From assembly GCA_020137815.1 (NCBI GenBank), contig CM035356.1, positions 1,240,001-1,304,000 on the forward strand: DNA of 64,000 bases. Reading direction: 5' to 3'. The notes below the pieces were generated by a model. That model was not told where the DNA came from. It was given only the letters and a program-made list of their open reading frames with translations, and did not search any database. Source of the stretch: Hormiphora californensis (taxonomy: Eukaryota; Animalia; Ctenophora). Positions within the stretch are counted from its first letter, which is position 1. Each line of letters begins with the position of its first letter. Below, piece by piece: positions 1 through 64,000 of the stretch. A program made the translations under genes and the position numbers.

Positions 1-1187
1 TGTGGCTGTGATGAGCTGTCGAGGTGAGAGGACATGTAGATTTCATGGGTGTAAAGTAACTGTGAAAGTTGTGTTTTCTCCTTTTGGTCGGGATACGAAC
101 TGAATAGGGTTTTATTGTAGAACAACGCTACGTTCTACAATATGATATCAAAATTAAAACCCGTCTAATACTCTAGTACTCATTTCATAAAGCTGGTCAG
201 TGGTCCAGATCCGGCCGGAAGGAGAAAACACAGCTTCCTCGTTAATTATGCGGCTAATCAACAATTTTCTCTCAATAGCTGAGAAACTGATACTGATAGT
301 TCCCATAATTTATGTGAAAAATGCGGATCTGTGTGTTATATGTATAATTATCAATTGCCTGATTACCATGCTATTCATTATCATATTTTTAATTTTGTTA
401 CCTTATTTATAAAACTAAAAGATGTTTATAATTTGACTCCCTACACTGGCGAAAAAAGGAAGATGCTACTGGTTCAATGTTTCAAACATTGTTTGGTCAT
501 GTCATGTTTTTGTTCATCAGCAAGCTGCCGTCTGCCCTGTTAAATTGACGCCAGGGCGCGAATGTTTGTCTGTTTGTCTGTGACTTGAAGGGAGAAACGG
601 CTGACGCGGAGATCAACTCTGTGGGAATTTCGCGCGAGATTTCACGGCGCGCACGTCGTATGAAAGGTCGAGCACAAGGTCTGACCAGTCACGTGACCAC
701 TGCGCGTCGTTGAACCGCCGTTGAGCCGCAGCGCGAAAAAAAGTGCTGACATTGACCGGACCTTGTGCTCGACCTTGTGCTCGACCTTCATGTGCTCGAC
801 CTGAACATTTCCGAGTATGCTCATCGTTTTGGTGCTTTTGTTTTTTTGTTCCCCCCCTCCCCCCCACCGTTTGGGTGGTCTAGAGCCCAGGGCGCTATTT
901 CCTGTAAATTTCACAAGAAAATCAGCTCACCTTTTCTTATTTTTTTGCGTCTTACTCTTTTTGCTGAATTTTTCCGTTTTTTGGCGAGTTTTTCCATTTT
1001 CTTCTCTTATCTTCTCTCATCCATAAATAAAAAAATAAATCTCGTCCAAAAGTGGGTCTTGAACCGGGGACCCACTGGACTCAGTCTTTCTTCGCCCCTG
1101 CTAGAACATAAAGGGTAGAGTCATTTTAATTTTAAGTGCAAGGTACTTATTTGGCAGTGTGTGCCTGTAAAGGGACCTAACATGTGT

Positions 1188-1250
1188 CTACCCTAAATTC
1201 AGACCTACCCTAAATTCAGACCTACCCTAAATTCAGACCAACCCTAAATT
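1188..1250. repeat. 17-bp tandem repeat (CTACCCTAAATTCAGAC), about 4 copies
   Basis: Seen directly in the sequence. Confidence 0.85.
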
Positions 1251-1506
1251 CTGTTGAAGTTCTACCGACCCGCCAATGCAAACATACATATCGCAAGGGC
1301 GCCCATTTGAGTTAGGTGAGATTAAAATCTCAAATCTGAGTACCTCGAAGCCTGTGCTACACTGAAACCGATTTTTTCTTTCAATCGGATAACGCCATGC
1401 AACAACATGGCAAATTTTAGTAAACTAAGCTGTATCTTGTGGAGTGCACGTTTTTGACGGCCACAGCAATACATGGAACTAAAGCACAATCCAAATTTGT
1501 TTAAAA

Positions 1507-4500
1507 TAAGGCCATTTGCCAAAGAGTTTATTGGGTCTCGTGGCTGTCGTCTGTTCACAATTGTGAGTAATGGACTGATGGCCTAACATGTATTGTTTGA
1601 TGGCATATATAATTTCACTCTACCCGAGAGATTTATCTTCAATCTCTATTTTCTCCCCTAACGAAGCTGTCAGTAAAACTTCGAGGAGAGAAATATAAAT
1701 CGTGTTTAAGCAATATGTCAAATATATAGGAGCTTATAATGAGGCCGGCCTCATCTCCTTGAAGAGAGGGATTGCTCCTCAAAAAGCACATTAACTTAAT
1801 AACTAGTTTTTATCCGTTTTCAATTCCTAGTGGTTTTAATAAAATAGCTTACTTATAATTGCTACTTTAATAGCTCTTCTGCTAGGCTATGCTTGGTGTA
1901 CTTAGATTGCAAAACCTCCACCAACTGGTTATGCTTAACAAGAATAACTGCATTATGTTTCATAATGCTATGTTTCCCCGCCAACCTTTATTTTGATAAC
2001 CATCTAATGTGAAGGCGGGACAGACATTTCCGATCATTTATGAATCACTCAAACCGTATACAGTATAGAACAAATCTTTGTGTTTTAGTAAAATTAAATT
2101 GAGCGGCTCACATCTCCTGAAAACGTGCCATTGAAGTATTTGATGAAGGAGCAACACCGTTGTCCCTCGCAACTAATTGGGTTACGTCACGGGACAAAAA
2201 AGCGTGACACTTCACTAGTATGTAAAATTGTCGAATTCTAAACCCCTATGCCTTTTTACAAAAGGCATCCGGGTGAATACCTTCGGCATTCACCGGGCGG
2301 GGAAAAATATTTATATATTTCTGCAGCGGTTTAGAACGGAATAATTTTCCTCAAATAATTTATTCTCTCCCCCATGTAGCCAATAGGTCATGAGAAGAGG
2401 CGATCTGATCGCCGAACCAAATGTCAGACCAATCCACAGATCCCGATAATGGTACGTCCCCCACCCTCCCCCATTATAAACACATTGAACCCTTGAACCT
2501 TTTTACCAGTAACACTTTATCTAGCCATGACTTGTACTTTTAACCCATAAAATATGCCGGTAAGTTTGTGCTCTCTTGCATGCTTTTCTATAATTCCTTC
2601 GTGATTATCTTGACACACACCCAATCACATAATAAACATATTTCTTTCTGTTGTGATTATTATGATGCTCCTTTTCTCTCTCATCATGCATAATTTGTAG
2701 TTCAAATGAAGGCTGCAAAGCTGCAAGTGACAAATTAATCCTTTGTGTGTGAAGCAATTTGACCTCGTTCAATAATATATTGAGAATATCTTCGTGTCTA
2801 ATGAATAGCTTCAAAACCGTTGTGTATAGATCTTGCCAGTGAACTGTTCTCTCCTGCACTATTATACACCTTCTGTAACCACCCTAATCTAATCTAATCC
2901 TTGTACCCCAGGAACGGATCCAATTTTAATTACAGCAGTTGTCTTTGCGGGTTGCTCTTTGGTCATCATCGTAGGTTGGCCATGTGCTGGAAATCAGCGC
3001 TGTCCCCCCCAAAAAAAACACACGATAAAACAGTAAAGTACATGATAATTATAATTTTTGAGATGTTTATGAGTTACGACGGGGTAAGGGGTTACGACTG
3101 AAGCTGACAATACCCCCGTAATAGAGAGCTCTAGAACAGTCTCTATAGAGATTAGAGGCATTACTTTTATGAAAGACAGTTACATGATCCACTCTCTTGT
3201 GATGCCTTTTAACATCTATCCCGATTCCCGCATAACGTCATTTTTCAATCGCAAATTTAACCTCTCTTTATGAACTTTTTAAATTCCCTGATAATAGCTG
3301 TCATCTTTTTTAAATGGAAGCAATAAACCAATCAAACCAGGGTCACGAACAAATATGAAGTGTTACGCACAATTAATATGTTTCGTGCGCTTTGAAACTG
3401 GATTATAATTTATCGTGTATTAATTATCTGTGAGGAGTTAAAAAGGGAGATGAATGACAGGTCCGCACTCGGTGTGTCTTACTATCAGTTATCGCCATGT
3501 AAGGAGCTTTAAGTGAGCCTGACATTGATGAGACTGTCATGTGCCTTGATCCCTGATTTAGTTCAGTTCAGTTCAAGAATTTGTGAAAACACAGGATACA
3601 TTAAAATAATAAGCCTCCTAAAAACACACGGTCAGCTCAGCGAACATAAAATCACACAAGAATGTTACGAGCACCACTCCAATATTGAGTTGCTGTTGGC
3701 TTGAGCAGGGTAACCGTGACAGGGGGTGTGTCAGGAAAAGTGGAGAGAAAACTACCCAACGAGATTTGAACTGGTGAAGAGTTGAAGCCTCTTTTACAGT
3801 TCGTGGAAGAATATTCCACAACCTAGACTAGTACCGCAAATGACTGTTCATACAATGAAAGGTTAGATCGTTGGGCTTCATATGAATAACGCGGGACGAT
3901 AGCTCTTGGGCAGAGCGGTGCGTATCAGCGAAGGTCATAGCAGTATGTTAGGTATCTCGTTGTTATACACTTTCCAAACAAGGATGGCAGTGTACCTTTC
4001 CCGACGGCGTTGAAGTGACAAAAGTCCCAAAGTTGAAGACGTTGCCAGTAATCCAACCCCTTGAGACCAGCAATCTTGCGAGTGTAGGATCGCTGGATCT
4101 CCTCAAAACGACTGATATCCCCGATTTTAGTAGGTGACCACAGTGTGCAGCAGTAGCTCATGGGGACGCACTAGTGACTTGTAAAGAGTCATCATGGTGC
4201 GGCGAGTTCTGGATCTGAAGGCACTTGTGTCCATCCAGCAACCCGACTAGCCGTGGAGACTACACGAGATATTTGGGCCGACCATTGCCCATCACTCGAG
4301 AGTACAACACCTAAATCACGCACAGTGTCGAAGGTCGATGAACTCCATCAGAGAGTTGATAGGAATAGTTCTCAGCACTGAACGGTAGTTCTCTGAGAGA
4401 ATTGGTTTGATTCAGCGTATAGTTCATGACCTCGAACTTGGACTGGTGCAAGACATGTTTTGTAGCTTCCGCCCCGGTTATCACACTGTATAGATCCTTT

Positions 4501-7500
4501 GTAGGTTCAGTTTGTCAACCATAGTCCGGTAGCAGAGAATATTTTGGTGTCATCAGCGAACGACAGTGAAGAACCGTGTTGATTACGGATTCCAAGTCAA
4601 TTACGTAGATCAAAAATAGTAGTGGGCCGAGCACAGTACCTTGTGGGACACCGCTTCTGACCTCTGCAAGGAAGATGATGTGCCGTCGACTAAAACCGTT
4701 TGTTTCCGGTCTAGCAAGAAGCTGCGGATCCATTCAAGGAGTTTGCCCTTAACTCCATCTTCTGCAGTTTTTCGAGTAGCACACCGATGTCAACTTTATC
4801 AAACGCCTTCTCGAAGTCCAAGTAGATTACATCCACTTCAAGAAGGTCGTTGAGATTGTTCAGAATATTGTCAATGTGACGAGTGAGTTGGGATAAGCAG
4901 CTCTCTTGCTTCTAAACCCATGCTGAGACTCGTTGAACAAATTCTTGATTCAAAGTATGACACCATTTGAGATCTTACAACCCTTTCAAAGTCTGGCAAT
5001 GTGGTGGTTAGTGAGATCGGGCGGTAGTTTTCAGCTTTCATTTTAGGACCCTTTTGTAAAGTGGCGCAATGTACTGAAGTTTCAGACAGGGTGGTACAAT
5101 ACCAGAATCAAACGATTTGGCCCATAAGATGGATAGGGGGTAGGACAGCGATGATCGGCAGTCACGCAGAATTCGGCAGGTATATCTCCTGGGGGGCGGC
5201 TGATAAGGATTGAGTTCATACAGTGCCTTTTCAATATCGGTGGCGGAGAATACGATGTCTGAGAGGCTGCATGTAGAAGGAGTAATGTTGTTGCAGCTGC
5301 TGAAGGGGAGTTTGAAGGAGGTGTGTGTGTGTGTGTTGTTTTGCACCGCCCGTCATTCCTCCCACTTTACTGCCCCACAATGGTCGGCAGACAACCTATA
5401 TTAATATCACTCTTCGCCACGTCCCCCACACGTAGGGATAATGTGTGATGGTTCGGTTTGGGTCCTGGTATTTTGTTGAGCAAGCTCAACATTTCCCTCG
5501 AACCTTCGCCGGCATCACAGAAGAGCCTTTGATACAGTGAATCTAATATTAGACTGACATACCTATGTTGTCAGGACAATGGATGGAATTTACCTGTCTC
5601 ACAGACTGGTCTTTGGTTACTACTGCTCCAGGGAGCTGTAGAGGTAGGTGGGTTGGGATATGACAATACCGTGGGTTCACCATCTAATCGGTGACGGCTG
5701 AAATATCTTATCACACCTCAGGTCTTTGGTCAAAACCGCTAGCAGTACTTATCAGCATGCAACCTGGGGGTCCGGACAGTAATTTCTTAGGAACACAGAT
5801 AAGCATGAAAAACGCTTATGTAAAATTTGGTGAGCATTTGGCAAATTATCAGCTCCCAGGGGTTGCAATTGCGGGGTAATTACTTGCCAACGGCGGAGGT
5901 GGCCCTTTGTTATGGCCCAGAACTGCCCTACCTTAATATTGGGACCCTTATGATGTGGTTTTGTGGAATTCCCCGGCCGTAGCGATTCTTGCCTGTGTAT
6001 GTACTTCTTTCAGATCGGGATGGTTGGGGATGGTTTATTCGAATAGGTTACTTCTGTATACTAATTTGGAGAATTTGTGCAGATCCAGTGTGTTGCTGGG
6101 AGTGAGAATGTTGTTGATGATATTGGTAGTCGAGTTTGTATCGTAGCTCATCTAGGTCTGGGCAGTGGAGGAGCTGTGGTTCCGCATTCTTTGACTTTGC
6201 AAAGTCACAGAGGTTGGATATGGATTTGTTTGTTTGAGATGGCGCTGTTTAGGTTGTTTTGTCGGAGATTGCCCGGGTTAGACTTCTGAGGTATGGTTTT
6301 TGAGAGAAGTTTAGTTTGGGGTGGTCTCTGATGAGTTGTTAGAGCAGCGTGGTTGTCCAGTTGGAGTAATGGCCTTCTCGATTTGTTTTATGAATTTCTT
6401 TGTGCAGTCTTCTTTCATTAGCGATATGAGTTGGGTTTTGGTTAGGCCGAAGGGGTTTGCGGTGTTAAGACTGTCTTTGGTTGCTCTTTTGGCGATTAGG
6501 TCCGCGGCCTCGTTACCGGGGATGTTGGAGTGGGCTTTAACCTTTGAATTGTTACATTGTTGTAGATTTGTAGTTTATGGAGGTTGTTGATTGTGGAAAT
6601 TAACTGGTTCGGTTTGTCTGTCCCTTCACAAGATTAGTTAGGTGGGTTTGGAATCTGTATGTATGGTAATGTTCATGTACTTGGTGCATAACTCAGTAAA
6701 TTGATGGCTACCATATTTATTGCTTGAAGTTCAGCTTGGTTGATTGTGTTGATTGGGGAAAGAGTTTGGATTATAATTTTGTACGAGGTATCGTACAATA
6801 TTATGGCTCCGGCACCGTGACTGGGCGGGTTGGTGTCCATTTTTGAACCGTCAGTATATATTTCGATATTTCCGTTTGTGAATATTTGGTTTTTCGGAGA
6901 AATGGATAAGTTGGGTGGAAGTAATGTCCAGGTCTGAACCCGGGTTTAGGTGGCGCAAGTAGTTTTCTATGTCTTTGGAGGGGGTGAGTTGGCTCTTGTA
7001 CCGTGGTTTGGGTCTGACCACCAGTTGTTGTTGCTAATGAGGTGGAGTAGTTGTTAATTCTTTCTTTGTTTAAGAGAAAGACAAGAGGCTTACACCGGCG
7101 AGCTTAGTCAGTGTTGCTGACTGAGTATGTTTATGGCCGCCTGTGATCTTACGGTTGACGGCGTTTTGGACCGTTTGCATCTTTTGGAGTGCGGTTTGGT
7201 TATTCAGGATCGTGTGACCCCAGATACCGCCTGCGTATAATAGATTTGGATAATATCTGGTTGTGGACGTGTCTGGCTTGGTCCAGGGTTAGCCCCCAAT
7301 GTTTGTGATGAGGAAGTTTAAGGGGCGGGCAGCTGCCTTGGTTTTAGTAATTTTTTGTTGTGTGCGTTTTGTAATTTAGATTTTGTCTAGGTCGACGCTA
7401 GATAGGGGGCAAATGGTTTTATGGGGAGTTGTTCGTTGCCCAGTTGGATGTGTTTAGAGAGATTTTTTGGTGTGGTGTTGTGGAAAGCAACTAAGTTAGT

Positions 7501-8263
7501 TTTTGTGGGTACTTAGTTTTAGGCCTTGTTTGTGTACCCATTCTGTTAAGATTTTCATTTGTTCGACAATTATGTCGTGCATGGTGACGTTAAGGTCGGG
7601 GCCAGTAATAATTATAACAATGTCATCCGCGTATAGTATGATAAGGTTGAGGTCGCAGCAGGTGAATTGGATTGTGTTCATGCATAAGTTCCAGAGGAGT
7701 GGAGATAGGATACCCCCTTGGGGGGTGCCTCTGTGGATTTGTTGCTCTAGCCATTCCCCACCTAATTCAAGGATTACAGTTCTATTTCTGAGGGAGTGAC
7801 TGATCCATTCGAATAGTTCAGTTGGTAATTTTATCTTATCTAAACCTCGCTCTAGCGCAGTGAAAGATACTCTGTCGAAGGCGCCTTCGACGTCTACGAA
7901 AGCCCCGAGGCGTATTGTTTGTCAGCGAGCGCGTTTCTATCCTGCTAGTAAGATCGTGATCGCGGGATATGGTTGATTTACCTTACGGAAACCATGTTGG
8001 TTGTCGATTAGTTTCATGTTAATTTTGAGGTCGTCGGGAGAAAGATTAGTAGACCTCTTTCCATGAGTTTGAGAATGTTTGACGACAACAGATGATGCGG
8101 TAACTCTTGGGGTAGTGTAATTGACTTACCTGGTTTTGGATGATGACGCCCTTGCTCTTCAGCCAAGTTCCGGTTTCAACCTGCAGGTGAGGGTGTTAGC
8201 ATGAAGAGGCGTAATTTATGGGAGATATGTCCCATGTATCGATTAACATGCCGTACTGATCTT
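1507..8263. repeat. Degraded tandem copy of 8325-15152 (unique flank, CR1-like RT segment, and 3' half of the inner LINE)
   Basis: Both copies start TAAGGCCATTTGCCAAA and run colinearly to CCG(T)TACTGATCTT. This copy carries many 1-2 nt indels that break every ORF, and a ~60-nt unrelated junction lies at 8264-8324. Confidence 0.92.
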
Positions 8264-9715
8264 CTCACTACGGCCAGGGGGATGTGAGTGGGTGATACAA
8301 AGCCCCGGTTCCTTTGCAGTCAGTTAAGGCCATTTGCCAAAAGAGGTATTGGTCTCGTGGCGTCGTCTGTTCACAATTGTGAGTAATGGACTGATGCCCT
8401 AACATGTATTGTTTGATGGCATATATAATTTCACTCTACCCGAGAGATTTATCTTCAATCTCTATTTTCTCCCCTAACGAAGCTGTCAGTAAAACTTCGA
8501 GGAGAGAAAATATAATCGTGTTTAAGCAATATGTCAAATATTAGGAGCTTATAATGAGGCCGGCCTCATCTCCTTGAAGAGAGGGATTCTCCTCAAAAAG
8601 CACATTAACTTAATAACTAGTTTTTATCCGTTTTCAATTCCTATGGTTTAATAAAATAGCTTACTTATAATTGCTACTTTAATAGCTCTTCTGCTAGGCT
8701 ATGCTTGGTGTACTTAGATTGCAAAACCTCCACCAACTGGTTAGGCTTAACAAGAATACTGCATTATGTTTCATAATGCTATGTTTCCCCGCCAACCTTT
8801 ATTTTGATAACCATCTAATGTGAAGGCGGGACAGACATTCCGATCATTTATGAATCACTCAAACCGTATACAGTATAGAACAAATCTTTGTGTTTTAGTA
8901 AAATTAAATTGAGCGGCTCACATCTCCTGAAAACGTGCCATTGAAGTATTTGATGAAGGAGCAACACCGTTGTCCCTCGCAACTAATTGGGTTACGTCAC
9001 GGGACAAAAAAGCGTGACACTTCACTAGTATGTAAAATTGTCGAATTCTAAACCCCTATCCTTTTACAAAAGGCATCCGGGTGAATACCTTCGGCATTCA
9101 CCGGGCGGGAAAAATATTTATATATTTCTGCAGCGGTTTAGAACGGAATAATTTTCCTCAAATAATTTATTCTCTCCCCCATGTAGCCAATAGGTCATGA
9201 GAGAGGCGATCTGATCGCCGAACCAAATGTCAGACCAATCCACAGATCCCGATAATGGTACGTCCCCCACCCTCCCCATTATAAACACATTGAACCCTTG
9301 AACCTTTTTACCAGTAACACTTTATCTAGCCATGACTTGTACTTTTAACCATAAAATATGCCGGTAAGTTTGTGCTCTCTTGCATGCTTTTCTATAATTC
9401 CTTCGTGATTATCTTGACACACACCCAATCACATAATAAACATATTTCTTTCTGTTGTGATTATTATGATGCTCCTTTTCTCTCTCATCATGCATAATTT
9501 GTAGTTCAAATGAAGGCTGCAAAGCTGCAAGTGACAAATTAATCCTTTGTGTGTGAAGCAATTTGACCTCGTTCAATAAATATTGAGAAATATCTTCGTG
9601 TCTAATGATATAGCTCTCAAACCGTTGTGTATAGTATCTTCCAGTGAACTTTCTCTCCCTGCATTTATACACCTCTGTAACCCCCCTAATCTATCTAATC
9701 CCTTGTTACCCTCAG

Positions 9716-9827
9716 GAACGGATCCAATTATAATTACAGCAGTTGTCTTTGCGGTTGTTCTCTTTGTCATCATCGTACTGTTGGCCATGTGCTGGAAATT
9801 CAGGAGCAAAAAACACCACGATAAAAA
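9716..9827 (+). CDS. Transmembrane exon of a single-pass membrane protein (degraded copy near 2912-3033)
   Basis: Acceptor CCCTCAG| and donor |GTAAGT flank (G)TDPIIITAVVFAVVLFVIIVLLAMCWKFRSKKHHDK, a hydrophobic helix followed by basic stop-transfer residues. Confidence 0.65.
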
Positions 9828-10356
9828 GTAAGTCATTGAATAATTATATTTTGAGATGTTTTATGAGTTACGACGGGGTAAGGGGTTACGACTGACAGCT
9901 GACAATACCCCCGTAATAGAGAGCTCTAGAACAGTCTCTATAGAGATTAGAGGCATTACTTTTATGAAATGACAGTTACATGATCCACTCTCTTTGTGAT
10001 GCCTTTTAACATCTATCCCGATTCCCGCATAACGTCATTTTTCAATCGCAAATTTAACCTCTCTTTATGAACTTTTTAAATTCCCTGATAATAGCTGTCA
10101 TCTTTTTTAAATGGAAGCAATAAACCAATCAAACCAGGGTCACGAACAAATATGAAGTGTTACGCACAATTAATATGTTTCGTGCGCTTTGAAACTGGAT
10201 TATAATTTATCGTGTATTAATTATCTGTGAGGAGTTAAAAAGGGAGATGAATGACAGGTCCGCACTCGGTGTGTCTTACTATCAGTTATCGCCATGTAAG
10301 GAGCTTTAAGTGAGCCTGACATTGATGAGACTGTCATGTGCCTTGATCCCTGATTT

Positions 10357-12157
10357 AGTTCAGTTCAGTTCAAGAATTTGTGAAAACACAGGATACATTA
10401 AAATAATAAGCCTCCTAAACACACGGTCAGCTCAGCGAACATAAAATCACACAAGAATGTTACGAGCACCACTCCAATATTGAGTTGCTGTTGGCTTGAG
10501 CAGGGTAACCGCTGACAGGGGGTGTGTCAGGAAAAGTGGAGAGAAAACTACCCAACTGAGATTTGAACTGGTGAAGAGTTGAAGCCTCTTTTACAGTTCG
10601 TGAAGAATATTCCACAACCTAGCACCTAGTACCGCAAATGACTGTTCATACAATGAAAGGTTAGATCGTTGGGCTTCATATGAATAACGCGGGACGATAG
10701 CTCTTGGGCCAGAGCGGTGCGTATCAGCGAAGGTCATAGCAGTACTGTTAGGTATCTCGTTGTTATACACTTTCCAAACAAGGATGGCAGTGTACCTTTC
10801 CGACGGCGTTGAAGTGACAAAAGTCCCAAAGTCTGAAGCGTTGCCAGTAATCCAACCCCTTGAGACCAGCAATCTTGCGAGTGTAGGATCGTCCCCGCCC
10901 TGACGCTGGATCTCCTCAACACGACTGATATCCCCGATTTTAGTAGGTGACCACAGTGTGCAGCAGTAGTCTAGATGGGGACGCACTAGTGACTTGTAAA
11001 GAGTCATCATGGTGCGGCGAGTTCTGGATCTGAAGGCACTTAGTGTCCATCCAGCAACCCGACTAGCCGTGGAGACTACACGAGATATTTGGGCCGACCA
11101 TTGCCCATCACTCGAGAGTACAACACCTAAATCACGCACAGTGTCTGAAGGGTCGATGAACCTTCCATCAGAGAGTTGATAGGAATAGTTCTCAGCACTG
11201 AACGGTAGTTCTCTGAGAGAATTGGTTTGATTCAGCGTATAGTTCATGACCTCGAACTTGGACTGGTGCAAGGACATGTTGTTAGCTTCCGCCCAGGTTA
11301 TCACACTGTATAGATCCTTTTGTAGGTTCAGTTTGTCAACCATAGTCCGGATAGCAGAGAATATTTTGGTGTCATCAGCGAACGACAGTGAAGAACCGTG
11401 TTTGATTACGGATTCCAAGTCAATTACGTAGATCAAAAATAGTAGTGGGCCGAGCACAGTACCTTGTGGGACACCGCTTCTGACCTCTGCAAAGGAAGAT
11501 GATGTGCCGTCGACTAAAACCGTTTGTTTCCGGTCTAGCAAGAAGCTGCGGATCCATTCAAGGAGTTTGCCCTTAACTCCATATCTCTGCAGTTTTTCGA
11601 GTAGCACACCGATGTCAACTTTATCAAACGCCTTCTCGAAGTCCAAGTAGATTACATCCACTTCAAGAAGGTCGTTGAGATTGTTCAGAATATTGTCAAT
11701 GTGACGAGTGAGTTGGGATAAGCAGCTCCTCTTGCTTCTAAACCCATGCTGAGACTCGTTGAACAAATTCTCTGATTCAAAGTATGACACCATTTGAGAT
11801 CTTACAACCCTTTCAAAAGTCTTGGCAATGTGGCTGGTTAGTGAGATCGGGCGGTAGTTTTCAGCTTTCATTTTAGGACCCTTTTTGTAAAGTGGCGCAA
11901 TGTACTGAAGTTTCAGACAGGGTGGTACAATACCAGAATCAAACGATTTGGCCCATAAGATGGATAGGGGGTAGGACAGCGATGATCGGCAGTCACGCAG
12001 AATTCTGGCAGGTATATCTCCTGGTGGGCCGGCTGAATAAGGATTGAGTTCATACAGTGCCTTTTCAATATCGGTGGCGGAGAATACGATGTCTGAGAGG
12101 CTGCATGTAGAAGGAGTAATGTTGTCTGCAGCTGCTGAAGGGGAGTTTGAAGGAGTG
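10357..12157 (-). mobile_element. 3' part of a CR1/L2-group LINE (reverse transcriptase and 3' end)
   Basis: ORF 10591-11871 has NYRPISLTS, YLDFEKAFDKV, GVPQGTVLGPLLF and FADDTK. A (TGAAC)3 tail lies at 10357-10371. A 14-nt insertion near 10892, absent from the duplicate copy, shifts the frame. Confidence 0.93.
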
Positions 12158-12884
12158 TGTGTGTGTGTGTGTGTTTTGCACCGCCCGTCATTCCTCCCAC
12201 TTTACTGCCCCACAATGGTCGGCAGACAACCTATATTAATATCACTCTTCGCCACCGTCCCCCACACGTAGGGATAATGTTGATGTTGTTCCGGTTTGGG
12301 TCCTGGTATTTTGTTGAGCAAGCTCAACATTTCCCTCGAACCTTCGCCGGCATCACAAGAAGAGCCTTTGATACAGTGAATCTAATATTAGACTGACATA
12401 CCTATGTTGTCAGGACAATGGATGGAATTTACCTGTCTCACAGACTGGTCTTTGGTTACTACTGCTCCAGGGAGCTGTAGAGGTAGGTGGGTTGCCGGAT
12501 ATGACAATACCGTGGGTTCACCATCTAATCGGTGACGGCTGAAATATCTTATCACACCTCAGGTCTTTGGTCAAAACCGCTAGCAGTACTTATCAGCATG
12601 CAACCTGGGGGTCCGGACAGCTAATTTCTTAGCAAGCACAGATAAGCATGAAAAACGCTTATGTAAACTTCTGGTGAGCATTTGGCAAATTATCAGCTCC
12701 CAGGGGTTGCACTATTGCGGGGTAATTACTTGCCATACGGCGGAGGTGGCCCTTTGTTATGGCCCAGAACTGCCCTACCTTAATATTGGGACCCTTATGA
12801 TGTGGTTTTGTGGAATTCCCCGGCCGTAGCGATTCTTGCCCTGTGGTATGCTACTTCTTTCAGATCGGGATGGTTGGGGATGGT

Positions 12885-15800
12885 TTATTCGAATAGGTTA
12901 CTTCTGTATACTAATTTGGAGAATTTGTGCAGATCCAGTGTGTTGCTGGGAGTGAGAATGTTGTTGATGATATCTTGGTAGTCGAGTTTGTATCGTAGCT
13001 CATCTAGGTCTGGGCAGTGGAGGAGCTTGTGTTCCGCATTCTCTTTGACTTTGCATAAGTCACAGAGGTTGGATATGGATTTGTCTTTGTTTGAGATGGC
13101 GCTGTTTAGGTTGTTTTGTCCGGAGATTGCCAGGGTTAGACTTCTGAGGTATGGTTTTTGAGAGAAGTTTAGTTTGGGGTGGTCTCTGATGAGTTTGTAG
13201 AGCAGCGTGGTTGTCCAGTTGGAGTAATTGGCCTTCTCGATTTGTTTTATGAATTTCTTTGTGCAGTCTTCTTTCATTAGCGATATGAGTTGGGTTTTGG
13301 TTAGGCCGAAGGGGTTTGCGGTGTTAAGACTGTCTTTGGTTGCTCTTTTGGCGATTAGGTCCGCGGCCTCGTTACCGGGGATGTTGGAGTGGGCTTTAAC
13401 CTTCTGAATTGTTACATTGTTGTAGATTTGTAGTTTATGGAGGTTGTTGATTGTGGAAATTAACTGGTTCGAGTTTGTCTGTCCCTTCACAAGATTAGTT
13501 AGGGTGGTTTTGGAATCTGTATGTATGGTAATGTTCATGTACTTGGTGTCATAACTCAGTAAATTGATGGCTACCATATTTATTGCTTGAAGTTCAGCTT
13601 GGTTGATTGTGTTGATTGGGGAAAGAGTTTGGATTATAATTTTGTACGAGGTATCGTACAATATTATGGCTCCGGCACCCGTGACTGGGCCCGGCTTGGT
13701 GTCCATTTTTGAACCGTCAGTATATATTTCGATATTTCCGTTTGTGACTATATTTTGGTTTTCGGAGAAATGGATAAGTTGGGTGGAAGTAATGTCCAGT
13801 TCTGAACCCGGGTTTAGGTGGCGCAAGTAGTTTTCTATGTCTTTGGAGTGGGTGAGTCTGGCTCTTGTACCGTGGTTTGGGTCTGACCACCAGTTGTTGT
13901 TGCTAATGAGGTGGATGTAGTTGTTAATTCTTTCTTTGTTTAAGAGAAAGACAAGAGGCTCTACACCGGCGAGCTTAGTCAGTGTTGCTGACTGAGTATG
14001 TTTATGGCCGCCTGTGATCTTACGGTTGACGGCGTTTTGGACCGTTTGTATCTTTTGGAGTGCGGTTTGGTTATTCAGGATCGTGTGTCCCCAGATACCG
14101 CCTGCGTATAGTAGATTTGGCATAATTATCTGGTTGTGGACGTGTCTGGCTTGGTCCAGGGTTAGCCCCCAATGTTTGTTGATGAGGAAGTTTAAGGGGC
14201 GGGCAGCTGCCTTGGTTTTAGTAATTTTTTTGTTGATGTGCGTTTTGTAATTTAGATTTTTGTCTAGGTCGACGCCTAGATAGGGGGCAAATGGTTTTAT
14301 GGGGAGTTGTTCGTTGCCCAGTTGGATGTTGTTTAGAGAGATTTTTTGGTGTGTGTTGTGGAAAGCAACTATGTTAGTTTTTGTGGTACTTAGTTTTAGG
14401 CCTTGTTTGTGTACCCATTCTGTCAAGATTTTCATTTGTTCGACAATTATGTCGTGCATGGTGACGTTAAGGTCGGGGCCAGTAATAATTATAACAATGT
14501 CATCCGCGTATAATATGATAAGGTTGAGGTCGCAGCAGGTGAATTGGATTGTGTTCATGCATAAGTTCCAGAGGAGTGGAGATAGGATACCCCCTTGGGG
14601 GGTGCCTCTGTGGATTTGTTGCTCTAGCATTTCTCCGCCTAATTCGAGGATTACAGTTCTATTTCTGAGGGAGTGACTGATCCATTCGAATATTTCAGTT
14701 GGTAATTTTATCTTATCTAAACCTCGCTCTAGCGCAGTGAAAGATACTCTGTCGAAGGCGCCTTCGACGTCTACGAAAGCCCCTAGGGCGTATTGTTTGT
14801 CAGCGAGCGCGTTTTCTATTCTGCTAGTAAGATCGTGAATCGCGGATATGGTTGATTTACCTTTACGGAAACCATGTTGGTTGTCGATTAGTTTCATGTT
14901 AATTTTGAGGTCGTCGTGGAGAAAGATTAGTAGACCTCTTTCCATGAGTTTGAGAATGTTTGACGACAAACAGATGATGCGGTAACTCTTGGGGTTAGCG
15001 TAATTTGACTTACCTGGTTTTGGGATGATGATGCCCTTGCTCTTCAGCCATAGTTCCGGTTTCAACCTGCAGGTTAGGGTGTTAAGCATGAATAGGCGTA
15101 ACTTATGGGAGATTATGTCCCATGTATCGATTAACATGCCGTTACTGATCTTATCTAGGCCAGGGGCTTTGGCCCTTTTTACCTGTTTTATGGCTTTGTT
15201 GAGGTGGCTGATTTTCAGTTGTTCGGTAACCGGCATATTGATTTTATTCTTCTGTTTCCATGTCTGGTTAGATTCATCGGGATTCTCTGGGAAGTGAGTG
15301 TTAGCGATGGTTTTGAGAATGGTTAGTGGGTCGTCCGAAGATGCTTGGGGGCCCGTGTCGATTTTTGTGAGGTTTATACGGGGTTTTGAGTGGTTTTTCA
15401 TGCACTGTGAGACTTCCTTGATTGAAGTAAGTTTTGAGATTTTTTCTTTCCAGCGTTGTTCTTCACAGTTTTTGATTTCCTCACCAAGGGCTTTTTTGAG
15501 TCTGCTAATTTCTGATCGGGTTTCCCCCGACTTGCTCTTTTGTTTCTTTAGAGGTTTTAGTTCTTGTTTGATAGCTGTCGCAGTCGGGGACCAGGGCGAC
15601 GATTTTAGGTGTTTTACTACTGTGGTCGGGGTGGCTTCGTTGAAGGAGGAGGTTAGTGCTTCACATATAGACTTGTATTGACTGTTCATGGCCTTTTTGC
15701 TCGGGTTGTTGTGGATGTTTAACTTACTGAATTTTTGAGTTACTAGTTCCCTAAAGAGGGGCATGTCTGTATTTTTGGGTAATTTAACCTTCTCTGTTTC

Positions 15801-16952
15801 TATGTTGCCAAGATTAATTTTGATGTGTATTCTTTTGTGGTCTGATAGGGTCGTGTCAGTGAGGGACCACTTGTGTACTCTGTCATGCGCTTTTTCATTA
15901 GTTATGGTCAGGTCGATGAGAGATTGGCCATTTTTACTCACGAAGGTGGGTTCGTAAGTTGTATTTTCGATATAAAGCCGTTCTTCATCGAGTATACTTT
16001 CCAGAGTGATACCTCTGACGTTGGTGATTCTATCTCCCCATGATTTGTTACGGGCGTTTGAGTCGGTACATATTATCCAGGCTGTGTTCTTTTCTTGGAC
16101 ATAGCTGCTAGTTTGTAGGAGTTTGGTCTCTGTGTCGGGATTGATATGTTTTTGCCCTTTTGGGGCAGAGAGATAGGCCGAGGTGATTACTATAGATTTG
16201 TTATTGCCAAATTTGTATCTGATGCTGACTATTTCGTCGTTTGAAAGGGTTGCTAGAAGGTGTGCGTTTTTGGCCATGTTTATAGGGACAATAATACAGG
16301 CACGGGGGGTTACGTGGTCCTTGGTAAAACAACGGGAATATTTTGGGACGAATTGGACTCTGCCGTTCTTACCTGTATAAGGCTCTTGGAGGGCTAGTAT
16401 TTTGTTGTTACCGGTCTTGGACATGATTTCCTTTGTTGCTCCAATTTCAGTATGTAGGTTGTGCTGTATTATCTCTGTGAGGAAATTAGAGGGGTTAACC
16501 TTCTTGTTTTCCTTTGGGTGTTTGTGGGGGGCGTTGACAACTTTGGGGGCCGGTATTATGGCTGGGTTGTTGGCAGGGGAGTTAACATTATCTGTGGGAC
16601 CATTTGTAACTGAGTTACTGGCGGGGGTGCTAACGAAATTGTTATTTGGAGCTGGGTTACCGGCGGGGGTACTGTGGTTAGCGGGGGTGCCGTGTGTAAC
16701 TGGGTTACTGGCGGGGGTGCTATAGTTAGCGGGGGTGTCATGTGTAACTGGGTTACTGACGGGGGTGCTATAGTTAGCGGGGGTGCCATGTGTAACTGGG
16801 TTACTGGCGGGGGTGCTATAGTTAGCGGGGGTGCCATGTGTAACTAGGTTACTGGCGGGGGTGCTATTGCTAGCGGGGGTGACTTGTGTGGTGTAGTCAG
16901 GGTTAGGATGGCGTTTGTAGCGTTTCCGGTGTCTTCCAGCTGGCGGGGACAT
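12885..16952 (-). CDS. ORF2 of the inner LINE: APE endonuclease, RT, RNase H and C-terminal CCHC knuckle (1355 aa, uninterrupted)
   Basis: APE motifs LQEPY, DSNA, IDLT, SDH. RT motifs DVEGAFD, GTPQGGILSP, YADD. RNase H motifs YTDGSK, AEL, TDS, VKAHSNIPGNEAAD. C-terminal CDLC…EH…C. Confidence 0.96.
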   Translation of the reverse strand: MSPPAGRHRKRYKRHPNPDYTTQVTPASNSTPASNLVTHGTPANYSTPASNPVTHGTPANYSTPVSNPVTHDTPANYSTPASNPVTHGTPANHSTPAGNPAPNNNFVSTPASNSVTNGPTDNVNSPANNPAIIPAPKVVNAPHKHPKENKKVNPSNFLTEIIQHNLHTEIGATKEIMSKTGNNKILALQEPYTGKNGRVQFVPKYSRCFTKDHVTPRACIIVPINMAKNAHLLATLSNDEIVSIRYKFGNNKSIVITSAYLSAPKGQKHINPDTETKLLQTSSYVQEKNTAWIICTDSNARNKSWGDRITNVRGITLESILDEERLYIENTTYEPTFVSKNGQSLIDLTITNEKAHDRVHKWSLTDTTLSDHKRIHIKINLGNIETEKVKLPKNTDMPLFRELVTQKFSKLNIHNNPSKKAMNSQYKSICEALTSSFNEATPTTVVKHLKSSPWSPTATAIKQELKPLKKQKSKSGETRSEISRLKKALGEEIKNCEEQRWKEKISKLTSIKEVSQCMKNHSKPRINLTKIDTGPQASSDDPLTILKTIANTHFPENPDESNQTWKQKNKINMPVTEQLKISHLNKAIKQVKRAKAPGLDKISNGMLIDTWDIISHKLRLFMLNTLTCRLKPELWLKSKGIIIPKPGKSNYANPKSYRIICLSSNILKLMERGLLIFLHDDLKINMKLIDNQHGFRKGKSTISAIHDLTSRIENALADKQYALGAFVDVEGAFDRVSFTALERGLDKIKLPTEIFEWISHSLRNRTVILELGGEMLEQQIHRGTPQGGILSPLLWNLCMNTIQFTCCDLNLIILYADDIVIIITGPDLNVTMHDIIVEQMKILTEWVHKQGLKLSTTKTNIVAFHNTHQKISLNNIQLGNEQLPIKPFAPYLGVDLDKNLNYKTHINKKITKTKAAARPLNFLINKHWGLTLDQARHVHNQIIMPNLLYAGGIWGHTILNNQTALQKIQTVQNAVNRKITGGHKHTQSATLTKLAGVEPLVFLLNKERINNYIHLISNNNWWSDPNHGTRARLTHSKDIENYLRHLNPGSELDITSTQLIHFSENQNIVTNGNIEIYTDGSKMDTKPGPVTGAGAIILYDTSYKIIIQTLSPINTINQAELQAINMVAINLLSYDTKYMNITIHTDSKTTLTNLVKGQTNSNQLISTINNLHKLQIYNNVTIQKVKAHSNIPGNEAADLIAKRATKDSLNTANPFGLTKTQLISLMKEDCTKKFIKQIEKANYSNWTTTLLYKLIRDHPKLNFSQKPYLRSLTLAISGQNNLNSAISNKDKSISNLCDLCKVKENAEHKLLHCPDLDELRYKLDYQDIINNILTPSNTLDLHKFSKLVYRSNLFE
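16600..16885 (-). repeat. 48-bp coding tandem repeat (TPASNPVTHGTPANYS, about 5 copies) in the ORF2 N-terminus
   Basis: Visible in both the DNA and the translation. Confidence 0.9.
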
Positions 16953-17377
16953 GGCTATAGGTTAGGAGGATTTGAGTTGATTATTTTGGGGGTGGTGTTA
17001 GCTGTGTTAAAAAGGTTACCAACTGTTGGCGAGGGGAGCAAGATTTAACAAGCAAGATTTACGATTGTGGGCGGGGGTAGATAAGAGAATCAAGAAAAAT
17101 CCCATTGCTTTGATTTAGTACAAATAGTTTAGAAGATTACGAGTATTGAAGTCATTAGCTTGTATGGTTTATCTTTCAGACTGAATGTACACAACATAGC
17201 ATGTTTTTAAAAAAAGGAAAGGTCAGCATGTGAAAAGACACGTTACAGCGGTGGTGTTAACTAAAAGCAGCTGCAGCCACACAAAAACACGCATTTCCCT
17301 TGACAAATTGTCTAGTATGTAGATGGGGGCGGTACTGGTTTTGATTGGTGGCACCCGACCTTTGTTCTACTATGAGG

Positions 17378-18303
17378 CTAGCTAGTTACTACCATAGCCG
17401 CTTCAGTCGTTTTCTTGAAGTGTTCTACTTCATATGGCTTCAGTGTGTGGAAGGCCCACAGTTTGGGCTCCAAACCCAACGGAAAAGTGGCCTTTTCCGG
17501 CAACTCGATGAAAATCTGTACCCCCAGTTTAGTGCGCTTAGGGGGCATGAGAGGGGAGCACGCTGCATTTTTACCTGCCACATGGACCTTGTTTAGTGTT
17601 AGCCCTTTTATTACAGTTTCCACAAGCTCTTTCGTGACGAGTAGGTTTGAGCTGGTGTTGGGGGGCAAAGTGACCCGCAGGTAGTCGGCGTGGTTTTCAA
17701 TTCTGTTAGAGGGGGCAATTTAGGGTGTGCTGCGGCATAAGGTTAAATGAATTAGGCGGGCTAGGGAGATAGCAGAAAATGGCGGGCTGAGCAGATGAAA
17801 TATATCTAAATATATAGTTGTATCTACTGTGTGGGGTAGGGATTGAGTTACCTTGGTATGTATTTGAGTTCACGAGGGACTCTTTCCGGGATTAGGTTTT
17901 CTTTCCCGCGTACAAATATGGCCCTGTTCGCTGGAGATCGATGCAGAGTGATGCCAAGTTCAGCGCATAATCAATGGCAACATCGCCATTTCATAGCTCT
18001 CAAAATCCTTGTTCTCAAGCTGTAGGAAATCTCTATGAAAGAGAACACCACCATCCATTTGAGCCGTCTTCCTGAAGGGTAAGGGGGTCGTGTTAGGAGA
18101 GTGTAGAGTGGTAGAGTATTTGTAAAAGTTATATACTATGGAGATTTGAGGGGGGGGGGTGTAAATGTGGTTACTGCTTACCTCTCTGTTGCCTTGGCCT
18201 TTTTTCTGGCCTGTTCTATCGGGGAGAGGGTGTCGGGGGATCTGCTACGCTTCTTCCCTCTCTTTGCTGGTTGTTTTCCCTTAGTGCTGGAGGGTTTTGC
18301 CAT
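17378..18303 (-). CDS. Putative three-exon ORF1 of the inner LINE (exons 18303-18182, 18071-17852, 17702-17378)
   Basis: Donors AG|GTAAGC and AG|GTAACT; acceptors CTAAC…CCCTTCAG| and CCCTCTAACAG|. Both introns are phase 2 and all junctions are in frame. Exon 2 is 220 nt and needs one base removed near 17965 (error or mutation). The N-terminus is Lys/Arg-rich. Confidence 0.7.
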
Positions 18304-18784
18304 GGCTAGTTGGGGGGTAAGGAATGTTAGAAGGTGTGACGTCAGGGTCTCTTTGTAGATAAGGGGGCCTGAGCGCGCGCAGGCGTGCTGCGTAAAGAGT
18401 TTGCTTTCCATGAGCTCGGGTTTTTTCTTCTCGCGCGCTACACGGGATAGGAGTATATTACATCATCGTCCTGTGGGGGAATTGTTTTTGTTATGGGTGG
18501 GGATGTAATGTGTTATCAAGGTGCTGATTTATTGGACATCAGTAGCCGTATAATGTAAGTAGACTTAGTGACTGGGGCCCAAACTAATGGGCACCGTTCA
18601 CTTAATCTAGTTTTATGTTATAGGGGGCCCCATTCCCGCTGCTCACGCAACGAGGCAGGGGAGACCCTAAGTTCATTGAGCTATTACAGTCGAGACTGGA
18701 ATAGCTCACGGTGCCATGAGTGAGGTCGGCTAGATCTCTGGCGGGTTTTTACTCCCCAAAATCGGGGCGATAGCCGGGCGTCCG

Positions 18785-18968
18785 TAGTCATTAGCCGCAC
18801 TCCCGAGGCGCTCCGGCGACGACTCGGCAAGCCGAGATCGTCCCCAGCACACCCCCGGAGCACGTTCCCAGGATGGACCGCGGGGAGGTTGACTAATCGG
18901 ACTTGCAGCGGTGTGGCACCAGAAGGAGCGAAGCTCCAACTGGCATCACACCACTACCATTCCATCCC
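18785..18968 (-). ncRNA. HDV-like self-cleaving ribozyme at the 5' end of the inner LINE
   Basis: Minus strand: P1 GGGAUGG/CCAUCCU (G1·U wobble), P2 UAGUCA/UGACUA, P3 ACC/GGU, L3 UCCCCGC, P1.1 GG, long P4 (CGUGCUCC…GGAGUGCG), and J4/2 GCUAA with the catalytic C at 18794. G1 abuts the TSD. Confidence 0.92.
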
Positions 18969-21000
18969 AGTTTGAAGGAGTGCTGAAGACAGAGGTAAAT
19001 TGTGATTGAAATAGTTCTGCCTTCATCTCGGGAACGTCCGTAAGTGACCCATCACTCAATTGTAAGGGAGGGATGCGTGACCGGGTCTTCCTCTTTCGGT
19101 TGGCGTACGACCAAAAGAATTTAGGGTTGGCTTTTAGTTTCATCAACGCTTCGTTTTCATCAAAATCGAGTCGCTGAGAAATGTGACACAAGATGGCCCA
19201 AGTAATTCTGGAAACACCAACCTCGAGCTGTGGCAAAAGGTGAGGTTTATTCTGCCGGGCTAGAGTAATCCGTTTGTTCAAACTCCGTTGTTTCACTTTC
19301 AGTTTCCTGAGAATAGGGTCCCTTCGTTTTTTACGGGCCTTCTTCATACGAGAGTGGTGGGATAAAACCTGTAAACAGTCAGGATAAAAAGCTGGACAAA
19401 ATCAGAACCGTCGCTGCTCTCGCAAATGTCGGCAAGTGCTACCCAGTCGATCGTGTCCAATTCCTTACACATTTCAGGGAAATCTGCCTCATGAAAGTCA
19501 TAAATATCAAAGTCCGTAAATTGATGGTCCAATTGACGACGAGGTTTGATTCCGAAACCAAGGGTAGAGCTGATCATATGGTGATCGGAAATACATGACT
19601 CTGATACCTCAGTTTTGAAGACATATTCGGGCCGGTTAGTGAGAATAAGGTCCAGAATATTCAAGCCCCTTGTAGGGGCATCAACAAGTTGAGTTAGGAA
19701 ATAATCGTTCACAAATTTTATGAACATCTGGGAACAAGTGTCAGATCCTCCACTGAGTGTTCCCCAGTCAATGTCCGGCATATTGAAATCACCCATAATG
19801 TAGATATCAGGACAACCCTTGTTAAGTTCACACTGATCAATGAAATGGGATAGATCATCAAAAAGTCCATTTGATGGGGAAGATGGCGCCCTGTAAACAA
19901 CACAAAAAACCGAGTGGGTCTCTTTGATGTAAACGGCAGCCGCACTATTGGAAGTGTCAGAGAATCTGAATTCGGAGGAAGGGGTCAGTTGGTTGTTAAT
20001 GTAGAGTGCACAGCCACCACCTCTCCTCCCTGCTCTATCACAAACGAATCAGGTGAAACCCTTCAATTTCCAATTGTGCATCAGAGAAATCATCACGCCA
20101 CCAAGTCTCCGTTATGCCGGTGCAAAGGATGGTTTTGACGGATTCTCCAATGAGTCCTTGATAAAAGAAAACTTCCACCGACAGTCACTAGCCGCGGAAG
20201 GCGTTACTAACTGCGGGCGTTGATGAGGAGTAATTCCGAAACCGTTCCCAGAACCCCATGGTAGTTGGTCGGGGTGTTCAGGCTCGGTTGGCCTGAGTGT
20301 GAGATGTTTGGGCCGGGGTGTGTGTTCCCTCGTCATCTCTTCCCTGAAGGACTGGAGAGATGATTCAGGGACGTCTTCACTTCTCGAAGAATCTCGTCCC
20401 TCACTGAGGCCATCAATGCCATGAGAAAATCCTCTTGTGAACGGATGTCATTGGTCGCGACACGGGGGTGGGTCTCAGTTTTAATGGTCTTCTTCTTCTT
20501 TTTCTTCTTAGGGTTTTGAGGAGCTGGAGCTGAGCGAGGGGGCTCTTTCTGCTCCACTTTCTGAGAGGCATCACTGGTTTTGTTACCAGTACTCTTCAAT
20601 GAATTACCTTAGTAGGGGGGTACTTCACTTCTCCGAGTGTTCTTTAAATGTGTGTCTTTACATTCTTTGTCGGTACAGACTCGGGAGATCTCAGAATTAT
20701 GGCAGAGAGGTGGGTGAAAATTCTGACACTTATCACCAAAGTTACACCCGAACGAGTTGCCGTTCCGTACTGACAATAACGGAGGCATTTCTGGGGATGT
20801 TCCTTGCTGCAAGGCTTACCACTAATCAACTTGTCACCATTTGGGCCATGAGGACAGTCTCTCAGTAGATAACGTTCACAAACATTGCTGAATTTGGGAA
20901 CACCTTGCTGTTTCACCTCTCCATAAAAGAAGCTCAAGATCCAATCTTTTGAATGTCACTCTCCCAACAGGAGTTCCAACAAGAATCTTCTTGACAGGGC
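18969..21000 (-). mobile_element. 5' part of the host CR1/L2-group LINE (APE endonuclease and Cys/His-rich ORF1), frameshifted; 5' end unresolved
   Basis: Fragments GITETW…RGGGCALYI, GDFNMPDIDW, LDLILTN, ISDHHMI and KANPKFFWSY. CCCH-like fingers (CERYLLRDCPHG…CSKEHP) at 20600-20900. Confidence 0.88.
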
Positions 21001-24000
21001 TTGTTCTTCTTCCTCTTTTCTTTCCGACGGCCCGCTTTGGACTGATTTTTAACTCGTTTTTTCCTCATCAGATAACACTGACTCGGATTTCAGCACTTTG
21101 GTTGCACTGAAAGTTTCAATTTTTTGTTTGTCTTGGGGCCGCAGACCCCAAAACCGGGGCCGACCCCCAATGACCCAGGGGCCAAACCATAGCCCCCGCA
21201 AACATGAGACCCCTGCTGGCAAAAAAAAAAGGAAAACGGGAGATTCACTGTTTAATGCTATCCCTTTCCGCAGCCCTCACAATCACAGGGAAAAAGAATT
21301 TCCAGTGAATGATGATTTGTCGTATGTAGTGCGGTTCTGGGTACCCTTTTTTTTATCCGCCGGAGCCGGGGATGCACCGAAAAAAAGATGCAGCGGGGTT
21401 CCAGGGGGGACAATTTTAATGTGCGGATGAGTCCAGATTTGGGTTTAAACCCCCAAAATTTGGCGGAGGCAGAAGGATTTTTGGGAGAGGATTGTGCGTT
21501 TTCAAGATTTCCAACGGAAGGGCATCCCTCATTTTTCATCAGTAGGTGTAGCCCTATTTGTCATATCTGGCTGGCTAGGGCCACAGAGGAATTCGAAAAG
21601 CAAAGGGGGGCCTCAAATTTAATTGTTTAAATAGGTTGAAAAATTTGAAATCTTTGAATATATGAAAATACTTTATTCTTAGAAATTATATGATGCTCAA
21701 AACCCCCCGAATATACAAGCAGTAAAATTGTTTTAAACCCGCCCCCTCTCTTCTTATTCAACCTCCTCTTACTCTCTCGCTTCCCTTATTTTTCCCAAGG
21801 TTATGAAGACTGAAATTAGGGTTTGAGTGATGAATTGGGGATTTGAGTGAACCCCCGCACATCCAGACATTAGTGACATTTGATACATCTAATTCAGTGT
21901 CTACTCTAAATTCTTTACTGTAACACCCGCACAAACAAACACTCAACAAAACAAACCTAGAATAAGATGACACTTTTATTTACTGTGTACCAACTAAAAG
22001 TAGTTAATAGTTAGTGGGTGGTATAAATGCACGGTTATATGATATTTAGAAATCTTAATTTTAATTTTTAGAGCTGCAAGAAATTCAAAATAACTTACCA
22101 AAAATAAAAATTTTCCCTTAAATTTCTACATATTAGAGGGAAGGGGGTAGGTGTGGTCGAGTTAAGAAATGCATTAGGGATAACTCGAAATTTTAAGGGG
22201 GTGTTTAGCGAAAAAAAGTCTACAGACCAAATTTTACAGCCCGCAAGCCACAAGAAAAGGGACACAAAAGGGCCCCCCGAACCCCCCACCCCAAGGGAAA
22301 AAAACAAAGAAACAAGAAAGAAAGGGATGTGGAGAGAAGAGAGAGGAGAAGAGGAGAAGAAAAAAGGGGAGAAGGAGGGAGGGAGAGAGAGAGAAGAGGG
22401 GGGAAAAAACCCCCCCCCTTGTCCCCCTTTTTTTCTTTTTTCTCCTCCTTCCCTTCCCCTCTATCCTTTTCCTCTCTCTCCCCCCCTCTCTTTTGAGAAA
22501 AAAAACCCTGGGAAAGGTTTTTGGTGAAGGTTGGGGTCGGAATGGGGTTAAAAGGGTTTTTTGGTTGAAGGGATTTGGAGCTGAGCAGCTTTTTTTTGTG
22601 GAAGCGGGGTGAGACATTGGAGGGAAAATTAAGAGAGTATATCTTTAGCTGATGAGCAGAGAGAGAGGAGAGGAGAAGCCCCGGGAAACCAGTGGGGAGA
22701 CGGGGCTCCGAGGGAAGGGGAAAGGGGGATTGAAAAGAGAAAAATTTTTTTCCCCCCCGGGGATTCCGAGGTTTTAAAGGATTGATTTTAAGGGCGGGAA
22801 TGGGTTAAGGATTGAGGAAATTGGCCGGCAAACCCGAAGGGGCAAACCAAAACCAAAACAAAAAGCCCCCGGCCAAAAGGAGAGGGGAAGGGGAAAGAGG
22901 GAGAGAGAGAAGAAAAGGGGAAAAAGGAGGGGGTGAGGCCGGAAAAAAAAAGAAGACCCTTTTTTTCCCCTTTACTCCACACCTCCCCCCAGAGAAAATT
23001 CCCGCCCGATCCTCTCCCTTTTCCCCCCCCCTCCCCTTCCCCGCCAACGGGGATTTTAAAAAAACATGACAAAACAAAAAAATGTTACTCACCAACGGAC
23101 GGCGGAAAAACCCAAATAGTTTTGCCAAAATGACCAAAAAACGACAGGGTAAAGATTTTTGGGAAAGTGACCCTTTTTTTCCCGGAAGGGGGGACAAAAC
23201 CCCCCCCCAAAAGGTTGTGGGGGGGGGACCTGGAAGAACCAAAAGAAGAAAGGGGCCCAAAGGACCTTTTTTCCCCCCCCCTGGGAATAAAGGTAATGGG
23301 GCAGGAAAGGTGTGATTGGGGGAAAAATAATAGGAACCAAATAAAAGTTTCCCCCACAAGGGAGGGCCCCTTTTTGTTTATTAGGGTTAGGCGGGCAGGT
23401 ATATTTCCCCCCACGATTTCCGCACCTTTTTTTTTCCCTCCCTTTTTAAAACCATATTTTTTCCCGTTTTCCCCTTTTCCCCCTTTATTTTAAGCAGGGT
23501 TCCGCCAAACACACGAAAAAATAAGCTGCTCACACAGAGTCCAAACCCATCAATACAAGGCGCAGAGACGTCAAGAAGCAGGAAAACGAGAGCTACGAGA
23601 GAGGAGGAGAAGAGAGCATAGAGACCGAGAGAGAGTGAGAGGGGGCGGTAGAAGCGCGCGAACGGAGGCGAGAGATGATATTCGTCACTCTATCAATACT
23701 GTAGAGCCTTCTCTACTTAGCCGCCTAGACTGCTCTTCGTGATAGACTAGCTTCTCGCTCTCTCTCGCTTCTACATCGCACATCGGTGTGTGATTCAAAG
23801 TTGTACAGTGCACAATACAAATAAAAGTGATTACTTCACTCTGAACGGATCGGCTGGGAAATAGCCCCTATTATAATACGCTTATCAGCGCAGTGACATA
23901 CACGACATGTGTAGAGAGATTTTCGTTAGAATAGTGACTTTTCTCATCATCACATAGGAATGTAGTACATCTGCCCCCCCCCCATGTGTGTGTGTGGGGG

Positions 24001-24400
24001 GGGGGGACCTGGATCAGTAATACACAAAGAAGACACAGACCACTATATGAGATCCTTCTCTCTCCCCCTCTCTCTACCATCGGTGAGATACAAGGATAAT
24101 GGAGAGACGAGAGAGAGAGAGAGATGTCGAGTGACTGGGAGACGAAAGTAAGGTAGAGAGGACGAAAAGTGAGAGAGCAGTCTCTCCCTCAACACACTGG
24201 GACGCTCGTGTTTATGTAGCGGTAGTGCGCGTGCGGTATATCGCTGCGCGCATTCTTATGAGCAAAGTAAGAGATGTGAGCAGCGCGTCATCTGGTGGTC
24301 CCGAAAAAGAGGAGCCTTGGATTTGCTCCAAATGTGCCCCCCTCCCCTCCTTTCAACTCTCCGCCTCTCTCTCCTTCTCATGCATACCATTACCCCTCAG
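21000..24400. other. Low-quality, homopolymer-inflated sequence
   Basis: Abrupt excess of G/A/C/T runs and no coherent ORFs, typical of unpolished long-read consensus. Confidence 0.75.
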
Positions 24401-25871
24401 TCTGGATCTAATGGACCTCATTGTCCTATTCACTACACACCCACTCTCTAAGTGCATAGGGGTGGAGCCACTGCACTTAAGTTGAATCATTCTAAGAATT
24501 TCATAGACGGGCGATATAACTCACAAACTGGTTATCTAACATCTCTTCTCTCTACAGTGGTGGAGGGAATATAGTGCTCAGTAATCCGAATCCCGATAAT
24601 GGAGAGAGGGATGCTGAAACGATAGCCCTGGCAAACTCAAAACTTACAGAAGACCCATTTGAAATCAGTAAGTTTAGAGAGCGTAGGTAACCGCTTTACC
24701 TCTCTTTCTCTTTGCAATCTGCATTGGTATGTCTGGCGGCGCCAGACCCCGATTTGACAGGGCATCAGCATAGTACATACTAAAATATATGAACTTTCTA
24801 CTACTAGACTATTGCTTAACCCCTTTCTTCTCCTATTTTGGGTGGTTCCCAGACAAACCACTAAACCACCTCCTCCTCCTCCTAGAGACGAGTGGATCGC
24901 TGAAGGGGGAAGAAAAAAGAAAGTTCGATGATATATCAAAACAGATGATGCCAGAACGCATGAAGTTCCTGGTGATATTAAACGCTCTCCGACGAGATGC
25001 TAAACAGATAAACATTGAATCAGAAATATTCGATACATACAGGTAATAACGTTGGAAGATTGGAGAATTGTCTGGCACAATTTCTAAACTACATAACGTC
25101 TACAAGTCTGCCACTATTTCTAAACTACATATAACAGAAGTCAACAATTTCTAAAACTTCTTCGAGAATATTACCCCTATTTCTAAGACAGCTACAACAC
25201 CCCAACAACAAACCGTCTCTCTCTCCCCAGGCGATGTATCCACGAGTTATCTCGGTTTTTATATCTTGTGAACCACTCTCCGGAGGGTCAGGTTCCCGAT
25301 GATGGGTTATTGCTCACTCAGTGGGCCTCACAAATCCTCTCTATCTACGACAATGAGAACAGGGTATGATACACAGAATGAAGTTCAAGATATATATAAT
25401 ATATATGTTCATGAACTGTCCATAATAATACCCGTAAAAGTGGCTTGATGAGCTGTGCAATGTGCATAATACTACCAGTAGGCAGTAAAAGGGGCTTGAT
25501 AAATAACGTGTTCTCACCTCCCTCTCCCTCTCTCTCCACAGATAATAGCTATACCGTACAGTTATCTGGATATCGATCTAGATTCCCCCACGGAGGGATT
25601 CCCAATCCAACAACTGCGGGCCAGCATGCGAGCTCAGAGGCGTGATTCATACGGTAGCAGTAGTGAGGCGAGCTCAATCAATGATATCCGAGTCGATGTG
25701 AGTATTGAGTATTATCTCAGTCTGGTTTGGTTTGCTCAGATCTGTGAACAGTGTCCCCATCAGTGATCCTGTGAGTTATAGTCCGATTCATGATTGTACT
25801 TGTTGAGTAAGCAGCACCCCTTACTCAACAAGATAATTATACAGTTGTTAAACAATATTCTTGTATTTCAG

Positions 25872-26211
25872 TTGGAATCCGAGGATGAAGAGTTAGCTGT
25901 CAGCAATCCATATGAAGATGTAAGTTATGTACTGTCACCTTATTTCTAATATAGGGCAACAGATATTCTTCTCGTAACCTCCTGTACACAGTAAAGTGCA
26001 CAGTTTTACACTGTACCCGTTGTTCCCCAAAAACTTTTTGAATTGTTCATATTTTTTTGTAGTGCGGAACATTTACACAGTGTCAGGAGACTCAATAAAT
26101 ACTCCCTTTTTTCAGGTTGAAGAAGGAGGTCAGTTCCGTCATGAGTCGGACCCTGTCCAGTTCAGTAAACTGAGCAAGGATAACGAATACTACTTGCAGC
26201 AAGAGAGATAA
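25872..26211 (+). CDS. Terminal exons (25872-25919, 26116-26211) of a gene with a Tyr-containing tail, possibly the membrane protein of 9716-9827
   Basis: Canonical phase-0 splice sites join LESEDEELAVSNPYED to VEEGGQFRHESDPVQFSKLSKDNEYYLQQER*. Further candidate exons lie at 24.5-25.7 kb. The link to the TM exon is inference. Confidence 0.5.
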
Positions 26212-26218
26212 AGACAAT

Positions 26219-26294
<76 letters not shown>
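26219..26294. repeat. (GA)n microsatellite; others at about 32975-33305, 59031-59144 and 63750-63820
   Basis: Seen directly in the sequence. Confidence 0.95.
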
Positions 26295-26298
<4 letters not shown>

Positions 26299-26303
26299 GT
26301 GTC

Positions 26304-26479
26304 GCTTGTAGTGGAGAAACGGTATCGAAACACCGTACACAGACGCACACTTTACGTTGCGTGCGGGTAATTAACACATATTCATCCTGATCTAGCTCAA
26401 AAAAGTGCTTAATTACCCGTGCACAACGTAAACGGTGCGTCTGCACACGGTGTTTCAATACCGTTTCTCCACTACAAGC
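26304..26479. mobile_element. Palindromic MITE-like element
   Basis: About 75-bp imperfect inverted arms, GCTTGTAGTGGAGAAACGGTAT… / …ATACCGTTTCTCCACTACAAGC. No clear TSD. Confidence 0.7.
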
Positions 26480-27276
26480 AGCCGAGAGAGAGGAAAATCA
26501 GAGGTTGTAGTGTAGCAAATCATGCATGTTTTCCTTTTTATCATCAGACAGAAGATAGTTGAGCTGCCAAATCTAAAAAAATGTGATAAAATGATTCACG
26601 TGTATCTCAGTAGTAGTTTTTTTCTGATTTTAGTTCGGGCTGCAGAACATGGGTTGTGTGTTTTTTTTTCTTTGTCTGTGTGTCTGTGTGTGTATTGCAG
26701 GTCGAAGAACGTTTAGTATTGCAGGGGGCCACGACACCGGGGAAAACTTCCGCGTTGTGGCCACTGTATTGGAAGTGATGAAGGAGAAGTTATACAATAT
26801 TAACAACAGATCGGTTCAGATTTTTATTCAAGGTCTTGGTTGTCAGGTGCAAAATTGAGTTTGATTCGGTTTATGAGGTCAGGCCATGTACAAATTATCC
26901 CGGAATTCCGACTAATTTGTACACGGCCTTACCGCGGAACAAGTAGAATTTTCTTCTTTGAGGGTAGATTGGTGAGCGGTTGGGTCCTGACTGTCTGGCG
27001 GCACTGATCCTATCTGAGCAATCAAAACAGGGTCGGCTCTGCCAGACAGTAATAATCTGACAACCAACCCAAAAACTTTCTGTTTCAAAAACTCACACCT
27101 TTCTGTTTCGTTATAACTCGTTAGATTTATAAATTCCTGAATTCATTTCATAATAACCGTCTTTTATTTGTGATAATATCCCGCTGGCCGTCTGCAAAAG
27201 TGGATCGTTTTTAGGGGTTGTTTATTTGTACACAATGAGCGTATGCGAAAATATGAACTTTATGCCGCTTTTTTCA

Positions 27277-27370
27277 CGCGCGCATTTAAGATTTTCACGC
27301 CGCGCGGTGAGAAAAACGAAAATAAAAAAACTTCAAAATAAAAAATCAGCTCGCGAAAAATCCGCGCGGT
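27277..27370 (+). promoter_or_regulatory. Putative promoter (CGCG clusters with poly-A/T tracts)
   Basis: Local CGCG enrichment just upstream of the SPATA7-like ATG. The same signature occurs at 38625-38740. Confidence 0.45.
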
Positions 27371-27464
27371 TTTTGTTTCCAGTTTCGGCTTTCGCTTTCA
27401 TCCGTGTCGAAACCCCAAACGACAGACATCATCTTCTTTGAAAGCTCCAGATCTGATAGAAATT

Positions 27465-28602
27465 ATGGAGGAGGTAAAACTGAGTAAGATCAGCCATCTT
27501 TGTACGAAAAGTTCGGTTTTTCAACCAACGAGAATGAATGCCGGGGGACAGCAGGAGGTTTATCGGCACATGAAGCGACACTACGACAGATTAAAAACTG
27601 TCGCATCTGCAACAGACACTTCACCGCCCCGGAGTATGGTCTCCTCCACACTATGTTAGTTAAACTTGAGTCTTGAAACTTGAAACTCACTTTGGAATGT
27701 TTGGTACAGAATGAATCTATCACGCCTGCAGTAGCCCTAGAAAAATCAACGGAACTAAAACTATATTATTTTAGCACGAGATAGAACCCGTAAACAGCCC
27801 TCTGTTAACGATTTCCCACTCCCTGTCACATCTCGGTTTATGGAGGAGCAAATTCTGGAGCGGAACTTCAATAACGAGCTGATTTCTCTACCGACAAAAG
27901 ACTCTGACATTCAGAGTGTCCTGAGAAATGTCCCAGAATTGGCCAACATCGTCAAATTCAAATCTCGTGAGTTAGTCATCTGCATTTTACACTACTGAGT
28001 ACATATATTTCTTGTTGTGTAATAGTTATACCCCCAGAGAGTGAGAGGAGTATTGTTGAAGTGGATTGTGGGGCAGCTGCTGGGAACGTTAACAGGGTGC
28101 GTGACGTGCCAACTAACAAGAACGCTGCATCTGCTGCCGGTTCTGATAACAAGATATCTCGAGTTGTAAAGAGTATCGATACTTCGACACTGTGAGTCTA
28201 ATCACTACTTCGAGTGTTGAAACAAATTAGTATGGGCTTGTCTGAGTGAGTGGTGTTGTTAACAGTTTTACCCCTGGACCCCCCTCTGGCCATAACACTT
28301 ATTGCACCCACAGGGATCTAGAGGGACAATACTTAAAGTTTGTTCAGGATATCACCCGGGAAATCCTTATCTCTAACATTACATCGGACAGGTACTAAGT
28401 GTGTCGGTTCATTATCCAGTGACAGTTGTGATGTTTGTGTCGCTGCTCAGCATTTTCACCCTTCACTACCCTCAAATACCTCTCCTTCAGAGCCCTAAAG
28501 ATGTTGTTTGAGCGGCACTTGACAGCTAACTCAGACAAACTAAACCACGCTATAATGCAGCTGAAGATCGAGGAACTAAAGGACAAACTGAATATCCCGT
28601 AA
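27465..28602 (+). CDS. SPATA7: SPATA7-like ciliary protein (multi-exon)
   Basis: N-terminal SHLCTKSSVF…HMKRHYDRLKTVASATDTSPP and C-terminal YLKFVQDITREIL…SDRALKMLFERHL…LKDKLNIP* resemble the two conserved SPATA7 blocks. GT-AG introns. Confidence 0.7.
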
Positions 28603-29330
28603 TAGATCCCTTATATGTAAAGACCAGAGCAGTTATCACTAAATACTTTTTTTCCAGAAGCCAGAAACATTGTGTGTATGTATTTTATACCTTTTATACC
28701 CCCCTGTATTATACCACTTTTTTGTTAGCCATACTTCCTAGTTACAACGTGTAAATAACAACCTGTATTATATGAACTGTACAAATATACTATGTTTATG
28801 ATTTTTATTACTCATCAATTATTATTATTATGCTAATATGATTATATATTTTGTGTTTGAAAACTTACATTGTTTAATTGTGTCATTACTCATATATTCC
28901 CCATCATATTTCAGTGATCCTTTATTACTTCTCATCTCTCAATATATGGCTGCTGCTCTCATTATAGCAGTGTCCATTATCTAATAGTCCTTAGCGACTG
29001 GCGTGTACTAATGTATTAATGTAATGGATACAAAGATAATTCAACCTATTGAGGTGCCACATAAGTAATTATCTCAAAATAGTCTCTACTTTGAATTGGT
29101 CACAGTGTCAGCTGCGAATCAACCTTTACTCTATATTCTCTACTTCCATAGAATCTTTCTAGAATCTTTCTGACAAAGCAAGCAAAAGCAAATAACCGAC
29201 CCTGTCCCTTGTTTTAGTTTGTACCAAATCAACCCCATCAATCACATCTCACCGTTTGAACTGGTCAACCCTCTTCTCTGTCCTCCAAGTATCTCAAAAT
29301 ATTTCACCCTTTTAGTAGCGTGTGTTCAGT

Positions 29331-29803
29331 ATGTCGGCGAATGATATTCACTACAGCGACAAGTACGCTGATACAACATACGAATATCGGCACGTCACCC
29401 TCCCCCGGGACATCGTAAAACGCATGCCAAAGAGGTATAACAGTCAGGGGTAGTGGGTACTAGGTATTTAGAGGGTACTACTATATTTAGTGCGTGGGTA
29501 CTGGGTGGGTTTCAGTTCCGGATTTCTCACGGTCTAAAGAAGTGAGATCTCTGAGCTCAGGGTGGTACTGCATGTTCCTATAATTCTCTATGATGCTATC
29601 CTAAAGATGTGAGTTGTGACGCTCGTTTAGTTCCTATAATTCTCTATGCTCCATCTCTCTTTCTCAGGCTGATGACGGAAGAAGAGTGGCGTAGGTTGGG
29701 AGTCCAACAGAGTCGTGGCTGGGAACACTATATGATCCATGCTCCCGAACCAAACATTCTCTGCTTCAGACGATCCCTCACTTATGTCCAAGCCAACCAG
29801 TGA
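29331..29803 (+). CDS. CKS1: Cyclin-dependent kinase regulatory subunit (exons 29331-29434, 29668-29803)
   Basis: [20 protein letters not shown]…[35 protein letters not shown]. Confidence 0.96.
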
Positions 29804-30307
29804 GACACCATAGACACCTTTTTTTCTAGGAGTTACCAATCTTGGTGTTAGAAAGTGACAAAGAGGAGATATTGCCCTCTTTTTTTGGGTGGAATGATGT
29901 GTGACGATGTAACCATGGTAACCATGGTAACGTGACGATGTAACCATGTAACCATGGTAACGAGATCGAAGCGGTGTTTTGTATATTACACAGTTTACAC
30001 ACATGCAATTTACAAATATTATCAAATATCAAATATATATTCCCAGTGTGTCAAAAAATGTATTTCCTTCTTTAGCTTCAATATATCTACAATTTAGATG
30101 CATATTTACCAATAAATTTATTTAGAAGTGTATTTGATTATTTCTCAGGAAGTCTCTCAAATACCATTTGTTCAAAGAACATACATCTCCTGAAAATGAT
30201 CCTAGTAGTCTGATATTATCTATGTAGTGTGTTTCAAAAGTTCATGTTTTTCCATTTTTTCCATTAAACCGATGACATTTCATGCTTGCTCATTCCCGTC
30301 AAATAAT

Positions 30308-30600
30308 TCCCAATATCTCCCTTCCCAACCCAATATCTCCCTTCCCAACCCAATATCTCCCTTCCCAACCCAATATCTCCCTTCCCAACCCAATATCTCC
30401 CTTCCCAACCCAATATCTCCCTTCCCAGACCAATATCTCCCTTCCCAGACCAATATCTCCAGCCAATCCAATATCCCCCTTCCCAGACCAATATCTCCAG
30501 TAGCCAGTTGATTAATTCCCAACCCAATATATCTCCCTTCCCAAGTCCCGATATCTCCCTTCATAATCCCCCTTCCCAAGTCCCGATATCTCCTTCCTAA
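30308..30600. repeat. 20-bp minisatellite (CCCAATATCTCCCTTCCCAA) just upstream of the eIF5B ATG
   Basis: About 6 near-perfect copies followed by degenerate ones. Confidence 0.92.
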
Positions 30601-30642
30601 TCCACCTTTCCAGTAGCCAGTTGAACCCTATGATTGGTCTGA

Positions 30643-33019
30643 ATGGGAAAGAACAAGAGAAACAAACGTCAAGACATCGACCTCGGTCTACCCGATTCTG
30701 ACAACTCGTAAGTGTATAATCCACGGGGTATCATGATATATCAGGGTTCAGTCACCAGGGTAGAGTGTGTTATTTCTAATTGCCAATTTATCCCCTGTTT
30801 CCTATATAGTTTGATTAAATTGATCTCAACTTTCCCAACAAATGTCCCTGCTCTCCTTCTGGCTTCTTTTTCACCAACCGTGGTACTATGCGCTCCCTCC
30901 CCTCTTTCAGTACACCCCACTCTTCTCCAATCTCTCTTTAACACCCCATCTCCATTCAGGGACGATGGAGATGTAGGAGCCCCTGCAGCACCTGTCAGCA
31001 GGTTTGGTAACCTGCCAACTGGTGACACTTCCTCAGATGAGGCTGCCCCACCCGTACCTGCTCCCAAGAAGAAGGGCAAGAAAAAGGGAGCAGTCAATGC
31101 ATTTGCTCTACTAGGTAACATACAAGTCTCCAATCATATTTCAAGAATATAACAGATCAAGGCATTTTAATAGTTCACACACCCGCACACACTCTAAATA
31201 TTTCCTCCCAACAGTCCTCCCCTCTTGATTTTCCTCAGAACAGTACTCCGGTCTCAGTAGTCAGTACCTAGAGAGTAGAGAAGATAACAGTCCCCTTTCA
31301 TCAGGTGGAGATGATGAGGATGAGAGTAGTATTAGTGAGAAGGTGGAGGAGATGAAGATAGCTGAACCTGTCGAGGCAGCTGTAGTAGACCCCTTTGCTG
31401 AGGAGGATAGTGCTGAAGAGGATAAGAGAAAGAAGAAGAAGGGAGGGAAGAAGGCCGCTCCTCCTCCTGCCGTTGATGGTCAGTTGAATATTCTGGAATA
31501 GTGGAGGGTGTTAGTTTTGTGTTTTGATATAATCCGACCCGATTCATGAGTTGAACCTAGTTTTTCACAACCGTTATCTCTCTATATGATGATGATGATA
31601 TCTCTACCTCTCTACCTGTTATACCTCTCTACCTGTTATCTCTGTACAGGTGGTGGTGAGACAGGAACGGTAAAAACCAAGGCCCAGAAGGCTGCAGAGA
31701 AGAAAGAGAAGGAGAGGAAGAAGAGAGAGCAGGCAAAAGCAAAGAAGACTGCTGAGGATGATGAGTTTGCGGCAGCTCTGGCTGATGCTGGGGTTGTAGT
31801 TGCTGATGACTATGTTGAAGAAAAGAAGGTTCGTTTTGGTTCGTTTTGGTTACCATTATCTTTCTATCTCTCTTTCTATATCCGTCTGTTATCCATTTTT
31901 CTCTTTCTCTCTCTTTCTTTCTATCTCTCTCTCTCTCTCTGTCACTCCCTCTTCGTGGTCGTCTCCAATCAATCAGAAGTTCTATTTGCGTCAGCCAATG
32001 AATAATACTGTTCAGTCAGTTATTAGAGAGATAGCGATACCAATATCGAATCAGATAGAGTTCGTCAGAGATTCGATAGGTAGAAAAGTCAAAAATTTAA
32101 GACGTGGAAAAAACTAGAACTGGAGAGTTAGTGAGAGTAACAGTACATTTTGTCAAGTGACAGTCAAATATCAAACTAAAGATTACATCCAGTACATCCA
32201 AACCCTACCCCCTAATTGACACGTTTTTGGCATCGGGCCAATCTAGCAGCACAGATTCCCTAGTTGTGTTGACTTCCTAGCAACCGTCCCTTCCCGGTAT
32301 ATCCTTGTTACTAACGGTCAATAATTTCAGAGCAAGAAAAAGAAGAAAAAGAAGGCAGCAGAAGTAGAGGAGGGAGAAAAACCAGCTGCTGAAATACCCC
32401 CAACAACTACACCAACTACTGAAGATGCTGCTAAACCTGCTACTGAAGAGGAGAAGGGAGGAGAGCAGCCAACTGCAGTGCAACCTGCTGCTGGTGATGA
32501 GGGTGGTGATGGTGGTGGGGAGGAGGAAGCAGGTTTGTTAGTTTTACATTACCACTCTTTTCAACCTCACATTTCACAACAACACCACATTACCACTCAC
32601 ACCTCTTTTCAACCTTGCATTTCACAACAACAACACATTATTACCACCCACACCTCTTATCAACCTCGCATTTCACAACAACACCACACTACCACCCACG
32701 TCCCACACCTCTTTTCAAACTCTACAACAACAGAACTAAATTACTGATATATCTTGCCTTGCTCGACCCTCTAGAGAACGTAACAACTAAAACAAAAGCA
32801 AAGTAACAAAAGTAAAAGTATATCCTTGTTTCAGGAGGGAAGAAGAAGAAAAAGAAGAAGAAGAAGGGGGCTGCTGCTGAGCCTGCTGAGAAGAAACCTT
32901 CCGCCATGGGCCGCCTCCTCAAGGAGAGACAAGAACTGATGAAAAAAACAGGAAGGAAACAAAGGACGAGGGCGAGAGGAGAGAGGTAGAGAGAGAGGAG
33001 AGAGAGAGAGAGCGAGAAG

Positions 33020-33067
<48 letters not shown>

Positions 33068-33239
33068 AGAGTAGAGAGAGCGAGAGAGAGAAAGGAGGGA
33101 GAGAGAGAGAGAGAGCGAGAGAGAGGGAGAAGCGAGAGAGAGCGAGAGGGAGAGAGAAGAGAGAGCTCGGATAAAAAAACAGGAGAGGTCGTCACGGCAA
33201 AGCTAGAGAACTAGCACTCTCTCTCTCTCTCTCTCTCTA

Positions 33240-33297
<58 letters not shown>

Positions 33298-36200
33298 TCT
33301 CTCTATCACCCTCTCTCATTTCCAGGAGGAGTTCCTAAGGCAGCAGGAAGAAGCTGAACGTGAGGCAGACAGGAAAGAAGAGGAGCGGCTGGAGAAGTTG
33401 CGCATTGAAGAGGAACGAAAACAGAGAAAGAAGGAGAAGGAAAAGGAACGAAAGGAGAGAAAGAAGAAAGAGGGAACATGGCTGACAAAGGCAGAAAAGG
33501 AACGACGAGAGAGGGACCAAGCAGCACTAGAAGCAATGCGGCAGCAGGGAATTAAAGTGAGTGCTCAAATTCCTTCAAGCAATGCCACCTGTTACAACAC
33601 CCCTGTCTCAATAGGTGCCTGATAAGGATGGAGAGAAGAAGCCCGCTGGTAAGGTGCGATACGGTGCCCGACAGAGAAAGAAGAAACCGCAACCTCAGGT
33701 ACGTAACGCGCGATGACCATCTTACGGTGGGAGGTGGCTCGTTCGAAAGTTTTAAAGCGTGTGCTGCGCGCATTTCTCCTTGCATCATCTCACAAATCAG
33801 AGAGAATGTGAGACAGAGACACAGAGAGAGTGATTGATCAGTGACAAGTGTCACACCGCAACAGGAGATGGTTGAGTGAACCAGAGAGAGAGGTTACATA
33901 ATCACACACATACAGTATATACCACAATCATGGAACACAAAAAGCACTTGGCGCGCCCTAAAAAGTAGAACGCGGGAACTTTCAAACCCCTCGACCACGC
34001 CCATTTTCGATCCCAATCCCCCCATTTTGATCCCAATTCTCCTCATTTCAGGAGGAACAGATAATCGAGGCGATGAATGACAAATCTCCCTCTGCCGCTG
34101 CTGTAGCTGCTGTACCCTCGACCCCAGAGGACCCTACAGCCGAGACCTGGGAATTGTTAGATACCCCCAAGGTGGTGGTGGAGCCATCCAGTGTGGCTGA
34201 CAATTGGGACGAGAGTGAGGAAGAGAGTGGTGCTGTTCCGGAGAAGGAAGATGAGGCCCCCATGGTAGGTAGAGGGGCAGGGAAACAGTTAATTTTGTTG
34301 GGATGTCTGTTTGGATGCACTCCAATCAGAAGAAGTAAAAACGGTGCATAAAAATATGGTGCATGGTTCATTTCATAACACACAAATATAATTTCAGTCT
34401 GACCCGGTCCTTGTTGATGAAGATGGAGAGATAGAAGAGGAAGAAGAGGAAGAAGAAGAAGATGAGGAGTCTGAATCTGAGGACGAAGAAGATGAAGATG
34501 ATAGTGAAGATGAAGAGAGCGAGAGTGATGAAGAGGATCTGCCCTGTAAGAGAGAGGTTGGAGGTTAGGAAGGAGAAAGCTGATAAGAACAAGGATCCCA
34601 ATGTGTTGAGGGCACCCATCTTGTGTGTTCTTGGTCATGTGGACACCGGTAAAACGACCATTTTGGATAAGCTGAGGAAAACCAACGTTCAGGTAATGTT
34701 ATGTAGGAGTGTCACTATTTGAGGCAGATTCTAGTGGGAAGATGTTTGATGTAAACGACTCCTATCTCTGTTGTCATACACTGACTGTACATCGCGCAAC
34801 CTCACGTAGCCGCACCGGGTCGAAGGCCCGGTGCGAAGAGAAGGGTCTTATATGAGACAATATCTCTGTACTAAAACATATTATAATGATCCCACTATCT
34901 CCCACTAATGGTCCAGCACTAACACTGTACTATACTCTCCCTATCCTACTAACACCATCCCACTGTTACAGGAGGGAGAGGCAGGTGGTATAACTCAGCA
35001 GATTGGTGCTACCAATGTCCCCATTGAGAACATTATCAGGGAGTGCTCCCATCTCTCCATGCCAGAACTAAAGATACCTGGCATGCTGATCATCGATACA
35101 CCTGGCCACGAGTCTTTCAGGTATGATTCAGAAGTGTACGGAGATAATGAGAGATATGTATTGAGAGCTGTGTGGATTGTTATGGGATGTATGCTCTATA
35201 AAAGTAACCAAAGTGTTGTTGTTGATTGAAGATTGGAACGTTTCACAACCTTTCTCTTCACAGTAACCTGTTACCTTTATGTGACAATGCCATCCTGCTT
35301 GAGGATAACTAACACCCCATCCCACTAACACTATCTCACCTCACCCAGTAACCTGAGGTCCCGGGGAAGTTCTCTATGTGATATGGCCATCCTTGTTGTG
35401 GATATAATGCACGGGTTGGAACAGCAGACGATAGAGAGCATTAACCTACTGAAGAAGAGAAGAACACCCTTTATTATCGCCCTCAACAAGGTAAGCTAAG
35501 ATGTCACCAAGATAATAGTTTTTTTCTTCATTAGAGCGGTCCTTGATCCTTCTCTCAGTATCCAATGTTGCCATTGACCATCTCACCTTGATCTGCCGAA
35601 TCCTCGATGTATAACGTTATTCTCATCCCCTTACCTCAGATTGATCGTCTGTACGAGTGGAAGATTATGAACAAGACCCCTGTAGAGGAGGCTATTAAGA
35701 AACAGAAGAAGATAACACGAGACGAGTTCAGTGATAGGGCAAACCAGGCCATGTTGCAGATAGCTGAGCAGGGTCTGAACGCTAAGCTCTTCTACGAAAA
35801 CCCCGATGTTAGGACCTATATTAGCGTTGTACCTGTTTCTGGAATCTCAGGTATGCATTATCTGACTGATGATGATGATTATATGACTAGCAGTCATATA
35901 ATCATCTGCCCCCTCTGTTTTAAATCTAAAGTGTTGGATCTTGTTTCCTGGTTCTTGGCCATTTCCATTCTATTCGGTCCCTAACTTTCAACCTAATCAC
36001 TCCCACTCCCCTTGCCTTGCTCGACATTTTCTTGTAAAGGAGGGTTAGAGCATTGAAATTTACAATCAACCCCCTATTATACCCTCTTTGCAGGTGACGG
36101 TATGGCTGATCTGCTGTGTTTGGCATGTGAGCTATCCCAGAGAATGCTGGGTCCCCAACTAATCTACAAAGATGTCCTGGAGGCCATGGTACTTGAAGTA

Positions 36201-38397
36201 AAGGCTATCCATGGACTTGGTGAGTTGTCAACACTGTATTCCGGAAATCTTATTTCTACTTTTATTTTATCGAAGTTCCTATTCGGCTTGCCAAGATGGG
36301 CGGTCCCTGTGACAATTGTCTATGTCCCCTTTTGCAATTTCCTGTTTTCCATAACAATATTTCCTCCAGGAACCACGGTGGATATAATTCTAAAGAATGG
36401 TCAGGTTAAGGAGGGAGACACGGTGATTCTATCCGGCATTGAGGGTGCCTTCTCCACCACTGTCCGGGCTGTCCTGACACCCCACCCCATGAAGGAGATG
36501 AGGGTTAAGAATAACTTTGTGCAACATAAAGTCGTCCAAGCTGCTCAGGTAATTATTGCTTAGGATATTTAACTGCCTTTCATTGCAGAGTCCGAAATTA
36601 ACGACCCTTGACTCCAACAACATGGACTAAAACACTATTATTGCTCACTCACACACTAATAATAATCTCAATTCAGGGTATAAAGATTTGTGCGAAGGAG
36701 ACAGATAAGACGCTGGCGGGTATGCCGGTTTACATTGCCAAGTACCCTGACGAGTGTGAGGTACTGATCGAGGATGCAAATAAAGCACTCAAACAGGAGC
36801 TGAAGAGTATCAAGGTATAAGTCAAAGGGGGATTGAGGGGTAACCTTGTCAAGGAATGTAGTGTCCAGCAGGATGGGAGGGGCAGTTGCCATGTGACGTA
36901 GATCTGGGAAATATCCATTGAAATTCGAGGGTATTTTTACGTGCTCCTAACAGATCTCCATTTTGTCTCCAGGTTGGTAATGAGGGAGTCTATGTGCAAG
37001 CTTCTACCCTGGGATCTCTGGAAGCTCTTCTGCAGTTCCTGCAAGACAGCAAGATCAAATATAGTGGTGTTAGCATTGGTGAGTGGTCAGTTATTTCTTG
37101 ATCTACCGGACCCTCACAGAGTGCGCTCTCTCTGTGATTTTGAAATAAAATGACGGTGTGACATTGTCCTACACTGACTGTACACCGTGCAACTACGCGG
37201 CCTCACGTAGAGGAGGGTCTCATATGAGACAAGTGTGACACAAGTTGTTTCACACCCCCTGCCCAATGGCAACCCCTCCCCTGTACCCAGCAAAATCCAA
37301 CTCCTCCCAACAGCCTCTACCTGGAGGCTGGAACACTAGCCCCTCTAAACAGTAAACAGTCTTCCTTCACCCTCTGTGTTACTACACTAACAATACAATT
37401 CACCCTCTCCCTCCAGGTCCGGTCCACAAGAAGGATGTAATGAAGGCCAGTGTAATGTTGGAGCACGACAAGGAGTTTGCTTGTCTCCTGGCATTTGATG
37501 TAAAGGTTGAGAGGGAGGCCCAAGAGATGGCTGACACTCTGGGAGTCAGGATATTCACTGCGGATATTATCTACCATTTGTTTGATCAGTTCATGGGCTA
37601 CAAGGAGGAGTTGAAACAGAGGAGGAAAGAGGAAAATAAACATAGCGCTGTATTTCCATGCAGGTAATATATCGTGTCATTTTTTCCACTGTCTTTACTG
37701 ATTACTCATTTTTTTAGTCACTTATTTTGGTACCGATTTCGAAAAACTTTGTTTCCAGACGAATTTTCCAACTATAATTTCCCTCTCTCTTCAGGTTACG
37801 TGTTCTTCCAACGTGTATCTTTAACACGAGGGACCCAATTGTTCTCGGAGTTACAGTTATCAATGGTGTACTGAGGTGAGACAAACAGACAGACAAACAT
37901 CTCTTAGGAAGATTTCAAACTAATCGACCATCACGGCTCATCCAGCCCTCACGGCCACTCTAACAAACACCCCCTTTCTAGGACGGGTACCCCACTCTGT
38001 GTGCCCTCAAAGGATTTCTGTCACATCGGGGTGTGTACGAGCCTTGAAATCAATAACAAACAGATAGAGGTGGCACACACCGGTCAGGATGTCTGTATCA
38101 AGGTGGAAAATATTGGAACTGGGGAGGCTCCTAAATTATATGGTCGGCATTTTGACGAAAATGATGTGATAGTTAGTAAGGTGAGTGCATTTAAAATCCT
38201 GTGGCTCCTTTCGAAAAACTATGAACCTTTCCAAGCATGTTTATTGGAAGAATATTAAATTCTAAACCCCTTTTCACCACCCTGTTCAGATAACACGTGA
38301 TTCAATAGACACGCTGAAAGAATACTTTAGAGATGATATGACGAAAGAGAACTGGAAGCTGATCGTTGAGTTAAAGAAGATTTTTGAAATTATGTGA
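30643..38397 (+). CDS. EIF5B: Translation initiation factor 5B (multi-exon)
   Basis: Start MGKNKRNKR, charged N-terminus, [44 protein letters not shown], and C-terminal KLYGRHFD…[14 protein letters not shown]. Confidence 0.96.
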
Positions 38398-38624
38398 TTT
38401 TTTACTCTCCCCTGGGGTTCTTTTTAACTGTATGTTTGTCTCGCACAGACAGCATGTGGTAAGGGTACGATATATATTTGAGCTAGGTTACAATGAGCGT
38501 GTGGGAGAGATCATAGGTCATTGTAGGGCGATTTTTTTGTCACTGTTTGCTTTCTTGTTTCCTATCCAAACAAATCAATTGTCTTTGAATTTGTCGTAAA
38601 ATCCTCGATGATGAAACTAACAGC

Positions 38625-38740
38625 ACGCGCAAATATATTTTATTTGCGCGGCCGCGGCATAATTTTATGAACTAACGCCGCGCGCGCGAGAAATAAAAGT
38701 GAATTTTTATTTTTTTCAGCAACTTTCGCTGCACTTTTTT
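38625..38740 (+). promoter_or_regulatory. Putative promoter (CGCG clusters with T tracts)
   Basis: CGCG-rich patch between the eIF5B end and the first FARSA exon. Confidence 0.5.
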
Positions 38741-38790
38741 TCGTTACGAAGGTGTTTTCGTTACCTTCTGAGCCCTTTATCTCCCGAAAT

Positions 38791-40944
38791 ATGACCATGG
38801 AGCCCTTAAAATTGGACGAATACCTTTCGAAACGTAGCTACGTTAACGGTTACTGCTTCACCTACGAAGACAAAGCGTTATTTGAGGTTGTGAACAAAAA
38901 TATTTCAAACTATTCGGCCTGTCATCACGTTGTTCGATGGCACAAGCACATTGCCAAGCTTTCAAAACCTGTTAAAAAGCAGCCGCCAGTTGTTTGTAAA
39001 CAAGACAAGATCGTCTTGACAGGTAACAGTTTGTTTGCAGCTAATCTTGAGGTGTTTTCTTCTTCAAAACATAGAGCAACTTTCTGATTCTCTTTCGGTG
39101 TACCTTTTTGTGTTCTTTTAAGCACTTCACACAAAAGTTTATGTCTTTATTGGAAGTAATCCTCTTGATAAGTCGTTTTGAATTATAAGACATTCTAACA
39201 AGTCCTACAGATATGTCACTGGATCAGACGATACTGAACGTCCTGGAGAAAGATGGAGAGATTGATTCTCTTGGCCTTGCCTCCGATCAAAGTGTGGATC
39301 ATCAGAAACTAATTGGTGCCATTAAGAGTTTACTAGCCCTTCCTGGTGAATACATCAAGGTAAACTGCATTTTGCATCACTGTAGTTCACAGAATTCTTA
39401 GCCAGAAACAAGCAGAAAGTTTAAAATCACTATTCTCTTTGTCAGGCTGAGCAGAAGCAGGTTTCATGCTGGGAGCTCACTGGTGAGGGGAAATCATTCG
39501 TCGCTAATGGCAGTTACGAGTACATCCTCTTCAACTCTGTGCCCAAGGAGGGTATCCTGCAGAAGGATCTGATGAAACTTCCAAATGCTAAGATTGGATT
39601 TAGTAAGGCCATGACCCTTGGGTGGATATCCATTGACAAAAAAGCTGAGGGTGGACCCACCGTTTTCAGAAAGGTGGAAACCGCTGAAGACGAGGTGGTG
39701 AAGGTGCTGAACAACATCTCCGAGCAGAAATCTGTGCCAGACAAAGTGATACAGGATGTTAAAAAACGAAAACTAATTTCCCCAGTTGTGACTAAATTTT
39801 ACAAAGTTACTAAAGGTCCTGGCTTCAGTACGACCATTCAGCGACCAGAGGCAGATCTAACTGCTGAGATGCTCCAAGATGGATCATGGAAGAGCAAGAC
39901 CTTCAAGGATTATAATTTCGCTGCCCGGGGTGCCCCCATGACCAGTGGATACCTACACCCCCTGCTAAAGGTACGAGCTGAATACAGGAGGATCTTCCTT
40001 GACATGGGCTTCAGTGAGATGCCAACTGCCCAGTTTGTGGAAAATGGGTTCTGGAATTTCGATGCTCTCTTCCAGCCTCAACAGCATCCTGCACGTGATG
40101 CACACGATACCTTCTTTATTTCGGAGCCGGCCCTCACCAAAGAGGCCAAGTTCCCATCGGACTATCTTGAGAGAGTGAAGACCACCCACGAGAAGGGTGG
40201 TTATGGGTCCACTGGATACGATTATGATTGGAAGGTTATTGAGGCCCAGAAGAACATTCTGAGGACCCATACCACCGCTGTCAGTGCTAGGATGCTCTAC
40301 AAGATTGCCCAGCAACCTGAATTCAAACCCGTGAAAATGTTCAGGTGAGTAAATCAAATTATTATTGTCTTGTTTTTTTTTGTTTTTTTTTCAGCGCAAC
40401 TTATCCCCCCCCCCCCCCCAACTGCAACCCCTGATTACCATCCAATAACTCTCCCTGCCCCTTCCACGATTATTACTAACCATTCTTATCCCCCCAATTC
40501 AGTATCGACCGTGTCTTCCGTAACGAAACGCTTGATGCCACTCATTTGGCGGAGTTCCACCAGATCGAGGGAGTGGTGGCAGACAGAAATCTCAATCTCG
40601 GCCATCTCATTGGAATTCTTCACACTTTCTTCAAAAAGTTGGGAATTGAAAAGTTAAAGTTCAAGCCTGCATACAACCCCTACACGGAACCCTCCATGGA
40701 GATTTTCAGTTACCATGAGGGTCTGAAAAAGTGGGTGGAAATCGGCAACTCGGGAATTTTCCGACCCGAAATGCTGCTACCCATGGGACTCCCCGCTGAT
40801 GTCAATGTGATAGCATGGGGGCTTAGTTTGGAGCGGCCCACTATGATCAAATGTGGGATTAACAACATTAGGGAACTTATTGGACCCAAGGTCAACCTAA
40901 ACATGGTTCAAGACTTCCCTATTTGCCGGGTGAACAAAGCGTAG
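38791..40944 (+). CDS. FARSA: Phenylalanyl-tRNA synthetase alpha subunit with an extra N-terminal EF1B-like (GST-C) exon 38791-39022
   Basis: [50 protein letters not shown] and AWGLSLERP. Exon 1 (phase 1) splices in frame to 39211 (G|AT ATG). Confidence 0.96.
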
Positions 40945-41180
40945 TGTGAGATATGGGGAGAGTTTATTTTCTGTTTTAACTTTCACAGATCTGATATTAT
41001 TTTGTTTCACGTTTTTTAGTGAACCACACATACACGAGAAGTTGTAAAGTCTGTCAAGTGAGTGTGTGTATTTCTTTATTTGTGGGAAGGTGTTGTCTTC
41101 TTTCTTTCTACCACCTAGTTAACTTCCCCTCCCCTACATACATGTAACTTGTCAGTGACAATCACACCTTCCCTTGACAG

Positions 41181-43149
41181 ATGGAAGATATCTCAAAACT
41201 CCTTGTCTCCCACCAAAAGCTGGAGAGAGATCGAGGATTGGAGGCTCTTTCAGCCCAGTTCTCCTCCCCAGACAACAGTGAATCTATTGAATCACTGCTA
41301 ACAGACCTGATCGCCCCCTCCCCTGATACCCCTTGGGAACAGTTCCATGGTTCTCTGCAGGCATCCTCCCGCTACATCTCCTCCCCCCTCACACCCACCC
41401 CTGCATTCCTCTCCACCTCCCTCACGGCAGCACGTGCCCACCTCTCACACCCAGAGAGCAGGGTGAGATCTGCTGCGGGGGAGCTGCTAGGAGCACTGGC
41501 GGGCCGACAAGGAACATCCATCTACACAACATGTCAGGGGGATCTAATCACCAGTATCATGTCATGCTTGGAACGGAGCCAAGAGGCGGACAACACGATC
41601 AAGGAGAAGCTGGATGGACAGGAGAGTGTTTTCCATGATACTGCAGGGTGGGGTCACCTTGAGACTAGTATGAAGGCTTTAGAGGCGATCATCCGGGAGA
41701 CAGGAGCTGACTTTGACTCCTGTATTGATACCCAACTTCTTGATCTTGTGTTTGAGTCCCTGAAACATACCAACCGGTTTGTCAGGGAGACTGGGTACAT
41801 GGTGTGTTGTGCGCTGGTTAGTATCCACCCTGCTGACGAGGTGACCACGGGTAATAAGGGTGCTGTCTGGAGAGAGGGAGGAAGGTTTGCTGATGCGCTA
41901 GAGATAGGTCTATCTGATAATTGGTCCCAGGTGAGGATGGCAGCGTGTTGTGCTGGTCGGGCCTTCCTTCTGGGTATCCCAGAATCAGGCAGGTCTGAGT
42001 TCTACCCTCAACTCCTGCCACCACTCTGCCTAAACCGGTACTACATAGCGGAGGGTGTGAGGTTGCACTGTCAGGCCACATGGAGACTTCTCTTCTCCGT
42101 GAGTGGGGTGACTGCTGTTGAGGACAACCTAGCCCACATAGTACCGTTCTACCTGAAACAAGCTGAGGCAGACAACCACGCGGTCAGGGAGGCTGCTTGT
42201 GCTTGTATTGCTGAACTGGCCTACCAAGGTCGGGTCTGATGCTGTTAAAGTGTACGTTCCACAACTCCTGGAAGGATTGCTGGTATGCTTCGAGGATGAC
42301 AGTTGGCCGGTGAGGGATGCAGCGTGTACTGCGTGTGGTAACTTTGTATCTGTGTTTGGGGTTGAGAGTGAGGGGTATGTGAAGAGGTTGATGCCCCTGT
42401 TCTACGCCAACCTGGAGGATAATATCCCGTCTGTGAGACAGGGTGCTGCTATTGCTATTACCAGTGTAGCTGCCACCTACCCTGACACCCTCCTCTCCCC
42501 CACTGTCACCCGAGTGGGTGAACTGCTGGAGAAGGTGAAGGAGCAGCCGGAGGATAGCAAACAGTTCGATGACATGTCTAAACCGGCTGTGTTTGGGGTG
42601 GCAATGCCTGAGGACCCCACCCATACCAACCAAGTCATGTACTCATGTGGCTCCCTCGCCCCCAAGATGGGTCGTGGTGGCAGTGGTAAAGCCCCTGGAG
42701 CGGGTGGATGTTCAGCTTCACATCACTTTAAACGGCCCGCCCAGCCCTGGGAACAGACAGACGGGGGTGTGAGGTTATTTGCTGAGCTGGCTAACGTGAC
42801 AGCAGCTAAACCAGGGCTAGTTGCCCTCCTCTCAGCACTGTCTAGTGTGACCCGGAGACGCCACTTTGAGCATCACAAACACCTCTTGGAAACTGTTTAC
42901 AAAGCCCTCCCGGTGATCTTCAGACGGCTTACTAAACCCAAGATTAAACCTCATGTCAATGACTTTTTGGAGGGGCTCAAGTATGGGCTGCAGAGTGATA
43001 ATAACCTACTCAGAGCTGCGTCAGTAGAGTGTTTGCAGAGTATGTCCCTAATGTTAGGTCCTAATATTCTGAGGGGTCGGATAGAGATGACTGATCCTGA
43101 CATGTTACTGTATGTTCAACACGCCTTCCCTGAAACAGTGGGCAGTTAA
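41181..43149 (+). CDS. Intronless HEAT-repeat protein with one apparent +1 frameshift near 42220
   Basis: HEAT-like repeats (HPESRVRSAA, HTNRFVRETG, DNWSQVRMAA, DNHAVREAAC, DDSWPVRDAAC, DNIPSVRQGAA) run continuously across two overlapping ORFs. Confidence 0.85.
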
Positions 43150-43816
43150 ATAGGGACAGATGATATATAGTACATTGCAGTGATACAGTAGTCAGTACAC
43201 TGTCCGCAATGTGGTACATTGTGTACTGCTCCAGCAGTGTCTCATGAGGAGCGATACCCCTCTTTCTCTCTGGAAATACACTGCTTGTGTGTTGTTTGTG
43301 CGGGATATTTACTACATAGTTTTATGTGTGCGTTTTGTATGTCAGAACTCTGACGCAAGAAAATATTTATATGTGTCAGAAGGATATGGATAGCCATGGG
43401 AATATGAAACTGACAAAAAATCCGCCCAATATTTTATATATATTTAATTTTCATGTATTTTTCGTTCGATATGTTTTCTCTGTTTTTACAAAAACACAGC
43501 TACTTCAAAATAGGGCTTTCTTGGCACATATCAGATAAGAGAGGTGTAAGATGACACTCACACATGTTACAGTGTTCCTTTCTTTGCTTGTTGTTTGGCT
43601 GCTGATATAAAACATTCATAGATCTGTGTTTTCAGTTCCACCCCAGCATCTCCTCTATGACCTCATACCCGATACCTCGATATATACCCCCGGCCCCCAA
43701 CCCCTAAATGATACTCCTTAGTCCCCCCCCCCCCTAAATGACACTCCTCCACCCCCCAATTATAACACTCCCTCCACCCCTCCTCCCTATCCCAGCTACA
43801 GCGATGACTGCAGCAC

Positions 43817-46800
43817 ATGTTTCTGTCTAGCCTCCTAGAGGGTGGAGCTACATCATCATCATCACGCCAAGAGGAAGATAAGGAGCAACTGATAACAAAG
43901 GAGGAGAGGGAAGAATATGAGATGGTACACTTTAAGAACAAGGTACATTAACAACAATATAATCAGGGTGTGAACTGCATGTCGTGTTTGCTAGTCGCGA
44001 GCGCGCTTGCGAGACAAGCAAACACGTCAAGGTTCATTAACAAGCATGCTGCTCAGTCATTTTAGATTTAATACACAATGTAAGGATACCATGTAATAGG
44101 TGAGACTCTTGCCATCACCCTCGTTCAAGTCCCGTGAAAAACGGAGCAGTACACGCAAACTGATGCCCATTTTCCTCGCGTGACCCCGATTCAGCAGTTT
44201 GAGACACCAACTCTTTAGGGGGCCATATCTCAGGAACCAGACAAGATAGGAAAAATCGCCGTCTAACGAGGCGTACAGTTTTTAATCTAGTTTACCACTG
44301 TACCGGCCGTTTCACTCTCCGACCTAAAACAAAAATCGCAACCCCACAAAACTTCAAAATAATGAAATTCGCATCTCGCATGTCGTGTTGCATGTCGTGT
44401 TGCATGTCGTGTCATGTTATTGACGCGCTCGCGTTCAACTCTCACACAGCAGCTGCAGAACATGGCGGGAAACATCGAGGAGTAGAGAGAGGGTCGGTGC
44501 CGAATCAAATATTTCTTGATCTTGATCTACTCCATCTCTCAGCTATCCTACCCCTCATCAACTCGATCTCTCAGCTACCCTACCCCTCATCTACTCCATC
44601 TTTCAGCTACCCTACCCCTCATCTACTCCATCTTTCAGCTACCCTACCCCTTATCTAGTCCATCTCTCAGCTACCCTACTCCTCATCTACTCCATCTCTC
44701 AGCTTCCCTATTAGGGAAGCATAGAGATGGAAACGATTAGGGGTAGGGAATCCCTATCGATAATCGTTTCCATCTCTATGCTTCCCTAGCCCTCATCAAC
44801 TCCATCTTTCAGCTACCCTACCCCTAATCTAGTCCATCTCTCCGCTACCCTACTCCTCATCTACTCCATCTCTCAGCTACCCTACCTCCCATTTACTCCA
44901 TCTCTCAGCTACCCTACCTCCCATTTACTCCATCTCTCAGCTTCCCTACCTCCCATTTACTCCATCTCTCAGCTTACCTACCTCCCATTTACTCCATATC
45001 TCAGCTTCCCTACCTGCCATTTACTCCATCTTTCAGATACCCTACCTCCCATTTACTCCATCTCTCAGCTTACCTACCTCCCATTTACTCCATCTCTCAG
45101 CTTCCCTACCTCCCATTTACTCCATCTCTCAGCTTCCCTACCTCCCATTTACTCCATCCCTCAGCTTCCCTACCTCCCATTTACTCCATCCCTGCCTCCC
45201 ATTTACTCCATCTCTCAGCTACCCTACCTCCCATTCACTCCATCTCTCAGCTACCCTACCACCCATTTACTCCATCTCTCAGCTTCCCTACCTCCCATTT
45301 ACTCCATCTCTCAGCTTCCCTACCTCCCCTTTACTCCATCCCTCAGCTTCCCTACCTCCCATTTACTCCATCTCTCAACTTCCCTACCTCCCATTTACTC
45401 CATCTCTCAGCTACCCTACCTCCCATTTGATCCATCTCTCAGCTTCCCTACCTCCCATATACTCCATCTTTCAGCTTCCCTACCTCCCATTTACTCCATC
45501 GCTTACCTTCCCTACCTCCCATTTACTCCATCTCTCAGCTTCCCTACCTCCCATTTACTCCATCTCTCAGCTTCCCTACCTCCCATTTACTCCATCTCTC
45601 ATTTATCCTAACATTCCTACCCCTGAGAGATGGAGTAAATGGGAGGTAGGGAAGCTGAGAGATGGAGTAAATGGGAGGTAGGGAAGCTGAGAGATGGAGT
45701 AAATGGGAGGTAGGAAAGCTGAGAGATGGATCAAATGGGAGGTAGGGTAGCTGAGAGATGGAGTAAATGGGAGGTAGGGAAGTTGAGAGATGGAGTAAAT
45801 GGGAGGTAGGGAAGCTGAGGGATGGAGTAAAGGGGAGGTAGGGAAGCTGAGAGATGGAGTAAATGGGAGGTAGGGTAGCTGAGAGATGGAGTAAATGGGA
45901 GGTAGGGTAGCTGAGAGATGGAGTAAATGGGAGGTAGGGAAGCTGAGAGATGGAGTAAATGGGAGGTAGGGTAGCTGAGAGATGGAGTAAATGGGAGGTA
46001 GGGAAGCTGAGAGATGGAGTAAATGGAAGGTAAGGTAGCTGAGAGATGGAGTAAATGGGAGGTAGGGAAGCTGAGAGATGGAGTAAATGGGAGGTAGGGT
46101 AGCTGAGAGATGGAGTAAATGGGAGGTAGGGAAGCTGAGAGGTGGAGTAAATGGGAGGTAGGGTAGCTGAGAGATGGAGTAAATGAGAGGTAGGGAAGCT
46201 GAGAAATGGAGTAAATGGGAGGTAGGGTAGCTGAGAGATGGAGTAAATGGGAGGTAGGGAAGCTGAGAGATGGAGTAAATGGGAGGTAGGGTATCTGAGA
46301 GATGGAGTAAATGGCAGGTAGGGAAGCTGAGATATGGAGTAAATGGGAGGTAGGAAAGCTGAGAGATGGAGTAAATGGGTGGTAGGGTAGCTGAGAGATG
46401 GAGTAAATGGGAGGTAGGGAAGCTGAGGGACGGAGTAAATGGGAGGTAGGGAAGCTGAGAGATGGAGTAAATGGGAGGTAGGGAAGCTGAGAGATGGATC
46501 AAATGGGAGGTAGGGTAGCTGAGGGATGGAGTAAATGGGAGGTAGGGAAGCTGAGAGATGGAGTAAATGGAAGGTTTAGGTAGGTAAGCTGAGAGATGGA
46601 GTAAATGGGAGGTAGGGTATCTGAGAGATGGAGTAAATGGCAGGTAGGGAAGCTGAGATATGGAGTAAATGGGAGGTAGGTAAGCTGAGAGATGGAGTAA
46701 ATGGGAGGTAGGGAAGTTGAGAGATGGAGTAAATGGGAGGTAGGGTAGCTGAGAGATGGAGTAAATGGGAGGTAGGGTAGCTGAGAGATGGAGTAGATGA

Positions 46801-49800
46801 GGAGTAGGGTAGCGGAGAGATGGACTAGATTAGGGGTAGGGTAGCTGAAAGATGGAGTTGATGAGGGCTAGGGAAGCATAGAGATGGAAACGATTATGGA
46901 TAGGGATTCCCTACCCCTAATCGTTTCCATCTCTATGCTTCCCTAATAGGGAAGCTGAGAGATGGAGTAGATGAGGAGTAGGGTAGCTGAGAGATGGACT
47001 AGATAAGGGGTAGGGTAGCTGAAAGATGGAGTAGATGAGGGGTAGGGTAGCTGAAAGATGGAGTAGATGAGGGGTAGGGTAGCTGAGAGATCGAGTTGAT
47101 GAGGGGTAGGATAGCTGAGAGATGGAGTAGATCAAGATCAAGAAATATTTGATTCGGCACCGACCCTCTCTCTACTCCTCGATGTTTCCCGCCATGTTCT
47201 GCAGCTGCTGTGTGAGAGTTGAACGCGAGCGCGTCAATAACATGACACGACATGCAACACGACATGCAACACGACATGCGAGATGCGAATTTCATTATTT
47301 TGAAGTTTTGTGGGGTTGCGATTTTTGTTTTAGGTCGGAGAGTGAAACGGCCGGTACAGTGGTAAACTAGATTAAAAACTGTACGCCTCGTTAGACGGCG
47401 ATTTTTCCTATCTTGTCTGGTTCCTGAGATATGGCCCCCTAAAGAGTTGGTGTCTCAAACTGCTGAATCGGGGTCACGCGAGGAAAATGGGCATCAGTTT
47501 GCGTGTACTGCTCCGTTTTTCACGGGACTTGAACGAGGGTGATGGCAAGAGTCTCACCTATTACATGGTATCCTTACATTGTGTATTAAATCTAAAATAA
47601 CTGAGCAGCATGCTTGTTAATGAACCTTGACGTGTTTGCTTGTCTCGCAAGCGCGCTCGCGACTAGCAAACACGACATGCAGTTCACACCCTGATAATAG
47701 TGGTACTAAATCTATAAAGGTGCATTTAATTGTATTTCTTATAGGGACATAATAAGGACATGCGATGATTAGTTCTCATGTTGGTCAGGCTGTTTTTAGA
47801 GTTGTTCATTGGGGTAAACTGGATGAGCGGGGGTACTTAACTGCTGAATTATTAGCTGTATAACTGGTATGATAGCAGGCTGAAGTATGTACTAGCTGTT
47901 GCCAAACGAGTGATATAAATTAGATTTCATTGTTTCTTCCGGAGTACACCCATCTGAACAATATATTTTGTTGTGGTCCTGTTGTGGTGTACATGTTCAT
48001 GTTGTATGCCCACAAACAACTCCTTCTTACACAAACACCAATGACACTATTTGCCGAAAATATGTATTTTCATAACTGCCCCCACAAACGAGTAGCACCA
48101 GTCATGCTGCAGTGGTTACAGCGTCTGTTTTTACAGTTAATTTATTTGTGTAGCTGGTGCAGTGGCACTATGCCGCACACACACAGTGTCATAATATGGC
48201 TACACCAAGTCTTTACTCCTTGCTTGTGCCAGGATTGCAATATTCTTCTTCTTCTTCTTTCCTTTGAAGAAGAAGAAGAAGAAGTAAGAAGATCTCAGGC
48301 CTGACACACGAATCCATCACTTCTTATCTCTCTCTCTGATTATTATACCCAGTTTAATAATTTTAGACGATCATATTTCCTGTGCGTGTGCGTGTCTCCC
48401 TTCTCTCTCTCTCTCTCTCTCTCTTCTACTCATTTCTTCATCCCTTTCTCTCTGCTACTCATCCCTTTCTCTCAGTGCAGCTATTAACAAGTAGGAGCCA
48501 TTATAATCATACCTAATCTGATATTTCAAATTTCTTTTTGTTGCCCTTTTAGTTTAGTTTTTTTTTCTGGTTAGAGCATATTTTGAGAGAAAGAGCATAT
48601 TTTGAGAGAGAGAGATAGAGAGAGGAGAAAGAGAAAGTGAGAAAGATAGAGAGAGAGTGGGGGAAGTGAGAGACACGACGTATAAGAGAGACCAAAGAGT
48701 TTCCAATCAAAGATTGCACTTGTGACTTGATACCCCTTACTCTCAATCCCTCTTTATGCAGACGTTTAATACACGAGCAAAGAAGACATAGAAAAGTCGA
48801 GTACATTGTTGTATTTTGTGACAAAGTTTGCATTACATTTGTACTTCTTTGTTAATCTCGGTTATTCTATTCCTGGATGACAAGTCCCAGCTTTCGCAAC
48901 AGAGTGTCGTGTTCGCAACACATTATGTATTACCCCTAGTGACATCACCTGCCACCAACTCTCTCGCGGAGCTCTGTGTGGTAGTGGTGGTACTGATCCA
49001 GTGGGAGAGGGCAGGTTTCAATACCGTGTCATGTTACTCATCATCACTGTTAGATTAGTTTAGCACACGTAGCAGAGAGAGAGAGATTCTTCTTCCCAGT
49101 GATCGCAGCTTTGTCAAATTCTCGTGGCACAATCTCTTTTTTTTGGGGTATACATCTAAACTGGAGTCTGATAGATATTCTTTGTTCTCCATCTTATGTA
49201 GTGTCCGTCTGACCATTTGTGTTGTTCATAATTGATGCTTTTAGCACCATACACCGCTCGTAGTCTTCCCCAGCTTTACCTTATATATATTCTCTCTCTC
49301 CCTATTGGTTGCAACAGCTGTAGTAGTGGGACCAGAGACCGTTTAGCAGTTGGTTAGCTGATTAGTCTGAAACAATTTTATACCCTTGCACATTCCTATC
49401 GTTTACTACATGATGCTCCTTCATAAAACCTGTGCTCCTTCATAAAACCAGATGCCAAGACGAGACTATGGTTACCATCATGATACCTGTGCTGTTTTTA
49501 CCAATGCTGCCTTTGAAGTAAGTTCACAACAGGAAAATATCCCTCTCTGGACCAACCTGTTAGGCCTGACAAGTTGGTACAGGAGGGATGAGGGTGTGAT
49601 CAATGATATATGGGGTGGAGTTAATGGGGGTAGCAACTTCAACTGTGGAAGTTCTAATGAATACTCGACACAGGCGTGCCGCAGAAAAGTGAAAGTATAT
49701 TTCTTATCAAATGTTATCATACCGTCTGTTCAGCCCCCGGCCGCACTATTACTACTTGTATGCTGTATATTGCGATACAAGCTAGTTGCCGCACTTTATG

Positions 49801-52800
49801 ATATATGCACTGAGCTTTCCCTTACTAGGCGCTCGGTACATACACATATAGTCGTGCTTGCTCGGGAGAAGTAGTCGTAGTTGTAGTTTATAGTTAGCTG
49901 CGGAAACCTCCCGGGGTCAATAGTCGGCGTGACGTATCTCATGTCATGTGCATGTGTCATGTGTGAGAGTACACCCTTGCTTACTAAAAAAGCGAAAGAC
50001 AACAAACCTAACGCAGCAACTGAGGTCTGGTTCTTGTCACGATTTTAGCCATTCTTCGTCCAATTGTGTCTACTTTCTTTAACTTTTCCATCGCTCAGTG
50101 TTCAGTGCTACTATAGTGTCAACAATATTTAACATTTTCTCCCTCCCTGTCAGAACGGAGAGCAGGACGAGGAAGTGCTTGTAATGAACGATAGACAGGT
50201 CCAGAGACACCACAGCGAGACTTTCAACCAACACCAGGACGCACAACTACGGTCCAGACTAGACATTCAGGTTGGTAATATATTGTAATGGTCCTGACTA
50301 TTATAGACATTCAGGTTGGTACTCAACTGTGTCACTTCTCTTTTGTGTTTGCATAAACTAAAAGCATGCAAAGGAATGGATTCCTGAGTGAAAGTTCCAT
50401 AGGTGTTCTGCATATAGGACTAGCCCCTACAATTGTGCATCCCCGGCCACTCTCTAGCAGTGGTCTTCCTACCTTCTACCGGGTACGGCCAAGAGAGTAA
50501 AAGAGAGAGGGGTGGATTGACTTTGATTTATTTGAAAATTGAATCTCATTTAGTTCATGACTTGAAGAGAGATCAAAAGAAAGATTGTTACATGTAAACT
50601 AAGGAGAGTCTCAATAGCAGGGTCTCAATAGATATAGATATATCACTAACATAGAACGTCAGTGCTCAGTGCCCCCTCCCTTTACCACATAATACATATT
50701 ATAGTGATTCAATCTTTGCATTTTCCGATTAAGCAGCAAGAAAATCTTAGCCAGACTGGATATTGGTGGTAGTAGAGTGGTTTGTAAAGTTCTCCTGAGT
50801 TTATTATCTCGTAAGCTTTGTATACCAGCGCCTCATGTATTCCACGGTGCCCCTGAAGGACGTTCCACCTCGACCAAGTCCCCCAGCAAAACGAACGGTT
50901 GTGTGACCTAAAGGGGACCTCTGGGAACTACGCAGGACCGTGGGGGAAAAGATATGAAAGTAGCCAAAGGAGAAAATCGCATTTAGGGCCAAAAAACCTC
51001 AAAAAACGCCATTTTAACAATGTTGCCGTGGATTTAGAGTTCCGATTCCAACGACAATCGATTCGGCGTGTCATAAAACCCTGGGGTGACTTGATTTTGG
51101 TCGAGAAAAAAAATAGATTGGAAATTTGGAATGTAGAATTTTGTCATTTTTCTCACACAACATTCCAAATTTTCCAATCTCAAATCTATTTTTTTTTCTC
51201 GACCAAATCAAGTCACCCCAGGGTTCTTGACACGCCGAATCGATTGCCGCTGGAATTGGAACTCTAAATCCACGGCAACATTGTTAAAATGGCGTTTTTT
51301 GGGGTTTTTTGGCCCTAAATGCGATTTTCTCCTTTGGCTACTTTCATATCTTTTCCTCCACGGTCCTACGCAGTTCCCAGAGATCCCCTTTAGGTCACAC
51401 AACCGTTCGTTTTGCTGGGGGACTCGGTCGAGGTGGAACGTCCTTCAGGGGCACCGTGATTCCTGGCCTACAAATGAAACTTTGAAACGTAGAAAGTGAC
51501 GTTGCCAAGTCGTATTGGCGCTTTGAGAGTGGAATGATTTCATCAGCGATATTTCCCTGTATCATATCGCTGTCACGTTTCATAATCAACTTTCTCAACA
51601 TCTCACTGGTATGGCAAAATTGAGAATTCGCCTCCACCGCAGCTTCAAACCTCTCTCTATTATCCTCAAAAATCTGAACTAGCACCTTCAAAGAGTGACA
51701 TAACTTTCCATATTGATCTTGTTCGCATACCTCGTTTCTCATCATGACCGAGTTGCACATGAACAAATCCACACTACAGAGATTTTCAAATAGCATTTCC
51801 TTTAACCCTATTTCAAAACAATAGCCAAAGTTGTCCCTGAAAATCTTTGGAGTTTTGTCAATGTTGGTGTAGAAATCCTTTAATCGCACCGTTAATTGAG
51901 TCCATGTTGGTGTAGTGTGATCGCACATGATAATCAACATGTCCACATTTATCATTAGTTTGAGGGTAGGGTCGGTAATTTTGGTAGTCCAGGAGCGGTC
52001 CCCAGTGCAGAAGTAGCCCTCGAGAAAGGGCCAAACAGTCTCAACAAGTTGAGCAGGACTTTTGGTTCGCTGGACAGCACACGTCCTGAAGGGATTGGTA
52101 TACTCCATTTTTTTCCCACAGTTCCCCCCTCAATTAGTGCACGGATTTGTTTTGCGCGCCTATCACATGTTATTGCATGCATCAAAAATTAAAAATTTCA
52201 CAAATTCATGAGTTTGAGGGAACAGTTGAAAAAAAATGGACTTTACAGAAGTTAGAGAGCAATTTGCTAAACAATTATTATATGTGAGCTTCTTCTGAAT
52301 GAGATTTGAGCAAGTATGTTCTAAACTACCATTTACCCTTTCACATTCTACAAATCACATTTCATCACTCTATACAATTCAAGCTCTTAACTGTGAACTG
52401 GATAATAAAAAACATGCTAAATCTATACCTTGGCACTAGAAGTGGTAAAACGAAAAGCATAATGCACAACATCATCTTATTCGTGAGATCTTTCTCCCTC
52501 TGTTAGGGAGGGCATAATTTATGCCTTATAACAGCAGTGACAAAGAATCAATTGCTGAGACAGCTGGTGTTATAAATCCATGCTATTAAAAGCATAAATA
52601 TACTGTATGATTTTCCGGTTACGACTATTACAGATCGGTGCTCAGTGCCATTTATTTGGTTAAAAAATATTTTATGTTCAATATCATTGGTTTTTTTCTC
52701 CCTTTCTGAGACAACCTAACTGCCGAGAAAATTGCTCAGTTTCTTTTTTTCTGAATGCTCCCCCTACTCTCTACACAATCTAGCATTGATCAACCCCATT

Positions 52801-55800
52801 AATATCCCCTCCCGGCTCCCCCATCTCTCTAGTCTCTACAAAATATTGACCAACCCCCACAGGACAATTTGGATGAGCTAGACGATGGAACAGATACAAA
52901 CTGCTACAGACAATGCAAATCATGCTGGAAATATTACATACTAGACACGATAGGTGACGATTGGTTGTTTTGTCTGTTACTCGGCATCAGTATGGCCCTA
53001 ATTTCATTCGCCATGGATTTCTGTATCCTAAAACTACAGGTACATCTCGATCCCTCTTTCCAGCTTGTACTCGCTGAAATTATGCTTACGCGTTTTATAG
53101 AATGTAACTACCTCAACTTACCTGTATACACTGTGTGCTTCTTCTGGCTAAACATCCAGGTAGTTTGGCAAATCTAACACACACCATTTCATTTCAGGAA
53201 ACTCATGTGTTATTTTATAACGAGCTGACAGATATTGTACCCCTCCGTTTTCTACTGTGGGTGGGGTACCCTCTTCTTTGCGTGATATTCAGCGTAGCTA
53301 TTTGCCAGGTAAGAGAAAGAGAGGGAGAGAGAAAGAAACAGAGGGAGAGAGAGAGTAATCGAGAAATGACAAGATACTAGACTCGACGGTAAAGCATTTT
53401 GTTGGATTAGAGAAATGAGAAATCTAAATTATAACACTTTGAGTTTATTTCAGATTATTTCACAAAATGCGGTAGGGTCAGGTATCCCCGAGATGAAGAC
53501 GATTCTGAGGGGAATAGTAATTCACAACTACCTCACCTGGCAGACACTGATCAGCAAAGTTATAGGTAGGCGTGAACAGTTTCCTGGCGATCTGACTTTA
53601 ATACCTTCTTGTCATATGTGTTGATTGTCAAATGTTTCATAACTCCAATTGAATCCCCAATTGAATTGACGCCTAATCAAATCCACAGGTCTATGTTTCT
53701 CGATGGGTAGTGGGCTACCGATAGGAAAGGAGGGACCCTTCGTCCACATCGCCTGTATCATGTCCAACCTACTGGGACAGAATGTCAAGGGTTTCAAGAG
53801 GATCTTCAGTAACGAAACAAGAAATGTGGAGATGTTAGCTGCTGCTTGTGCAGTAGGGGTCAGTTGCACCTTTGCAGCCCCCATAGGAGGGGTACTATTT
53901 AGTATCGAGGTAAGAGGAACATTTCAAACCAAACCGATTTCAACTGCAACCATCACTATTAATCATACATTCAATCTAACCCCCCCCCCCCACATTTCTT
54001 ATCTACATTCTACCCCCAGGTGACAGCCACGTATTTCGCTGTCAGGAACTACTGGAGGGGGTTCTTCACTGCTGTGTGTGGTAGTTTTGTATTTCGAATG
54101 ATGGATGTTTGGACGTCCAATGAGGCGACAATAACAACCCTCTATCCTACCAACTTCTCAGTTGAATTCCCGTTTGATCCTCTGGAGCTGGTAGCTTTCA
54201 GTCTCATGGGTGGGTTAATGATTTCCTAATTCACACATGCCCCTCCTTTTCGTGTACTGTTCATACTGCTTTTTAACAGTGTTCATATATTACTGTTTTT
54301 TAAGCCGAGTAACAAGTCAATGATAGTCTAACCCTTTCTCTCTCCCTTGACAGGTCTACTAGCAGGACTAGGAGGGGCAACATTTGTTTATATGCACCGT
54401 AAAATAGTCTTCTTAATAAGAAACCATGGCCATAAAATATTCCTTCACAAGAACAAGTAGGTAACAGGGCAGATTCAGATGTTTCATTCCTTCAAAGAAA
54501 CCTATCCATCTGACTGGGGTCTGGGGGGAGGTATCGATCTAAATACCCAAATATCCCTAATAATATTTTTTTAAATGCATGTTTCCGTGCATAGCGCGGA
54601 TTTCGGTATGATATCCCCCCTTCTTCTATCCTCCTGCGCTGTCTCTCTCATGTTATCACGCACGCTACGTTTTCCCAAGAAGAGAGGGGACACTGTACCC
54701 AAAGCGCGGATACAGTGTCATACGACTCAAGTCTCAACTAAAACCCCTCATTTTCCTTTTCATTCCCCCCTAGGTTTGTGTACCCATGTCTAGTAACTCT
54801 GGTAGTTATGATCATATCCTTCCCTGACTGGCTGGGTCACTTCATGGGAGGGAAACTCACTCAGAAGGATTCACTACAACATATGTTTAGGTAACTAACA
54901 ATATTATATTTCAGAACTATCTTGGAACAAACAATATAGTCACAAAGCTTGTAATGGGCAGATATAATATTTTTTATAGATCTTGGGATCAATACAGTTA
55001 ACGCACCCCATGACCCCCTTCCTCTCTCTCCATTCACAGTGATCAGAGTTGGAGTGTTACGACAGATGAAGATATCAAGTCAGTGTGGGCTGATCCAAAT
55101 ATATTTGTATCCCTCATGCTATTCATCATCTTCCAGGTAATCCAGGGCACTAAAAAGAGAAGCAACTACTTCAGGATTCGGGCAGTGGGCACTTGTACTA
55201 CCTCGTTCCATTCTATCTATTCTGTCTTTCTCCTCCCCCCCCCCTTACGTAATACGTATCTTTCCGTATCGTGATCAGTCCGAAGACTGAATCTCTAACT
55301 CTTATCTGATATCTCTCTCCAGTTTGTATGTACGGCGTTCTGTGTGTCCCTGCCCGTGCCCGCGGGAGTATTCTTCCCCATCTTTGTGCTGGGTGCGGCC
55401 TATGGGCGGTTATTTGGTGAGGCTATGACAAGTTGGTTTCCCAATGGGATACACGAGGGACCTCTCAATATGAACATTCAACCAGGTACAATATTGAGGG
55501 GTTTTAGTTTCATCCGTGATCTTGATTTTGTGGAAATTTACCATGCTATCCGCTTCATTTTCATTAACAACTTCTTCTCTCTCTCCAGGTGGGTATGCAG
55601 TAGTTGGAGCTGCTGCATTCTCCGGGGCAGTAACCCACACCATCTCTACATCAGTTATTGTGTTCGAACTGACCGGACAGATATCCCACATTATACCTGT
55701 TATGATTGCAGTGTTGATAGCTAATGCAGCTGCTCAGTGGTTACAACCCAGCATATACGATAGTATTATTCAGGTACGATAGTGTTATTCAGGGTTTATT

Positions 55801-57782
55801 CAGGTACACCACTTTTAGAATCATTTCACTGATTTAATTAATTTCTTTCTGAATAGTGTGTCCCCTTCCTTTCTTTGATTTCACTATTTAATTCTAAGAG
55901 AAGGGATAATAATGAAGTACAAACTAAACAATAAACCACCAACTAACACTACTCCACTTTTCAGATTAAAAAACTCCCCTACCTCCCTGAGATAACTAAA
56001 CATGTTCATCTGTCCAATAAGTATATCAAGGATATCATGAGGAGAGATATTATCTTCTGTAGTTATGAGTCTACCGTCAGAGAGGTAATTTAATACAAAA
56101 TCCGCTTCGATTACATCTAACATTACAATGTTAGGATAAATTATGATAACATCATTCCCCCACCTAATATTTTAACACCATGACCCCCCCCCCCCCCGTC
56201 TTAACATCATTTTCTCCAATCTCCATCTAACATTTTAACACCCCCCCCTCCCAGATTCAGGAGATGATAAGAACTACAGACTACAGGAGTTTCCCGATAG
56301 TGGATGACTCCACCAGGATGACCTTCTTGGGCTCTATTCAGAGGGTTAAATTAGCACGGGCCCTCGATAGGGCCCTCGAATACAACAAGGTACTACCAGA
56401 TGTCATGTGTGTGATGAGTTTTATTATTCAGGTTGTTCTGAAACGATCCTCCGACCCATTTTGTTATGTTAGCACATTATTCCCATATTCCCAACCCATT
56501 TTGTTATGATTGTTAGCCAGCTAAACCTCACATTTCAGTACCAAGATTCACCCTCTGACACGCCCCCTGAGCCTTCAGACTGGCACTCCTTGGTAGTTTG
56601 TGTGTGTGTGTGCTTGCGAAGCTTGCCGGGGAGAGGGATATAGATATTTGATTGTTGGGGTGAAATATGTACTCTGCAGTGCTATTAGCTATGATATAGA
56701 TTTTACTTTTTAGACTTGATCATTGGGTGCAACATATTCTGCAGTGCTATTAGCTAAACACCAACTTAATTGAATGCTGAATGCTTTGACAAGGGAAATA
56801 GTGTGCGTGGTTATGCGAAGCAATCACTTCTACATATCTAATATCATACTAACCCACACCCCCTCCTCACTCCCCCTCTCCCTCAGCTACAATCCCCTGA
56901 TGGATCGTGCCATGACCTTAAGGAGCTGAATGACAAGTACGGTGGGAGGCCAGTTGTGGACAACAAGGCAGCTATATTTGGTGCTATTACAAGGCATCAT
57001 AACAAGGCGGGGACCTTCCTCAATCCAATGAGAGACAGGGCTACCAGTGTACCTGATGGGGTCACTACACAAGGTAATTGGAATCTATTCAGATATATTC
57101 ATTGTTTTTCTTCCTCAAATTGTTTGTGTGACATCATTTTGGACCCAATCTAACGCTCTGATTGGTAAGTATTGGTAGCTCCACTGGCTCACAGCTTAAT
57201 ACACTGTATCCCTTATCCAGAGTATGATAGGTGGTGTGAGAGTCAGCTGGATAAGAGGATGGATTTCTCCAGGTGTCCAATGGACGGGGCGCCCTTCCAA
57301 CTGGTAGAGACAACATCCATCTACAAGGCCCATACTCTCTTTGGGCTGCTATCTCTATCACACGCGTACATTACTAACGTTGGTAAGTTGGAAATTTCCT
57401 GGTTTAAGTATCGCCTCATAATTTATGGGCCACCCTGTAGTCCAGGGCCTTATACTACATGATATTACAACGAAATAATACAGCTGTATTTTGGACTACA
57501 TGATATTATGTAGTTAGGTAAAAGAACTCTTTTTTTTCCTTGGTTTTTTACAAACACTACATCGTGAGGGAAGATCATCAAGCTCAGTATGTATTCCTAA
57601 CCCCTCACACTCCCCTCCCAGGTCGGTTAGTGGGTGTTGTGACTCTCAATGAGATCCAGGAAGTTATCGAGGGTAGGATAGACCTTCAGAGGGACCCCGC
57701 GGAACCTGGCGTCAGTTCAACCCAGATCCATGCTTCCTTTGAACTGGACCCGCAGCACATTAAACATGTTCAGATGAAGTGA
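43817..57782 (+). CDS. CLCN2: ClC-1/2-type voltage-gated chloride channel with CBS domains (multi-exon)
   Basis: [36 protein letters not shown] and PSIYDSII from 52863 onward. Phase-0 upstream exons at 43817-43942 and ~50154-50270 join in frame but are less certain. Confidence 0.9.
43964..47693. mobile_element. Non-autonomous foldback DNA transposon (3.7-kb near-perfect palindrome)
   Basis: Termini CAGGGTGTGAACT…AGTTCACACCCTG with 5-bp TSD ATAAT (43959-43963, 47694-47698). About 560-bp unique arms are followed by inverted arrays of a 32-bp repeat that meet near 45610. Confidence 0.93.
44525..47133. repeat. 32-bp tandem arrays (TACTCCATCTCTCAGCTTCCCTACCTCCCATT) in inverted orientation inside the foldback
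   Basis: Seen directly. The orientation flips at about 45601-45622. Confidence 0.95.
50709..52108 (-). pseudogene. Intronless orphan ORF (about 260 aa) antisense within a ClC intron, disrupted by the MITE
   Basis: Removing the MITE plus one TSD extends the ORF in frame: …SFICRPG|[43 protein letters not shown]. Confidence 0.7.
50843..51458. mobile_element. Chapaev-like (CMC) palindromic MITE
   Basis: Termini CACGGTG…CACCGTG, about 290-bp inverted arms, and 4-bp TSD ATTC (50839-50842, 51459-51462). CAC/GTG ends with a 4-bp TSD are Chapaev hallmarks. Confidence 0.85.
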
Positions 57783-58158
57783 AGGGTGTGTCAGCTGTGT
57801 CACGAGCTATGAACAATTCAAGGGTGAAGAGAGAGGGAGAACAATTCAAGGGTAGAGAGAGGGCCAGGGAGAACACTTTTTGTTACGGTTCGAACACTAG
57901 CTGCTTGCTCTTATATTAACCAGGCTTGCCAGGGAATCGATACCCAGTAAATAAGATCCTTAATTATTGAGGATGTACTTGTACTGTTGTTGAACAGGTT
58001 CAACTGCTCTAAAGTGTGTTAACCACATATGTTCTTCAGTCGCATGATGATATATTATGTATGGTTATTAGGATGGGAAAGAGAGGTCAGAGGGAGGGTT
58101 ATATTTGAGAGAGAGAGCTGTTAAAATTGGGTGATACTGCATGTGTGTGTGGCAATGG

Positions 58159-58196
<38 letters not shown>

Positions 58197-59028
58197 GTTA
58201 GAGAGCCGTGACGTAGAGAGGGAGACAGAGAGATCTGTAGAAAGATAGAGAGAGGGAGAAGGATAGAGAGTGCCATTATTTCACTCTCCCTATCCTTGGC
58301 TAAGTACACGCGTGTTCTGTGTACATGTGTGTCTACGCGTGTTCATTATAACACTTCAACCCGGGCCATACGTAGACGCGTGTGTTGTATACCCCTCCCT
58401 TATAAATAAATCAAGCTGAAGATTAGGAACCCTGTTTGTTTGCCCCTGATATTTGTTGTTGATTCTTACTGAGATGAGAAGAGAGAGAAAGAGAGCGAGA
58501 AAAAGAGAGAGCGAGAAAGAGAGAGAAAGAGAGAGATTTTGTGAATACATTTTCTGTGTAATGATGATCCTATTTCGTTTTACAAACAACCCCCCAAAAG
58601 TGCTTTTATTTTGTTGTTTTTAACTGGTCAGCTTTCTGTAAATAACCCTGATACAATGATAGTAACCTGGCATTTGCTTGACCTTCTCTCACAGCTGTAA
58701 AGGAGGGTGAGAAGATAACTTTATACAATCTTGGCAGATATTACCACCACTCGAATCTCGAGAACCTTGTGAAGCTAAGAGCAATTCAGCACTAGATCGA
58801 TAAGCAATTCATTTTGTGGCATGCAATATCCCTTTTATTTCTTTTCAATATTCTTCTTCGGAAGAAGTCCTTGCGGTCCTTCCTACACATACAAGCTGTG
58901 AAATGATTCCTTCTTCAAGGCTATCTGTCTGTTTTTGGAGACACTGCTTACCATGACAGCTGGTACCAAGGCCTGGTAGACCAGCTGTGGTAGATGCCTA
59001 TATTTTTAGTAAAGAAATCACTTTAGAT

Positions 59029-59146
<118 letters not shown>

Positions 59147-59211
59147 ACCCTCTTCCAACTCCTCTCTCTCCCACCAGATACAGGAACCCACTCATCCACA
59201 CTATGTGAAGT

Positions 59212-60072
59212 ATGTCCCTCCCACCGGGTCGTGATAGGAAGACCCGTGCCCGACTCCCCACCATTACTCCCCCTCCTGCCCGCCAGGAGCCGGATCCCCC
59301 CATGGATGATTGCCCCTACTCCCTACCCTCGTGTGGGGTGCTAGCAGAGGACAAGGAGAGAAGAGATCATGGTGAGGTAGTGGTGTATGAAAACTATAGG
59401 TGCATGTGCTGCATGGCATCCTTCCATACTTTCGAACCTTTCAGGCGGCATGTGTACAAACACTTTGCAAGGAGAGCCCAGGTTAGACTGGAAAAACATA
59501 TCGTGGTGGGGAGAGAAGATGAGGGGGATAAGGAAGATATGTTAGAGTTTATCCTCCACTCTCCATCATCCACAGCTCCACTATTATCTGCACATCATGA
59601 GATGATCAGAGAGGGTCCCATCTTTACCTGTCCCATAAACACAATCCAAGAAAGGGAGCGGGATCTGGACTTCCTTATCGACTCTATCAAGAATCATGTG
59701 ACTGAATCTGAGTTCCAATGTATCCTTCAGAAGGGGAGTGTTAACTTCAACTACCTACTAGACACTGCTATCAAACTGTGCACCCAGCCTAAAACTAAAC
59801 GAAAACAAATAAAAAACAAATCCACTGCTTCTTCTTCCTCTGCAGTACAGGTAAAAGATACCTCCCTCTCCTCCCCTCCCCCAACGTCCCCCTCCAGGGA
59901 GGGAGGTCCTGATGAGATATTCGCTGAGTTAGATGTACCCAGATTGGTATGCTGGATGTGCCCCGATAATATATGTTTTACAACTGATGATGCCTTTGCC
60001 AGACACCTCATGTTGGCTCACGACATGCCTGAAAATGATGCTGAGATTATGGGGCTAGTCCATGGTTTGTGA
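59212..60072 (+). CDS. Single-exon protein with two separated C2H2 zinc fingers
   Basis: YRCMCCMASFHTFEPFRRHVYKH and VCWMCPDNICFTTDDAFARHLMLAH in a 286-aa ORF preceded by an acceptor-like CCCACCAG. Confidence 0.78.
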   Translation: MSLPPGRDRKTRARLPTITPPPARQEPDPPMDDCPYSLPSCGVLAEDKERRDHGEVVVYENYRCMCCMASFHTFEPFRRHVYKHFARRAQVRLEKHIVVGREDEGDKEDMLEFILHSPSSTAPLLSAHHEMIREGPIFTCPINTIQERERDLDFLIDSIKNHVTESEFQCILQKGSVNFNYLLDTAIKLCTQPKTKRKQIKNKSTASSSSAVQVKDTSLSSPPPTSPSREGGPDEIFAELDVPRLVCWMCPDNICFTTDDAFARHLMLAHDMPENDAEIMGLVHGL

Positions 60073-60581
60073 GGGGGTTACCATGGTAACGCGTCTTGTG
60101 ACGTCATAGCAACCGGAGAAGAAGAGGAGCTGAGTGGTGTTTATTTAGTTGAGTGGTTTGCCGTAGAAGGAACCATGTTGTTCTAGATGAATCTAGAGTG
60201 GGGATAATATAATGCAATATTTCTCTCATATTGTAATATGACACTGCTAGCTACACTCTATCTACCTCTGTTTATGAGAGAGACAGAAATGGAATATTTT
60301 ATCCGCTTTTGCTACTTTTGAGTCAGTTAGTTCAGTCTTTTTATCCTATATTTGAGTTGTATTTATTTGTGTTTGTTTGGCTTTTTAGAGTATAGAATGT
60401 GAATAAAACTTTGCTGCAATCTATTTTGTTACTGTTATCACTTGTTATTCCACTACATGTGTGTTTTCTTTGTCGCCCAACATCTTGTTGACATTACTCC
60501 ACCAACAACGCGTTCATTTGATCGGTTGTACAGTGTTTACTCTCACAGCACTATATTCCTCTAGCAGTTCAGTGTGATACA

Positions 60582-62385
60582 ATGGCAGTACCTGTTACAG
60601 GGCTGGTGTTCCGACAACTGTTCGATTCAGGCAGCAGTACCTACACTTATATTATCGGTTTGTTTTACTGTGTTGGCTGTCCATGTCCAATAGTAGTCAG
60701 GGTAGTTTTTTCATTGTGTAATACAATGTCAACGTCTTTGTCCACATTTGTGTTGTTGACCCCTTTTCCGTCCCCTAATTGTCTCAGTCTTTGGTAATTT
60801 ACCAATCTCAGTCTACCCCTGCCATTACAGGTTGTGCAGCTACCCGGATCGCAGCGATCATTGACCCGGTGTATGAGAAGGTGACCCGTGATACCAAGAT
60901 GGTATCTGAACTTGATCTCCAACTGAAGTTTGCAATGAACACTCACTGCCACGCAGATCATGTTACAGGTTTGAAACACTCACTGCCACGCAGATCATGT
61001 TACAGGTTTGAAACACTCACTGCCACGCAGATCATGTTACAGGTTTGAAACACTCACTGCCACGCAGATCATGTTACAGGTTTGAAACACTCCTATAGTT
61101 ATGGGTAGTTTACCTTGTAAATGTGCAGTGAGTGTGTGTGTACCCATATTTAAAGTTCTACGCACCCACCCCCTAAATGAGCTGTTATACTCTGTCAGAG
61201 CATTGGCCTGACAGGTTATACCAGTGTATCAATAAATCAAAAAGCTCTCTGACCCATTCTAGGCACGGCTGCACTAAGGACGGCTACTGGCTGCCAGACA
61301 GTTATAGCAAGGGCTTCAGGTGCTAAAGCTGACATCTTTCTAGACGACAATGAGATCTTCAAAATCGGTAAAAATAATTAGACACGTGTACTGGATAGTC
61401 TTTTTTAAACTGTGAACCACCATACATGGTCCATTGCAGCCTTTAAATTGCAGGTCTATATACGGGTAAACCTCTCTCTCTCTCAAATGACTGTTATTCA
61501 GGTGATCTAGAGCTGGAGGCACGGAGGACACCAGGCCACACTGACGGGTGTATCAGCTATATACTACACAAATATGGCCTCTGCTTCACAGGTATATAAG
61601 TGTACACTGTACACTGTACTTCAGTACAATGCACATATTCATAGTCAGTAGGGTTCAATATATCATGATTCGACCAAACATTTAGCAGAAGACTCGTGAC
61701 ACCATCAATTGCCATCTTGTTTAATCACTTATTAACCACCCGTTAATCACTTATTAACCACCCGTTAATCACCTGCTAAATCCCCGTCAGGTGATGCACT
61801 GATGATCAGGGCCTGTGGTAGAACAGATTTCCAGCAGGGTTGTCCTCAGAGACTGTTTAAGAGTGTACATGAGAGGCTCTTTACACTACCTGACAGTTAC
61901 AGTGTTTACCCTGCACACGACTATCAAGGTGGGTTGACTTGGGTAACCATGGTAACCTGGGTGCAGTAGTTACCATGGTAACCAGGGTTCAGTTACCATG
62001 GTAATCAATAAACTAGCGCCTTCCATTTTCAGGTCGAACCCAGACAAGTATTGGAGAGGAGAAGAGGTTCAATCCTCGGTTAACAAAAAGCGAGGAGGAG
62101 TTCGTGTCTATCATGGATAACCTTGGTTAGAAAAAAATTGCTATTTAACTTGCTTTGGCCTTTGCTCGACCTTCTTTCACCGTGCTTTTACACATTTTGT
62201 AAAGGGTTAGAACATAGAGAAACATTAAATTTACACACTAATTTAATTCTCTCTAACTAGGACTCAAGTACCCAGCCAAGATTGATGTCTCAGTTCCCTG
62301 GAATCTGCGGTGTGGACCTACCGAGGCAGAGGATGCAGCAATACTGGCAGATATTGCTGCCAACAAACCTCCCAAACCACTTTAG
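60582..62385 (+). CDS. ETHE1: Persulfide dioxygenase (metallo-beta-lactamase fold, multi-exon)
   Basis: [63 protein letters not shown] and [10 protein letters not shown]. Confidence 0.95.
60938..61092 (+). repeat. 37-bp x4 tandem repeat spanning an ETHE1 exon/intron boundary
   Basis: Unit AACACTCACTGCCACGCAGATCATGTTACAGGTTTGA starts at 60938, 60975, 61012 and 61049. Confidence 0.95.
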
Positions 62386-63141
62386 TACTACTACAGTGTA
62401 GTATAGTGTAGTAGTAGTAGTACACCCCTCTGTTCACATTTTGCAAAACACTAAGATGCACAAAGAAGGTAGTGGAGGACAATAAAGTATGTAATTGTTG
62501 TTAGCTTCTTTTACACACTTTTTTTTCTATACAACTGACAATTCTTCTTTTTTTTAGTTTCACGAGTTTAACCTAATGTTTTTGACCAAGTGTACAAAAC
62601 TGTCCATTTTCTTGTCACCCCCTTCCCAGCTCCCTCACCTCTGAACATGTACGTGACGCGCGGGATCCTGAAACAGTGAAAAGTGAAGGATGTGCGCTTA
62701 GCTGTGTGCGCGGCGCAGTCCACACCCCTGCTGCAGTGTTACATCACATCTCCAGGTGTGACAGTTGCAATGCAGTATCCTGTGACACTTGCACTGATCT
62801 GCAGAGGCTGACACATGACAGCGAGAGGGGTGAGGGATAAGGAGGGTCATGTTTCCAATATTTGATTGTTAAATTGTGTCAGAATGTAGCATCCCTTTGA
62901 AAATCAACCGAGTTTTGTTAAAGTCTCCACATACAACTGATACAATCCCCAATTAGAATTACCTACCAAGTTCCCCTTGATGTTCATCAAGTATACCTAG
63001 TTGGTATATACAGTATATCCTATTTCCTAGTTAGTATCCAGCCATGCTTCGTCCCCACTACTCCCTAACACCTCTATACCCCCTGATTCCCTATCAGTAT
63101 TCAACTCCCCTCCCATCTTGTAGCGTGTTAGAAATGTTAAG

Positions 63142-63739
63142 ATGGTGCTGGAGAGAGAGGTCGTGTACAAGAATCAGGCCCACCCAGCAACCATACTATC
63201 GAACCTGAACAACCTACGAAATGTAAGTTACTGGCAGGAGAGTCAAACTGGGTCGAGGGTTAGGGTAGAATTGACCTGCCCACCTGGGGTTATTAGGGCG
63301 GGTATTGGGTATATATTTTGTCCCTAATTCCACTTCAACAACACTTCTCCAGGTAGAGTCGTTGTGTGATGTCAGGTTTGTGTGTGAGGGATGTCCTGGT
63401 CCTATTCTGGGGCACAAAGCAGTGCTGAGTGCGTGTAGTCAGTACTTCCTCAACATGTTTTCTACAGGAATGGTGGAGTCTACTGCACGGGATATACCCA
63501 TCAAGGGTAGGTAATAGGTGACATTGTGTACCCCCTGTGTCTGTGTAAGTTTAGGCAGGTGACATTGTACCCCCTGTGTCTGTGGAAGACCGATGAAGTA
63601 GGTTTATTGTACCTTCCCCTTCTGCCCTCAGTGTAGGATCAGGATGTATGATAAATATGTCCCCCTTTCTGTTACCCCTACCCTCTGTAAAGGAGGGTTA
63701 GAACATAACAACCTCTCTCTCTTCAGTATCTCACCTTGT

Positions 63740-63823
<84 letters not shown>

Positions 63824-64000
63824 CCTTACTCAACAACCCTTCTCTCCCTAGGTGTATCGTGGGAGTCATTTGAGATGCTGGTTAGCTACTGCTATACATC
63901 CACCGTTACAATAACAACTGATAATGTGAGGCCCCTCCTCAGTGCTGCATGCCTCTTCGACTTCCAAGAGGTATAACACGTGGGTTGTTAACTACTAGCA
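63142..64000 (+). CDS. BTB-domain (Kelch-like family type) protein, 5' part
   Basis: ILSNLNNLRN|VESLCDV…HKAVLSACSQYFLNMFSTGMVES…LVSYCYTSTVTITTDNVRPLLSAACLF across GT-AG exons. The gene runs off the window. Confidence 0.88.

Follow-up and report, generated by a model that had tools for sequence, protein, structure and literature searches.

How do introns come to lie in the coding region of a LINE, and by what route would proteins be made from its RNA once a ribozyme has cut the 5' end? These questions are raised by an element located in a 64,000-nucleotide stretch of the genome of the ctenophore Hormiphora californensis (contig CM035356.1, positions 1,240,001 to 1,304,000; hereafter, the window). 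PMC8770142 treats the absence of introns as an inherent property of retroelements, among them L1, by which HUSH tells them apart from host genes, and PMC8557442 presents the retention of introns as a very uncommon property, characteristic of Penelope-like elements. In an element whose copies pass through RNA, coding introns are not expected.

The element is a full-length LINE of 6,811 nt, running from 18968 to 12158 on the minus strand; its features are listed in Table 1. A sequence-only reading of the locus had described it as bounded by a target site duplication, which was recovered, and the host site was found to be an older LINE, whose frame is rejoined with 0 stops when the element and one copy of the duplication are excised. 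The element has the duplication and a 3' repeat tail, and is without LTRs, as is characteristic of APE-type non-LTR retrotransposons. The segment 5322-8280 was considered as an independent second copy and rejected, because it belongs to a 6.8-kb tandem duplicate with the same 3' junction and insertion site. This duplicate is 96.6% identical, with 135 gap openings, and is probably an assembly artefact.

Table 1. Features of the element and its borders, in the 5' to 3' order of the element (positions in the window).
Feature	Position	Strand	Basis or remark
Target site duplication, 5' copy	18969..18982	-	14 bp
Predicted HDV-like ribozyme fold	18780..18968	-	own descriptor; L003 covariation
Ribozyme P1	18968-18962/18876-18870	-	first pair is G-U
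Ribozyme P2	18902-18890/18790-18780	-
Ribozyme P3-L3-P3	18889-18877	-
Ribozyme J4/2	18795-18791	-
5' untranslated/outron-like region	18304..18779	-	11 ATGs upstream of ORF1, counted from base 1
CTAAC branch-point-like motif and TAG acceptor, 2 nt before ORF1 ATG	18306..18330	-	motif score
ORF1 exon 1, basic N-terminus, 40 codons + 2 nt	18182..18303	-	sequence
ORF1 intron 1, predicted, GT-AG, 110 nt	18072..18181	-	signals and frame
ORF1 exon 2, with 4-nt frameshift near 17968-17965	17852..18071	-	two frames match P0162
ORF1 intron 2, predicted, GT-AG, 149 nt	17703..17851	-	P0162 continuous across junction
ORF1 exon 3	17378..17702	-	70% to P0161, 62% to P0162
Spacer, 425 nt, with TAG acceptor-like site at its end (16955)	16953..17377	-	rank 8/381
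ORF2, 1355 aa	12885..16952	-	intact; AP endonuclease, RT, RNase H
3' untranslated region	12175..12884	-	sequence
(AC)n tail, (AC)8A, 17 nt	12158..12174	-	sequence
Target site duplication, 3' copy	12144..12157	-	14 bp

The HDV-like ribozyme that had been placed at the first base of the element withstood examination. A predicted HDV-type fold, found with a descriptor that we built from the known motif, starts at 18968, directly adjoining the duplication; it is a nested double pseudoknot (P1, P2, P3, P1.1, P4), with the conserved L3 and the C in J4/2 present, and it has a long J1/2 hairpin and a long P4. The descriptor gave one match in the 64-kb window and none in 60 simulated windows; among 80 loci it gave one match, in L003, and none in 15 rounds of simulated loci. 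L003, a relative 29% identical to the element, has the same fold near its 5' end, with three of the seven P1 pairs differing on both strands yet still pairing, and with a different P2. At the gathering threshold there were 0 Rfam matches to the element ribozyme, the HDV-clan model not being matched, and by E-value there were just two chance-level matches, both to other families; this miss may be due to the long insertions in J1/2 and P4. Cleavage before G1, where the insertion boundary coincides with the predicted site, is very probable.

Concerning ORF2, the intact APE-RT-RNase H frame followed by a (CA)n tail was found as described. The frame matches Exo_endo_phos_2 (PF14529), RVT_1 (PF00078) and RNase_H (PF00075, residues 1073-1205); it begins with a 160-aa extension containing 48-nt repeats and has a C-terminal CCHC-like motif, C-x2-C...H...C, kept in four aligned ORF2s. 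The phylogenetic placement suggested as a check was obtained in part: a quick reverse transcriptase tree of 75 rows, from which named reference elements (those of LOA included) were absent and the flanking LINE was left out by a length filter, united the element with P0004, a DUF4780-bearing protein of the moth Leguminivora, in a single starred clade (99) and placed it with L003 in a starred clade of 9 rows. The group is presumably R1/LOA, with which the element shares the APE-RT-RNase H-CCHC organization of ORF2 and, in its relative L003, a DUF4780-like ORF1. It differs from that group in that its ORF2 is only 28% identical to the nearest named protein, P0004, and in its ORF1, which is short, split and 425 nt away from ORF2; in L004 and L006, by contrast, the two ORFs overlap. 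Relatives of ORF2 numbered five in genome contigs, all distant, and none in viral contigs. ORF1 of L003 is a single open frame of 511 aa, so that introns do not characterize the clade as a whole.

The two canonical introns proposed for ORF1 were located as GT-AG introns, with homology behind intron 2 and splice signals behind intron 1. The Pleurobrachia bachei protein P0162 is uninterrupted across the intron 2 junction, where the tblastn pieces end and begin, and P0161 loses similarity exactly upstream of it. Removal of this intron restores the conserved frame, and its GT-AG ends, size and signals are host-like; it is in all likelihood spliced. Intron 1 is likely spliced too, to judge from its acceptor, ranked first of 381 AG sites in both scoring models, from a G content of 5% (25% in exon 1) and from the in-frame stop that its retention introduces, unspliced ORF1 ending after 41 codons. 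No homolog covers exon 1. For both introns together, G accounts for 21/259 bases versus 157/667 in the exons (p 2e-8), and the donors score 9.3-9.4, in a host range of 4.9-10.9. Motif scores discriminate poorly: both intron donors are outscored by six donors located in exon 3, ORF2 or the 3' UTR, and the homology-backed acceptor of intron 2 is weak (rank 66/381). The split gene is about 221 aa in length. The two splices alone leave a stop at codon 78, a point missed in the sequence-only reading: exon 2 has four extra bases relative to its homolog, and its two frames match residues 1-18 (61%) and 18-57 (75%) of P0162. Because of this frameshift, ORF1 is broken in this copy.

As had been claimed, TAG followed by CC-ATG precedes both ORFs, and the ATGs of ORF1 and ORF2 rank 1 and 3 of 86 for an acceptor 0-6 nt upstream. 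By motif alone these acceptors are unremarkable, similar sites being numerous on a sense strand poor in G. Their ranks vary with the scoring model, which was altered after the first run so that CAG and TAG counted equally: among 381 AG sites, 18306 moved from rank 13 to rank 2, and 16955 from outside the top 20 to its tabulated rank. The CTAAC before ORF2 lies 9 nt from the AG end, versus 16-30 nt in 15 host introns. GCC before ATG is a good Kozak context as well, which partly explains the acceptor-like context. Other candidates were set aside: an acceptor-like site at 16475, at the start of the APE domain (also in L002), may follow from codon use and was not counted; an ORF1-ORF2 fusion through 16955 from either intron donor is ruled out by phase; and a 5/6-residue match of the frame before the ORF2 ATG to the N-terminus of P0001 (40/200000 shuffles) was picked post hoc and may reflect the repeat of the N-terminal extension. 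The 5' region also has a second acceptor-like site (18471), an in-frame upstream ATG (18411) and a hairpin (18707-18678).

No donor above 5.4 was found upstream of 18306. An acceptor-like site before a start codon with no good upstream donor is also what ctenophore spliced-leader trans-splicing presents, as in two host genes; at the host start codons 39213 and 41181, the AG acceptor lies 2 and 0 nt upstream, respectively. In L003, the ORF1 ATG ranks 2/58 for a preceding acceptor, with all upstream donors at or below 4.7, and in L002, L003 and L004 no acceptor stands just before the ORF2 ATG. At least 56% of ctenophore Iso-Seq reads bear a leader (PMC8527503). Leader trans-splicing on the element RNA is plausible, and weaker for ORF2: its addition at 18306 has a slightly better than even chance, and its addition at 16955 is a possibility that we consider somewhat doubtful. 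The 425-nt spacer contains six ATGs and no AATAAA-type hexamer. The term host operon was not established for this locus, operons being as yet unreported in ctenophores according to a 2021 paper (PMC7986045). An RNA run under the same species label left the element uncovered and matched host genes only at <90%, which is no evidence on expression either way.

In a rival account, the introns are real and ORF2 has no leader. The unspliced, ribozyme-cut RNA would be both template and ORF2 message, with cap-independent or internal initiation acting in cis, ORF1 alone would be made from spliced RNA, and ordinary cis preference would keep the introns. This account would fit the lack of ORF2 acceptors in the three relatives, the branch motif of ORF2, nearer its AG than in any of the host introns, the early halt of unspliced ORF1, and the role in cap-independent translation proposed for the HDV-like ribozymes of R2 and L1Tc (PMC6765202). 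It has to contend with an ORF2 ATG placed 2 kb from the ribozyme, behind the 11 ATGs of the leader region, those of ORF1 and those of the spacer, and with the high acceptor rank of that ATG; we hold it to be unlikely.

Another account concerns the identity of the split gene. The segment at 17.0-18.7 kb would be a captured host gene or gene fragment, introns and acceptor included, which took the place of the normal ORF1 in a single copy or a subfamily and has begun to decay. In its favor, no Pfam family was matched in the split gene, hhalign against the relatives' ORF1 was not significant, the intron sizes and signals are host-like, the split gene is frameshifted while ORF2 is intact, and of its homologs only one carries a name, the P. 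bachei protein sb|3472969. Comparison with the ORF1 domain of L003 was borderline (51/1000 shuffles reached the score; p about 0.05), Atlas proposed ferredoxin-like families, all under 0.9, and AlphaFold models of P0162 (pLDDT 35 and 41) were unusable. The search of 1.84 billion representatives gave two true homologs, P0161 and P0162, a third match being a repeat protein, and no further split-gene proteins of 86-277 aa; no locus with an ORF1 homolog was found in metagenome, viral or genome contigs, nor any homolog among 1585 peptides from the first 80 loci. At 60-70% identity, homologs of a conserved host gene should have turned up in more places, and no Mnemiopsis homolog was named, yet Mnemiopsis PheRS was found. 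Moreover, no repeats resembling the ends of a second insertion were found around the split gene, which occupies the place of the DUF4780-like ORF1 of L003 (Atlas 0.91), starts like it with a basic stretch and is likewise preceded by an acceptor. Capture is distinctly unlikely, and the split gene rather probably belongs to the element as its ORF1 and encodes a divergent RNA-binding protein of DUF4780/RRM type. An internal promoter for polymerase II, 3' of the ribozyme, giving capped ORF1 (and ORF2) RNA with acceptors due to chance or to 5' UTR cis introns, is very unlikely: GC-rich words occur 70-135 nt ahead of the ORF1 start codon and look like those preceding the host PheRS gene, acceptor-like sites abound on the strand and a weak donor at 17019 (5.5) could give a 65-nt cis intron ending at 16955, but no donor upstream of ORF1 exceeds 5.4. 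A promoter-like 17-mer in common with the host (15/17) is at chance level, 35/40 simulated UTRs doing as well.

The best explanation, to which we give a little less than an even chance, is that of a LINE freed by its ribozyme and copied unspliced, which would need host splicing (two predicted cis introns and likely a leader) for its proteins. The predicted ribozyme would cut the element RNA out of a read-through transcript, and the unspliced RNA would be copied into the genome. The copy itself speaks for a ribozyme-trimmed, unspliced template, as proposed earlier: its first base adjoins the predicted cleavage site, and both introns are retained. The host spliceosome would remove the two predicted introns to give ORF1 protein, and a trans-spliced leader would supply a cap where the RNA otherwise begins with an uncapped 5'-OH, and would take the place of the 11 ATGs that precede ORF1, with the region from ribozyme to ORF1 working as an outron. 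LINE proteins usually act on their own encoding RNA; this would favor copies starting at the leader, not at the ribozyme, and ORF2 protein would have to act in trans to capture the unspliced RNA. The wider proposal of a LINE lineage organized as a host-style operon, with an uncapped, intron-keeping genomic RNA, leader-capped ORF1 and ORF2 mRNAs, family-wide introns and mobilization in trans, seems to us doubtful and on the unlikely side.

LINEs with a 5' HDV-like ribozyme are known already, among them L1Tc of Trypanosoma cruzi, R2, baggins and RTE (PMC6765202). The element resembles them in a predicted ribozyme at the extreme 5' end that would free it from a co-transcript, and L1Tc in its APE, RT and RNase H, the target site duplication of L1Tc being about 12 bp (PMC6765202). 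For those LINEs, the relevant text of PMC6765202 describes no coding introns, and translation through an IRES-like role of the ribozyme; in the present element, by contrast, predicted introns split the first gene, whose start lies 665 nt further downstream and is preceded by 11 ATGs. Coding introns in an HDV-bearing LINE were not found in the literature searched. Penelope-like elements also retain introns when they retrotranspose, have self-cleaving ribozymes and are able to mobilize host genes that contain introns (PMC8557442), but they have another class of RT, a GIY-YIG endonuclease, hammerhead ribozymes and pseudo-LTRs, unlike this APE-type LINE with its duplication and repeat tail.

Ctenophore long-read data of kinds that already exist would permit direct tests of both intron retention and leader use. 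Coding introns retained throughout a LINE family would mean that target-primed reverse transcription can select unspliced RNA. Leader trans-splicing, if true, would answer, in hosts having leaders, how an uncapped, ribozyme-cut LINE RNA is translated and also how ORF2 of a LINE is reached.

The 14-bp sequence flanking the element on either side has exactly two occurrences in the window, and excising the element together with one copy of it restores the open frame of an older LINE that has APE and RT and is probably CR1/L2-like. The tail is (AC)8A. A TSD-bounded element with an intact APE-RT-RNase H ORF2, as the sequence-only reading had described it, was thus confirmed in both the TSD pair and the open frame. 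Among relatives of ORF2, the N-terminal extensions vary from about 15 to 240 aa and are unalignable. The tandem segment at 1507-8280, with 96.6% identity and 135 gap openings (mostly small indels), ends inside ORF2 and carries the identical 3′ junction of the element. As a second independent copy it was rejected, on account of that junction and the gap openings; it was treated as an assembly duplicate, probably an unpolished read segment, so that one copy of the element is counted in the window. The eIF5B-like gene (near 34540) and the HEAT gene (near 42230), two housekeeping-type genes of the host, are each interrupted by one frameshift; both frameshifts are probably assembly errors and suggest further indel errors of this kind.

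Positions of the features in the window
Feature	Position	Strand	Remarks
LINE element	18968 to 12158	-	TSD-bounded
Intron 1 of ORF1	18181-18072	-	
Intron 2 of ORF1	17851-17703	-	
ORF2	16952-12885	-	1355 aa, open; AP endonuclease, RT, RNase H
48-nt repeats	16554-16889	-	inside 160-aa N-terminal extension of ORF2
Older LINE, interrupted by the element	10591-12150 and 18985-20048	-	same orientation as element; endonuclease 19344-20048, RT 10591-12150
6.8-kb tandem	1507-8280		repeats 8325-15166
Closely packed host genes	34052-43149	+	eIF5B-like, PheRS alpha, HEAT-repeat gene; gaps of ~450 and 236 nt
PheRS alpha upstream exon and internal acceptor	38791-39212	+	exon matches extra N-terminus of Mnemiopsis protein P0149
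Foldback-like DNA element	43948-47709		inverted arms of 1132 nt, 99% complementary, enclosing array of 32-nt repeats

An HDV-like ribozyme had been proposed to begin at the element's first base, where the fold was indeed found. Our own HDV-fold descriptor gave one match in the 64 kb, beginning at that base, and none in 60 simulated windows; the Rfam search did not detect an HDV-type fold at the element's 5′ end. Across 80 metagenome loci totalling 315,174 bases, a relaxed descriptor had a single match, located close to the 5′ end of locus L003; 15 rounds of simulated loci gave no match. The ORF2 of L003 is 29% identical to that of the element, and a quick tree of 75 rows puts both into one starred clade, which has 9 rows. 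Compared with the element, P2 of L003 differs, while three of the seven P1 pairs are changed on both sides with pairing kept, and the P3, L3 and J4/2 motifs are retained. It is this conservation of P1 pairing and of the three motifs that makes the fold credible, and there is good evidence that the element begins with a real HDV-type fold, for which cleavage is predicted. R2, L1Tc, baggins and RTE elements are known to carry HDV-like ribozymes at their 5′ ends (PMC6765202). L003 is apparently a full-length relative (69-6112), with a minimal HDV-like fold of 62 nt.

Splice sites were scored with a simple acceptor/donor model trained on 15 host introns from two genes. The joins of these introns leave the eIF5B-like frame open and yield a PheRS with 489/495 residues equal to protein P0024, and one of the 15 is bridged by a contig of run X1. 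The claim of two canonical introns in ORF1 stood as to the presence and place of both GT-AG introns; after joining, the exons read only as far as a stop at codon 78. An exon 3 query against 1.84 billion representatives gave three matches, two of them true homologs; the only named one is P0162, from Pleurobrachia bachei. P0162 aligns to exon 2 in two frames, one for the first half of the exon (61% over 18 aa) and another for the second (75% over 40 aa), and further to exon 3 (62% over 100 aa), being uninterrupted across both the exon 2 frameshift and junction 2. Its continuity over the frame break indicates 4 extra bases in exon 2 of this copy, and that across junction 2 shows intron 2 to be a real insertion, bounded by GT-AG, where conserved coding sequence is joined. 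Similarity to the other homolog, P0161 (70%, 861-bp contig), is lost just upstream of junction 2, an indirect sign that its source may have an intron there too. The predicted intron 1 is spanned by neither homolog. Its acceptor was the best of 381 AG sites in both model versions, its donor is within the host range, and G makes up 5% of it, compared with 25% of exon 1. Taking intron 1 out brings a basic N-terminus into frame; an ATG near the beginning of exon 2 could serve as the start codon instead.

The split-gene protein (about 221 residues, with X at the break) had no Pfam match. In L003, ORF1 is a single uninterrupted frame of 511 aa, the middle of which scores as DUF4780 (Atlas, 0.91). 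Alignment scores to this middle part were reached by 51, 52 and 462 of 1000 shuffles for P0162, exon 3 and P0161, respectively (borderline), and hhalign of the split-gene protein against L003 ORF1 gave a probability <1%. Judged by position, the split gene is likely the family's own ORF1; a captured host gene is a less probable alternative. Exon 3 of ORF1 contains a strong donor at 17574 (-), whose phase agrees with that of an acceptor-like site at 16475 (-), where the APE domain begins; an ORF1-APE fusion through them is possible on paper.

Concerning the acceptor-like sites before the start codons of ORF1 (18306) and ORF2 (16955), model version 1 placed them at rank 13 and outside the top 20 of the 381 sites; once CAG and TAG were given equal scores, their ranks became 2 and 8, and that of the intron 2 acceptor was 66. 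When 86 ATGs were ranked for an acceptor 0-6 nt upstream, that of ORF1 came first and that of ORF2 third. The ORF1 ATG of L003 ranked 2/58, with the acceptor 5 nt before this intron-free, DUF4780-like ORF, and the ORF2 ATGs of L003 and two further metagenome relatives, L002 and L004, were outside the top 6. The proposal of acceptors before both ORFs, with ranks that depend on the model, is better supported for ORF1 (first of 86, with the L003 parallel) than for ORF2, which has no such site in the three relatives. Two host start codons likewise lie 0-2 nt after an acceptor, and at least 56% of Hormiphora Iso-Seq reads carry a spliced leader (PMC8527503). Donor scores upstream of ORF1 stayed at or below 5.4 in the window and 4.7 in L003 (host range 4.9-10.9), and ORF1 is preceded by 11 and 2 ATGs, respectively. 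The spacer of L003 is short and contains a donor-like site that L002 shares. Against an outron count the G-poor sense strand of the element, rich in acceptor-like sites, and GCC-ATG before the ORFs, which is also a Kozak context; before ORF2, so does a branch motif unusually near the acceptor. An outron is a fair reading before ORF1 and a weaker one before ORF2.

Among the host genes, PheRS alpha shares 77% identity with a cluster containing a Mnemiopsis leidyi protein, and about 60% with named proteins from other animal phyla; together with the P. bachei homolog of ORF1, this makes a ctenophore the likely host. The gene also has an internal ATG that corresponds to the beginning of the 495-aa P0024 and lies 2 nt after an acceptor, and two isoforms, by cis or leader splicing, are possible. 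The HEAT gene ATG directly follows an acceptor AG, 236 nt past the previous stop, in an operon-like manner; operons in ctenophores had not been reported by 2021, according to PMC7986045.

Since the 5′ boundary of this copy coincides with the predicted cleavage site and both introns are still in place, a ribozyme-cut, unspliced RNA most likely served as the template and would then have been copied into the genome. With such a template, the ORF1 protein would require cis splicing, and the likeliest source of a cap would be the host leader, more surely for ORF1 than for ORF2. The main difficulty for the leader model is cis preference, as a leader-started ORF2 mRNA should yield copies without ribozyme and ORF1. 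This is sidestepped if the unspliced RNA is itself the ORF2 message. Intron retention has been described for Penelope-like elements (PMC8557442); a LINE with canonical coding introns or leader-resolved ORFs was not found by full-text searches of mainly open-access literature. The element is real and unusual, with good support for the ribozyme and one intron, and its mechanism may be operon-like.

Follow-up and report, generated by a model that had tools for sequence, protein, structure and literature searches.

Textbooks treat intron loss on retrotransposition as the mark of LINE activity, and retrocopies are detected on this basis. Intron retention has been described as highly unusual and as characteristic of Penelope-like elements (PLEs; PMC8557442, PMC3846280), which have been contrasted on this point with all other types of retrotransposon (PMC3846280). 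Introns kept after retrotransposition are what the locus described here has in common with the PLEs Penelope, Athena and Chlamys (PMC8557442, PMC3846280). The original prediction drew this comparison; it holds for the introns and is otherwise an analogy only. We found neither a GIY-YIG endonuclease nor pseudo-LTRs, and instead of a single ORF the element has two, with ORF2 encoding an APE/RT/RNase H protein with a LINE-type RT. Transcripts of other retroelements, namely TART, L1, Tad and kangaroo-1, have also been reported to contain introns, although their genomic copies keep the sequence (PMC1636488). The TART introns lie in a non-coding antisense RNA, whereas in the present element splicing appears obligatory for the ORF1 frame. 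Tad or kangaroo-1 may offer a closer precedent. In the full-text literature, with Repbase and most subscription journals outside the search, we found no description of a LINE whose ORF1 needs splicing. Ctenophore mRNAs carry trans-spliced leaders, present in 56% of Iso-Seq reads (PMC8527503). RNAs of transposable elements in Hydra likewise use the host spliced leader, which is found on about 30% of their Iso-Seq reads; the sections of that report on these RNAs describe neither an element-level architecture nor intron retention (PMC12220107).

The stretch of Hormiphora californensis DNA that we analysed spans 64,000 nucleotides (contig CM035356.1, positions 1,240,001–1,304,000; hereafter the window). 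On its minus strand, at 18968–12158, lies a 6.8-kb non-LTR retrotransposon inserted into a LINE that we labelled CR1-like by inference, with its endonuclease at 20048–19347 and its RT at 12201–10594 (Table 1). The 14-bp target-site duplication (TSD) sequence occurs twice on the minus strand of the window, once at each element end. Contigs of X4, X5 and X6 contain the target family uninterrupted, with a single copy of the 14-bp sequence, so the duplication is a true TSD. The element ends in an (AC)n tail and has no terminal inverted or long repeats. The TSD, the tail and the empty target in X4, X5 and X6 support arrival by target-primed retrotransposition, as had been proposed from the sequence of this copy.

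Table 1 Features of the element on the minus strand of the window. X5 and X6 are contig sets with diverged copies; P0077 and P0078 are homologous proteins.
Feature	Positions	Strand	Remarks
TSD, 5′ copy, 14 bp	18969..18982	-	Within the CR1-like LINE
5′ leader, 665 nt	18304..18968	-	Structured, conserved, 11 upstream ATGs
Acceptor-like site before ORF1 ATG	18306..18350	-	CTAAC, pyrimidines, TAG; unchanged in X5
ORF1 exon 1, 122 nt, basic N-terminus	18182..18303	-	5 synonymous versus 2 non-synonymous codons against X5, p = 0.008
Intron 1 (putative), 110 nt, phase 2	18072..18181	-	Kept in X5
ORF1 exon 2, 220 nt (4 nt fewer in X5)	17852..18071	-	Frameshift at 17969-17972 in window copy
Intron 2 (putative), 149 nt, phase 2	17703..17851	-	P0078 contiguous across; present in X5, its 3′ end in X6 as well
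ORF1 exon 3, 325 nt, including stop codon	17378..17702	-	70% / 62% identity to P0077 / P0078
Inter-ORF spacer, 425 nt	16953..17377	-	6 ATGs, indel-tolerant
ORF2, 1355 aa, intact	12885..16952	-	APE endonuclease, RT, RNase H, C-terminal CCHC
3′ UTR with (AC)n tail at its end	12158..12884	-	Fold z -0.68, ordinary structure
TSD, 3′ copy, 14 bp	12144..12157	-	Exact match to 5′ copy

The target LINE is near full length (21100–10370, minus strand); it retains Cys/His-rich pieces of ORF1 and has a (CTGAA)n-like tail at its 3′ end, and deep coverage in every DNA run points to a very abundant family. The 3′ part of the element and 3.8 kb of flank recur as a tandem 96.6% duplicate (1507–8280 versus 8325–15166; 63 mismatches and 135 gap openings, mostly of single bases), which is probably a noisy long-read duplicate that escaped collapsing, and not a second insertion. 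Elsewhere in the window, an inverted repeat of 1,679 nt (43955–47702, 96.5%) lies on an array of ~32/64-bp tandem units, possibly a foldback-type element, and smaller palindromes occur at 50843–51458 and 26304–26479.

ORF2 matches the Pfam families of the APE endonuclease (PF14529, E = 7e-17), RT (PF00078, E = 2e-32) and RNase H (PF00075, E = 7e-17), and carries a CX2CX9HX4C motif at residue 1297. APE and RT in one ORF, together with the TSD, the simple-repeat 3′ tail and the lack of terminal repeats, are the features of an APE-type LINE. The LOA clade belongs to the R1/I group and includes Loa, Lian, Baggins and bilbo; its ORF1 is associated with DUF4780 or RRM-like domains, a link for which the literature search turned up no supporting paper. 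The element resembles LOA members in the APE–RT–RNase H–CCHC order of ORF2, in the TSD and simple-repeat tail, and in an ORF1 free of gag knuckles. It differs in that ORF1 is split by two introns, in the acceptors before both ORFs and in its ctenophore host, and neither the exons nor P0077 or P0078 had a Pfam match, DUF4780 and RRM-like domains included. On these sequence features we class it as LOA-like, set apart from LOA proper for want of a DUF4780 match in ORF1. The gag-like CCHC knuckles expected of R1-clade ORF1s were absent from the translated exons. In a quick, midpoint-rooted RT tree of 91 rows, built without named Repbase LOA references, ORF2 pairs with P0001 (support 100) within a 21-row group that includes Mnemiopsis proteins (SH-aLRT 93); the enclosing 71-row group (support 100) contains loci with a DUF4780 ORF1 and a protein from the moth Mythimna. 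The nearest named relatives are from Pleurobrachia bachei for ORF1 and Mnemiopsis leidyi for ORF2, and the viral contigs searched gave only distant RTs. The N-terminus of ORF2 is rich in repeats: 48-nt (16-aa) tandem units at 16889–16562 (minus strand) vary in copy number among runs, and part of the array is common to a much deeper repeat. An AATAAA at 12889 (minus strand) overlaps the ORF2 stop codon, and early polyadenylation there would yield an ORF2 mRNA without the 3′ tail.

The two gaps that interrupt ORF1, first proposed as introns of 110 and 149 nt, stand where they had been placed. They have GT–AG ends (GTAAGC...CTTCAG and GTAACT...TAACAG), neither length is a multiple of 3, and both fall within the host intron range of about 90–340 nt. 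G content is 5% and 10% in the gaps, 23–25% in the exons and on average 16% in nine host introns of the window. A crude splice-site matrix was built from these nine introns, one of which entered it with its acceptor set 6 nt too far along. It ranks the donors 7th and 13th among 252 GT sites and acceptor 1 9th among 383 AG sites, while acceptor 2, at 94 of 383, is weak. The original description of host-like donors, branch points and acceptors is upheld, with acceptor 2 weak in the matrix; a pyrimidine tract like that of host introns is present too. Three higher-scoring acceptors within intron 2 (17787, 17761 and 17730) were rejected by eye: each lies out of frame or leads into an in-frame stop, and none fits P0078. 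Read-through of intron 1, which has one stop-free frame, was also rejected, because X5 has lost 2 nt from that intron and conservation in exon 1 follows another frame. With GT–AG ends, a branch-like motif and a pyrimidine tract, and with a conserved frame restored on their removal, both gaps are very likely real spliceosomal introns.

Two homologues of ORF1 were found among 1.84 billion representatives, P0077 from an ENA contig and P0078 from P. bachei (EukProt); a third match, P0079, was repetitive and was dropped as spurious. P0078, whose source is either a spliced gene model or an intronless element, aligns in three pieces (18025–17972, 17970–17851 and 17704–17405). Its residue 57 is common to both sides of gap 2, joining exon 2 to exon 3 at a split arginine codon. 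Because P0078 is contiguous across gap 2, junction 2 is fixed by homology despite the weak acceptor score. The P0077 residues just before acceptor 2 are unrelated to those in which P0078 and the window copy agree, a loss of similarity that fits an intron at the same position in the P0077 source. This check bears on junction 2 and not on intron 1, and P0077 and P0078 come without a link to an RT gene. Word-index searches, 159 loci and genome contigs gave no further relatives of ORF1.

A diverged copy in X5, another sample of the same organism, covers 17423–18897 with 45 substitutions and with indels in exon 2 (4 nt) and intron 1 (2 nt), counted on a unitig composite to which an adjacent contig adds four more substitutions. 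This copy keeps both gaps, and all four splice dinucleotides are unchanged. Intron 1 has seven substitutions and the 2-nt deletion, none of them in its first 14 or last 14 nt. The spliced ORF1 frame of X5 is open for 220 codons, 27 of which differ from the window copy, 19 synonymously and 8 non-synonymously (pS 0.125, pN 0.016, pN/pS 0.13; binomial p = 2.6e-7). The ratio for exon 1 is given in Table 1; exons 2 and 3 together give 14:6, against 4:24 and 3:26 when the sequence is read in either of the other frames. This pattern of substitution indicates that the spliced frame is under purifying selection. Selection on the spliced frame in X5 and the P0078 match at junction 2 bear out the proposal that three coding pieces are joined in frame. 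The alignment of family copies, suggested along with that proposal, gave coding-type conservation of the exons, both gaps kept and the frameshift absent from X5.

In a third variant, one X6 contig carries the end of intron 2, exon 3, the spacer and the start of ORF2, so the linkage of ORF1 to ORF2 is a family trait. No joint skipping either gap was found in the contigs of X1, X4, X5 and X6, which drop rare variants. Intron retention is very likely a trait of the family too. X5 has no deep contig over 18898–18968 into the target, which fits another insertion site or mere lack of cover. X5 and X6 are recorded as one sample, yet their ratios of element to target-LINE depth differ greatly and they hold different variants.

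The net +1 shift in exon 2, ascribed in the original prediction to one extra base, is real; the excess is in fact 4 nt relative to X5, at 17969–17972, and P0078 spans it, matching either side in different frames. X1 and X4, probably the source sample, show 0 differences from the window at this site, so the frameshift is real and ORF1 of the window copy is broken. A TAGC duplication had also been suspected of creating the stop at 17378. X5 and X6, both of which cover the site, have no indel there, and P0077 ends at about the same place; the duplication is thereby discounted and the stop looks genuine.

The 5′ leader is strongly folded (z = -9.77, with 0 of 20 shuffles as good) and has changed little: over the 594 nt that X5 covers, 5 positions differ, compared with ~6% in the introns. 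A search of Rfam matched nothing in the element, ribozymes included. The leader is presumably an internal promoter, an outron, or both. An acceptor-like YAG with a branch-like motif lies 2 nt before the ATG of both ORF1 and ORF2 (the ORF2 site at 16955). By a criterion chosen after these sites had been seen, a YAG 0–2 nt upstream together with a branch-like motif, 4 of 83 sense-strand ATGs qualify, both ORF starts among them. Neither site differs from the window in the parts of X5 and X6 that reach it. An AG also precedes the ATG of two neighbouring host genes, by 2 nt in one and 0 nt in the other. The sites before both ORFs may serve as acceptors for cis-splicing or for spliced-leader (SL) trans-splicing.

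The window contains intron-bearing eIF5B-like and PheRS-alpha genes, the former label being our assumption from the translation. These two and a HEAT-repeat gene form an operon-like cluster on the plus strand (36000–43150), with short gaps and acceptors adjoining the start codons; a short ORF at 38791, before PheRS, has what we take to be an EF1-beta-type N-terminus. At 21652–21612 (minus strand), a 41-mer matches the published ctenophore spliced leader at about 39 of 44 letters, aligned by eye. It has no following GT and lies in a noisy region about 500 nt upstream of the ORF1 of the target LINE; it could be an error-bearing SL gene or the retroposed 5′ end of a trans-spliced RNA. Together with the nearest named relatives of the element's proteins, this match points to a cydippid ctenophore as the likely host.

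How could such introns persist? Somewhat probably, the proteins are made from spliced mRNAs and an unprocessed full-length RNA serves as template. We place a leader trans-splicing step at slightly under even odds. The transcript would then be handled like a host two-gene cluster. A spliced leader would replace the structured, ATG-rich 5′ leader to give an ORF1 mRNA, then cis-spliced twice, and would replace the spacer to give an ORF2 mRNA. Processed RNAs would have lost the promoter-bearing leader, so that copies made from them could not propagate; should an ORF1 mRNA stop within the spacer, it would also be missing the 3′ tail on which priming depends. The unspliced nuclear RNA would be copied by the usual target-primed route, with ORF1p and ORF2p acting on it in trans. 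The filter would be which RNA has both ends, with no special reverse transcriptase necessary; if only the both-ended, unspliced RNA founds lineages, the introns would be inherited. As a whole, we offer tentatively the picture of a LINE that works as a miniature operon, in which separate ORF1 and ORF2 mRNAs, unable to found lineages, would arise by SL trans-splicing together with cis-splicing; the proteins would drop cis-preference and choose the unspliced nuclear RNA via its conserved structured leader, and coding introns would thereby survive across species ~30% diverged in protein.

Trans-splicing is not required by the acceptors themselves, since candidate cis donors exist for both (18461, giving a 156-nt intron, and 17019, giving a 65-nt intron), with a strong further acceptor at 18471. 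Cis-splicing might then be the only process at work, with 5′ UTR introns in the leader and spacer, splicing partial, spliced full-length RNAs open to copying, and intronless daughters so poorly expressed, or silenced, that selection keeps the intron-bearing lineages. The introns are indeed more conserved between the window and X5 copies (15 changes in 259 nt, ~6%) than synonymous sites (19 in 153). Some precisely intronless copies would be expected, however, and the contigs examined, rare variants aside, hold no joint of that kind; moreover, at 65 nt the spacer intron would fall below the shortest of the nine host introns examined. We consider this account unlikely.

The spliced ORF1 product, predicted at about 220 aa with a basic N-terminus and without CCHC knuckles, agrees with the 220-codon frame of X5 and the translated exons. 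We infer from position, size and selection that it may be the RNA-binding ORF1 protein of the element. A continuous upstream ORF of about 200–875 aa is present in 10 of 15 metagenome relatives examined. Of these ten ORF1s, five have DUF4780 and eight have no CCHC match, so the missing knuckles are nothing special. Comparison of ORF1 with the ORF1s of eight relatives gave an hhalign probability of 0.1%, from a shallow alignment that leaves a remote link possible. No match was found in Pfam or among known ORF1 families, none in the PDB by sequence under E 0.17, and none by Foldseek. AlphaFold models were too low in confidence for use (pLDDT 44 and 39), and Atlas matches to ferredoxin-like domains, under 0.9, are a weak lead.

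This lack of DUF4780, Pfam, PDB and profile matches, against DUF4780 in half of the ten distant ORF1s, would suit a host gene captured at the 5′ end, serving as or replacing ORF1 and bringing introns that predate the capture. So would third-position G, which is host-like in ORF1 (27%, against 28–35% in host genes and 12% in ORF2). On the other hand, a host gene sits poorly with two homologues in the whole representative set and none in the annotated Mnemiopsis proteome, and the protein is like a LINE ORF1 in its size, its position and its basic N-terminus. Capture, which we hold to be improbable, would alter the origin only; the introns would still have to persist through retrotransposition.

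Copying without a sense RNA template, by DNA-level duplication or from an antisense template as published for PLE intron retention (PMC3846280), is very improbable given the 14-bp TSD, the simple-repeat tail at the sense 3′ end, the lack of terminal repeats and the intact APE–RT–RNase H ORF2, and 12% silent divergence with a pN/pS of 0.13 fits separately propagating lineages. That the gaps are insertions in a decayed ORF1, as the weak acceptor 2 and the frameshift of the window copy might suggest, is just as improbable: their GT–AG ends fall exactly at frame-restoring, homology-defined places, and the exons are under purifying selection while both gaps are present in both compared copies.

If the miniature-operon reading is correct, the element would be an autonomous LINE whose coding introns are obligatory and in which a Rev/RRE-like problem is solved by host trans-splicing. 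Intron retention would then depend simply on the use of separate RNAs for translation and as template, and not on an exotic enzyme. The element would offer a testable case both for the expression of ORF2 from a bicistronic LINE in an SL-trans-splicing animal and for the choice of template in trans. 'ORF2 only' LINEs in SL-trans-splicing genomes may hide spliced ORF1s.

Follow-up and report, generated by a model that had tools for sequence, protein, structure and literature searches.

HDV-like ribozymes that cut at the 5' junction of a retrotransposon have been described in Drosophila R2, R4/Dong, L1Tc and RTE (PMC3774820), and they occur in baggins elements too (PMC6765202). The RNA of L1Tc is reported to be unspliced, to lack a leader and probably to be translated cap-free (PMC3383444). 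In drz-Agam-2-1, a P1.2 hairpin, an extended P2 and short linkers jointly accelerate cleavage, as reported by Webb et al. (PMC4908430). Penelope-like elements typically keep their introns through retrotransposition, a trait described as highly unusual (PMC8557442), and an RNase H downstream of the reverse transcriptase (RT) is a feature of the LOA clade (LOA, Bilbo, Lian, CiLOA; PMC2790886). On the host side, in one ctenophore species at least 56% of full-length reads were found to bear a spliced leader (PMC8527503), leader trans-splicing supplies a cap to uncapped pre-mRNA (PMC7986045) and, according to the available text of the same paper, operons had not been reported in ctenophores. Our literature search found no HDV-like retrotransposon ribozymes in ctenophores, and the R2 surveys, in their accessible parts, describe none. 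Nor did it find any intron-bearing or trans-spliced LINEs, Penelope-like elements being the sole relevant find of a search that ran outside Repbase, most subscription journals and supplements.

A LINE passes through an RNA stage each time it is copied, and its proteins as a rule favour the messenger that encodes them. Introns should therefore be lost from a LINE. The element we describe here, a LINE whose ORF1 is predicted to be split, would run against that expectation, possibly because a ribozyme at its 5' end marks the unspliced RNA as the template. It lies in the window, by which we mean the whole 64-kb stretch of Hormiphora californensis DNA that was analysed. A ribozyme at a LINE boundary is already known, and finding one here would by itself add no more than an early-branching animal lineage to the hosts of that arrangement; the novelty is the predicted intron-split ORF1 together with splice acceptors before both ORFs. 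The initial annotation of this DNA had read the ribozyme well, both fold and exact junction, and missed the split ORF1 and the acceptors. The element is a 6.8-kb endonuclease-RT-RNase H LINE inserted into another LINE, with the following outline.

18969-20048, minus strand: host LINE, endonuclease part, upstream of the insertion (ORF and domain evidence)
18969-18982, minus strand: target-site duplication, 5' copy; 12-bp core at 18969-18980, 14 bp with two tail-shared bases
12885-16952, minus strand: ORF2, open, 1355 aa, with repetitive N-terminus, AP endonuclease, reverse transcriptase and RNase H (Pfam)
12156-12884, minus strand: 3' UTR of about 727 nt, ending in the (CA)n tail
12144-12157, minus strand: target-site duplication, 3' copy, recurring after the tail
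10591-12143, minus strand: host LINE, RT part; frame continues from 18969

An ORF encoding AP endonuclease and RT, a target-site duplication, a simple-repeat 3' tail and the lack of LTRs make the element a LINE. The 14 bases before 18968 recur at 12157-12144, directly behind the (CA)n tail; two of the 14 are shared with the tail, which leaves 12 unambiguous. Once the insertion and one duplicate are removed, the reading frame of the outer LINE, which we take from its motifs to be CR1/L2-like, rejoins. In runs X4, X5 and X6, contigs from other copies of the outer LINE part from the window sequence at 18969. The loose end in X4 matches the sequence past the right duplication at 26 of 30 letters, the X6 end agrees with that sequence by eye in its final 11 letters, and the X5 end shows no clear match there. 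Contigs that cross the 5' junction were not counted as independent: they fall below our 31-letter bridging rule, and the sample behind them may be the source of this DNA. On the evidence of one insertion and one 5' junction, G18968 is the first base of the element and the first after the target duplication, so the cleavage site predicted earlier does coincide with the junction. The novelty attached to that match was overrated, since the same coincidence is reported for R2, R4, L1Tc and RTE (PMC3774820).

Two further features of the element and its surroundings deserve mention. Positions 1507-8280 and 8325-15166 form a tandem near-duplicate (96.7%) that includes the element's 3' half and 3' junction. 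We rejected 1507-8280 as an independent second copy: it has no 5' end and differs by 152 gap openings against 45 mismatches, which suggests an uncollapsed noisy assembly segment. ORF2 itself starts with about 150 low-complexity residues, including five copies of a 48-nt (16-aa) repeat at 16554-16889, and the N-terminus of its relative P0001 (51% identical) is likewise long and of low complexity.

In a quick RT tree, ORF2 falls in a 14-row subclade (SH-aLRT 95) with a Mnemiopsis cluster, nested in a 34-row clade (SH-aLRT 99) with lepidopteran elements; the tree holds 51 of 55 rows, P0034, P0036, P0046 and P0125 having been removed by a length filter, and its support values are SH-aLRT only. The RNase H lies downstream of the RT, as in LOA elements. 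The LOA label is presumed for this element; the tree groups it with unnamed insect elements, and its rows include no named LOA reference. Baggins is a member of the LOA clade. We also collected related loci, keeping 80 of at least 511 confirmed; these are distant, with long alignments no more than 33% identical to the ctenophore-side proteins. Four of five tested upstream ORFs among the related loci encode uninterrupted DUF4780 proteins above the Pfam cut-off. The 80 distant loci gave no credible HDV-like fold, only one antisense, chance-like match against 0.125 per shuffled set, and the upstream DNA of 23 related loci (44 kb, in which only 8 reach 2 kb upstream) gave no HDV-like match.

The HDV-like fold occupies the first 189 nt of the element and is made up as follows.

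18780-18968, minus strand: HDV-like ribozyme fold, 189 nt; predicted cut 5' of G18968 and predicted catalytic C18794, both by HDV-family rules
18962-18968, minus strand: P1 5' strand; partner 18870-18876, G-U first pair
18905-18957, minus strand: P1.2 hairpin within J1/2, with 4-nt and 2-nt linkers (z -6.1)
18890-18902, minus strand: P2 5' strand; 6 bp with 18785-18790 and, past a 2-nt bulge, 5 bp with 18780-18784
18868-18889, minus strand: P3, L3, P1 3' strand and P1.1 GG, by pairing check
18796-18864, minus strand: extended P4 hairpin (z -7.5), kept by both changes in the X5 copy
18791-18795, minus strand: J4/2 GCUAA with C18794, read from the sequence

HDV ribozymes share a 7-bp P1 starting from a G, a 3-bp P3, a pyrimidine-rich L3 and a C in J4/2. 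All of these are present here (the P1 from G18968-U18870, C18794 in J4/2), in a nested double pseudoknot with P1, P1.1, P2, P3 and P4 in the correct order. The consensus agrees with the text of PMC4908430. Every core element that the initial annotation had placed on the minus strand is where it said. P1 pairs 18968-18962 with 18876-18870 through a G-U first pair and then six Watson-Crick pairs; P2 pairs 18895-18890 with 18790-18785, all six Watson-Crick; P3 is ACC/GGU and L3 has 7 nt; P1.1 makes two C-G pairs, 18885-18884 with 18869-18868; and J4/2 reads GCUAA with its C at 18794. The proposal that J1/2 folds into its own hairpin was borne out (its 66 nt form a more stable structure than shuffles do, z -6.1), as was the extended P4, whose insert folds strongly against shuffles (z -7.5). 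P2 proved longer than first thought, with five extra pairs (18902-18898 with 18784-18780) after the 2-nt bulge; with this extension the fold comes to its 189 nt, and the linkers flanking the J1/2 hairpin are 4 and 2 nt.

A strict HDV descriptor has one match in the 64-kb window and none in 1820 dinucleotide shuffles (64 kb, both strands); a looser one has a single match in the window against two in the 1820 shuffles; and a third, the loosest, adds two overlapping low-complexity matches near 22598. That region, 22095-23500, is purine/pyrimidine-rich and of low complexity, and it attracts many spurious Rfam microRNA matches along with this false descriptor match. The initial annotation had called for an HDV search. 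The descriptor found this site; the curated Rfam HDV-type models had no match to it at E up to 10 or at gathering scores. The two long inserted hairpins may be the reason for the miss, and a match to an Rfam model is not a defining feature of the HDV-like class. A search of metagenome contigs for the exact 24-nt ribozyme core pattern gave no match.

Would the fold cut? When pseudoknots are left out of the model, the minimum-energy structure (-108.4) has L3 paired with the GG(G)A of P1.1; the nested native subsets score worse (-100.9 and -102.5), so misfolding is possible. The 5' flank competes weakly for P1 (-3.5 vs -9.7 kcal/mol), and despite the flank P1 forms with a probability of 0.79-0.99 when the P2 strand is held unpaired. 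We expect, with considerable confidence, that the fold self-cleaves 5' of G18968.

Copies of the element in other reads allow the sequence to be compared. Run X5, from another sample and study, gave a contig that covers 17900-18897, a span that stops short of the P1 5' strand. It has 29 differing letters, 28 of which are listed. P2, P3, L3, the P1 3' strand and J4/2 are unchanged, and the two changes in the ribozyme both keep P4, one turning an A-U pair into G-U and the other being unpaired. A 61-nt contig from X4 matches 18862-18906 with one difference, keeping the core and the P2 extension, and then runs into sequence unlike the J1/2 arm; all three runs of the X4 sample break at the same 30 bases. 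This contig likely represents a sister family with the same ribozyme core, and we infer that its one unseen change sits at P2 position 18892. In the X5 and X4 contigs no compensatory base change was seen, the P1 5' strand coming from one copy only.

Differences between the window and X5 are unevenly spread, with 5 differing sites in the first 594 covered bases and 23 in the next 404 (P 6e-6). Within the predicted exons, 12 of 16 changes fall at third positions (P 8e-4) and 11 of the 16 are synonymous where 22% would be expected (P 8e-5); alternative frames have at most one synonymous change per segment. The pattern shows coding-type (purifying) selection on the predicted exons. Predicted intron 1 differs by seven substitutions and a 2-nt indel. 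The leader at 18304-18784 is better conserved between the copies (0.6%) than the coding exons are (5-7%), as might be expected of a promoter or of an RNA element bound by protein.

Those exons belong to ORF1. The 1.8 kb between ribozyme and ORF2 holds no long ORF, yet splice signals are present there. Read with two predicted spliceosomal introns, of 110 and 149 nt, it would encode an ORF1 of 220 codons.

18306-18779, minus strand: non-coding leader, predicted outron, with branch point, pyrimidine tract and AG 2 nt before the ORF1 ATG; its role is presumed
18182-18303, minus strand: ORF1 exon 1, basic N-terminus; immediate stop codon if unspliced; 5 of 8 X5 changes synonymous
18072-18181, minus strand: predicted intron 1, 110 nt, GT-AG, CTAAC branch point
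17852-18071, minus strand: ORF1 exon 2; 4 extra bases near 17970 shift the frame in the window copy
17703-17851, minus strand: predicted intron 2, 149 nt, phase 2, GT-AG; P0317 residue 57 aligns on both sides
17378-17702, minus strand: ORF1 exon 3 to the stop codon; 62% and 70% identical to P0317 and P0316
16955-17377, minus strand: inter-ORF spacer, ending in CTAAC and AG 2 nt before the ORF2 ATG

Searching 1.84 billion representatives with exon 3 gave three matches, two of them real (P0317 and P0316); we discarded the third, P0318, as a repeat artefact. P0317 is a EukProt protein of Pleurobrachia bachei, known here from its protein sequence alone, and it aligns to exons 2 and 3 continuously across both intron 2 and the frameshift of the window copy. 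Relative to this homologue, ORF1 holds an intervening sequence. It has GT-AG ends and a branch point, and its removal restores the conserved frame. P0316 opens with unrelated residues just upstream of exon 3, as would be expected from a genomic copy sharing intron 2. Intron 1, which no homologue spans, is read from splice signals and codon bias. Within 1.9 kb there are three donors with 6 or more of the 9 consensus positions matched (18181, 17851 and 17574), and two of them are the predicted intron starts. Acceptors with a branch point end at 18524, 18306, 18072, 17730 and 16955; the scan picked 17730 and not the 17703 that P0317 requires. We consider splicing in vivo very probable for intron 2 and probable for intron 1. 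The four extra bases near 17970 are absent from the X5 copy; an assembly error was rejected as their source, a short-read contig of the same sample having no gaps there. Neither a Pfam family nor, beyond the two matches, further homologues of P0317 were found for the ORF1 protein, and its structure model (pLDDT 47) had no fold match. Its matches in the structure atlas all score below 0.9 and are mostly small ferredoxin-like domains, a lead only.

Both start codons of the element lie 2 nt downstream of a YAG with a CTAAC branch point. An acceptor with such a branch point no more than 5 nt before an ATG occurs at 5 of the 2134 ATGs in the window and at 3 of the 86 inside the element (18303, 16952 and one internal), in a test that was defined after inspection of the sequence. 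There are 11 upstream ATGs before ORF1 and six between the ORFs; simple scanning is therefore unlikely. Weak cis donors exist at 18709 and 18646 (GTGAG). We think it somewhat better than even that the acceptors before both ATGs take a spliced leader and not a cis donor. A separate strong donor, 17574, lies within ORF1 exon 3, and its in-frame join to the ORF2 acceptor at 16955 would give an optional ORF1-ORF2 fusion.

The surrounding DNA belongs to the host. Compact host genes lie in 34900-57500, among them PheRS alpha and, presumably, to judge by their motifs, eIF5B, an EF1-beta-like gene, a HEAT-repeat protein and a ClC chloride channel. The PheRS has 77% identity to a cluster that includes a protein of Mnemiopsis leidyi; among the matches listed, named animals outside the ctenophores reach 57-64%. 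Together with the Pleurobrachia origin of P0317, this points to a ctenophore host. The start codon of PheRS (within 39190-39213) has the layout of the element's two ATGs, 2 nt behind a CTAAC-branch acceptor that is likely a trans-splice site. Within this region, 43948-47709 carries 1132-nt inverted arms, 99% complementary, flanking inverted arrays of a 32-bp unit; it looks like a foldback element or an assembly palindrome.

From all this we propose how the element might work. It would be transcribed by read-through from upstream, and the ribozyme would cut itself out, leaving an RNA with a 5'-OH that starts at G18968. The fold may shield the 5' end of this cut RNA, as has been argued for R2 templates (PMC11331408). 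Cut and unspliced, the RNA would serve as the retrotransposition template, because there is a copy in which a target duplication and an exact 5' end go together with both introns. Other molecules would be spliced into ORF1 and ORF2 messengers, probably trans-spliced to a leader and so capped. Splicing at 18306 would discard the ribozyme, so only unspliced RNA could found a full-length copy; spliced RNA could not, and as a result the introns would not be lost and the proteins would have to act in trans. Taken as a whole, the chain of self-cleavage, unspliced template and spliced, probably leader-capped messengers seems to us slightly more probable than its denial. Its strictest form gives the RNA two exclusive fates: the ribozyme-headed, uncapped and unspliced RNA would be the sole template, while the spliced-leader machinery would treat the transcript as a two-gene operon, the ribozyme being lost as an outron and the proteins acting in trans. 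To that form we give a little less than an even chance. If it is true, a genuine LINE stably keeps spliceosomal introns within its coding sequence, and the open question of how uncapped, ribozyme-cut RNA is translated gains a testable answer: recapping by trans-splicing, not an IRES.

The ribozyme and the introns could be real and leader trans-splicing absent, with the acceptors joined to cis donors and the ribozyme left on a cap-less messenger. Donor 17574, which scores as high as both intron donors and is in frame with ORF2, speaks for this, as do the GTGAG donors at 18709 and 18646; HDV-like ribozymes are also reported to drive cap-independent translation (PMC6765202), which has been proposed for R2 and L1Tc. 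Yet both homologues, P0317 and P0316, read through 17574. A spliced RNA that still bore its ribozyme should yield intronless copies by cis copying, whereas both copies seen keep their introns, and the ribozyme's own ATGs (18965, 18960, 18946 and 18791) would stay upstream. We regard this account as unlikely.

Quite improbable, in our judgement, is that the intron-split ORF is a captured cellular gene or passenger whose introns persist passively through copying from nascent nuclear RNA. Such an origin would fit an ORF1 with no Pfam family, no similarity to DUF4780 (hhalign, 0.2%) and a low-confidence structure model that finds no fold match; P0317, moreover, is known from protein and not from genomic context, and ORF1 is broken in the window copy. 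However, the ORF sits in the ORF1 position on the sense strand, inside the insertion bounded by the duplication, and two samples have it joined to the ribozyme. Its N-terminus is basic, it is under purifying selection between copies, and two true homologues among 1.84 billion representatives are fewer than one would expect of an old host gene. Very improbable is a fold that is only a slow or inactive relic, with an internal promoter setting the 5' end and the structure serving stability or protein binding: an alternative fold does compete in silico, some R2 ribozymes cleave little or not in vitro (PMC3774820, PMC11331408) and the whole leader is conserved beyond the ribozyme in a promoter-like manner, but every core pair and base is canonical, the predicted cut site is the element boundary to the base, and the sister sequence keeps the core with one change while its J1/2 hairpin differs.

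Returning to the template-and-messenger scheme, how does the element stand beside those already described? With R2, R4/Dong, RTE, baggins and L1Tc/ingi it shares the nested double pseudoknot, a cut at the element's first base and presumed release from read-through RNA (PMC3774820, PMC6765202, PMC3383444). Unlike them it has a predicted intron-split ORF1, acceptors before both ORFs and a ctenophore host. Close to it in build is drz-Agam-2-1, a large HDV-like ribozyme of Anopheles, which has the same structured P1.2 in J1/2, extended P2 (11 bp here, 12 there) and short linkers (PMC4908430). The Hormiphora fold, known here from sequence alone, differs in the 2-nt bulge that breaks its P2 and in its long P4. 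In general type, drz-Agam-2-1 is an RTE-type ribozyme. With the LOA clade the element has in common an AP endonuclease, RT and RNase H in ORF2 (PMC2790886). Relatives of the lepidopteran elements in its clade carry a DUF4780 ORF1, whereas the ORF1 here is short (220 codons), split and not detectably DUF4780; hhalign against the DUF4780 ORF1 of the insect-side relatives gave a probability of 0.2%, no detectable similarity. Penelope-like elements likewise combine self-cleaving ribozymes with spliceosomal introns kept after retrotransposition (PMC8557442, PMC4209133), and they have their own GIY-YIG endonuclease, a telomerase-like RT, hammerhead ribozymes and pseudo-LTRs (PMC8557442). The Hormiphora element has neither the GIY-YIG domain nor the pseudo-LTRs: Pfam finds AP endonuclease, RT and RNase H, and unlike Penelope the element is headed by an HDV-like fold, is flanked by a target duplication and ends in a simple-repeat tail. 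Judged by its features, then, the element would resemble R2, L1Tc and baggins at its 5' end and Penelope in keeping its introns, and is itself an AP-endonuclease LINE.
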